64,000 bases of DNA from Lama glama. Lineage: Eukaryota. Each line of letters starts with the position of its first letter. Position 1 is the first letter of the stretch. Below the pieces are notes generated by a model. The model was not told the origin of the DNA and ran no database searches. It worked only from the letters and a program-made list of their open reading frames with translations. Shown here piece by piece: positions 1-64,000 of the stretch. Position numbers and translations under genes: made by a program. The stretch covers positions 1,674,001 through 1,738,000 of the forward strand of contig CM052820.1 of the NCBI GenBank assembly GCA_028534125.1, read 5' to 3'.

Positions 1-1676
1 GCAGCTCTTCCCCCACCACCCAGACCTCAGCCGAGTCCACACGGGGCTTCCTCAACCACTGGTCCGTTCGCGGGCTGAGGGGAGAGGGCGCCCCTGGGAG
101 CCAGGGCGGCGCAGGGTCCGGCCCCTGTGGAAGGGCCCTGTCAGGGGCTGCCTGGAAGCGGTGAAGCAGGGCCATGTGGCATCAGGAGATGGTGTGTGGG
201 TGGGGCGGTGGCAACAGGGTCACCAGGGGCCAGCCTCAGACCGGCCGTGCACTGGGACTGCCCTGCAGGCCATTTCACGTCCAAAGTTCCTGGCTGAGTG
301 ACGATACCACCAGGTCATCAGCAGGGCAGTCAGACTCTGCCCCTTGTCTGTCCTCCCACGTCCCCTGCCCAAGGACCCCAGACTCCTAGTGTGACTCACG
401 CTCTCCCCATCCACTCCTGGCCCCCATCCACCCCAGGGCCCACCCTGGCCTCCCTCAGCCGCTGCGTGAGGGACAAGCTGGCTGCCCCCACCCTGACCCT
501 CTGGTGCCACACAGCAGCCATTTCACTGTCTGAAATTACTCTGTTCAGTTACCTATTTCTTGCCCTCCCTCCCACCCCCTAACACTTGGGCAGGAAACTC
601 CAAAAGACCGAAGGGTCTGTCCTGCCCTCTGGTCCTAGTGAATTCAGAGGTGCCTGTCCTGCAAAAGAGGACCCAGTGAGGGACTCACCGCTCCCTGCGC
701 CAGCTGCAGCTGCTGGCCCTCCCGACGTGCGGGGCCCAGTGCAACATGGAAACACGGGGCTGCGGCCGAGACAGCGCGTTTAACTGATGGGCGGGTGCTC
801 GACCTTCCGGCGCAGGGCTGGGGTGGGCCCTTCCCCAGCCGGTTCTGGGGCTTTCTCCTGCGTGGTGGCAGTGATGGAGAGGGTGGCAGCCTCTAGTCTG
901 GGGACAGCTCATGCTGGAGTGAGTCGCAGACTCCACCGCAGAAGCACAGTGGCCCACTGTCCGGCTGTTCATTCATAAGCCCGTTTCCTGAAATCTGTGA
1001 AACGTCATCGCCCAGACGGCTCCCGAGGATGCAGGCGGGTTGCCACCTGCCTGCGATAAGGTCACGGTCACACTGCCACGTGCAGGGCTGTGCAGCCACA
1101 CGCCCCGCCAGTCGCCCCTGACTGCACTGGAGGTCCCGCCGGGGCTGAGCCCAGTGACCAGAGCTACTGCTTGTGCCTCTTGAGGGGGTGGGGCCGCTAG
1201 AAGCAGAGCTACAGAAGGGTTGGGAGGCGCGGCTCACAGCACGTGGATGCCGAGGGTCTCCACAGACGGGGTGCCTGCTCCCGGGGCCCCGGGGCGCTTC
1301 CCCTAAAGGCCATCAGACGGGGGCAGATAAGACCATTCACTCTCTCCCCCAACCTAAAAATTCTGCCCCATCCCCAGCACCTGCCCCTCCTCGGGCAGGA
1401 GCACGTCCATGAGTCGCAGGCTGGCTCTTCACTGTCCCTCACCTCCCCTGCACTGATTTTCCTGACGTTTTAGTTCTCTCCACGGCTGTCACAGCATAAC
1501 ACCTCGTGCAGTTGTAAGCCCGAACTGTTTAACAGTCAAGGGGACACAGGGACACACACACAGAGGTCAGCCTGTCTGGAAGCAACACTGCTTTGTCCTG
1601 GCACCACGTCCAGCAGCCGGCGGGGAAAGCAGACATCCAGACACCCAGGATGCTCAGGACGTGGTGGTGGCAGCAG

Positions 1677-1768
1677 GATGGGATGGGACGGTACAGGACA
1701 GGATGGGACAGGACGGGATGGGACAAGACGGGACGGGATGGGACAGGACAGGACAAGACAGGACGGGA
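1677..1768. repeat. Degenerate pentanucleotide microsatellite (GGGAC/GGGAT/AGGAC units)
   Basis: About 18 tandem 5-bp units (ggatg ggatg ggacg gtaca ggaca ggatg ...). It produces the repetitive ORF translations around 1529-1902. Confidence 0.9.
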
Positions 1769-2504
1769 TCAGGTGCAGAAAGCACCCCCGGGCCTGTGCT
1801 CGCAGCTGCTCTTCCTGGAACCCTGCAAGGGCAGCAAAGGAAACTTCAAATAAAAATGGAGGTGCTGAAAGAAGGCACCTGAAGAGAAAGGGGAGAAAAT
1901 GAAACGACGGGAGGCCCGACATCAAGTCAATGCAAAGCCCAGGAGTGGACAGAACAGAGTGGGGAAGATCGCTGACAGGTGATTCAAGGCGTGAAGCTCC
2001 ATCAGGAGACCTGGTGTCCCGGAGGGGGCGCCGTGGGCTCGCCGTGGCCCCAGACGGCCAAGGCCCACAGCCCTTCACTGGGGGATCCGGGAAACTTTCA
2101 GAGCCAGGGAGGGGCGGGGGGCACCAAGGGCCAGCCTTGCGAGTGGCGTCAGATTCTGCAGCAGCTACTCAGGGCAGGAGAAGACCTGAAAGTCGTGAAG
2201 AGAAGTGACTTCTAGACCCAACCCTGTTCTCTGCCAAGTGGGAGCCGGAATAAACACATTTACCAGAGACTCAAAAAACTCATATTCTGTGTGCGATTTC
2301 TCAGGAAGCTCGGGGAGCTGCACAACCAAGGACGAAGGAACACGTGGAGTCTGGGGACGAGGCAGGGCCCCCCCGCCAGGAGACCGCCAAGGGGAGGGGC
2401 CCAGGGGCCCAGGGGCCCGGCTGGGGCCGTGGGGACAGGAGCGAGTCTTCCCGGCCTGAGCGGAGCCTCTGGCCCGCCTGCCCTGGAGCTGAAGCAAAAG
2501 CAGG

Positions 2505-2629
2505 CACAGAGACACACGGGGAACAGAGCCAGTGGTTTACAGTGACTCTAAATGGAGTAGAACCTTTAAAAATTGTACACCTGAATCTTATATAATATCA
2601 TATATCAACTATACATCAATTAAAAAAAA
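2505..2629 (+). mobile_element. LINE-1 extreme 3' end fragment with A-tail
   Basis: 'ctctaaatggagtagaacctttaaaaattgtacacctgaatcttatataatatcatatatcaactatacatcaattaaaaaaaa' resembles the laurasiatherian L1 3' UTR terminus. Recognised from memory, not searched. Confidence 0.7.
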
Positions 2630-2859
2630 TCCAGGCTCCCAGAAAACTAAGCAAATGAAAAAAGCGATCAACTTCAGGATAAAGGAAAGTTACACAGGAA
2701 AGGAAGGGCAGCCCCGGTCACCATGGGTTCAAGCTGCACTTTCTGTGCCTTGTGGTCACGACACAGGGCCAGGCAGGGCCCAGCAGGGCGGGGCAGGGCC
2801 GCTGTTCCTGGCATGAGCCTTGTGAGGTTGTTTGATTTATGCACATTTGTTTACTCTGA

Positions 2860-3830
2860 TAATGACAAAAGAGAACTCTAGAAAGACAAATGACAGGCTG
2901 GAGTATGATCTTCGCAGGACACACGACACAGGATAGTACATAACATATAAAGAGTGTCCACAAAGCAACGAGAAAACAGTGCCTGGGAAAAAGGACGGGG
3001 GAACAGCCACCAAACACCACACAGGGAGGGACCCTCCCCGTGTGACCGGCGTGGTTCCAGACGCTGGGCACGGGAACGTGCTGGACCAGAAAGACAGCCC
3101 GGCTCAAGGGCACGGGCCACCCGGCACCCACAGGAGTGAGACACAGCGGTTTGGCAGCATGGCACGAAGCTCACTTTTGAGGAGGGAAGATGAAAGATAA
3201 AGTCACCCAAACTTTCCTAACAGTGGCAGAACTGCTCGTGGAAACGTCAGAGATCCCGACTTCTGCGTCAGGCTGGCTACAGTGAGCCTGAAGCACCCCG
3301 TCACCCAGGGGACGAGGGCCTCTCGTGAGCCGCTGGTGGGATGCGGTGTGCTCGTTCTTGTAGGGTGCGCAGCCTCTTTTGAGCTGGCAGTCCCATTTTT
3401 AGGATGCTATCCTCCAGAAACAGTGAACAGAGGTACCCATGTTTGCTGGCAAAATAAAAACCAGGAAACAGTTACAACTTCTACGATACTTGCACACTGG
3501 AGTCATATGGAAAAAGGCGCTGATAGTCACACACTGAAACGGCTGGTGTCCGTGGTATAACATTGGATAGAGAATAAAGTAACAGGCCGAAATGCAAAGC
3601 CAGTGTTTTGGTGGAGAAAAAGACCACACACATATCTCACACACACAGACACACACCTCCATGCACAGGCACAGGCACAGGCACAGATGGTACCTGGACA
3701 GACAGATGCCAAACCGATCACAGGAGAGCCTCCCGGAAGTCGGACTCAGGACGTGTGCCTTTTGCAGATGTTTTAATTTGTTATAAGTATGCATTGCTTT
3801 CGTGAATTTTTTTAGATTAAAAAAGCACTT
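2860..3830 (+). mobile_element. Old, decayed LINE-1 (L1ME-like) remnants
   Basis: A-rich patches such as 'gaaagacaaatgacaggctggagtatgatcttcgca...atataaagagtgtccacaaagcaacgagaaaa' resemble the 3' part of L1 ORF2. Boundaries are approximate. Includes short (CA)n and (GCACAG)n repeats at about 3625-3686. Confidence 0.45.
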
Positions 3831-6752
3831 TACGTGAAGCTTAACGCTGGAACCGTCTACACCCTCTTCCTGCTAAATCAATCGACTCAGTGTCTTGTCT
3901 GAGATGGCCGTCCAGCTCAGATACGAATGAGCGTATCTGGGAAAGGCCAGGTCCACATCACACCGGGGATGTCCCACACGAGAAGCAGTTTGAGTCTGAC
4001 AGACATCAAGGTTTGAAGGGAGCCCTTCTCGATGTCATAGCTGCCTGGTACTTAACCAAACTCGCCATGTCTAGGCGTTCCTTTGGAAAAGCACAACACA
4101 GCCTTTTTAAAAACCTCCTGAATACTCTCTTATCCGTGTTTTCAAAGAGCACAAAGTTGACGGAAGACAGCCAAGCACGAAGGCCCCAGTGGTGGCGGGA
4201 AGCTCGGGGACCAGCGCTGTGGGCACCGCAGCGAACGTGCTTCTCCCCGCCAGGCAGCTCAGAAAGGGGAGGCGCCCTGGCCCGGCCCAGCAGGAGCCGC
4301 GGGCATCCGTCCCACGACATCTGACGGCACGAGACACACCCAAGTGAAGCCGGGCTCGGGCTGACGTTGTCCCTAACTGCCACTTCCACAGACCACAGAG
4401 CCTGTCGCAAATCGCACAGCCCGGTCCAGCCCGGGCGGTGCCAGCCCTGCTGCCCAGGGTACAGATGCGCACACCCGCTTGGCGAGGCTGTCCGCCCTGG
4501 CGCCCAGGCGGCGAGGCCCAGGCTGACGGCACAGCTCTTCCTCCCCAAGTCGCGCAGCTTCAGCCAGCGAGGGAGAAACCTGGCACGTTTCCCGCATCGC
4601 GACGATCACCTGACATTCCCCACGGAGAACGCAAGCCCGGCCACCACTGCTGGGAGGTGCAGGGCGGGGTGAGCGTCCTAGAAGGAGGGCTAGGGGATCC
4701 CCGGCTGCAGAAGTGAATTCAGGACAGAGGTGAATGTTTTTGGCGCCCAGCTCCATGCAAGGACCACTCAGGAGCTCCACACCCCAAACCAGCCCGGCCT
4801 TCTCCAGCCCACAGTTGGCGGAGGCCTGCCGTCAGAGAAGGAGCTCTCGACAAGGCTGAGGTGAGCGGCTTCCCACTGGGCATAAAGCAAACGGCCAGCA
4901 CAACTGCGCCGACGCCAGCCAGGCCTGCAGCACGAGCCAGCGCAGAGCCGGCGGCCACAGAAGCCGGAGATTAGCGGGGACCTCGGGGACCAGATCGTGG
5001 GCCACGTGGCTGGCGGGGAGCAGCAGGTCGGAGCCAGCGTGGGTTCACGGTCCTGCATCCAGAGTCCCCGGGGCCCTGCGACAGATGAGCTGTGCCAGCT
5101 CTGGGACCGGTGAGGGGGGAGGGTCTCCAGGCGATGCTGACTGAGTCTGCCTGGGCCAGGCAGGGCCAGAGCGAACGCCTGCCCGTGGACAGGACCCTGT
5201 CCGACCGTGAGTGGGGTGTGGGCACGTGCGGGGAGCTGCTCGGGGCCAGACGATGTTCTGACTTCTCACGGGGCCTCAGTGGGAAGGGACAGACGTGCTT
5301 TCCCGCAAGGAAGCCCCAGCGAGAGGCGGACGGCCCTGCTGGGCAGCCCGGCGCTCAGCCCCGCACGTCCATCTCCCACGTCCACTGCCCCGGGCGCCAC
5401 CTGGCCACCCCCAGGGCTGGGGGATATGCCGCACACTCAGTGCACCCACTTCATGGTGAGGAGCTGAGGCCAGGGAGAGGCTGTCATGGGGCACGGAGCT
5501 GCAGACCCGGGGGAGCCCCACCCGAGCGGCCGGACCGTGACCCACTGGCCACAAGGCGAGCAACCCCTGGCTCCACTCCCCGGGGCAGGCGCGGTCTCCG
5601 TCTCCTCGCCCCGGGTCTCCCTCCCAGCACAGCGCCCCGCTTGCTGACTTGGGTTTGGGGGTCACAGCCTGAGTCTGCAGGATCAGGGCGTGCAGGGCAG
5701 TGCAGGGGAGCCGCCCCCATCACAACAGAACCTATTTCTGTGGAGCCTGCGGTGTGTCTCTGGGTAAAACCCACGGCCCTTCTCAGCAAACATGAGTGAC
5801 AGCCACACACTGACACCGGAGAGACGAAGACAGACGACAGGCTTTCACCTTCCCCAGTAAAGGGTCCAGGTCCAGGGCCCAAATGCAGCCCCGCCTGCAT
5901 GCTGAGGTCCAGCCCGAGGGACGCAGCCGCCCCCCATGCACCTGGGATGTCGGTCAGCCCTACTGAGGCTGAACTGTAATCTCCCCGTTCACTTCCAGCC
6001 CTCGATTCCAGGTTTGCGACACCAAGCCCTCCCTGGAGCACAGCTCTGCCAACTGAGAGGCCACACGGCTGCTGTCTTTGGGACGGGGCAGCAGGGGCGT
6101 CCCCAGCCCCATCTCAACACCCATCGCTTGGGTGAAGCTGCTTTAAAGCATTTCTGTCTGGAATGGACCAAACCCCTTCAGATCAAACAAACTTTGTGCT
6201 TATGAGAAGCAGCTGTGTAGCAGACCCACTCCCACCTAGCAGGGCCGGGACCCCCACAGCACCCTCAGCCGCGGGCTCCAGCTGCCGCCCCCAGACCAGC
6301 GTGCCCTTCATCCACCAGCAGCCAGGCCCTCACCGCTCGGTCACTCCTTCTCTGGCCCCTGCCCTTCTGGCCACCCCAGTGCACTGCCCACCCAATCTGA
6401 TCTGTCTTCAAAGTCACCACCCACTTACACCGTCACCACTAGAGAAAGTCCAAGAGACCCCAGGCGGGCAGCCTGCTTGTGTCTAAACACCTTCTCCTTC
6501 TGGTTTGTGGCAGAACCCCTCCAGGCCACCCTAAGACGTCTCTGCAGGAGGGCAGAGTGTTTCTTCCTTGTACAAATGTCCCTCCCAATCTGGAAACCCT
6601 GGCTGCTCCCCGCTGAGGGCCAAACCCTGACTGGCTCTCTCGCTGAAGGCACTTGAGGCCCGTCACGCAGGGCTGCCGTGTCCCCTGCTCACCAAGGGCC
6701 CCCGCGGACTGCGACCGAGCAGAGCACACCGCCAAAAGGGATGCTAGCGTCA

Positions 6753-7172
<420 letters not shown>

Positions 7173-10100
7173 TCAGCCCAGCTAGGTGGCCGGCCTCCGA
7201 GGCAAACTGGCCTTCTCTCTGGGGCAAGACTGAAATGAAATAAAACCAACCGTGAACCAGCGGACACGTGCTGGCCGCAGCCTCTGCTGACCGCGGGCCT
7301 GCGGTCCTGGCGCCGGGGCTCTGCCCTGCCCCTTCCCCTCGGGCAGCTCCTGACCTGGTCGGTTCTGAGGCTACACGGGGGTCACCACCGGCCACAGAGG
7401 GGCCTCCCCTGGGGCGCGGAGGGCAGAGGGAGATGGGGGCTCCAGGTGTAGGGAACACAGGAGCGTCAGAGGCAGCTGAGACCTGGTGGGGGCGCTGCGG
7501 GGACAAGTGCTGGTGGTGTCAGGGTCCTCAAGGGCAGAAGCCACGTGGAGACGTCCCTTCAGCATAAAGTATACAGTCTGCATCCGTGCCTTCACAGGAC
7601 AGTCACCCCAGCCATCTCCCCTTCCTCGGGAATGAGGGGTGACAGCAACCACACTGCCCTGGGAGCTGAGCCAGGACATTTACTGCCTTTATGAACAGTG
7701 GGCACAGCTCAAAAATCCTTACGATGAGTAGACTGGGCAGCGGTCAGGAGGGGCTTGGGGGGGGGTCCGGCCTCGGAATGGGGGGGGGCTGGCTGCACTC
7801 AGGAGAGCCTGCAGCGACTTCCTTTGACGGGGCCGCCCGCTGAGCCTTGCCGGAGGCACTGGAGGTGTAACGAAATCTGTGAGTCTTTAAACTGTGTAAT
7901 CTGCTTAATGGCTTGAAACCAATTTGCCAACTTGCTTATTTGGAATTTGTTAGACTATTTATTTGAATACACAGTACTCCACATCCGTGCACCTGGTGTT
8001 ATTTGAATTAAGAGTGTGAGCTCTTAAATGCTTACAGGTGGATATTGAAATATTGGAGAGCAAACTGGTGCAGAGAACGTGATGCTCAGAGAGCAGTGCA
8101 ACGACTGCAGCCCGTGTGCCCCATGAGAAGTGCTCAGGGAGCCCAGAGAACAGCCCAGCGGGGTGGTGTCCCCGCCGCCGCCACCACCCAGGGCACACCG
8201 CCTCCATCAGGACATGCTCAGGGATGCCAGGGCGGGAGCTCAGGGTGGGACAGGCCACCCTGCTGCTGGCTGCACCCTCGCCAGCGGGTTCTACCAGGCC
8301 TCAGGGAGCCACTCCCGCACAATCTCACTGAAGGTCTGAGGCAACTCTCTATAATTCATCACATCTTCAGGTCCTGTCCTCCGTGCAGCACGGCCTTGGC
8401 CAGTTTCGCGCCAAGCTATAACCTGAGAAAAACTTTACTTTCTCTTTCGTAAGAAACACAGAAAAAGGCTCTGTGTGTTACGCGATTTGAAAACACAGTG
8501 ATTACTAATGAAATGTTATTGTAGACACTAATCACCATTGTCGTTCCACATTAGTGGTGGAGTCTGTTTGTGATTAAGCCAGAAGCTGGAAAAGCTAGTT
8601 GTCTGAGATCTAACAGGCTTTCTCTTCTGTTCTGGTCCCTTGCGCACCGAGGCCGTCAGTGTTCAGGTCCTTACTTTCTCGTCCAGACTCAAAATGAGTG
8701 AGATGAGGAGGCAGCTGGCGGGGCTCCGCGTGGTGTGCTGCCCGAGAGCCCTGGGCAGGCCTGTTCCGCACGGTCTAGGGGAGAATTCCAGGCATCGGGA
8801 GCAGGCGGCCGGACCAACCCAGCTGGTACCATCACAGGTGACTGACGCCAGGCTTCACAAGAGTGACTCAGGTCACGCACAGCAGCCTAACTCCCCCGAG
8901 CCGGGCAAAGCCAGGGAAGACAGCTCATCACGACGTGACGGTGATGCTCAGGCCTCCTTGAGAGGCCAAGAGAAGGGCTTCTCGGGGACAACACACATCG
9001 TCTGCCCTCCGGTGGGACAGCCACGCCAGTCACACAGCCCGGGGCTGACACCTGCCCCAGCGAGCAAGGGTCTGGGCGTGTGAGCCCAAGTCAACCCTGT
9101 GCCTGGCTGCATGTGCCCTCACACTCACCCCCCCACGCATCCCACCCCCGTGCGCCCCCCACACCCAGGACTCACCCCATCCCACCCGCACGCACAGTCA
9201 CCCACTCCCACGTGCGTGCGCGCGCACACCCACACACACACCCCCTCTGCAGGGCCGTCTTCTGCCCACCTCCGCCCTGACCATCACCGACCTTCCACGC
9301 TTCCGACCCCTCGTCCAGCCCGGGGAGGGCGGCTCTGTCGTACATCTGCCGCCATCCTGGTTAACTGAAAGGGCATCTTTTCTTAACGACAACCCCTTCT
9401 GACGAAGACTGCAGCGCAAACATGCCTTGTTTCCTCTCTAAAGGTTACTTTGACTGCAATACGGAATAATGCTAGACGCAGACTCGCCTGTTCAAATTCT
9501 GTCAACAGCTGGCCTTTCCCGTTACAGATTTATCCAAGTGACTTAAATAAAACTTTCCATCACTCACACCAGCCTTGGCCAACAGCAAGCTACGCGAGCG
9601 GCTGTAAACGTTACCGTGAGCACAGAGAAAGCGGCGGCAGGAGCCCCAGTCTCCTCCTGCCCCTGCACACCCAGCATCCCGTTGTCTCAACGCGCAGCCT
9701 GTCTGCAAGCGTCCACGAGACAGTCACAGTTGCGTTTCACGCCGAGGCTCGAGGTCCAGCGTGCCTGATGGTGGCAGCTCGCCTCAGTTTCCACCCCGGT
9801 TTCAATGCTCAGAAGCCAAGCGTGGCTGGGGGCTGCCGCAGTAGACAGCGCAGACTCGCACCGAGTCTAAAGGGGACACTTCTGATGCGTGTCCACCGTG
9901 GAACCGCCACTCCGGTAACGACCCAGGATGGTGTCGTCCCCACTGGCAGCGCCCTCTGCCCTCTGGGAGGAACCTCCACCCCTTTCTCCTGTGTTTTCTT
10001 CTGGAAGTTTTAACAATCCAGCTTTCACGTTCAGTCTACGGCATTTAAGCTGGTTCTTTCCAGCAAAGTTTTCCCACCACGCAGCAAGAGACTGTGTGGT

Positions 10101-12147
10101 TCACTCCATGATTTGGTCTGGTTTGGGGGACAAAACAAGAAAGCTGCTAAAAGCCATCCCCATTCCAGCCTGCTCACCCCAACCCCTCGGGGAAGAGGGC
10201 TCTCCCCACCAAATGCTAAACCCAGACAAGCAAGCCTCATCCAGGCCGGGGATGTGATCGAGGCCGCCCTACTCCCCAGGAGCAGCCGTGTCAGTCCCTC
10301 CTGACCCTGGGAAGCCCTGCAGGCCCCCATCTCCCCCACCTCGCCTCCCAGGTGCACCTTGTTCACACTCCTCCCCAAAGCCCTTCTCAATTCCAACCTC
10401 TCAGGGCGGTGCCTGCAGCTCTGCCCAGGGCCACCCACTCCCTGGGAGCCCCAGGACTAGGGGGACGCACTTTCCCCACCGACGGGCTCCACCCTGCCCA
10501 CCACCTGCAAGCCCATCATCATGGCCTCCCTTCCTGCCAGCCCGGCCCCCCACGACCTACTCATGGGGGGTTCTGGCACTGGCCACTCCAGTCTTCCCCT
10601 CATGTCACTGTGGCCCCCATCCAAGAGCTCCAGTGTGGTCAACCACAACCCCGGCTCCCCCCTACCCTCTCTGGGCCCGCAGCCTTCGTACGGCTACCGC
10701 TGTAGCCCCCTCGCTGGTGGCGCCTCTCAGGACAGCTCCCTCTTCTGAAATGGCTCCTGGGTGCTTCCTCGCCCGCTGATCACATCTTCTGAGTGTTCCC
10801 TCCTGCGTCCCAACCCCTCCCACCCAGGACCTGGGAGCCCCTCCCCTCACTGCCGTACAGGCTGACTCCGGGGTCCCCTCCTCCACCCCAGCTTCTTTCC
10901 TGCCGCCTTCAGCTCAACAGCACGGACAACATCTCAACAGCTACCTAACCTACTGCGTTTGGGGCATCAGGCTGCACCCCCCAAAGGGGAACAATGGAGC
11001 TTCCGTGCAGCAAATCCCAGGGGGCTGGCACAGGTGGAGAGGCCGAGAATCAGTGTGACCTCAACGTGGGGTCTCCGGGTGCGCTGCCAGCAGAACTAAC
11101 CATGAACCCCCCAACTCTCTGTCGCTCTCGGGTGCGCGGCTGTCATTTACGGCTGTTCAGGGACCACGGTGGCCTTCACTGCCTGGGCGGTGGAGCTGCA
11201 CACACCAGCACCCTGCTTGCTGTGAGCACAGCTCACGTGTCTGTGCGACGTGCAGCGGCCGCAGACACTCGGGGGGAGACAGTCTTGGAATAAAGTGCCT
11301 TTCAGGTCGTTTCAGGACCCCCGGTGTCGCCTGCTGGAGCATGAGGGCTCGTTTCAACGGGATTCGGCGGCATTTCTGTACAAACCGCCGTCCACTTTGG
11401 GGCCCCAGAGGGCTACACTTTTCCCCCAGTGAAATGAATGATAATTATCTTTGATTTATGAAAACCACCCTATGATGTTTCTTCCAGAATGAAATTACTC
11501 TCGAAAGCAGCAGAAACTTATATTCGAAGCAAAACCCTGTGAGGCACCTGACCAGGTTTAAAGCCACATGGCTTGGTGACTCCATTTCAAACTCAGCCGG
11601 TGTCAATGGCCAGCCTCTGAGCTGCGCGAGCCTGGAGGACGGCCCCTCCGCCCACGGCATCCTCCATCAGGTAAAGGCCCGTGGAACACGCACCCACTCT
11701 CTTCAGTTCTGAGCATGAACAAGGCACTTCCGTGGTCTCTGTGGCTGACGAGGCGCCGGGAGGGGTTCTCAGTATATAAACAATGAAAATAGCGCAGGAA
11801 CCTTTGACTTGCTTAAGAACCAACACTGGGCAGAAACCCAGGAGGTGCACACGGACAATCCAGACCAGAGCTTCGGTTTAGGAGGCAGCTTTTGTGGCCA
11901 AAATACAGCCTGAGAAGCCGAGAAAATGGTCAGGCACCAGCCCACGAGCACCCACATCTGGGCGACGCCTCGTGCATTCACCTCCTGACCACTCGGGTCC
12001 CACCAGGTGCTGCCGGGCCCAGGGCTGGGGGGCGTGGTTTCTCACTCCACGCCCTCCCACCTGCCTTACAGGCGACGAGCTGAGTGCCACTCAAATCCAC
12101 CCCATCACGCGTGCCGGGCAGTGGGAGGGGACCCGCCCCTGCACTTA

Positions 12148-12447
<300 letters not shown>

Positions 12448-13410
12448 GAGAACCTTCTTCCCAGGAACGGCTTTACATACCTGCCTCCCATTTAAAATGC
12501 AGGTGGAAGCAGCAGAAAAACCTACTGTACTGAACACAAACCCCGCCACAGGGAGCTGTAATATGCACACATAAAAGAAGGTCTGAATTAGGCTTCTTTC
12601 TCACTGCAGCAAAGAGACAGAGCAGAGCTTCTGTGCAAAGCGAAGCATCGCAGCCCCGAGCAGCGAGAAAGGGACGGAGCGTCCCCGGGGCAGGCAGGAC
12701 AAGGCTCCCGCAAAGGAGGCAGCCAGGCCCCCGGGAACCCTTTCAGGGATGTCCCTGTTCCTTCCAGCCTACAGCTACCTACTCAGGCGAAGCACACGTC
12801 ACCAGGCTGGACTGAAGCTGACAGCTCGTGTTTCGTGGTTTTCTTGTGGGAGTGGCGGTGACTCAACTCATTAAAGAAAACTGGCAAACTTGAGAAACAG
12901 ACACACAGAGACCCGGAACCCACCACCCAAATCCAAGGTCTGCTGGCACCAAATCTGCTTTCCGTAGAGCTGCCATCGGACCACACAGCACCTGGGACCC
13001 ATCCTTCCGTCAGAAACGAGGTGAGAACCTCCCTGTCGTCACACAGACTGCAAACAGCATTTTTAATGGTGGGCAAAAGCTTCATGAGGTGAGCAAAGTG
13101 TACTTCACAAAACCGTTTCCTGACTGGAGAGCTCTTCAGACGTTGCCCCTGTGGTTCTGTGGGAACCATGCTGCACCAGCATCTTTGAGGAGCTGTCACC
13201 GACCGCGTTTAGGAGCGTTTCCTCAGGAGAGATCAGCGAAGTGACTACGTCTAACGAACACAGCGTACAGCCCTGGGTGCATCTTCTGAGCCGTTCTCCA
13301 AAACGCCTCCACACGGTACCTCTGTCTCTGCCTAGCACTGCTCGGAAGCCCCCGACCCCGCGTCTCCACCCGCGCCCGGGAGCGCCCCCCCCACCGCGTC
13401 CTCACGCGCA

Positions 13411-13910
13411 NNNNNNNNNNNNNNNNNNNNNNNNNNNNNNNNNNNNNNNNNNNNNNNNNNNNNNNNNNNNNNNNNNNNNNNNNNNNNNNNNNNNNNNNNN
13501 NNNNNNNNNNNNNNNNNNNNNNNNNNNNNNNNNNNNNNNNNNNNNNNNNNNNNNNNNNNNNNNNNNNNNNNNNNNNNNNNNNNNNNNNNNNNNNNNNNNN
13601 NNNNNNNNNNNNNNNNNNNNNNNNNNNNNNNNNNNNNNNNNNNNNNNNNNNNNNNNNNNNNNNNNNNNNNNNNNNNNNNNNNNNNNNNNNNNNNNNNNNN
13701 NNNNNNNNNNNNNNNNNNNNNNNNNNNNNNNNNNNNNNNNNNNNNNNNNNNNNNNNNNNNNNNNNNNNNNNNNNNNNNNNNNNNNNNNNNNNNNNNNNNN
13801 NNNNNNNNNNNNNNNNNNNNNNNNNNNNNNNNNNNNNNNNNNNNNNNNNNNNNNNNNNNNNNNNNNNNNNNNNNNNNNNNNNNNNNNNNNNNNNNNNNNN
13901 NNNNNNNNNN
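13411..13910. other. Assembly gap (500 N) at the orientation switch of the HDAC4 exons
   Basis: Round-number N run. Exons are on the - strand to its left and the + strand to its right. Confidence 0.99.
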
Positions 13911-16699
13911 GAGGTCAGTGCCCAGAGCTCCCATCCCTGTCCGGTGTTTTTGGCCAGCCCAGAGGTGGAGCCAAAGAGCAGTTTCCATATGCCCTTGAAT
14001 CCTGTCAGGGCGGCATTTCAGAAGTGTCTCGGGAACCGTGAGCTTCAGGCCACAGGGCCAGTGCCCCTTGCCTCTGCCTGCAGACCCCAGGTGCCCTGCA
14101 GGTGCAGGGGGATGTGGGTGCACAGAGCTTCAGGGAGAAGGGGTGGGGGCCGCTCTGACCAGGAGGAGGGCCCCGGGCTGGCTGCAGGGCGTGCCCCTGA
14201 CTGGACTTGGGTTGGGGCGGCGTTCAGGGCAGCAAGTTCCAGAACCTTCGCTCCATATGTTCACCTCTCCTGATTTCGCTCCCTCTGCCCATCCCACGGG
14301 TGTCTTTGGGGCTCCTGCCTCCTGCCTGTCTGGGTCCGGCCCCCAGCCAAGGGCGCTGCCCCCCGTACTGCCCAGGATGGGCAGGTGCTGACCAGTACTG
14401 GGAAGGATGCAGGAATTTCATGCAGCCGAGCACATGGGGAAGCCGGCTCCACACCCAGTTCCCGGGAACCAAGCAGTGGTGCCTGCCGCCTCCTGCTGAG
14501 GACGGTCCTGCTGAACAGGGGTTTCTCCTGGTTTTTTTTTTAAGCACCCTCTAACTTGCAGGAGGTTGTAATGTATTCAACGCGGTTATTTGCTTTCCTC
14601 TTACGCGTTCAGGCACGAACCCCGCCCTCCCAGAGGCTGACAGCTCTTGGCCGGCGTCCGCAGGCGCACGTGCATGCCAAGCATTTTCATTTCAAATTTC
14701 TAGACGCTTAATGTGTCAGCAGATTTTTGGAATCCAAAGTTACTGCTGGAAATGATTTTGCACCCCTGCCTCTAGTTTGCTTAATCCATATTCTTTTTCT
14801 TTACGTCTCTTTCTTTTATGACCTGTCCACTTCAACCTACCTGTTTAAATACTTGTTTATAGATGGTTGAGTTTTAACAGTCCTTCTCTGTAAGACTGAG
14901 GTCATAGCTGAGGTCTACCTGGAATTAGCCTTAGAACCTGGCCTAAAAGCTGCTTCCTGGACCGAGACGTAAATGGTATCTGTGGCTTGTTGATAGTGGC
15001 CGCAGATCTTGAGTTTATTTAACTTCGGCAGTTACCTACCTAATGGTTCATGTTGTCAAGATGCCTTATTCAGGTGGATGCCGGTTTAAATTGTGTGTTA
15101 ATTTTTACAAATCACATGGTAAAGTCAGTTCAGCTCCTGCAAGTTCATAGAAGATGGAAAAGGAGTCACAGGAATGTGAAGGGTGCAGTTTTCATGGGAG
15201 AGGCTCACTGTACTCACAGGGGGCTCTTTGAGAATTCGATCACGTCCTTTGTGGATTTCAAGTAGAAATCCTTAGAACAGGACAGTTCCCTGAGCGCTTC
15301 TGTGACGCCGAGGCCAAGGCCGAGGCTGGCCGCTCCACGTCCTCTGATCCAGAGGCAGCGTGGGGGCCTCACACAGGAGGGGGTCCTTGTGTGGGAGGGG
15401 ACCACTGGCCTGGCTCTGCACCCCCTCCCGCTGGACAGAGAGAAGCTCAGCACCCCCCACCTCCCTCATGCGGAGGAAGCTGGGCTCCCCTAGCCCGGAG
15501 ACAGTCTCCCGGAGGAGCCGCGCCGTCCGGTGCAGAAAGCCAAGTGTGGTCGGAGGCATGCCGCGGGCGCGCTGACCCGGCCCGGACTCTCCATGGAGCC
15601 CTGGGCAGCTGAGCATTTTCATAATGGGGCAGGTGGAGGCGGCCAACACCGGAAACATGGACAAGTCAACACACCAGGCGATTCCCAGAAGGCTGCTTTA
15701 TTTCCAAAAATAAATTAGGTTTAAAAAAACAAGACAGGCTGGGTTGTAAAGAGGAAATGATAACTTTGCAAATGTCGGATGTTTGCTTATTTTGTTCCTG
15801 GACAATTATAATACAGCGAAACCGTGCTTTCCTTGGCAGTGTCAGTCACTTTCTCTAAATCATAGCTTGCCGGTGCTTTTGTCTAGGAGAAGGCGACTTC
15901 TTAAGTAGCCCTCTAGGCGTTACAATTCAGCGTGATGTGTGGCCAAACATCTGTCCGGGTGAGGGCGCACTCAGTTTCCTCCCCAGTGAAGAGAGCCGGT
16001 CTTTCTGTTTTCCCTGATGGCACGAGGACGGCGTTCATCAGGTGTGTGTTTCCAGATGACGCCGAGTATGACAGCATCAGAGCCACCTGGGGACCGTGCA
16101 GGGCTCGGAACGTCGATGCCCACGCCGGGAAGGTAGTCCCTCCGTCCTTCATCGGAGTGAACGGCGGCGCCTCCTGGCTGGGGCTGCGGCCCACACGCCG
16201 CTGTTTACAGTAACTCAGGATGACTTTCGACTCATATTTTTTTTACCTTGCAGATGAAATTTTAAAGCACCCACAGCATTTCTCATCCTTAACTATTGAG
16301 TCCACTGTGAGAAGCAGGAGAAAACTGGTCCAGGGCCGTTACCAGTGTTGTCTCCGTACACCACCAGCGAGCGCTGGGACGGGCCACCTGCTCGTCCTCT
16401 TCTTTGTGTGCTCTTGGTCCTGCACGTGTCCCTGAGGGTCTCCTGAGGAGGGGACCCTGCGTGAATGAAACAGTGTTCTTATAGCAAAGAATGTCATTTT
16501 AGTGACAAAACGATGTGAAATACTGCAGTATTCAAGTCCTTGGAGGATGCTGCCTGACCACACACAGTAAATAAGGTCCCGAGTAACCGGCACAGCTTTC
16601 CCCAACCCCCCGAGCATCCCCGTGTGTAAACACGTGCCCTCCCCGACTTCCCCGGCACGTGCGCGCGCGCCCCTGGTCAGGTCTGTCTGCATCTGGCCG

Positions 16700-16915
16700 C
16701 TTCCTCAGAACACATCCTGCAAGAGGAGTTGGTCTCTAGGATCAAACGTTAGGTCAGTTTCTCAGGCTTCAGACGTGGACTGCCAAACTGTCCTGCAGAA
16801 AGAGCGGGCCCGTGTATAACCCACCTGGCAGTGCGCTTCTGCTTCTCTGGGTTAAGATGCTGGAGTCACTTGAGAATCTTTGCCAACTTGATAGGTTCTT
16901 AAATATGTGTTTAGA
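16700..16915 (-). mobile_element. Old LINE-1 (L1ME-like) remnant
   Basis: 'ggactgccaaactgtcctgcagaaagagcgggcccgtgtataacccacctggcagtg' resembles the antisense L1 motif 'tattgccaaattgctctccagaaaggttgtaccaatttacactcccaccagcagtg' as recalled. Confidence 0.45.
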
Positions 16916-16926
16916 TTTTTAGAGAT

Positions 16927-17112
16927 GTTTTTGTTTTTATTTTTATTTTTTAATATATTTTAGTTGAAGTTTAGTCAGTTTACAGTGCTGTGTCGGTTGC
17001 TAGTGGACAGCACGGCGACTCAGCCGTACGGGCGCACACGCATTTGTTTCCGTGTTCTTTTTAACCGTAACTCACTACAAGATGGTGAGAGCAGCTCCCT
17101 GTGCTCTGCAGC
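16927..17112 (-). mobile_element. LINE-1 3' end fragment with T-rich tail on the + strand, strongly GC-shifted
   Basis: 'tagttgaagtttagtcagtttacagtg...agctccctgtgctctgcag' aligns by eye to the reverse complement of the L1 end at 59440-59600 in this window. Confidence 0.8.
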
Positions 17113-17666
17113 GCGGAGATGTTTTCAGGTCACGGGTGACGCTGAGTCTTTTTTCCCCCTGACTTTCGTCCCCATGTTGGTTCCTCTTTGCCATCACTTT
17201 CCTCAAATTGCTGTTAGATTTGCACGCTCTCTACATGCTGCTTTTGCGCCACGCGTGCCCGACTCTGGCGTCACCCTTGTTTGCCTTTTATGTCGGGGTT
17301 TTTTTCATCGGTGTTTTCCCCCCTAGTTCCTACCTCCCGTGTTATGTTTGGAAGGACGACTCGACCCCAGGAGTGTATTTTAAGCACATTGTCATAGATC
17401 TCATCCTGAGAGCTTGCTGATGAATGAGTGATCTGAACCAAAGCAAACAAGAGTGTGATGGGTGCAGATTTCCGTGCCCGTGGCCGGCTTTGAAATGTCG
17501 CACTCGCCTGCGTGCTGTAGCTTGCTACGTACTTTTGCCCCGGGTGTTCCACAACTCGGCGCGGGCCGCCCTGCAGGCCTCCCTGCAGGTGTTTCCCCTG
17601 GTGTGTGTTGCCCGGGCGTGGCCGGGGCAGACCCCCCGTGACGGCCCCCATGCGCTCTGTCTCCAG

Positions 17667-17783
17667 GCCAGCTTGGCGCACCGACTGGTGACCCGGGAAG
17701 GCTCCGTGGGCCCGCTGCCCCTCTACACGTCACCCTCCTTGCCCAACATCACGCTGGGACTTCCTGCCACCGGCCCGTCTGCT
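17667..17783 (+). CDS. HDAC4: HDAC4 exon 10 (117 bp): [39 protein letters not shown]
   Basis: ctccag| acceptor and |gtaagt donor. Contains PSLPNI, the PxLPxI ankyrin-repeat (ANKRA2/RFXANK) binding motif. Confidence 0.96.
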
Positions 17784-17870
17784 GTAAGTAGGCGTCCGTG
17801 GGTCTGCGTGGCGGTGGCCCCCAGCGGCTGTCGCCAGCCTGACCCTGGACGTCCGGTTGTGCCTCTGCAG

Positions 17871-18069
17871 GGGGCGGCAGGCCAGCAGGAAGCTGAGAGG
17901 CTGACCCTCCCAGCCCTCCAGCAGCGCCTCTCTCTGTTTCCCGGCACCCATCTCGCCCCCTACCTGAGCACGGCGCCCCTGGAGCGGGACGCGGGGGCGG
18001 CGCACAGCTCCCTCCTGCAGCACATGGTCCTCCTGGAGCAGCCGCCCGCACAGACGCCCCTCGTCACAG
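17871..18069 (+). CDS. HDAC4: HDAC4 exon 11 (199 bp): [25 protein letters not shown]...[16 protein letters not shown]
   Basis: ctgcag| acceptor and CAG|gtgagt donor; in frame with exon 10. Confidence 0.95.
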
Positions 18070-21000
18070 GTGAGTGCCGGCCGGGCCACGGAGGGAGGGC
18101 CGCAGGCTGCCGTTTCCACCCCCAGGGCTCCCGTGCGCCGCCCCCTCGCGGGAGCGTGTGCTCGGATGAACCAGGTCTACCTGCAGCGCCAGGTACAGCA
18201 CAGAGTGTCTGATGTACCTTCTGTTCAATTTCTGAGAGGAGGTTAGCAGCCCCGGCGATATGTCTGCCGTTTGGGTCAAGTTGGACACGCGATGGGCACA
18301 GTGTGGATTCTGGTAGGTGTTCGATTTCTATGGGCAGTAAAACTTCTTCCCATGTGCCCTGTCTAAGGGGTGGTTCTATTCAGAAAACAGCAGGGAATTT
18401 GTTGTGAAATTCACACAGCAGCAACAGCGTAGAAGTGTTACACAACTGTAGGGTTTGCTGTGACACAAGGAGGGCCCTGCTGTAGGGCTGTCATCCCCCT
18501 CCCAGGCCCCACCCACAGCTGGGGGTCAGCTTCCCCCCAGACTTTATGAAGGTTGGCTGAGCTCCAAGTACCCATGGGGCAACCCTGACCCCCAGGCCCT
18601 CTTCAGCCGCTCTCTGTGATGGTCTCAGTGGTTAGGTTACTCTTGGTTTTATCATTCTTACCCTCCCTTACTTCCCCACCTGCCCGTCTGTCCTTAACAG
18701 GGTCTCGTGGGCCCTTCCCTGACCCCAGGTCTCTCTGGGGTCACCCTGCACCCTGGGGGAAGAACCTCCAACAGCGTCCCCATTCTCCATCCATCCTCCA
18801 GGCCCAAGGAGCCCTTCTGCTGTCCAGCCTGGTGCAGGCCGGTGTGGGAGCATCAGTGTGTGGCCATGAACATTGAAAGTTAAAAGCACAGGGAAAATGT
18901 GGTTTTCTAGCCCTACGTGCGGCTCATCCAGTGCCCCCCGCACCCACCCGGTGTTCAGTGCATGCTGGGTACACAGTGGGGATTTCTGCGGTTGAACTGC
19001 GTGAAAGGCAGCTCGTGTCTAAGCAGAATCAGGAAGGGGCACTCACTGACTGCTGGCCTTTGGCCGGCTGTCTGAGGCTCCCGAGTGGTCAGCCCACAGC
19101 TGCCCTCTTGCTGATGGTCACTATGGATGGACAGTGTCAGGGCTTGTCATTTCACAAGTGCTTTGGAAGCAAGTCCCTGTGGGAGGAGCGGCCAGCCCGG
19201 GTCCAGCGGGGAGCAAGGGTGTGGGGTCTCAGGCCCACGTCCCCTCTCCCCGCAGGTCCACGTGGTGCTCACAGTGGCTCCCGCATCCACAGTATTAGCT
19301 GCCCCAGCCAGGCCCTCAACAGACAGTGGTTGTGTTCTCAGATCTTCTGAAGAGAGCAGAGTGCCCTGAAACAGTCCCAGGGTAGAGTCTCTGAGCAGCC
19401 GGCCAGGGCAGTGCGCACAGATCTGCCACCGTTTGGCAGAAGGAAGCTGTGTGTGCAGCTCATTGTGCTGCTCCCGTGGCTGGACACACGTGGGGTCCAG
19501 GCAGCCCAGACGAGTGCAGCGCTCCTGTGGCCAGCAAGCAGAGCTTTCAGACCAGTGTCTCCAACATGCCAGGCCCCAGGGAGGCCGGCCCCCGAAGACC
19601 CACTGAGAGCTTTGTAGTTGGGGCGCGCAGAGGAGAGGGCTAGCCGCGAGGGCACGGGGACAGGGTGCGGTCCAGGAAGGCTTCCCAGGCAAGGTGCGTC
19701 TTCCCCGAGACCCTGCTCAGGAGTCACAGCTGAGTGGAGGGGGCGGGCCGGCAGCAGGAGCCAGTACTGCCCAGTGGGTGTGACGTGTCGTCCGTTCTTC
19801 CAGCCCCTGGCCACTCACCGGCGCTGTGGTGTGGCCGTGTAGCTGGGACCTGGTTAGCCGTCCCAGAGCTCCCGTGGAAGCTGATGGTCCAAGGGGGCCC
19901 GGCTGGGTTTCTGCACAGCGCCCAGGCCGTGCTTCTGTGCAGCCGGCATTGCAGACCTCTGGCCGCGTTCGTCTCACCTGAAGAGCCTTGAAGACTTTCA
20001 CCACAGCAGGGAGGGCAGTGGGCACTCCACAGGGAACGGTCAGGTCTTGGGCCACGGGAGTCACTCCTCTTGTGTGGATTCCTCTGCTTGGACAGAACCC
20101 GCAGCGCCAAGGCCGGCGCTTCAGAACCGGGCCCAGAACCCAGAGCAACTTGGCTTTTCAGCATCTTTTCTCTAACCTAAGTATGGACCTGGTGGAGGTG
20201 TCTCCGCAGTGCCTTTGTTTGCAGCTTCACTTCATGTGAATGAAGTCAGCCCAGGTGGCTGAGAGAAGGCCAGGTGCTCACTCAGGAGCTGTCATAGTCA
20301 TGGCTACCACCACCACGTGTACATCGCAGACCCCCAGGGCAACTGGCCCACCCTCATCCCCCGGGCAGGAGCAGGGGGACCCTGGGGGCCTTGGCTTTGG
20401 TGCCATGGGCCGGAGGAGCAGAAGCCACAGCTCAGCCTCCCGGCAGCTAAGCACCAGGGGCGCGGCTCCAGGGCAGCCCGGCCTCCCTGCCCAGAGCAGG
20501 TCCCTGCGTCCCACCTCGCTCAGCTCTGCACAGCCGGCCTCTGCTGGCAGCTGGGCAGCTGGGACAGAATTCGATCCAAACCTAATCGCCCTTATACTTG
20601 AAAGTTTTACAGTGTGGACCGAAACCGACCAGTTCAGAGTTATCATCCAAACCTCTTGTCAGTGACCTAAGGGTCATCTTTAGGTTCTGAACCAGAAACT
20701 ACCTGGCCAGCTGATGGGTTTGCTCCAGAAAGTCAGGACGTCCGGTGTTCGGTGATGCTGATCAGTACACTTTTGCCCGAGTGTGGTGGCCCCACAGCGT
20801 TACACTCCAGAGGAACTAGAGTGAAGTCAGAGTGAGCAGGATGAGGGTGGGAGGTGATGTGGAGCCAGAAGCGGACCGGGGTCCGGCCCAGGCAGCTCCG
20901 TGTCAGACAAGGCGCCCACGGGCTCTGGGTCTGAAAGCTAGGCCCTTCCACCGTCGGCCCGCGTCCCCGTGGGGACAGTGGCCTGCGTCCTCAGGGAGGT

Positions 21001-22819
21001 GTCTGCCCTGCGAGAAGGCAGGGGTCTCTGCACGCCGAGCTGCTGGGAGCCTCAGCGCGGGGCTGGGGGGCTCCCAGTGGGCCCCACACCAGCGCGGAAA
21101 CCCGAGGCCCCTCCTCACCGCTCCTCTGAGCTCCTTGTTTTCCATCCCACGTCAGCCCTGGAGGGTGATCTCTGTGGAACTGGGGCTTCCTTCCCCAGAC
21201 CCAGGAGGGGCTTCTCTGGGTGCGAGGCAGGGTCAGCCCGCACACCCCGCCCGGGGTCTGCTCCCCGGCACTTACCGAGCCTTCGCTCTCGTGACGCTGA
21301 AGCTTTGAAAACGACTCTGTTTTCTGAGACGGGAGCTCGTCAGTGACTGAGTAGCCTTTTAATCCCATGAGGGCAGTGTTGTGACATCCGTCTTTTCTCC
21401 GGGAAATAGTTCAATCCCTGCGATGCCTCGATCAGCAGTTGCTGAAATGCCTTCTTTAGGGTGAGTCTGTGGGTTTTTAGATTGTTCTAGAAAACTTGGG
21501 AGAGACTGAGTCTTCCTTTTGAGTTACTCGTTGTAATTTAGTAGCCAAGCAGACAGTAAAACTGAAGATCACTTATCCTTCCAGAAAGTTACTGGATTGT
21601 GTAAAAAGTGATGATGGTTTAGGAGACGATGGTTGATTTGCTTTTCGAAAAGAGAGCAAGGGACAGTTCTGCTAAGGCTGGATCTTTTTTTTTGTTTGCA
21701 CACGGAGTAGTATTTTTAATTTAGAAGTAGCCCCCACGAGAGAACCAGGAAAAGACTGAGAGTCAGTACCCACCAGGGGTCTCAGGCTCGACAAAGCATG
21801 ATGAGATATTCCCACTGGCTTTGGAGTCCCTTGGAGGAAGACAGGAGCCACCGCCTGTCAGCAGGGCCGCTGGGGCAGGTGCCACGTTGCAGGCATCGTC
21901 CACTCGGCGCAGCCGACAGCTGGGATTGGTCTGCTCGTTTGTCGTCTCCCCAAGTCAGACGCCCTGCTCTGGGGTCACATCAGTCTGAGGGATGTGTGGG
22001 GATTCGCCCCACCAGGTGGTCAGGGAACGGTGTGTTAGACCCTTTTGCCCTCAGAACCAGGGAAAAATGGTAAACTAAACGAACAATTTTTAAAGCAAAA
22101 AGACTGGTGGTTGGAAGGATACAGAAAAAAAAAAGTGTTTAACTTCCTGGGTTCACTGAAGAGGTTGCATTTAAAATAAGATGCAAAAGCAGGTTAACAG
22201 CAAGGGCATTGTCCCCTGTCAATACGGACACTCTGTCCAGGTCCAGCGAAGCCGCCGTGCTCGTGTGCAGCAGGTGGGTGTGTATGTTGGCAAAACTTCT
22301 CCATAAACTCGTGCAGAGACTTTGACCATGTGCATCAGGATTTGTTAAAGTGTTAATGCCCTCTTGATGTGTAAAACCGAGGCTTTAAGAGACCCTGGAA
22401 ATGGTTTGACTCGTGAGGACAGGTTCCTTCTTCACCAGACAGTTTCCTTGGAGGTCAGGGCAGAGCTCGCCTGCGGGTCCTCCAGAGCCGGGGCCGCCTT
22501 CCTCAGCCGGGCCCTGGCCAGCCTGCCTGCCCGCAGCGCTGCTCAGAGCCACGCCTTCCCGGGCCAGGGCCCCGCTTGGAGGCTTGGATCCCGTTTGCAG
22601 CGTGGGCCTGGCTGTCAGGAGACAGTGGCCTCCGAGTGAGCGTCTCTGCACCCGAGCCGAGCTCGGGGCATCAGCACGCCTGGAGCAAGGCCGGCGGGCC
22701 GCAGGGATCGGTGCCGGCCGGCGGGGGCAGTCTTGTGGTCCGCCAGCCACTCAGCAGCCCTCCCTGCCTCCCCTCTTCCCCTCCTCCCTCTGCCGCCTTT
22801 TCCTCCGTGTTATCTTCAG

Positions 22820-23058
22820 GCTGGTGTCTTTCAGGCCTGGGCGCGCTGCCCCTGCACGCACAGCCCCTGGTGGGGGCGGAGCGCGTGTCCCCGTCTGTGC
22901 ACAAGCTGCGGCCGCACCGCCCGCTGGGGCGCACCCAGTCGGCACCCCTGCCCCAGAACGCCCCGGGCCTGCAGCACCTGGTGGTCCAGCAGCAGCACCA
23001 GCAATTCCTGGAGAAGCACAAGCAGCAGTTCCAGCAGCAGCAGCTGCACGTGAGCAAG
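22820..23058 (+). CDS. HDAC4: HDAC4 exon 12 (239 bp, or 224 bp from the second acceptor at 22835): [GWCLS][10 protein letters not shown]...RTQSAP...QQQQLHVSK
   Basis: Two ttcag acceptors 15 nt apart and AAG|gtgggt donor. Contains the RTQSAP 14-3-3 site (S467 equivalent) and a Gln-rich tract. Confidence 0.95.
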
Positions 23059-23649
23059 GTGGGTCTGCGGGCGCGACGGCCCCCTCTGTCCTAGAGGGGG
23101 GCAGGAGACGGGGCGGGGGGGGACCCTGGCCGCAGCACACGGCAGGGCCAGGAAGCTGTGTACGTGGGCTCGGGGCGAGCCAGGCGAGCGGCACAGGCCC
23201 TGCTCAGCAGTGGGGGGGCAGCTGGAACGTGTTGGGTGTGTGCGCCGTCTATGTCCCTGGGGGATGTGCGCGGCTCGCTCGGCCTTGTGTTCTTGAGTTT
23301 CTTAAGGACATTACTCTTCTTAAGCAAACTCCCCTTTACGATGGCACAGAGCCCCCAGAGGACACTTTCCAAGCCCCTGTCACTTGCACTCTGCCTGCCT
23401 GTTGGAGTGACCGCATCAGGAGGGGTTTATGCCCAGGCGAGCCCTGGGGTCCATGTCCCTCCAAGGTCTGGGACGCCGCTCACACGGCCCACTCTCAACA
23501 GGAGGTAGTGGAAAGGTTAGTGTTGCCCTGCTGGGTGTGAAAGCAGGGAAATGGCGATCCTGAATCACGTTTCTCAGAGGCCGGCGTTTAAAGCAGAGCC
23601 TCTCTAATCAGAGAATGAGATGACCACGTTGCAAAGCGGTCCGACATGG

Positions 23650-24075
23650 TCAGCACGCCGCCCAGCAACTCCGGTCCCAGTGTCTGCCCCGGAGAGCGGA
23701 GGGCACGGCGGCCGTCTCACGAAGGCTCGCCCCAGTGCAGCTCACGACAGGGGACGGTGGGGCAGCCCAAGTGCCCGGCAGACGGCGGGTGGCAAACAGC
23801 CCGTGGCACGTCCATGCAATGGGACACTATTCAGCCACAAAAACTAAATAAACACCTCGTGTGGATTCCACGTAGATGAAGCGTCCAGAACAGGCAGGTT
23901 CAGAGACAGAAAGGAGGTCGGTGGTTGCCCACAGCTGGGGCTACCATGCTTCCCCTTGAGGCGCTGAAATGCTCTGAGGTGGAGTCTGGTGGTGGTGGCA
24001 CGGCGGTATGGTACAATTTGAAAGCGTGACTTTCATGATGTGCGAATTACATCTGCGTACAGCTGTCAACAAAAG
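23650..24075 (+). mobile_element. Old LINE-1 (L1MB/L1MC-like) ORF2 end and 3' UTR fragment, GC-shifted
   Basis: 'gtggcacgtccatgcaatgggacactattcagccacaaaaa', 'tccagaacaggcaggttcagagacagaaag...gtggttgcc' and 'atgtgcgaattacatctg' match recalled L1M 3' motifs. Confidence 0.7.
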
Positions 24076-27000
24076 GAGAGGGTGCGGTGACAGAAGGTAG
24101 CTCTGCTGATTTTCTGAAGGAAACGTGAGGTCTCTGGCGGGTAGGGGGCGGCAGGACTTGGCTCTGGACATGTCTCCCCCCGGGAAGGCCTGCCTGGTCC
24201 TTCCCCCTTTTCAGGTGGACCCTGGTCATCCGTCCTCTGCTTGTCAGACACGGGTAGGCTTCTGTCTGCTTCCTGAGGGACAGAAGGGGCATGGCAGGGC
24301 AGGGGGTGGTTAGGGACCTGGAAGGAGCCCACATCTAGGTGCCCAGAGGCGTGAGGTGGCTGGTGCGGAGGGAGCCGCCCCCTCAAGGTCTGAGGCACCG
24401 CGTGTCACCATCCTGGCTGGGCTCCGCCAGCCCTCCTCACTCTCACCCAGTCCCTGTGCATGACATGCAGTTCCCTCCCCCCAGCCCTCGTCCCACCCCA
24501 TCCGGTCGGTCGGCAGGTAAGGACACTAACTTTAAAGAAGGCGTGTCCCTCACCCTCACTCCCTGGGCTCTGCTCCTTCGCGTCTCGGCCAGACTGTCAC
24601 CTCTGGATGGCCCTGACCCCCCCCCAAGAACCGCTGTCCCGCGCTGTCCTCCTACCATGTCCTCCTCTGTCCCTGTGACCCCCCCAATCTCACCTTCACG
24701 TTGGGTTCCCCCGCTGGGACGTCAGCCCCAGAGTGGGACCCTACCTCGTTCACTGGTGGACCCATGCCTGGCATGGTGTGTTTTTGTCGGTGCCACTTGC
24801 TGAAATGACAGCGTACCTTCCCGGGGCTGCTCCACCACCAAGCCCAGCCCAGCCCCCACCAGGTCTTCAGGCTTCGATTTCCTGCTTCCCAGGACAGTGG
24901 GCTGCCTGGGGCGCATTCCCCAGAGATGTAGCTGCTGTAGCTGCTGTCGGCCCCCACGTGTTCCCAGTCCCCAAGTATGTCTGTGGGACAGTGCCCCGCT
25001 CCTGAGTGACCGGCTACCCCAGACCGTATGCTCACGGCAGGCCAAGCCCAGGCCTCTGCTGCCCACCAGGCCCTGGGAAGCAGGCTGACCACCCCGTCCC
25101 AGAGCCCCTTGGCCCACGGGCTCCCCCACCAGACAGCACAGGGCAGGATCAGAGACAGACAGGGCTGCTGAACACATCCCCCCCGCCGCCCCTGCCTCCG
25201 GACCGGAAGGGCACCTGCCCCCTGTGGGCGGAACGGGCGCCACCAAGTCTGCTCACCCCGAGTGTCAAAGGCATGTCACAGCACCTTCCTGATGCCAGCT
25301 GGCTTCCTAGTTGATCACATCGTTATCTGAGCGAGGGGGTAGGAGGTTTTAGGAGGACGGGGAACACGTGTTCGTATGTGGCACGTTCTTCAGCAGAATG
25401 ACGTGGAAGCGGGCTGGTCTCTCTGGACTCTGCTCCGTGACTGACTCGCGGCAGCCAGTGGCAGCTGAGTCGTGTTCACGCTCTGCTCTCCCGGGCACTC
25501 GGGAGCTGACGACCATGTCTGGTACCGTCCAGCTCTGCTTGTCTGGCTGGCGGGCCCCAAGCTCACCGTCATCCCTGGCGCAGTCTGCTGCTCCAGTGGT
25601 GTCACCCTTAGGGAGGTTGGCCGGCCCAGTTACATTCCCAGTAGCTCCACGTGGCCGCCGGACTTCCCCTGAAGTCCACGTTCCAGACAGCTGCCCCATT
25701 TGGCTGAGAAAAGTCTGCGGGGGAGCGGGTGGGCCCAGGAGCTGGCTCTGTTCACCTCTCCTTCCCGTGCTGGGAGTGACCAGCCCTGCCCTCCAGCTGG
25801 GTGTGACCTTCGAAGTTTGTGTTTTTGTCTTGAGTGCAGTGGTGCTTAGTAAGGCTTTGCTGAGTGAGGGAACTTTCTGGAGAATGCGTTACCATCAAAG
25901 GGCCGTTTGTGAAAAGGGGGAGACGTGCAGAGGCAGAAGTGCGTTTTTCTGTTGAAAGAGGGTATCTGAGGGCTCCCTGCAGCCTGGAGTCCAGCGCTCT
26001 GCTGTGACAGCAGCGCCTGCGGCCGCGGCCAGATGCCACGCACTGGCTCGGTCCTATGGAGCCGCGGGTGGGAGCGCATCCCTTGGAGCTGGGCAGGTTC
26101 CCTTTAATGCGACGTCCTCAATTCTGAGTGTGAAAGCTGGGGCTCGCTTCCGGCTGGCCTGACGGTGAGCGCATCCAGTCACCCTGATGTCCTGACCTGC
26201 TCGCTGGTTTGGCTTTGGCCCTGGACTCCAGCCTGGCTTTTAGGAATTTGTTGTTCCAAACACGGAGTTGCATTCGTTCTTACTCAGCTGAGAGAAGGGG
26301 ACTCGTAAGATTCCCAAAGGTCCTGCCAGATGAAGAGCTGGTTCGTTTGTCCAGTTTCGCTGCCAACGTTTCCACTGGCAGACGAGCCTCACCCCAGACG
26401 GTGGCTCTGCCGAGGGCCCAGTGCACAGCCCAGCCCGTGGGAAGCAGGGGGAGAGTCCGGCCGTGCAGGCACCGGTGGCACTGCTGAGCGGGGACCCTGG
26501 CGCACATAGGATGAGCATCTGCGTCTTCACAGGGAGGCTGCTGCGTGCGACGCCTCCACTGCTGTAGTGACAACCCTCCCAGACACCCGCCTCGGGGCCT
26601 GAGGGGGGCTGGCAGCAGCCAAGCTACCCCAGCCCCTGCCCAGAGCTTCTCCCGACGGTGGGGTGGGCGCATTCCAGGCGTCCAGGAGCCCTTCAGCAGA
26701 GCTGGGCTCTCTCCTGGGAGCCCAGAGTGTCCTGACTCCTCTGGTGGGGTCTGAGGGCTCTGCTCAGATGCCCTCAGTTTCCAAGGAAGCCAGGGAGGCA
26801 GGAGAGGAGGCCTGGGACGTTGGCCCCGTGTGCAGGCTCTTCCGCGTCCCCAGTCTGCACGCTCCTCCCAGGCCTTCGTCACCTCCAAACCCCTCTCCTT
26901 CCCTCGGACGGCCCGGAGCTCCCATCCACCCCCGCCCAGCCAGGCCCCACCAGGACAGGCTGGGGGAATGAGGCTGGTGCCTCTGGGATCCCTGAGGGAG

Positions 27001-27329
27001 TGAAGCTGCAGGGAAGAGGAGGGGACACTCCCACCCAAGCTGACCCGAGAGGCCAGGGCCCCAGAAGGAGAGAGCAGTGTGCCCGGGCTGGTGGCCGCGC
27101 CCCTCCACGTGGGAGAGAGTGCTGTGGAGCAGAGATGGAAACCTCTGGGGCTCACATCAGCCCTTAAACCCTCATTCTTGTCTCTCCCAAAATGAAGTAG
27201 GAAGCAGCCCACAGACCAGGCTGCCTGATGGGGGACGAGCAGGAGCCTGAGGTCAGGGGGACCACGCACTCCAGAGATGCTTGAGACTGGCAGTGCTGGG
27301 CAGGCACGGAGTGGGGAGGGTCAGTGGGA

Positions 27330-27660
27330 GCTCAGGCTGCAGCTTAGCAGGGGCAGGAGAGTGGTTCACTCGCTGGGAAGGAGTCTGAGAGAAAGGAGAG
27401 GTTTGCAAGAAGCTGTGCTGAGTTCAGTATCGGGTCGTGCGTGCCGGTGCCCCAGGCATCCACATCGAGCCCGGATGTCCAGCAGGCCATTGGGTGATGG
27501 GTCTAGAAATGAGGGCGGTCTGGGCTGCGCACCTGCGTTTGGGGGTCACCAGCATGTGGAGCCTTCAGCAGAGAAGGGATCCCGTTGCCAAAGAGCTCAG
27601 TGTGCTGGGCAGCAGGCCCCAGGCAGAATGGGGACTGAGGAGTGAGCGGGCTGAGGGGCC
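27330..27660 (-). mobile_element. LINE-2 remnant
   Basis: 'tgagttcagt...ggatgtccagcaggccattgg...ggtctgggctg...tttgggggtcaccagcatgtgg' resembles antisense L2. Boundaries are approximate. Confidence 0.55.
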
Positions 27661-28147
27661 GCAGAGGGCCGGAGAGGCCGGCTGTCCCCCGTGGAGTGCT
27701 GGCAGCAAGCTCATCACACAGCCCGGACTTGGCAGCGAGTGCCAGGATGTGAGTTTCTGGTGGGGTGGCAGGTGGAGGAGAGACAGGCGGTGTTTCTCCC
27801 AGAGGCCATGGCCGTGAAGGAAGGAGGGTACTGTCAGCCTCCCCCTTCACGCCCAGGTGCAGCCGAGGGGTGACGCCCGTGACTCGCATTGTGCTTCGCT
27901 CTGCTTGGCACACAGGTGCCTGATAGCACGCGCCAAATGCTGGGCGGTGTGCCTCCTCAGCACCACGGACAGCGCCCGGCACCCACGCGGTGTGGGTGAG
28001 TAGAAGGGGCCTCGGCCCAGGATGAGCGCGTCCCTGGGTGACTGGTCCCTCTGTGTCTGAGATGAGGCTTTGTGACGTGCCTTCTCCTGTCGCGTCACCT
28101 CCCTCGCCCGGCTCACACCAGCTCCATCCGTTACCTCTGTGTTGCAG

Positions 28148-28405
28148 ATTATCCCCAAGCCAAGCGAGCCGGCCCGGCAGCCCGAGAGCCACCCTGAGGA
28201 GACGGAGGAGGAGCTGCGGGAACACCAGGCCCTCCTGGAGGAGCCCTTCCTGGACCGGCTCTCGGGGCAGAAGGAGGCGCTGGCACTGGCCGGGGTGCAG
28301 GTGAAGCAGGAGCCCCTCGAGAGTGACGACGAGGAGGCGGAGCCCCCCCGGGAGGCGGAGCCGGGCCAGCGGCAGCCCACCGAGCAGGAGCTGCTCTTCA
28401 GACAG
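28148..28405 (+). CDS. HDAC4: HDAC4 exon 13 (258 bp): [25 protein letters not shown]...[12 protein letters not shown]...ELLFRQ
   Basis: ttgcag| acceptor and CAG|gtgacc donor. Contains the VKQE SUMO consensus (K559 equivalent) at 28301-28312. Confidence 0.96.
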
Positions 28406-28698
28406 GTGACCCCGCGGAGGGGGCGGGGCTGGCGGGCACGGGGGGCGGGGGGGGGGGCGAGGGGCAGGGGCAGGCGGGTGGGCAGGGCTCCGGCAGTGAC
28501 CTCGGAGGAGACAGAAGGGCGTCCGCCCTCCTACTGCCTGCCCAGGTCCTCGTCCATCTCCCCTGTGATGTGGGAGGCAGGTGCAGGGAGACGTCTGTCT
28601 CACAGCTGTCGTACCTGGAGACCCGGCCCCTGCCCACTGCCTGTGTTTATGCACCTGCGTTCCAGCTAAACACAGACCCTAAACTCCCTGCGGATGGT

Positions 28699-28798
28699 NN
28701 NNNNNNNNNNNNNNNNNNNNNNNNNNNNNNNNNNNNNNNNNNNNNNNNNNNNNNNNNNNNNNNNNNNNNNNNNNNNNNNNNNNNNNNNNNNNNNNNNN
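28699..28798. other. Assembly gap (100 N)
   Basis: N run. Confidence 0.99.
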
Positions 28799-31300
28799 AC
28801 TGCGTTGTTGACATACAGTGAAAAGTAAAGCTGCCAGGTCAGCAGGACACCAGGATTCACGGGCCAGCAACCCCGGGTTAGAAGCCCGAGTGCCCTGGGG
28901 GCTGGCTTGTTCCTGACAAGCGGGGCGTGGAATCTGGTATCTAGTCGAGTCATCCATCAGTGGCGCTGGACGCCTGGGGTGCGAGGCCCTGGCTCGCCCG
29001 CTCCTCCCTGCTGGACCTCGTGCCGGCTGCCCCCCAAGCCCCTCCTCCGCTCTGACAGCCCCGGCGGGACCCCTGCTGCTTGTCCGCCTCCCAGCAGCAC
29101 CTGCAGTGAAAACAGGCAGGTGACCCTTGTGTGCAGCATGGGATTAGCGCTGCCTTCTCTGGAGGCCTCTCTGTGGCAGCCGTCGGGCCCGCCCCGGCTT
29201 CTGCACTGCGGGGTGGGGCAATGCAGGCAGCTGGCCCTGCAATGCTTTTCCTGTTTCTCATCCAGAAGGTGGCCTGGCTGATTCCTCAGGCCATATTATT
29301 AGCGCTCAGCCACTGCTCCACAAAGGGCACTGGAACCAGCGCTTAGGGGAAGCTGGGAGGAGGCAGCACGAGGAAGTCGCTGTCTTGCCATCATGCGGAC
29401 TCTCTCCATGCCTGGCGGGCCGTCAGGTGGCGGGACCCGAGATGGGACTTCGCTCCCAGGCCGGTGGTGGGGCCTCGAAAGTTCATGAAGGACACCGGTC
29501 CCTTACTGTAACGAGAACTCACGCTGATGTGAGATTGGAAGACATTTTGATCAGCCTTTAGGGCTAGCGTCTCATCAGTGGTAAAGGGGTCAGCATGTAC
29601 CCAGGAAAACCAGGTTGAGACAGTCATCAAGAGCCCTTGGTTTCTGTGTCCTTTGAAGAATCGCAAGCACAGCTCCTTGTCAGGGGACCTCGGTGGCACA
29701 GGCGGCAGTCAGCAGATTTGAAACACGAGGCGTCACCGCTTCCTGCAGGCCGCGTGTGTCTACAGAGGGCTCTTTTCTGTGTGAGCCTTCCGGAGCTCCG
29801 TCAGCAGAGGCGGAGGGGGGGGAGGTGCCGGGTGCGGCCACCTGCCCCTGACTCCCTGCAGGGCCTCCCCAGGCTGCCCTGTCCCTGGCTCTTCCTCTCC
29901 ACTCTTCCGCTCCACGTCCTAAAGGCAGCGGGGGCACCGGGGGCACCGGGAGCCGGCCGAGGCGGTCTCCTCCCCTGTGGTTGCAGCCCAGCGACAACCC
30001 TGGTCGAGGGCCTGCTCATCGCACAGGGGACAGGGGTCTTCCCAAGTGACAGCGTTGCCTGGTAGGAATGAGGGCAGGGCTGGAGCTTAGGGTCGCCCAG
30101 GAGCTTGCTGTCTCTGGCACCTGGGCCTGTGCAGTGGGGTGTCCTGCCCCTCCCTCCTTCCCACCTGCCCTGGGAGGAAGCCCCTGCTCCCCGCAGACAG
30201 AGCCGCCCCCTGGCAGGGCACCTCCAGGACCCCACCTCTCCTGCCTGCCTCCCAGGGGACTCCCGTCAGGTCTGCATCCCTGGGACCCAGGCTCCACAGA
30301 CCTGCCTCCCACCTCCATGAGAGCCTGGGTCCCAGGCCCTCTCCCGTCTGCCCCACAGCCCCTCGTGGAGCTTCCCCTGCGTGTTTCTCCACCGGCTCAG
30401 AGTGCAGTGGAGAGGACGGGTGGTGAGCCCCGTCCAGCTTTGGCTGTGGGGCCCTGCGTCCCCGGCTCCAGGTGCTCCGGGTGGCTTCGCCTTCGGGCCG
30501 AGGCCCCTTGGTTTTCAGGCTCCTGCCTCAGGTTTAGGCCCTGCAGTCTCTCACAGAAGCCAGTTCTCCATGTGAAACCTGATTTCTGTGAAAAAGAGTT
30601 TTATGTAAAGTGTGTGTTTAACTCAGTCCATTTTATTCTGGTTATTTTGGCTGAAGTGGGGCCCTGGGGATTGCCCCTCTGGGTCCTGACTTCTCAGAGG
30701 GGAGCACCCACACCCCTCCGGCCCCGTGCCTCTCCTCTGCCTCAGCCACCCTTTCTGTCCTCGCGTGAGGACCTGAGACCGGGACGGGGAGGAGAGGGGA
30801 CGGAGGAGAGGCGGCATCTCCCACAATCACGTGCTCTCTCACCGAGTCCGGGCGTGCAGACCGGGCACCCTGGGCACCGCCAGGTGGCAGCAGGCCCTGC
30901 CAGGAGGGTTGGCTGTACCCTGGCATCTGCAGGGCGGCCAAGCCAGCTGAGTCCCTCCCGTCCTTCACACCTCCCAGCCCCTCCTGGGCAGCCCTTTCCT
31001 GTGGCTGCCACACCCGCCTCCACATGTGCCACCCCCTCAGGGCCCCCTTGCGGCCCCCAGGCGGGGTCAGGCCACCCTGTCATCTCTGACCTGGCTTGTC
31101 AGGGTCTCTCGGGAACTTCCAGTCTCGTCAGCAGGGCCGAGTCTCCCTGGCTCGCCTGCCACCCCTCCAGCACAGGGAGGGGGTCTGCGCAGGGGCAAGC
31201 GGAGGGGTGGGTGGGTGACTGCAGGAAGGGGACAGATGTCGCCCTTGCGCCGGGAGGCAGAGCGCCTTGCAGCGACAGAAGTGGCCTGTTTCCCCCCCAG

Positions 31301-31487
31301 CAAGCCCTCCTGCTGGAGCAGCAGCGGATCCACCAGCTGAGGAACTACCAGGCGTCCATGGAGGCTGCCGGCATCCCCGTGTCCTTCGGCGGCCACCGGC
31401 CCCTGTCCCGGGCACAGTCCTCCCCTGCGTCCGCCACCTTCCCCATGTCTGTGCAGGAGCCCCCCAGCAAGCCGCGTTTCACCACAG
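31301..31487 (+). CDS. HDAC4: HDAC4 exon 14 (187 bp): [24 protein letters not shown]...[16 protein letters not shown]...PRFTT
   Basis: cccag| acceptor and CAG|gtgagg donor. Contains the RAQSSP 14-3-3 site (S632 equivalent). Confidence 0.97.
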
Positions 31488-33420
31488 GTGAGGAGGGCGG
31501 GGGCGGCACCCCCTTGGGGCCTGTGCGGGCCAGAGGGCGAGGGGCCGGGGGGGCACTTGCCCTTGATCACCCCGCTCCCCCCTTGGCTTAGCCCCCTTGG
31601 CCTTGCCCGTGTGGCCCGGGTAGCCCCCCAGCATACGTGCGCAGGTGCACGGCAAGTGAGAACCGTGCTCGGGCACTGGCTTCTGCACCGAGTGTCCCCC
31701 GCCACTGCCAGGGCCCTGGTTCATCCGCCCCGCACCCCCAACCCGGTGGGGGGCCGTCTGCTGGCAGGACTCTCGGTTTCTGCCTGGGGGGCACTCACCA
31801 CGAGTCAGGACAGAAGTGTGGCTGAGCGAGGCGTCCACCAGGGTCTGAGGCTCTGACGCCAGAGCTGCCCCCGGGCGGTGCCCCCCCAGCCCTGGACCTG
31901 AGGGCGGCCTGGGGAGCTCCTCCCACGGCGCCTGTCTCACTCACCTGGTGTTTCTTCTCAACAACGTAGTAAGACAAACTTACGTGGACCAGGCCGTCCA
32001 TCCCTCCTCAGACAGCCCTGGTAAAACGCCCTGCGTCCCGCGCGCTGCAACGTGCGGAGTGAAGTGGCTGCGTTCCCCTTGGCAGGTCTAAAAGGACACT
32101 GTTCACGCTCAGAGAAAAGGCTCATAGTCATGCTCCAGAAGTCAAATGGTGGCTTTTCAGAAAAGAAATCCAGAAAACTGCAAAGTGCCCCAAACAGAAT
32201 CAGCGGGCGACGCTTTTTCAAAGTCTTAAGTCCTTGGCTGTTGGCTGAGATGAGCTCCTTCTTAGAAGGCACAGCTCAGGTGACCGACCCCGGGCCCGGG
32301 ACCACAGTGGAAAGGCTCCCACGTCAGGCGCCTCCCGGGCGCTCGGGGGTCCCCACGGGCCAGCATGACATCACCCAGAGTGCCGGCTGGTGGCCCCTCT
32401 CTGTTGATGGACTTTCTTGGTTTGTTCTCATTTTCACTTCTTAAAAAACAGGCGCCAGTGACAGGTGCCCCCTCTCGGCTGTCCTGCCTGCGAGGGCGCC
32501 CTTTCGCCCAGCGACCTACCCTCATCCCACCCCCGGGAGACCCGCGAGCGAGGTGTCTGCACAGCGCTGGGGCAGGGGAGCAGGCCGCCCCTCCTGGCAG
32601 ACGTCCCCGGGGCTGACCCTCCCCCCGGGAGGTGCACCAGGAGGGAGCGGAGCGGCAGCAGACCTCCTGGCCCTGCCCGCCCTCGTCTCCAGACAGGTGG
32701 CTTCCCCCGCCCCCCATGCCTCTTCAGAGTGACGTCGGTCACTTCCACCAGCCTGGAGCGCCACCATCTCCCTGCAGCAGATCCCGGGCTGGTTCCCAGG
32801 CTGCCTGGGCGTCCCTCCCGAGAGTGACCTTGTTCTGGGCGCCCTGAGGGCCGGCTCTGTGCTGGGCACCATCAGGCCTTCACGGCCTTCAGCTCCAACC
32901 CGGGTGGAAAGTGCAAACTCCTGTGGTTGGTGCAAGTTCCTGGTCCCAGGTTACAGCCTTCTCTAGGGTGACTTTAAACGCACTGGTGTCAGCGTGTCAT
33001 TGTGCTCTGCGCACCCATCCAGCTGCTCTGCAGGCTTCTGAGGGCAGGAACGAGGTCTGTCTTCTGAGCCCCAAGAACCTCAGACCGATCTCAGCCCGTC
33101 CACAGGGCGAGCTCCTCAGCAACGAGGCGCCCTGGCAGGCAGGCTTGATCTGGGGCCAGATCGCTCGTTCCTGGGCCAGCACAGCCCCGGGACGTCGCCA
33201 CACAGCTTGCAGCAAGAGAGCTGAGCCCGCGGCGCAGGGGGCCTTCCGCGCCTTGCTCGTCCCACTGCCCCTCAGAGCACGGCCGCTCAGCTCTCCTCCC
33301 CTCTAGCGTCCAGGCTCAGACCACGTGGGGAGCAGCGGCTCACCTCCCGCGGTGGGTGGGCCAGCGGCCGGGACCCCGCCCACCCGCCTGACCGCTGCCC
33401 GCCTCTGCCCCCCGCGCCAG

Positions 33421-33554
33421 GCCTGGTGTACGACACGCTGATGCTGAAGCACCAGTGCGCCTGCGGCAACACCAACAGCCACCCGGAGCACGCCGGGAGG
33501 ATCCAGAGCATCTGGTCCCGGCTGCAGGAGACCGGCCTGCGCGGCAAATGCGAG
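33421..33554 (+). CDS. HDAC4: HDAC4 exon 15 (134 bp): [45 protein letters not shown], start of the deacetylase domain
   Basis: gccag| acceptor and GAG|gtaagc donor. Carries the C-x-C...H ligands of the class IIa structural zinc site. Confidence 0.97.
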
Positions 33555-33700
33555 GTAAGCCGGCCCCAGGGCACCAGGGCTGCAGTGTGTGACTTCCTGG
33601 GGGGACACGGGGCACCTGCAGGTGCACAGGCCTACCCTCTGGGACAAGACCAAAGCTGTTTTCCCAAAAGCCCATGTCCCGCCTGTGGGAAGGCCCGCCT

Positions 33701-33815
33701 CTGTCCTGCACCCCCTGTCCTGTTCCCCCTCTTCATGCACCCCCGATCCTGCACCCCCTGTCCTACACCCCCTCTCCTGCACCGCCTCTCCTGCACCCCA
33801 TCCTGCACCCTCTCT
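33701..33815. repeat. Degenerate minisatellite, unit about 13-14 bp (TCCTGCACCCCCT)
   Basis: About 8 imperfect tandem copies. Confidence 0.75.
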
Positions 33816-35350
33816 CACATGCTTCTGCTCCTGGTCATTTCCCTGGGAAGCCATTCCCTAGCTGTGTCCCCCATCAATGCCCAGCCCCCACGTGCCCACC
33901 AAGTGGGGACCTGCTGTCCCCCTACCCTGGGAACCCTCAAAGCCAGGGTTGGGCACAGGGCGGTGCTGCCCTGCAGAGTGACCCTGGAAACCTAGAGACC
34001 CAACCACGTCTATCCTTCACAGCCCAGCACCACCTGGGCCAGGGCCGGAGCGGCACATCGCTGGGGGTGTGGGGGGCCTGGTCAGAATCCCACTCCCTGG
34101 GTCCAGCCCCACCTCCTTGCGAAGCCAGAGTATTTAGGAGTTGAGGGCAGTCTGTCTCACATGGCCTCATTTCTTTTCCAGTTTTATTGTGATGCATGAG
34201 TTTTGGAGGGGAAAGCAGGAACCTGGGTCCAGAATCCCGTCCTGAAGGCCCTCTGGGGAGGACAGGGACCCTGAAGTTGGTGAGGGCTAGAGTGGTGGGC
34301 ACTGGCTCCAGGATCCGGCGAGTCTGCACCACTGGGGGGCAGCATTGCCCCAGCGGACACATCCTGGATGCATCCTCCTCCAGGCGGGGCAGGGAGTCCA
34401 CCCCACAGAGCTCCCCCAGCCGGTCCCCTACCCAGAGCAGTGGGGAGGGTGGCAGGGGGTGGGAGAGCCTTTCTGCAGCCTCGTGGCTGTCTCCATGCTG
34501 GGAGGCCAGGCCGCCTGCCTCCAGCACCCTCTCCCTTCACCCCTGCACGTGCAGGCGTCTGCTGGGAGCCTCCCCGAGGTTTCCGGAGCGAGTGCAGCTC
34601 CTGGCCTGCCTCTAACTCTGTGCCCGGGAACACCGGCTGGCCCTGTGAGCCCCTCGTGTCCCCTGGCCCTCCGGGGTCACACTGGCTCTTCCTGCATCAC
34701 TCTGACCCCCAGATCGCCCCTCAGTGCACAATGTCAGCTCAAATCGCACTTTACAAACCAGCCTCATTCTAAAAGGTTAAGTAAATGTAGCTCAACTCAA
34801 GAGTAGTGATGTTCATGTCAGTTTCTGGGGAAAATCTGAGAACAGCCAAGGGGTCTGGATTTGAGGAATTTCCAAACCGAAGAAAAATGCAGACGGACCT
34901 ACTGATGGTGGGAAGGGCCCGCTGGTGGGGGGAGAGGCCCGCTGGTGTGGGGAACGGCCAGCTGGTAGGGGGAGAGGCGTGCTGCAGGCTGTCCCTCAGC
35001 CCCGCTCCCAGGAAGGCTGCTTTTCCTGACGCTCAGCGATGCTCGCGGGGTCGGGCTTGGCTCCCCTTCCTGGGAATTAAGTGGCAGCCCCACCACCCTA
35101 GGCAGCTCCTTTCTTTTTTTAAGAGCAGACCCCACCAGTTGGAAAGCAAAGCAGTAATTTGGTGCCAAGTCACCTGTGTGACAGTGAAGGTTAAAGCGTT
35201 GAAGGCTGGAATTATCTTTTTTAAAACGTTTTTCTATGTTATCATTAAAGCGTAAATCCTTTAAAACATTTTTTAAGTATTTTAAAGACACCGTGTTGGG
35301 TGATGTTGCCTTTTACTTAGCAATAACCGCACGACTTTGTGCTCATGTAG

Positions 35351-35788
<438 letters not shown>

Positions 35789-36681
35789 TGATTTCTTGCT
35801 TTGTGTTGGGTGTGCTGGGAGGAAAACGGGCTGAGAACCACTGGTTTTGCAGAGTCTGAAAAGTGGAGTTTGGACACTGGAGCTGGCCCAGGGCCCCCCG
35901 ACCCTCGCCTGCAGTGGCCTGGGGTCGGCCTGGGGCCACACTTCAGTGTTAGGGGATCGGCCAGAGGCAGCCTTGAAAGTACTCGCTGTGAACGAGGTGG
36001 CCTCAGCCGCCCCCGGGGCCAGGGGCTTCGGCTCTGGCAGAGGGTGTGGGGGGAGTCTCCCCATAAGGGGGTCTTCAGCAGAGGCAGGTGGGTCCTGGTG
36101 GGTGGGAGGGGCGCCCTGGGTCCTGGGCACAGACCCACCCACTCAGTCTGGGTAACTTCCACCCCAGCTTCCCAGCCACCTCGAACCCAGACAGTCGCCA
36201 CCCATGGGCTTCCTTCCCCACCCCCGCCTTTGCCCCCTGCAGAGAGAGCCCCCAGGAGCTCCCCCACCCCTGCCCCCAGCCAGAGCCAGAGTGGCAGAGC
36301 AGGAGTCTGGGATCAGAACGCTGGGGTCCCGGGCGGGGCAGGGGAAGGGGCGTGCTGTGTGCCGTTTCCCCACGTCTCGGTGGCTGAGGCTGGAGAGGCC
36401 AGCTCTGCGCCGGCCCTGCCCCGGGCAGGAGTTCCCTTCCTGGGGACCCGGCTGCAGCGCGGCCCTCTCCCTCGTGCGCGTTCATCTTCTCCTTCGCTCA
36501 CGCACTCACACGGGCGTTCATTTGTTGGCTCACGCACTCAGGGAGTGCGTCCTCTGTGCTGGGCGCTCTGTAGGCCCTGAGCCCTTGGAGAGCATGGGCT
36601 GGCGGGGCTGTGAGGAGATGTGAGCTCTGACCTTGAGGGGGCCAGTCGTTCTGCTTCCTGAGCCCCAGTGCCCACTTTTTT

Positions 36682-36703
36682 TGAGAGAGAGAGAGAGAGA
36701 GAG
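36682..36703. repeat. (GA)n microsatellite
   Basis: About 10-11 GA units. Confidence 0.9.
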
Positions 36704-36704
36704 A

Positions 36705-37000
36705 AAATGAAATTTATTGGCTCAGATAACTGAGAAGATCCCCCGGGGCATCAGGTACAGCTGGATCCGGGCCTTCAAGTCACCAGACGTCGGTCTCACG
36801 CCCCAGCTCTTGACCGGCTCCGGTTGCTGAAGACTCTTGCTTTGCGCGGGCAGGTGGGCCCTGGCAGCCCCAGGCTGACGTCCCACCAGCACAGCAGCCT
36901 CGCCAAGCCACGCGCCTCTCACCTGTAAAGTGGGCGTGCGGCGCTCCGCGACCGTGAGCCCTGTTCCCCAAGACACACCTGGAACCCAGGAACTGGGTGC
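36705..37000. mobile_element. MaLR (MLT1-like) solo LTR remnant
   Basis: 'aatttattggctcagataactgagaagatcc...catcaggtacagctggatccgggccttcaa' resembles recalled MLT1-family LTR sequence. The right boundary is approximate. Confidence 0.55.
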
Positions 37001-40000
37001 CAGGGTGCGACCCAGAGGCTCCCCGCGGCCTGCCCTGTCCTGGGGCTGCTGCCGCCGAGGCCCTTTGTCCTGGCTGCGCACGGCACGTTTCTGCTCGCTC
37101 CTCAGTGTGGCTTTCTAAGCGGGGCCTACGTGCTTGGGACGCAGCCTCGGAAGCGAAGGGCATGTGCAGCTTGGCCCACAGGGGAGCAGCCCCGTTCCCC
37201 GTGGAGGGGCCGCGTGGGGTGCTCGACCCCCGTGAAGGAGTGCTCATGAGGCAGGCTCTTCAGTATGTGTGACGTCCTCCCCTCAGGCCCCCAAAACACA
37301 TCCATGTCCTCTGAGCTGGGAGGGGTATTCACGGAGCCCAGGCCCCGCACCCCAAGTCATGGAGCGGGTCTCAGGAGGGGCAGGGTGGTCTAAGCTGGCT
37401 GGCTCCCAAGAAGGGGCCCAGGGCTCCCAGAGGACAGGGGGCACTGGGGGAGCCCAGAGGAAGAGGCTTGGATCCCACAGAAATGTCGAGAAATGAGACA
37501 GCGCCAGCGGGGGGCCCAGGGGAGAGGGTCCAGCCCAAGGCCAGGCAGAACTTTTTGGAAAGGAGTCTTCAAGGACCAGGACAGTGTGGACGGGCAGAGG
37601 GTCAGCAGCCTCGGAGGGAGGAGCTGAACGGGGCCAAGTGCGGAGTCTGCAGCAAGGCGTGGGGGCTGAGCGCCAGGTCCCTCCAGGACCCTCCAGCAGA
37701 CGCGGCTCCTTCCAGGGTGGAGCCTGGTGCATGGAATGTTCTCCCCTCCCAGAGAGGCTGCCCATGGGTCCCATGATGGCACTGGCACTGCCGCCCACAG
37801 GCCGGTAACCCCCTCAACCATCGCTGGGTGTCCAGAGTCAGAGGGGGGTCCCCGAGTGCACTGTGCAGCCTCACGGCCCACCCACCTTTTCCTTTGCAAC
37901 TGGGAGGGCCTGCCCAGCCCACCCTGGTGCTCCATGTCCATCCTCAAAGGGCCAGTGTCCGTCAGCCCACCAAGATCAGCACCCCGACTCCCGGACTCGA
38001 GAAGCAGAGGGTAGGGACGCAGAGATGGGAGGACCCTTACCCTGCCCGGGGCGGAGGCAGGGCGTCCGCCTCCAGGAGGTGGGTGAGGTTTAAGATAGGC
38101 GATGAGATGAGAGACGCCAGGGCACGGGTTCCTGGGGAAGAGTAAGCGCTGGGTGAGCAGGAGGTGGCTTTCCCGCCTGCTGAGCCACGACCTTCGCCTC
38201 ATGGGACCCTCTGCAGCTCATCCAGCATTACCGTCCGTTGAAGCCCCCTCTACTGTTTGTGGTTTCTTTGTTGAAATGTTTTCCCATCGTCTCAGACCCA
38301 CTCCTCCCCACAGGCGGCCGTGTGAGCGTAGTTGGTGTTTAGTTTGCAGCCGAGTGTGTTGCTGCAGAACGTGTACTGTGAGCGTGTGTCTGATTCATGT
38401 CCATTCTGTTTCCTTTTTTTTTTCCAAGCTTTGTGCTTTAAAATCAGTTCTTGTGGCTACGAGGACACTTACTCAGATCCCTTCTTCCACTTGAGACTGG
38501 GTTTTAAACTTCCGGTGGTGGTACTAACCGGGAGAGGTCATGATCATCAGTGGCTGCATTCCAGATGCAGTGATGGGTGGTGACTGTCTCAGACGTTGGC
38601 CACATTGCCCTAATTGGGTGTTCGAACGTGTACCGTGGGATCTCCCTTCCTCTTTTAATTGAATCCACGCGTTTCTAAATCAGGTGCAAAAACGCCTGGG
38701 TAGGTGGTGTGGTGGGTGTTGCCGCGTAGCCGGGCTGAGGTGGGCTGCAGACACCGGAGGGGCTGGTCTGTCCCCACCTTGGATGTTCCTGGAAGTCAGG
38801 GTTCGTCTTCTGATGGCAGGGACCTGGGAGAGGAGCCTGGCTTGGCGGCCTAGGAGGGCGGGGCCAGGGCTCAGCGGGAGGGTCGCGGGACCCCTTTGCT
38901 CCTAGAACAGCCCGAGGAGCAGTAGCTGCTCCAGAGGAAAGCCAGCACCCCCCAGCCCGTGGGGACTGGGGACGCGAGGCTGGTCCTTAATGCGTCAGGG
39001 CCCCTCTCTTGGCTTGAGCATTCTGTGACCCGGCCGAGGCAGTGGTGGCCCTGGAACGCGGAGGCCAGCACAGGAGGCGCTCAATGGGGCGGGTGGAGGC
39101 CGGGCGCGCAGACAGCACGCCGCCGGGCCCCCCGGGCTCTGGCCAGGTCGGGGTCTGAATGTGCATTACCCTACCTTTTTTTTTTTATTATTATTTTGGC
39201 CTTTGCTTGCTGGATGATGAGCAAATTCAAAATAGTCAGATGATCTATGGCGTTAACGCAAACACTACCGTCTGTAACTTCCAAAACCGAAGTCCAGTGT
39301 CTTAGCAGAGCCCTCTCGCTCGTATTTGCACACACACACACCGATCCACGTGAGTTCATTGTACGAACGCTTGAATTCTTGGAGAGAAAGCCCCCACGTC
39401 CCCAGCATCACGTTCCCACGTGTTGGAACAGTTGCTGATGTGACAGGAACTGTCATGAAGCCGTTCCGAGCCCTGTGGTCACCTCGAGCCACGCCCAGGT
39501 TTCAGGGACGGCCCCGTGGAGGAGAGACGTGTGCTGCTCTCCGTGACTCAGTCGCTAAACAGGCCGTGAGGAGAATGTGTCACAAGACAGCAGGAGGCCT
39601 GGCACCTGCACCCCCTCTCCTGCCCCCGTCCTGCCCCCTAGGCCATCCTGCCCTCCGGTCGGCTCCCTGAGGGGCACCCCCCCCGCAGGACCAGTGCAGG
39701 CCAAGCAGCCCCTCCCAGCAGCCGCTCTCCTTGGTCGTCACTTCCCTGCCTGCCTGGTCCCCCGCCCGCCTGCAGACCTGCTTACTCCCAGCTGTGGGCC
39801 AGCAGTCAGGGCACACGGAAGAGCCCAGCAGACGTGCCCTGGCCTCACAGGGTTAGGGGCTGGAGGCCACGTGGCTCTGTCGAGCAGCAGCTTAACTGAT
39901 GTTGAAAATGCGCAGGAACCAGAGTCAGAGCCACAGATCCAGGCGGGGCAGGGGACGACACGTGACCCGGAGCAGAGCCGGGCTGGGGTGCGCAGGGAGA

Positions 40001-41239
40001 AGCAGGCCCAGGTGGGACACACTGTCCAGGCACCTTGGGGGTGGCAGGGAGGGGCAGTCAGCTGTGCGTCGCTGCCCCGCACTGCGTGTGGGGGGCAGAG
40101 CTCACCTCTGAGAGCAACCGGAAGGCGCAGGGCCGGGCCTGGTCTAGAGTGTGGTCCAGGCCTGGAGCCGGGACAAGGTGGGCACAGACCTCCCCGGGAA
40201 TGCTGGACCCGTGAGCGCACCAGGTCTGTGACCGCGTCCTGCTTCCTTCCTGGGGCCCCAGGAGCGCGGCTCGCGAGTGTCCCCAGCGGAGCTGGTGCCC
40301 CGGGCCCGGCAGAGGGCGGTGGGAGCAGTGAGCCTTCCTGCGCTGGGCGTGGCTGTGCCCCTCCGGGGAAGTGGGGTGCAGAGCTGGGCTGTGGAATCTG
40401 CCATGAAAGGGCCAGGGGCCGCAGTGGGAGGGAGGCGTAAGGGCGGGCAGGAAGCAGCTTGGCTGAACGGGGAGGCTCTCTGGGCTGGGGGCGGCGGCCA
40501 GTTAGAGCCTGGGCTGCGCACTCTGCTGTGGGGAAGGCCCTCTGGTCCCTCAGGACAGGTGGGTTTTAGGCCAGTCCTCAGCCAGCACTGGGATCACACT
40601 GAGGAAGAAGACAGTCCCTGTCCTGGTGGGGGGGACAGGCCTGTGCCTCTTGGTCGGGGGCTGGCTTCTGCAGCGTGGGCCCCAGCAGGCCTTCCTGCGT
40701 GGCCAGCTGCAGGGCCATGTGGTCTCAGCTGTGCCCCACCGCGTGAACTTGGAACACCTGTAGGTGGGGAGGGGCTGCTGCCGTTAGTCACATTCCAGAA
40801 AGACCCCTCCATACGTGAAGGGCTCGCTCCGATGTTTAACCCCAGGCCCCTCCCTTGTTCACAGCTGGGGAGGGCGGCTGGGGCCAGTGTCGGGGGCAGG
40901 GGGGCGCTGAACGCTGCCTTTCAGGTTGGTCCACGCGAGGTGCAGGAGCGTGGGCTGGAGGCAGGAGCCCCCCGTGGGGTCTCCCTGCCCCTTAAGGAGT
41001 GGGCCATTGCCATGGAGAATCACGGTCCTATGCGAGGGCTGGACCCACAGATGCTGCGCTGGCAGCAGCCCACAGTGAGGCAGTGGTGCCTCCGAGCCCT
41101 TTGCCCCTCGGCGCTCTGGCACCCGGGGTGTCTTGCACGAGCCCCAGAGTGCCTGTGGGCCCCACCAGCACCATGCTCCCTGCAGGCCGCGCGCCCAGTG
41201 ACCCTGCCCGCCCGACCTTGGCTCTCTTTCTCCCCGCAG

Positions 41240-41286
41240 GCTCCCTAACGTCGGTGTTTGTCAGGCTGCCCTGTGGTGGTGTCGGG
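41240..41286 (+). CDS. HDAC4: HDAC4 exon 17 (47 bp): GSLTSVFVRLPCGGVG
   Basis: ccgcag| acceptor and GGG|gtaagt donor. The LPCGG Cys is the fourth structural zinc ligand. Confidence 0.95.
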
Positions 41287-44200
41287 GTAAGTTTTTCTTT
41301 AATGTGTAAATCACGTCCTGGTGGTTCCAGGGTCCCAGTGGTCACAGAATCGCAGCCCTGCTTTCTGCAGAGCAGGTCATTACTGCCAGGTGTTTTCCAT
41401 AAACAGGGTCTGGGGGTGGGGCTGCCCCACCGCTCACACATGTGGCTTCAAAGGCCCTGTGAGCCTGTAAGCGTTTTGCTGGCGGGTCTGGGGCACCTTC
41501 CTCCGGGAAGGTCGTCTGGCACCACGGCTCGCTTTGGGAAACGGGATCTGGTGTGCGGGCCGTCCCCGTCCGACCCGCAGAGCCGTAGTCCACTCACCTC
41601 GACGCAGGTCGTGAATCCATCACCAAGCAGGGTGTGTGTTGATCTCAGATCTGACCTCCAACCCGAAGCCCCAGGTGCAGCTCTGACCGCGGGGCACGGT
41701 GTTCCTGGGCCACGTGGGGTGGGCAGAGCTGCTTCAGAGCCGGAGCTCTCAAGCAGACCTGGGCAGGTGGACACTTAGGAGAACCAGCCTCTTTACTTAC
41801 CTCGGGCTTCCCTGCCCGTGATGGGGGTGCTGAACCAGTCGGGCCTCCCCCATCTCTGCAGCGGAGGTTCCCCACCTCCGGCTTCTCCTTTATCGAGAAG
41901 GGGCCACCCCCACCTGCCGTCCCCCGATGAGGTAGGGGTGGAGGCGAGACCAGTCCCCTCCCAGCCAGTCTCTGGCCATGGAGCTTCCCAGCCTGGGAAG
42001 TGCTGCTCCCGTCACAGGGAGGCCAGAGGACCGCGGGGACAACAAAGCCACCCCGGCCGGAACCGCGCAGCGACTGGTGTGCGCGTAATTACAGATCGCA
42101 GGGTGAGGCTCCGGGTCTGGATTCTGTTACAAAAATGAAACGAAATTGTTTTCTTCCTGAGTCCTTAGAAAAATCGCTGCTTTGAAAATTACCCTGTCAG
42201 AAAGAGAATAAACGGCGTTCACTCAAACCACCACCAAGCCTTCTCGAGTTACTCTATTTTGTGTTGTAAATAGGCTGCAATCTCTTAATTCGGGGCAAAT
42301 TTTTGGCCAGACTTGAAAAGGCTTGGATTCGCGCTGCCCTGCAGCAGCCTGCCGTGCAGGGCAGGATTTACAATTCGCAAATGAAAATTAAATGAGAACT
42401 CGGGCCTGGGGCCTTGGGCCCGCCGCCCCTCCCCGGCACGAAGTCCAGGTCCAGCCCAGTAGGCTGACCAGCGGCCACCTTCACATCTCGGCACAAAAAT
42501 GCCCTGGAGCACGGAGGTGCGCAGAGTTCCCCGAGTCCAGGTGGGCCGAGAGGCCAGCCCGTCGGAGTAATCAGCGGAAAGCGTGAACCGGAGGCTGTCT
42601 GAAAGGACTGTCCACCTGCCAGTGTTCTCTGTGATTACCCCTAATCGGGGGCGGAGACTCAACCCCAGTGCCAGCTCGGCCGCCCGGGCTCAGCGGGGAC
42701 TGAGCTGCTGGAGCAGTGCAGCCCTCCTGGGCCTCGGCGCCTCCTTCCGGAGCCAGAGGCCAGCCCTGGGGTGTCGGGCAGCGGGGGGGCCGCAGCGCCC
42801 GAGCGTGGGCGGGAAGGCGCAGGTCGAGTGGTGAGACGGGAGGGACAGCTGCTTCTCCCTTCCCGAGAACCACCTGAACGGACATTGGGGTGTGTGACGG
42901 CGTTCCAGGCGTTCTCCTTTCTTCCCCAAGCCCAGTAAGAGAAGCTTCTACTTTGCTCAGCTCCTCATTGATGCCAGTTTCCCCTTACTGAGGATTTGAT
43001 GTCGGTGAAGTGCCCTCCCAGCCCTCCCCTGGCCGGGTCCCTGCCCCGGGGGCGGCCCCTCACAGGCCCCGTGGCTTCCAAGGCCCACGGCATGCCCACA
43101 GTGTGGCCACCCCCGTGCGCCCCGTGAGCCTCCGTGAGGGGCCTCCCCTCACCGTCCGTCCTCGCCTGCCCCCGGCCTCCGCTGTGCGGAGCTGCGGGAC
43201 ACTTGCTCCTTCCTGTGGTCCCAGCTCCCGCATTGCGGGTCGCCCCAACTCTCCTTGGAGTTGGAGCCTCATACTTCGGGGACTCAGGGCTCCAACCCGA
43301 CCATCCCAGGTTGGTCCGTGGGGAGCTGGTGGCCAGCAGCCGGAGGACTTAGGCCCCAAAGCAGTGGAAAGTCTTGTCGGGTGTCTGGAGACAGTGGCAG
43401 CCCACAGTCTCGTGGCAGGGCTGGGGGTCTGTCCCTCACTCTGGGCGGGATGTCACAGGAACTCCTGGCCCTGGGGGTCCTGCAGGAGGAGCACTGAGCA
43501 CAGAGACCCTTCAAAGCACGTGAAGGGTCAGAGCAGCTCCCCTCTGGGCTCTGGTTATTTAGCCTCAAACCCAAATTACTGCATTTTGAGGAGAAATCAT
43601 CTGAGTAGTTTTGCCCAACGCCCTTCGGTCCCCAGGGGTGCGGCCTCCCCGCCGGCCCAGGCGCTATGGGACCCCCCGCCCGCCCGCACCGCCCGCACCG
43701 CCAGCTCTCGCTTGGACTTTTCTGAACTGGTTCTTCGGCTGCAGTAACTGGCCCAGCGTGTTCCCACGGGCCGGCCACGTCAGCGAGTAGCAGCGCGCTG
43801 TTACTTACAACAGAAGCCACTCTCTGAAGGTGACTATTAATGCTGTGGAGAGTGGGCGAAGCACAGAGTGTTCTTTGGACATTTGGAAACTATTTAAAGC
43901 AAATAGCGGTTTGGTCACTGAAAAGAAGAGCCCTGGCGCAGACGCTCCGCAGGAAGCGGCTTGAACCGCTCGTGAGTGTATTTTAGATCATCGGCTTTGA
44001 AGATGAAGCTTCAAGACTTCGTGGAAAGAAATCCGCCCGCCCCACGTGATGACTGGTGCCTGGCAGGTGGGCAGGGGCCTGTGCGCCTGGACGCGGCTGA
44101 GCCGGGAAAGGGGGCGCGGGCCCTCGCGTGCAGCTCCGCCTCCGTGTCGGAGCCCCACACGTGCAGTGCTCAGTCAAGAGGGCGACGCAGGAAGGGGCTC

Positions 44201-45079
44201 TCGCACGGGCCCGGCAGGCTCTGTCCCAGGTGAGCGAGCCGCCACTTGCTGCACGGCTTCTTAGAGCCTTCCCCAGGCTCGGGCATCCCCAAGAGGGGCG
44301 TGTGAGTCCCCAGTGTGTGGCCGAGGCACCAGCGCCCCACCCTGCCCTGGCCCTGACAGTGTGAGCGCCCTCGACATGGAGCCAGGGGCTCCTGCTTCTT
44401 GGTGGCCCCTGATCTCCGGCTCCCAGGACCCCCGGGAGCCCCGCTGCCCCCAGAACCAGCCACCGAGGTCTGTCTGTCCTCTTTCTCACCCATGTTAGCC
44501 AGAGTTTAAAGAAAGCAATCTGATGCGAATAAAGAAATAAACCAGGGCGCAGACAGAAACCGCCTGACCTGTTTGTGCCACGCGTGTTCTCTGTTTGAAG
44601 GGGAACAGCTGTCTGGGCGGACGGTGGTGTGTGGTCCACCAGGCCGTGTCCGAGAGAGCCCGCCTGAGTCTCCTCAGCGCCCCACGCGCCCGGCGCACGC
44701 TTGGGGCTTCCACTTACGTTCTGCATAAAACCAAGTTGCAATCTGGAGAGACCTCTGATTCTAATTCTTCTTCCAGTTGCTTTTGTGATTGTTGCTGTGA
44801 CTCCGCTGCAGTTGCAGCTAAACGGGGGGGGGGGGACTAGGCAGTCTCGACACCCTTGACGTCAGCACTCAGCACCCAGTGTGCTGGAGCAACTGAGAGA
44901 AGAAACGACGCCTCAGAAGGGGGTGAAAACCTGGGCTCGTTCCCTGGTACCTCCTCTAAAAAAGAAATAAATAAATAAACCTAATTACCTCCCCTCCACC
45001 AAAAAAAAAAAGAAAAAAAAAGAAGGGGATAAAAACACGTGCGTGCTATTTTTGGCGCGTTCACAGTTTTTCTGTTTAG

Positions 45080-45535
<456 letters not shown>

Positions 45536-45554
45536 TGAAAACATACATATTAGT

Positions 45555-45715
45555 GGAGCCATTCTCCATGAATTTGGTCCTGGGGACACTTTAATATCTT
45601 AAAAATTGTTGAACAACCTCAAAGTTTTTGTTTTTATGAGTAATGTCGTCAGCATTGATCATTCATGAGAAATTAAAACAGACTTTTCAAAGAGTTACTA
45701 ACTTAAAAATCATAA
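45555..45715. mobile_element. hAT/Charlie-type DNA transposon remnant
   Basis: 'ttggtcctggggacactttaatatcttaaaaattgttgaacaacctcaaag...agaaattaaaacaga' resembles a recalled Charlie-family terminal sequence. Confidence 0.5.
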
Positions 45716-47360
45716 GAATGCCTGGCTGAGGCGCTCAGCTGGACTCTGCTGTCCACGCCCACCTCTGGTTGCCCGGCTGAAGGACGTGAGGAACCTCTCG
45801 CCTCGCCCCCTGGCAGGACTGGGAGCGGGGCCATGTTGTAACAGCCTTCTCGGGTAATTGTGGACATTCAGCCTTGAGGCTACACCAGGATTCCACAAGG
45901 ATGGTTTCGGGAAGAAGAGTCGCCACGTGGAACCTAGAACAGTGGCAGCGAGCTCCTCCTTCTGCTGCGCGTTGAGCGGGTCTCTTCTCCGGGCCTGACG
46001 TTTGCAGCGTGGTGTGCTGGTCGCCGGGGCGTCGGGGCTCCCCGGCTGTGTGGGCCTTCCAAATCATGGCGCGGTTTATTGTACAGTATCCAAAACGTCA
46101 CTCATCTTTGAGGCTGTGAGTGTCACCAGCCCCGTCACCAGAAGGGTCTCCTCCGTGCCGGGAAGGGCTGGGCTGCTCCCAGGACGGGTCTCCCGAGTTC
46201 TCACCTCACCCAGAAGCTCAGGTCCCTGAGCTGACAGCCCCGCTGGTCATTTACCCGCCTACCCGTCTCTCCACCTGGATGCTACAAAGATGTGTGTCCA
46301 AGGCTGCAGGTTAACGACGTGGGCCAGTTTCCCTGCTCCATCAGGGCGCTCTCAGTGGGGCTACCTTTTCCCCTCAGATGGGCAGGCTCGTGCCTCATGC
46401 TGGCCACAGCCCCAGCGCCCCCACCATCGCGTTCACAGTGTCGGTGCAGCTGCCAGCTCGGCGGGAAAGGCACATCCAGCCTTGGGACTGCTTTGAAAAT
46501 TGGGACCCCCAGGGGTCTGCATCTGCGCTCTCAGAACCGAGGCACAGGGTCCTGTGTGGAAACAGGGTGATGTCTGTGCCACGTGGGGCTCCCTCTGAGT
46601 GCGCCTCTCACCCTGCCCCCCCGCGAACTGCACTCTGCAGCAGACTGAGCCCGCTTCCCGCAGCCCGGTCATCGCGGTCAGCCGGCCCTCGGGGCTCTGT
46701 TACCAACCTCGACCACACAGCTTCCTGTTGCCAGTGAGACCCGGGGATGCCGATCCAAACCACCCTTAGTAGAGTGGCTGCAGGATGGTTTGCAGATGGT
46801 TCTTTCAAAGCAGAGGCGGCTATGGGTCCTGGGGAGGCTGTGAGCTCCTCTCCAGCTGCCGAGCGCTTTCTTCTAAATGTCAGTGCTTGTTCTCCGCATT
46901 GCCCGGTCCCCTGGAAACTGAGCTGCAGCCACAGCAGAGATGCTTACGTTAGGGCCAAACCAGGGTGCGTCTGCGGCGGCCAAGCCCCTTTCTCTTCATC
47001 TGCATCCACGGTTCCTGCCAAGTTGCTCTCTGCGGATGCTGGTTATGGTCAGGGGACCCAGGGTGCCCCTTCCTCTCCCACCCAGATTCCCTGCCTTCCC
47101 GGCAGGCCGTCAAAGCTCGAAAGTCAGGGATGAGCTCACGGTTTATCTTAGTAACTTATGATCACCAAGAGGCCTCTAGGAGAAGGCAACGCTCACAGCC
47201 GCCCTGTGTCCTGTTCTGCGCCCATGTGCCGGGATGCAGCGGGAAACCGCGTTCTCACGCAGACTGCGAACATGCTCAAGTTCAGTCTGTGTCATTTTCT
47301 TACTGATCTGAAACCAGTCTTTCCTCCCTGTCTCTCCCCACCTTTCGGTGTCGTGTGCAG

Positions 47361-47416
47361 AACGGCTTTGCTGTGGTCCGCCCCCCCGGCCACCACGCAG
47401 AGGAGAACACACCCAT
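47361..47416 (+). CDS. HDAC4: HDAC4 exon 19 (56 bp): [18 protein letters not shown](M)
   Basis: gtgcag| acceptor and AT|gtaagt donor. The catalytic His-His pair is at 47391-47396. Confidence 0.96.
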
Positions 47417-49012
47417 GTAAGTAGACACAGGGTCGCTCACAGGGGCCCGGGGCGCCTGAGCCCTTCCTCAAAGGGCTGGGGCGCGCTCTGGGGAAGAGGG
47501 TGATGGGCCGCCCTTCGTCGGCCCCTTCTGTGACGTGTGCACGGCTAGGGTTCCCGAGACCCCGGTCCAGCAGGAAGTCGCCGAACATGCAGCTCCAGGG
47601 TGGGGTGATTGGTTTGGTGAAGAGGTGAAGGGAGGGGTGCACAGAATGAAGGCAGGCACCTGCAGGAGTTCGTGTGGAGAAATCTTCTCATTGTAAAGCC
47701 TCGGAGAGGAAGCCTCAGTTGTCCCGCAGCGAGTAGCGCTGCTTATGGTTTGGGACTGAGGCTGAAGTCCCAAGGTCAGGACCCACAGGATCAGCTCTCT
47801 GGACGCCCCTGACCGTGCACGTGCACGAGGTGCTGGCTGAGGCAGCAGTACGACGTGCAGGTTCTGGCGGAGGAGACCCAGCGCAGGGGCGGGCCCAACT
47901 GGGGCCAGGACGCAGGCTTGGTCGGCCGCCGTGGCCGAGTGGGCACAGGGAACACTCCAGGGAACGTGCTGTGAGCACCGGAGATGGAGAGCACGTGCTG
48001 GGGGAAGTCAGGGCGGGGACGTGGGGCTGCGCCGGGAAGGGCAGGCAGTGGTCTGTCAGGGGGCAGGGACGCTGGGACAAGCCGGTGGTGCAGGGGCGGA
48101 GCCGTGGGAGCAGGAAGCCGGGGTTTCCTCGGCCGCCTCAGATCCCACCTGCCAGCTGCAGGGCCGTGCTTCAGAGGCTCCCCTTGCCGTGGGGGACCAG
48201 CGGTGACGCCCAAGGGCAGTCTCCCCAGGAAACTGAGTAGCCGATTCCCCGGCCCCATCGGTCTGCGCCACCGAGGGGCGGGTGCTGATGGTCGCATTTC
48301 TCTGGAGTTACCTTTCTAACTAGAGTCTGAGTTGCTGGATGTTCTGTGTCGTGAGCACGGGTGGGTGGGGTGGGAGGCTGAGGAATGTCCCCCGGGGTCT
48401 CCCGGGGGTTTCAGAGGCCACAGCATTTACAGCCGTGGAGGCAGCACGGCCGGAGGGGTCGTGCGTGCTGGGCGCGAGGGCTTCCAGAAGGCTCGCCTGG
48501 ATCCCGAAGACGAAACCACCCCAGTGCCTGGCCCCAGTGGAAATTCAGGCAAAGGGACGTTTGGGCTTAGGGGAGTTCCACGTCCCTTGATGCACTTTCT
48601 CAGCTTGTTCCCTCGCTCTCTCGAGGACCCTCGAGAAGCATTATTGCACGTCCTAGAACATGGACAGTTAAGCAGTGAGCAAACAAAATAAGTGACTTCT
48701 GTGTTCTGTGGGCCAGCGTGTCTCGGGGGAGGCCAGTCAGTAAGTGTCCTGGGGGCCTGCTGAGAGTAACAGAGCGAAGTGGGCTCTGTCACCTTGGGAG
48801 CACTGGGTGCCTGCCTGCGGGGACTGCGTGTCTGTCTGCCTGTCTGTCGATTATAAGCGTCAGATAAGGTTTCCTAACTGCTTGATCAGGAAACGTGCAT
48901 TCACCAGACCTTCTTAGACCTCATGGGATTCTGGAATGTTCTATGGCAGGTTGTATAAAAACTAATCAAAACCCGTATCTTTTCCCCCATTTCTCCTGAT
49001 TTGTAACTGCAG

Positions 49013-49100
49013 GGGGTTCTGCTACTTCAACTCCGTGGCCATCGCAGCCAAGCTCCTCCAGCAAAGGCTGAATGTGACCAAGACCCTCGTCGTGGACTGG
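49013..49100 (+). CDS. HDAC4: HDAC4 exon 20 (88 bp): [29 protein letters not shown]
   Basis: ctgcag| acceptor and TGG|gtgagg donor; GFC motif. Confidence 0.96.
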
Positions 49101-49935
49101 GTGAGGGGCCGCTCCCGGGAAGGGGGCTGCTGGCATGACTGTATTCCCAGCAGACAGTCCGGTGCGGGGGGAGAGGCACCGGCCCTCCTGCCTCCCCTGC
49201 AGTTGGATTTCAGGACCTCAGCTTTCTGGAAACTACCCTGAAGATGCAGAAAATCAAAGCCCAGACCTTTTAGGAGACTGTCTTACAGCTCCACCCAGCC
49301 AATCCTGCCAATCACTGGTTTCTGAAATGTCGAGAGACAGGTCGTGGTTGAGGGCAGCAGCCGAAGGGAGGGGGTGGTCCTCGGCGAAGCCCAGCGGGAA
49401 GGCGGGGTAGGGCAGGTAGTGAGGCCTGACCTGCACGGTCTGAGGGCCTGGCCACCCTCTCCCTGGCTGCCCCCCATGCCTCTGCCCCCCAGGCAGTTTT
49501 GCTCCAAACGCCCGTCCTGCCCCTGCAGGGGGACCCGGTCTGTGCCGGCTTGACCTCCTCCCCATTTTCCTGTTGGAGGGGCCGCTCCTGACAGCCCCAC
49601 TGCCCCAGAGGGCTAACTCCGAAAAATGACTCGGAATAACCGAACCACAAAAGTGGGTGTACGGAGCCTCGTACTGGGGGGTGGTGTCCGAGGTGCTGAC
49701 TGCGCCTTTTTCAGCCGTATGCGGCAGGGCATGTGTTTTGGTGTTTGTGATATGTTTCATAAACTATTCAAGTTAAAGAAAGGCAGGTACATCAGGTGGG
49801 GTTACCTTTGATGCTGCAAAGTCCTTCTCGGTTTGTGAGAAAAAAACCAAAACACAGCCCAGGACACCCCCACGCTCCAGGCAGCAGGCGCTGGTGACAG
49901 AGGTTGAGGGGCCCTTAGAGGCTGAGGCCACATGA

Positions 49936-50367
<432 letters not shown>

Positions 50368-50844
50368 TGAGAGACTGGAGACCATCCTGTCTCTGGTCTG
50401 GGCAGACTACGTGTTTGTGAGCAGGTGAGCAGGGGTGCCCTCCATCCTCCAGGAAGGCTGCTTCATGCAGTTCAAACTGCATCTCAGGCTTTGCCTCTTG
50501 TCGCATCCCTTGGTGCTGGTCCAGACCTGCCCAGCGGGTACCGCAGGTGAGCCCAGAGCAGCAGGCTCCTCCACGACACCCCAGTGCCCCAGCAGAGCCC
50601 CCCACTCTGAACCAAGAGGCCTGATGTGGGGAACGCCACCCGTGGAAAAACTGTCAGCCGCTGGGTCTCATTCTCAGAAGGAGGTTGGGAAGGACAGCCT
50701 GTCTTGCTGACGTTTCTGGTTGCCCTCTGCCGGCACCCACAGCCCGGAGCTGCCCGCCCACACGCACGGCCGGGTCCCTGCCCTGCGCCCGGGCAGGCGG
50801 CTCCCCGCAGTGCCACATGTGCTCTGCAAACACGCTGTCATTGA

Positions 50845-51069
<225 letters not shown>

Positions 51070-53739
51070 TGAGGTGCTGGCTCCCCTCCCGAGGCATTCA
51101 CAGGACCAGGCTCAGGCCCGGGCAGGGCCTGCCCCGCTGTGACCTAGCTCTTCCTCTGCGAGCGCGCCCTCAGCGTGCACCTGTGGAGACTGACTTCCCG
51201 TCTCTGCATCGGGAGGAATGGGCGCTGGGGCTCCTCAGAGCTGGTTCTTGCAGCCAGAGGTGGCATCTTCCAGGCTGTCTGTGTGCCTTCCGGCTGCAGT
51301 GTCTCCGTCTTGTGCTTTAAATAAGAAACAGGAATTTGCCCCGGGTCCTGATGGTAAGAAGTGAGGGAGGCCAAGGCGAGGTGTCACCAGGTGTCACGTT
51401 AGAGAAAAGCGGGCGCTCGATTCTGAAGGTTCCTAATCTCTTAACTTTTCTCCCAAGAAACCTTCTGTGACATAATGAGAAACAGAAATAAACACCCTCC
51501 TGTTTTGACATAAAGCTCAGGAGGCATCTCCCCGGGCATCCCGCTTCCTCTGCGTTCCGCTGGCGTCAGAGTCGAGCTGCAGGGAAATTTTTTACAACAT
51601 GGCGTTTGCTTTTGTCATCAAATGGTGATCGACTTTGATCTGGGCCAGACTGAAGGGATTCCTGCAGCCAAAGACAGGGGCTCTGGGCGCAAGTTTCTGC
51701 CTGTTGGAGACAGAGCTCCCTCCTGTCCCCGAGGGGCAAGTGGCCCGAGGGCTCCCCGGCCTGAGCGCGGGCACTGGAGGCCCCGTGAGGGCCGAAGCGT
51801 GCCAGACCTCCTGTCTCTGGTAGAAACGCCATCCCTGCATGTGGCCCTGGAGCCCCGTGCCGTTCCTGGGGACCGCTCTCCCTCCCTCTTGAACTCCATG
51901 TTCTTGTTGTCCTGCTGTGTCTAAGTACAAAGCACGCACGTGCAGGCGTGTGTGCACCTGTGTCTGTGGGTGATGTGCGCGTGGCTGTGACTCCATCAGT
52001 GGACACGCCCGTGGCAGTTTGGCCGTGGACTCTTCTGCATGCTCTGTGGGGGCCTGCAGAGGTCACGGGACCCTCGCAGCCTCTGCTTCCTCATCTCGAA
52101 ACCCAACCCTGGTCCCCAGCCTCAGGGGACACCTGGGTCTGTCACGTGAAGGCCTGGACTCGAGTGTGGCTCCCCGACGTGAGGCCCCTCCCCCGGGCTC
52201 TCAGCCCCCAGAAGCGGCGGCTCCGACGCGGTCAGCGACCAGACGGTGGCACTGGTCTGCGCTAAGCGGCGTCCATCCCCTCCTTAGGAGACCTGCCTGG
52301 TCTCCACCTGAACCACTGTTTCCTCCCATCTCTGGTTTAATTGTGTCATTTCTTCTTCCTCTGGATCAGATATACTGTAGTTTTGACATTTGCCCTCATT
52401 TTTTAAGGGGGAGGGGCTCCCCCAGACTGACACCACACCTGAAATCTGCTCGTGAACACAGGCAAACATCAGCTTCAGGAAATCTGGCACCACTGTCACT
52501 GGTCGGGGTTGTCACTGCCTGTCCCCGGGAGGCCCTCGGGCCACCAGCACTGTGTCACGTCCCCCCGAGAGCCGGCCTTCTTCGGGGCTTCCTGGGAGAT
52601 GACGTGTCCGGGCGCCTGCCGTGGGAGGCGTGGGCAGTCCTCCAGTGAGCCCTGGGGCCCCGGGGCCGGGCCGGGGCTGGGGCTGGGGGAGGGTCCCAGC
52701 ACGGCTGATTCTGGTGTCGGCAGATAAGGTGGACTTTCTCTGAACTGACTTAAAGTGATCAAAATGGGTGGTTCTCTCCTCCTGCAGGCCACTTCTTTCT
52801 TTCGGGCCAGGTTCCAGCTGAATTGGCCCCCGGGTCCTGTCTCGGGGGGCCCTGGGCCTCTGATCACGGGTCCCCGGGCTGCCGCCCCTCACCCCGACTC
52901 CCTCCCGCCTTTTAGACAAAGCTTTCACTCCGAGTCGCTGCTGACGCTCCGTTTTAATCTTTTGCCAAGTGCGTACATGATGATGCTCTATCAAATGAAA
53001 GCTGAAACAGCCTCTTTGAAAAGGAAAATTGTTTCAGGGTCCTTTTTTTCATTATTGATTTTAATGTAAAGTAGCACTTTGAAGTTTACAGCTTACGGTT
53101 CCCTGGGCATCGATCGGTGGGGGAAGGAGGGTCAGGACCCATTTTCCTGCCTCCGGGAACCGCTCCCCCCGCCCGGGACGACGCACGCCTTCAAGGCAGC
53201 ACCTTGTGCTCAGACCCATGCCTGCCTCGTTGCATTTCAGGAAATCAGGCCAAGATGAAGAAGAGATAAGAAAACCGCCCCTAATGAAACCCAGACGCAG
53301 CGGCACTTTCTCCTGGGCTCGGAGGCTTGTCGGGGAAGAGGGGGCCTTAACTCAAACCAGCCGGGCCTCTGCTTTGAAGTCTGCTGCGCAGGGCGAGGCC
53401 TTCCCGCAGGCCGGAGATACTGGTGCACGTTCCTTAACCCCTCGCTCACCTGCCTCCTGGCGACTGAGCAGGTCACCGACAGCGCAGCAGAGGCCACTGG
53501 GACCCTCTGTGCCTTGGGCCCAGTGCGGAGTAAATGCGGTATCACAGAGGTGATGAGAGTTGTCAGGGAGGCCGGGTGCCCGAGGTGGTAACTCTAATCT
53601 CTTCGTGAGTTGAGAATTGCTTTTAAATTGAGCAGCTGGGGAGATGCACTGCATTTATGCCAGCTTCAAACACGGCAGGGAGCGTGAGGCTCTTGATATT
53701 TCCATGAAGTGTGTTTTGGGCTTTTTGCTTTAACATTTA

Positions 53740-53830
53740 AATTTTTTTTGTTGTGCTGAAATATGCCTAAAACGTACGGCTTTAACCACGTGTGAGTGTA
53801 CAGTTTGGCGGGGCTGCCTGCGGTCACAGG
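53740..53830 (-). mobile_element. Short L1MB-like 3' end fragment
   Basis: 'ttttttttgttgtgctgaaatatgcc...tttaaccacgtgtgagtgtacagtttggcgg' resembles the antisense L1MB terminus as recalled. Confidence 0.5.
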
Positions 53831-54519
53831 GGCGCACGTGTTCCAGAAAGGCTGCGCTGAGCGGCCCAGCGCTCACCGCTGTGGAGCCGCTGACCCACAC
53901 CCTGGGCCCCACCGACTGGAGGCAGCTGTGTCTCTTTAAGGGCATACACACCTTCTCCTGTGCGGAAGTTTTATCTGAAGACGTTGTACAGTGTGTCTTA
54001 GCAAAAATTAGAAGCTGAAGCCTCCGGGTTTAGCAGACCCGTGTTCAGCCGTCTGCCCCGTCCCTGTGTGCAAGGTGGGCACGTGGGGCTTGCGCTCCGG
54101 GTGGCCGGGCCGCGAGCAGGTGGCTGTCGCTCCTGGGGCCGGTCTGCGAGGTTGGCTCAGGGCTCGGGCACCTGCTCTCCTGGTGAGGAGGCCTCCTGGC
54201 TGAGTCCTGGAGGAAGAGCCGCACAGGGTGTCAGGTAAGACGATGCGCTTGCAGGAGCGGCCTGAGGGAGGAGCCCGCCTGTCGCTGGCCGCCCCGCAGA
54301 GCTCGGTGTGACGTGTCGAGGGCCTGGCCTGTGCGCTTGACAGTCCAGCGACAGGCTTGGTTCCGGGAGGGGTGGGCTTCAACCAGGAAGGATGACTGCG
54401 CCCGGCCAGGGCCGGGAATAGGGTGGGGGGCCCGTTTCAGGATGTGCTGGAGTGAGATAAGATTGAGGGTGGGGGTCCAGTGAGATCTCAAGATGCTGGC
54501 CTGGGAGGAGGGTGGGTGT

Positions 54520-54760
54520 ACCCAGGGAAGAGCCAGGAGGTGGGGTTTCAGGTTTAGCTGGAGGACGGTGCAGCTCAGGACACCAGCATTAGCAGATTTT
54601 CAGGCAAAAACTAGAAAGTGTCCCCGATTTGGCAGCTGGGAGGCCACTGGTGACTCGGAAAGGACAGTTGAGGTTGGGTCAGAATGTTCTGTGCTGGGGA
54701 GAGAGCAGGACGTGGGGACAGGGGACAGACAGCATGCCTGCTCTTCTGAAGACTGGGGGA
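54520..54760 (-). mobile_element. LINE-2 remnant
   Basis: 'gaaagtgtccccgatttggcagctgggaggccactggtgactcggaaaggacagtt' resembles antisense L2. Confidence 0.55.
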
Positions 54761-57240
54761 GGGGGAGGGGGTGGGCAGGAGAGGACCTGGGGCCCACGGG
54801 GTGCTGAGGCTTCTCAAACCAGAGGAAGGGGGCAGGCAGGGGAGTCCTGGGAGGCTGGGTCGCCCCCTCATCAAGGTCAAGAAAGAGCCGCTGGGCCCAG
54901 CCCTGCAGAGACCCGCGCCTCAGGCTGGTGGTGGGTCCTCTGGCATTTACTCCCCAGGTGCATAAAGGGAAGGGGTGCCATGTGCTGGGAGGACAAGGGG
55001 CACTGAGGCGGGAAAGCTGCTCAGTCCATGTGTGAAGGCCCGACAGCCGTGGAGGGCGGGGGTGTGATGGGCCGGGGGGAGCAGTGCATGGGCACGAGGC
55101 CTCCTGGGGTGATGACCGCAGGGCGAGGAGCCGGCAGGGCCAGCGTGACAGCTACAGGAGCACAGGGAGGGAGGAGTGGATTAGCATCGGGAGTAGCCAC
55201 GTGCCCACAGCGTGCCCCCCTGGAGGCTGCCGGGGAGAGGGAGGGCCGTCCCCAGCTTGCCCGGTGAAGTCAGCTGGAAGCACTCGGGGCAGCGGCTCTG
55301 AAGCGGGGAAGGGGCTGTGGGTGCAGAGCAGCCGGGCAGCGGGGGCAGGAGCGGGGCTGGCCTGGCTTCTTTCAGGGAGGAAGGACTTGAGCCTGGCTGT
55401 AGCATCACCATCGTGGCAGCCAGGCTGGGACAGCTGAGTCTCTACCATCTGCATCTCTGTTTGATTCTAACTCTCGGCCAAGTTCACACACTGGACGAGC
55501 AGGCGCCCCAGCCTCTGACCGGGCAATTCTGGTGGAGGCGTGGGTTTTGGCGGCTCTCTTGCAAGGATGCAGGGACTCCGGAAGCACGGATGCTCAGAGG
55601 CCATGCCCACCGCGCGGGTGTGAGATGATTCCGGAATCCCTTCCTGGCCCTTAGAGCGAGAACTTGCGCAGCACACGACGGAAGGGATTTCTCGGTTATC
55701 AACATGCCAGTTGTTGAAGTTGTGGGGTCAGGTATCCTGGGCGACGCCACCGTGGAGCTGGGTCTGCTGATTCAGGTGTGGCAGCAGCGGGGCCCGTCGG
55801 CCAGCACCGCCGGCTCGCAGGGACCGGCGCAGATGTCGAACTGCTAGACTTGCTGAACACTGCCGCGAGGGACGAGTGCGAGGGGGCAGCGCCCGGCCTG
55901 TGAGCGTCCCGGTGCCGCGTGGAAGTGGGGTTTGCGGGCCGTTTGTGTGGACGGTGCTCTGGGGCAGTTGGGGGCAGCAGGGAGCCAGGGCAGCGTGTCA
56001 GGCCTGACCTGGCTCCCGTGGAGGCTCTGGCGCTGTGCCCAAGTCCCCCACGCCCTCCGGCACCGGTGGGCGCAGCCCCCAGAAGACGGCGCCTTGTCTG
56101 CTGGCTGTGCCAGGCCGCGTGCCCCAGGCTGGTGTTGACCGTGAGCTTGGTGGGTTTGTGTGGGGCCCTGTCGGGGGTGAACCTGGTTGGGCTCAGTTCT
56201 TTTTAGAGACTGGAACCCACTGTTGACTCAGTTGTTGTCTGTAGATTCCATTGCGGGATTTGGAGATGGTGCGTTTGTGCACCCCGTAATCCGATGTTAT
56301 ACGGCAGCTTATAAAGACACGATTCTGTGAGCTCTGAGTACCTGGTCGCACCAAGGGCACTGCTTCTTTCACAGAGTGGCCAGTGGACTGAGTGGGAGTC
56401 CCAGGTCAGCAAGTTACACCTGTCTACACCCGTCCGCTCGCCTGCACCTCCCCGGACGCCCAGCCCAGCTTTCCCTCCTGGAAGCCTGGCCGCAGGTGCG
56501 GCTGGCCAGCAAGCTCCCAGGACTGAGGGAGGGCCGGAGCGGTGTCAGGAACAAAGCACAGAAGCTGGTCCTGTGGCGGCCCAGAGGTCTGGGCCGTGTC
56601 CCCAGGGTCTTGTGGGACAGCAGGGGAGCCCCGGCCACCTGTGCCACCTGAGCTCACCGGCCCTGCCCCTCAGGGCTGCACCCAGGCTGCTGGTGCCTGG
56701 AACCGTCCCCTCACCCCTTCCCACGCTGGGGCACACCTGGCCGCTCCTCCCCCGGAGGCCTGCCGGTTCCCCTCCATCTGAGCGGACAGTGATGCTCTGC
56801 CACCTTGGGAAGCTCCCAGCCTGCCCCTCTCTGCCCGTGGGGTGCCCTGCAGAAGGTCACGGGGGACACCGTAGACACTCACCTTACAGCAGTGGGTTGA
56901 GAGGAGGCTCCAGCCAATATTCAGATCTTACTTTCAAAGACTAAGTTGTTCATTACAGTTTGATTCTAGAGGTAAAACCTAAGTCCTGTTTCCCATTTTC
57001 CTCGCAGCATCCATTAAGTAGTGATGTTCTGACACCTGCCCTCCCACACGAGGGTCCCGGGTGAGGTGATGGTGCGGGTCCCAGAGACAGGCGGCCAGGC
57101 TGTCAGGAGCGCCACGTCCAGCCCTCGTCTTCCGTCGAGGAGGGTGACCTCTCTCAGGGCTCCAGGCACAGGGAACTTGGGGCTGGAGGCCCACTCGGCA
57201 CAGCCTGGCTCTCAGCACTGTTTCAGGTCTTGTTCGCTTT

Positions 57241-57500
57241 NNNNNNNNNNNNNNNNNNNNNNNNNNNNNNNNNNNNNNNNNNNNNNNNNNNNNNNNNNNN
57301 NNNNNNNNNNNNNNNNNNNNNNNNNNNNNNNNNNNNNNNNCCCCCCNNNNNNNNNNNNNNNNNNNNNNNNNNNNNNNNNNNNNNNNNNNNNNNNNNNNNN
57401 NNNNNNNNNNNNNNNNNNNNNNNNNNNNNNNNNNNNNNNNNNNNNNNNNNNNNNNNNNNNNNNNNNNNNNNNNNNNNNNNNNNNNNNNNNNNNNNNNNNN
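57241..57500. other. Double assembly gap (100 N and 154 N) separated by a 6-bp CCCCCC island at 57341-57346
   Basis: N runs. Confidence 0.98.
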
Positions 57501-58942
57501 TCATGCTCTTCGTTCTGTTGTGATTGGCTCTGGGACGATGCCACACACCAAGCACAGACTCCAGGGACCCTCTTGGTATTAACTCCCTCTAATGATGATT
57601 TTAGCAGGGCTGTTTTTTTAATTTCGTGGGGGATTAGAAATGAAACAGCTCAGCAGTACTTCAAAGCCCAGGGCTGAAGCCCCCACACGCACTTGCTTCA
57701 GAACGAGCCGGTGTCTGAGAAAACGTCTGTGGTTTTCATTGAAAAAACATCCTGGCTTTAAAACCCGTATCATGACCGTGGTCGAAACTAGTATCCCGCC
57801 CAAAGACAAAGTTTATGTGATGAGAACTTCATTAAAATAATTGAAAGCCCGTCTCCCTGGAACGTTGGAGGCACGTGTGGAGGGCCCCGTTGGGCCCTGG
57901 GGGTCTCCACGGAGGGGCAGTGGCCTGTGCCTGTGGGGAGACGCCACGTCTGCTGGCCGCGGGGACGGATGCGGGCAGCTGTCCCTGGCTTCCGAGGGGC
58001 CCTCTCCCCCTGCCAGCCTAGACTGAGAATGGCCCCTGCCACCCCCGTGGTGTGGCCGTCCGCACAGACGCCGGCGCGCGTCTGAAGCAGAGGCTTTGTG
58101 TGAAAGGCGTCACTCTCCGCGTTGCACTCACCGATTCCGTGACCTCTGTGGCAGCATCCATCCCGGTGGCACAAAGATATGTGAGAATCTGGGGCTGGTG
58201 TCTTAGGTCGAAGGACTTTACCAGCGTTGTAACAGCACGAGTCTGGAGCGGGGTTGGCAAAATGACCCACGGCCAGGTCCCCTGTGTGGTCCTAAGTAAA
58301 GTTTTGTTGGGACGCAGCCCCACCAACATGCTCGCCTGCCTTGGAGGCTGCTTTCCTGTGACAAGGGCAGTGTCGAGTGGTAGCAGCAGGACCACATGAC
58401 CAGAAGGCGGAAATATTTCATTGCCGTCTGGCCCTTGGCAGGAAGCACCTTCCAACCCGTGGTCTGGAGTCACAGGCCATGCTCCTGGGCCCCCGACGGC
58501 TGGTCCACGAGGCGCTGACCTGGGTCCTTGGAGCTGCTTTCATCAGCCTGTGGAGAGGCCGTTCTCGGGGGAAGTGTGAATGGGGCACAGCCCCAGAAGG
58601 AAGGAAAGGAGAAGCGGGAAGGTTTTGAAAGGCCAGCCTGGTCTCCTGTGACTCGAGTTCCAGAGGGGGGACTCCCGGCTGGTGAAGTGCCAGCTGTGAA
58701 GTTGATGTGTTTTGGTGACAGACTTCCCGGCACCGGCCTCTCCCCGCAGGGCAGACAGGTGTTTCAGCGCCGGGCGGCACGTGCTCCCTGGAGCTGGGCC
58801 GGGCATGCCGGCTGCCCCAAGGGCCCTGCGGGTAAGGGCAGCCGGATCTCCCCCTGCATGTGGCTCTCTGGGGTTTTCAGCACTTCCACCGCCTGAAACC
58901 AGAGGGATTTGCAACGGGACTGCCATCCAGAACGGTCCCTGG

Positions 58943-59613
58943 GAAATAGATTCACTCTGTGACCCAGCAGTCCTACTCCTGGGCATATATCCAGGGAGAA
59001 CTCTAACTCAAAAAGATAGAAGCACCCCCATGTNNNNNNNNNNNNNNNNNNNNNNNNNNNNNNNNNNNNNNNNNNNNNNNNNNNNNNNNNNNNNNNNNNN
59101 NNNNNNNNNNNNNNNNNNNNNNNNNNNNNNNNNNNNNNNNNNNNNNNNNNNNNNNNNNNNNNNNNNNNNNNNNNNNNGTGGTTGGAACTGGAGATCGTTA
59201 TTCTAAGCGAAGTAGGCCAGAAAGAGAAAGAAAAATACCATACGATACTACTTATATGTGGAATCTTAAAAAAAAAGAGAAAGGACATAAATGAACTTAT
59301 TTCCCAAACAGAGACAGACTCACAGACATAGAAAACAAACTTACGGTTGCCAGGGGGAGAAGGGGGTAGAGTGGGTAAATTGGGAGTTTGGGATTAACAG
59401 ATACACACTACTATGTATAAAATAGATAAACAACAAGGTCCTACTGTACAGCACAGGGAGCTACAATTGTTAATGACCTATAATGAAAAAATATGAAAAG
59501 GAATATATATATACACATACACACACACATATATAACAGAATCACTATGCTGTACACCAAAAATTAGCATATCATTGTAAACTGACTTTACTTCAACTAA
59601 AAAAAAAGAAAAA
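58943..59613 (+). mobile_element. 5'-truncated LINE-1 (ORF2 C-terminus, 3' UTR, A-tail), cetartiodactyl/camelid-like, with an internal 144-N gap (59034-59177)
   Basis: Encodes DPAVLLLGIYP, an L1 ORF2 C-terminal motif. It has a typical 3' UTR ('acagactcacagacatagaaaacaaactta', 'gggagtttgggattaacagatacacactac') and an A-tail. Candidate target-site duplication at 58928-58942 / 59614-59628. Confidence 0.9.
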
Positions 59614-60820
59614 CAGAACGATTCCTGAATAGAATAACGTTTAACCTTGCGCATTTTGTTTCTTTGGCCAAAGTTGTTGCCTTACGGGGTTGACTTCGCT
59701 GACTGAAGTGGCGATCCCATTTAGGGAAAGGTGAACGGGAGACGGGGGGCTGTTCAGGGCCATCTCCGCCCCCCGTGGCCGTGGCATTCTCCAGAGATTT
59801 GCGTGTGCGGAGGGAGGTGACCTCGGATGTGGTTCTCGGGCCTGGGGCCATGGAACAGCCCGTGGGTCCTGCAGCTCTGAGATGCAGGCACAGGGCTTTA
59901 CAACCACAGCGTGAACCCTGGCCTCCCTCCGCCGGGGATGGAGAGGTGGGCCTGCGGAGGCTGATGGCATGGGCCGCACGCACCCCTCGCTCCGCCTGCC
60001 GTGGAGCCCAGGCCCCGGCGCTGTGACCTGCCTGCCTCGGGCAGGAAGGAGACCGGAGGCCAGGGTGCTTTTCCAAATCAAATAAAGCAAGCTGAGATGA
60101 CAGGGGCAAGCGCTCGACTTGCTGTTGTGGCGCGTCTCCCGTCCCACGCGCAGCGTGTTTGCAGGACGCGCTGGGCGGGTCGGGCTAAGGACTTCTTCCT
60201 GTTCTTCAGGTGGACCCTCCCTTGTTTCCCGAGCGCAGCTTAACTGCTGAAGTTCTCAGCGGGTGCTTATGTTTCTGACCAGTCATTTCTCTTAAATTCA
60301 ATTATCAGATTTTCTCCTTAAAGATCGTAAGCATCCAGTTTCTTTTTAATTAACCTGATGCACCCCCCCTGGCACGTGAGGGTGTGGGTCGCTCGGTCAG
60401 TCCTTGCTGACAGCGTGGCTCTCCCCTTCTCACCCGCACACGGCTCTGCGTCCCTGGTTCTGGGGCAGTGACCGCGCCACCTTGAATCAGGGCCGGCCCC
60501 TGAACGTGAGCAGAGGATGCACCCAGTCTCCCCCCGCAGGAGGGAGATGGAGGGGCGGGAGGACCCCACGCAGCCTGGCAGCTGGCGCCCCCCCGCTGCC
60601 CACACGAGGTAGCGTGGCTGGGGCCCTGGAGATTGCAGACCACTTCCAGAATAGGCCAGGACAGCCTCCTGGAACCCCAGCTGTTCTGTGGCTCACACCC
60701 AGTCTGTGTCCTGCGCTTGCGTGTGGGTTTGGGTTTTTAAGGTCCCGTAATGTGAGCCTCGATCACACCTGTGTGGTCTTCCTTCCAAGTGCAGCTCCCG
60801 TGCAGAGCCACAGCCCCTGA

Positions 60821-61309
<489 letters not shown>

Positions 61310-62559
61310 TAAAACCCGTGCAGAGGGAAATAGCCAACAGCAGGTTTGCTTCAGAGCTGGAGGCGAGAGGAGGGCCCTTGCTTCTGCTCTGTCACAGCGA
61401 AGCATGAAGGACTGAAAGCCCCCTGGCATCCAGGCTCGAGTCCACAGGAAGGCCCAGACGCCCCCAGCCCCCACCCACCATGCTGCCCAGCATCCTGGGT
61501 GTTGCAACGGTCCAGGTGCTTGGGACCCTCCCAGCACGTGGCCCTGGTGACTTGTGCGAGGCCCCGGGAGCCCCCTACGTTGGCGTCAGTGCAGACAGCC
61601 AAGGAGAGCCTCTCCCCTGTCTTCACGTGGGGAGAACATGGGCTCCCTGGAGAAGAAAGACAGAGACAGAGGGCAGCCTCAGTGCCCCTCTGCTGGGCCA
61701 CAGGGCTGAGGAAGCCACCGGGCAGAGAGCAGGCGTGTGGCTGTGCCTCCCTGTCGCCGCCCCGTTCTGAGCTGCTTCAGGTGGTCCCCACGGCCGCCGT
61801 AGAGCCAGTGCCACTGTCCCATCAGACAGAAAGGACCCCAAGGCTGGAGGAAGTGACGGCCTCGCCGGTGCCCACAGCTGCCAGGGAGCCAAGCCCGCAC
61901 TGGGCCTGGTCTGCCGACAGCCGGCCTGTGATGGGCCTAATCGGCGTGGCCTGGCTTCCCCGGCTCCCTGATAAACGCCAGGCTGTTCTGGCCGAAGGTG
62001 TGATTATCATGCCCCCCCAGGCGCTCCCTGATGGTGGGGGATGGTGTGGGTGCCGTGGGGGGACTGTGGCTGCTGATGAAAACCAGATGCTCCAGACGGG
62101 GGCGGGCGAGAGGCCCGAGGGGCAGCCGCGGTGCTGGCATGTGTGAGGGAATGTGCCCGGCACATCAGCTGAGCGGAACCCCCAGGCCCTGGGATGGACG
62201 TGGCCCTGCCCAGCAGCTGCAAGGTGGGGGCCCAGCTGCCCTCGGCGGCCCTTCCACCTTCTGGCCTCTGGTCCCAGCAGGAGAGAGCTGAGGGCCCCCC
62301 CGGGTCCCTCCCCGCCCCCAAGCAAGATGATCTGCGGTGGTGTACAATCGAAGCTCCAAAGCCGTAATTCCTGCTTCCAAACAGATCAAAAAGAATTCCA
62401 AACCGAAATTCTTCCATGGATTTTTTACAATCAAACGCGGCTTCGATTATGTGTCTCCGTGTGCCAGCCCAGGGGTCTCTGATGGGCTGTGATGTGAGGC
62501 ACTGCGGACGCTTTGATCCGCTGCCAGGCGTCAGCGCCGTGGCCCAGCCTTGCCCTTGA

Positions 62560-62793
<234 letters not shown>

Positions 62794-64000
62794 TAGCGGG
62801 GCTCTCCGATGCCCGACAGCATTGCTTGGTCGTGACCCAAAGGAGGTGGGAGGAGGGCAGCCCGAACCCCTTCGTCTTGAAAAGGCGGTTCAGCCTCCTG
62901 TGCTTTAAAGGTGGCCACATGTACGTGTGGGTTCTCAGGGTGGCGTCATGATGCCAGCTTGGGGGCTGGGGCCTCGGTTCACAGTAGCTCTCCTGCTGCA
63001 CTGACCTCGGGTGGTGCCCAGGGCTGGAGCTCAGGGTCTGGGCCGGGGAGGGAACTTCGGAGGGTTCAGAGGAGGGAGAGCCACTAGGTGCTTCCGCGTC
63101 CAATGTGCCCTCGGGCCGGGGCTGCTGGTGCTCCCAGCGGAGAGAGCCACCCCAGTGCAGGGGAGACGGGGATGTCCAGCCCACGGAGAACCTAGAGGTC
63201 GGGACTGAAAACCAGTTTGTAGGTTCCATCTTGAATTTCCAAAACATGCTCTTCCTGCAACTTTAAATGCAGCCACGGCCTCCAGATACAGGGCCACATA
63301 CCAACCTTCTGACTCCATCGAAGGAGTGTGGCTGGCTCCCATCCACCCGCAGCATAGCCGTCTCCCATCACGCGCTGTGGCGTCACTGTGTGGGTCCAAG
63401 ACAAGGGCTTCTGGTGCTCAGGCAGCACAGGCCACGGGCCTGGGGTCGTGGCCCAGCCTGCGGCAAGAGGTGCCGGCCCAAGCTCTCCAGGCACAGGGCC
63501 CACGCAGGGACGCTCGGAGGGCCAGGCGCTCTGCTCTCGTGCCTTCCTCTGGACTCGCCGCCCCCGACCCCATCAGACGAAGCGGAGCTCCTCTGGGGTC
63601 GAGAGGGGTGCGGACCCTCTCCAGCTGGCTCAGGGCTCCCCGGTGTCTAGGGCGGTCCTGTGCTCTCTCTGCTCACCCCTCTGCTGGCCACCCCCGAGAG
63701 CTGAGGCACTCTGAGTGACCATGCTGGCACGAGGCTGGAGCACACACAGCTCAGGAGGGACCACAAAAGAGGCCACGCCAGTGTCCAGTCAGGAAGGAGG
63801 GGATGGAGGGTGGGGCGGCTGAGGGCTACGGATCCAGGAGGCGCTGGGCTCCCCAACTCCTCCGACTCCTCTGTCAGGAGACACGGGCCAGGAGGCCCAG
63901 CAGCCCCATGAAAGGCTGAGTCAGGAGTCCGCCAGGTCTGGCGCCAGGCTGCCTGCTGCCCGGGGGGCACCTGTAAGGCCTGCCTCACATGCCGTGGGGC

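Follow-up and report, generated by a model that had tools for sequence, protein, structure and literature searches.

Exons of a camelid HDAC4 on opposite strands of one scaffold probably reflect a contig mis-oriented at an assembly gap

Errors in the order and orientation of contigs have been described for assemblies that are scaffolded with Hi-C contacts. According to the accessible part of one account, inversions and misjoins are commoner in Hi-C scaffolding, only long pieces are oriented reliably, and a run of 500 Ns is the default filler of both 3D-DNA and SALSA2 (PMC9292758). In a human benchmark of 3D-DNA, 4.3% of contigs were locally misoriented, short ones more often (PMC7672694, accessible text), and the available portions of both papers state that misorientation errors hinder gene prediction (PMC7672694; PMC9292758). 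A related phenomenon is false gene loss in short-read assemblies, in which GC-rich, G-run-type sequence is lost and genes appear with missing exons or breaks in their coding sequence (PMC9516821, in the portion available).

The locus described here, part of the histone deacetylase gene HDAC4 of a South American camelid, shares features with both. As in the excerpted descriptions of misoriented short Hi-C contigs, one piece of the gene appears to stand in the right order but in the wrong orientation, at a uniform 500-N join (PMC7672694; PMC9292758); in the present case the scaffolder is suggested by the gap size only, and the length of the piece and its far end lie outside the analysed window. 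As in the false gene losses, to the extent that the accessible text describes them, a GC-rich gene has missing exons and a probable break in its coding sequence (PMC9516821), but here a strand flip is visible as well. We conclude, with a probability of roughly 0.94, that the strand split is an assembly artefact produced by a short contig mis-oriented at a scaffolding gap, and that HDAC4 itself is intact and ordinary; the true adjacency of the pieces is what we infer from the evidence below.

HDAC4 exons on both strands of the window

The window, a stretch of 64,000 nucleotides to which all coordinates refer, is mammalian DNA with a GC content of about 60%. A protein search with exons 10-11 as the query returned HDAC4 records; the exon numbers used throughout are those that we take to be the human HDAC4 numbering. 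The reference for exon placement was the HDAC4 of the alpaca, Vicugna pacos (XP_072818074.1, hereafter P0005), a gene model derived from a different assembly and maybe a different species. The tblastn matches to this query lie at 12267-12148 and 7064-6945 on the minus strand for residues 165-244 and begin at 17664 on the plus strand for residues 326-992; exon ends were then set by phase chaining. Exon 6 (12149..12269, minus strand, 121 nt, phase 1 in and phase 2 out) encodes residues 165-203 together with split codons, and exon 7 (6944..7065, minus strand, 122 nt, phase 2 in and phase 1 out) encodes residues 205-244. Exon 10 (17667..17783, plus strand) starts in phase 0 and carries residues 327-365. 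Exons 11-24 (17871..62718, plus strand), 14 exons for residues 366-991, are ordered and in phase, and the series crosses four smaller gaps.

Canonical AG/GT ends and phase chaining were found in all 17 visible exons, and every one of their 738 whole codons matches P0005 exactly, from which it follows that nothing has decayed. The exons match HDAC4 records and the histone deacetylase domain is present in P0005, which identifies the gene as an HDAC4 orthologue: Pfam places PF00850 at residues 675-987 and PF12203 at residues 62-152, and the exons in the window cover residues 165-244 and 327-991. A first-pass annotation of this DNA had set exons 6-7 on the minus strand against exons 10-24 on the plus strand, had given exon 7 as ending in phase 1 and exon 10 as starting in phase 0, and had called the visible exons intact. 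The tblastn placements and phase-chained exons bear out the opposition of strands, the coordinates and phases are right, and the exact matches to P0005 and canonical splice sites of all 17 exons confirm the intactness.

As assembled, the HDAC4 coding sequence is not collinear, and exons 8-9 were not found in the window. The visible part of the left contig (1..13410) holds, on the minus strand, the end of intron 5, exon 6, intron 6, exon 7 and the start of intron 7; it has no N inside and extends leftward past the window edge.

Some further features of the gene can be recorded in passing. Exon 16 has two GT donors, at 35549 and 35564, which are 15 nt apart and in the same phase; P0005 takes the first, and other HDAC4 records align about five residues further than P0005. 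Intron 10 (17784-17870) measures 87 nt, a multiple of three, and has no in-frame stop, such that a single frame continues from exon 10 into exon 11, and 29 residues would be gained if the intron were retained. Short tandem arrays occupy 1674-1773 (5-nt period, intron 7) and 33701-33817 (14-nt and 43-nt periods, intron 15), neither of them near the 500-N gap.

The 500-N gap and the intronic strand skew around it

Five N gaps, of 500, 100, 100, 154 and 144 bases, interrupt the window. The strand switch coincides with the sole gap of 500 Ns (13411..13910), and the other four sit among ordered plus-strand exons. To the left of the 500-N gap the contig ends in GC-rich sequence (13350..13410), with 83% GC over the last 60 nt, when 1.4% of 6,272 windows of 60 nt reach 80%; G runs of 8, 5, 4, 3 and 3 lie on the minus strand in the last 110 nt before the gap, and this contig end is likely a short-read dropout site. 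The first-pass annotation had also pointed to a 500-N gap with a very GC-rich left flank, and both are present. The right contig, in turn, starts at 13911 in unique sequence of unremarkable composition (63% GC over 60 nt). The 1-kb flanks of the gap have no 12-mer in common in either orientation, and no inverted repeat was found at the gap by the repeat finder or by self-blastn, the content of the gap and the second breakpoint being out of view. One weak inverted pair was returned by the repeat finder, at 7479-7513 and 24832-24866 (74% over 35 nt). That one side of the gap holds a duplicate or inverted copy of the other was also considered and rejected, self-blastn giving two weak matches, neither of them at the gap.

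Elsewhere, 6 nt of C (57341-57346) stand isolated between a 100-N gap and the 154-N gap, as would be typical of a draft made from short reads. On both sides of the 144-N gap (58880-59300) the sequence presumably resembles, in one orientation, the 3' end of LINE-1 ORF2; a Pfam search of the two short pieces that flank this gap gave no match, and the gap was accordingly left out as a control.

The exons alone place the strand switch between 12270 and 17666, an interval that is narrowed by intronic skew. The sense strand of mammalian introns carries an excess of T and G, as stated in the accessible part of PMC2927911. Measured on the plus strand, intronic TA skew was -0.100 to the left of the gap (95% CI -0.151 to -0.050, 25 blocks) and +0.051 to its right (CI 0.027 to 0.076, 96 blocks). 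The difference was reached in 0 of 10,000 permutations, in a test that assumes independence of blocks which are not fully independent, and the bootstrap intervals do not overlap. The cumulative curve of (T+G)-(A+C) has its minimum at 13937, so that both this minimum and the uniform 500-N gap mark the switch, as a Hi-C misorientation should show; the minimum of the T-A curve lies at 13112. Given the T/G excess of sense strands, the change of sign at the gap indicates that the left piece evolved in minus-strand sense as far as the gap, and the right piece in plus-strand sense. This flip excludes an old rearrangement; skew and intact exons together do not tell a misjoin apart from an inversion of very recent date.

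Exons 8-9 and the start of the right contig

No tblastn match to exons 8-9 (P0005 residues 245-326) was obtained in the six frames of the window, the best E values being 0.52 (exon 8) and 0.029 (exon 9), and residues 245-326 have no 7-residue word in common with the translations of the window. As controls, exons 6 and 7 were recovered at E values of about 5e-25 and one 16-residue exon at 7e-8. The possibility of diverged or hidden copies of exons 8-9 inside the window was rejected, since tblastn was null for them while the controls reached 7e-8 or better. Exons 2-5 and 25-27 were not found in the window either (best tblastn E 0.003-0.47). The 'S246 site' and the NLS are, we assume, the HDAC4 features named for the exon 8-9 region; residue 246 of P0005 is Ser.

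The right contig opens on the plus strand with a Glu codon followed by a strong splice donor (13911..13919), which scores 10.45 on a donor weight matrix. This matrix was built from the 17 donors of the window, 13 of which score lower in leave-one-out comparison. A score of 10.45 is reached by 17 of the 125,910 nine-mers on both strands and by 5 if the Glu codon is required, and none of seven other scorable contig ends rises above 3.8 at the first four positions. Exon 9 ends in phase 0 with residue 326, for which P0005 and 137 of 155 records have Glu (16 were unscored and 2 have another residue). The motif was spotted by eye first, which makes the test post hoc; with about 60 positions near both ends allowed for, the probability of a chance occurrence is about 0.2%. 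Judged from its sequence, 13911-13919 most likely represents the last codon (Glu326) of exon 9 together with its donor. The contig break would then fall within exon 9, three bases before the donor, and intron 9 would extend from 13914 to 17666 (3,753 nt). A break inside exon 9 would mean that splicing could not repair the gene as drawn.

The first-pass annotation had reported that exons 8-9 could not be found and had placed exon 9 wholly on the minus strand to the left of position 1. The former statement holds in all six frames except that three exon 9 bases, followed by the donor, apparently stand at 13911-13919 on the plus strand; the latter is probably incorrect, as the last codon and donor of the exon open the right contig. 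A natural isoform that skips from exon 7 to exon 10 was also rejected, for such a join leaves out 245 nt and causes a frameshift. In one cat gene model (P0108), only exon 8 is missing and the frame is kept.

Related species provide an independent view of the same region. Over residues 200-370, which span exons 7-10, the sequences of P0005 and three camel records agree at 100% with no break, and these alpaca and camel records derive from chromosome-scale records of 97-105 Mb; the gene is thus collinear in independently assembled close relatives, at the level of protein models only. The records of Vicugna pacos (P0005) and Camelus (P0006-P0008) hold residues 245-326 in order, whereas the window holds at most residue 326. 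The spacing from the end of exon 7 to the end of exon 10 is identical in 115 of 120 mammalian records; among the other five, one is the cat model mentioned above and four were not scorable by the pattern used. Camel P0006 differs from P0005 at three residues, all in exons present in the window, and the window carries the alpaca state (742 vs 739 matches), which places the DNA in a South American camelid.

Sequencing runs were searched for words of the left flank (11500-13400). Among the 24 runs listed, 14 hold at least half of the words, with shares of 0.86-0.97; these come under 5 organism labels and from 6 studies, or amount to 13 runs and 5 studies without the possible source. Six RNA runs with shares of 0.07-0.19, and four runs with no share or no index, give no evidence for either orientation. 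The search establishes that the left-flank DNA is common and says nothing on its orientation.

Origin of the strand split

All of these observations can be brought together in a simple course of events. The sequence would have been broken twice, once in the G-run-rich stretch of intron 5 (now at 13410) and once inside exon 9 (now at 13911). A Hi-C scaffolder, to which the gap size alone points, may then have kept the order of the pieces, reversed the orientation of one and inserted its default 500 Ns. On the true chromosome, 13911 would follow the far (left) end of the piece and 13410 would follow intron 5. Unless they were unassembled, exon 8 and the bulk of exon 9 should be at this far end, and a second gap is expected at that end of the flipped piece, outside the window. 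The proposal in the first-pass annotation that the left contig is mis-oriented is supported by the gap size, the sign change of the skew, the exact exons, the unbroken relatives and the lack of an inverted repeat at the visible edges of the gap. In addition, a prior probability of misorientation of a few percent should far outweigh that of a genuine null allele in the animal chosen as reference.

Three other explanations were weighed. First, a recent intragenic inversion, most plausibly heterozygous, could extend from intron 5 to exon 9 over at least 13.4 kb, with the scaffolder having chosen the inverted allele; we regard this as very unlikely. The assembly graph would have been broken at both breakpoints, and the allele would be null, with exon 9 cut and exons 6-8 reversed. 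The sequence as it stands does switch strands, a recent event would leave the exons intact and the old skew in place, and the right break lies in unique, apparently exonic sequence, as a graph fork might give, although a coverage drop or a software cut would fit equally. However, the junction consists of uniform 500-N filler, with no breakpoint read through in continuous sequence, the visible flanks have neither an inverted repeat nor a common 12-mer, and the GC-rich G-run at the left end is enough to explain the break there. The decay expected of an old inversion is absent, with no substitution, stop or splice loss in the 17 exons, and the alpaca and camel records are unbroken. HDAC4 is, moreover, dosage sensitive: in the accessible part of a review, Hdac4-null mice show premature ossification and human haploinsufficiency causes brachydactyly type E (PMC8085601), which agrees with the earlier statement that HDAC4 loss is harmful in human and mouse. 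Literature listings on HDAC4 with camelids or inversions gave no such allele, and no HDAC4 inversion is described in the available portions of PMC10353722, PMC12154528 and PMC6598621. The judgement of the first-pass annotation that a real inversion is much less likely than misassembly is one that we share.

Second, a different assembly error could have produced the arrangement, a reading that we consider still less probable. The left piece could be in the wrong place or be a contig of a duplicate haplotype; alternatively, it could be the larger right piece that is misplaced and reversed, exons 8-9 being unassembled or located on a different scaffold. The window shows a single end of the left piece, and, as far as the accessible texts go, a 500-N gap carries no distance information (PMC9292758) and no type of false gene loss is commoner in short-read assemblies than missing exons and coding Ns (PMC9516821). 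On the other hand, both pieces hold neighbouring parts of one gene, an in-place flip restores their order in one step, and no HDAC4 exon is duplicated in the window. Finally, in Drosophila the mRNA of mod(mdg4) is trans-spliced from both strands, but a fixed, functional split HDAC4 of this kind, for which the intact exons on both strands are the sole support, is scarcely credible when the break apparently cuts exon 9 beyond repair by splicing, the closest records are unbroken and the switch falls at an N gap.

The two leading explanations differ in what they would mean. A real inversion would act as a null, like the human HDAC4 loss-of-function alleles of brachydactyly type E covered by the accessible part of the review (PMC8085601), although no real allele is shown here; were it true, a South American camelid would carry a naturally occurring null of a skeletal regulator that is sensitive to dosage, and the human haploinsufficiency syndrome would have a model. 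If the strand split is an artefact, as we favour, its value is for curation only: annotation and gene-loss screens would call HDAC4 split or lost in this assembly, and one flip of the piece that ends at 13410 probably repairs the gene.
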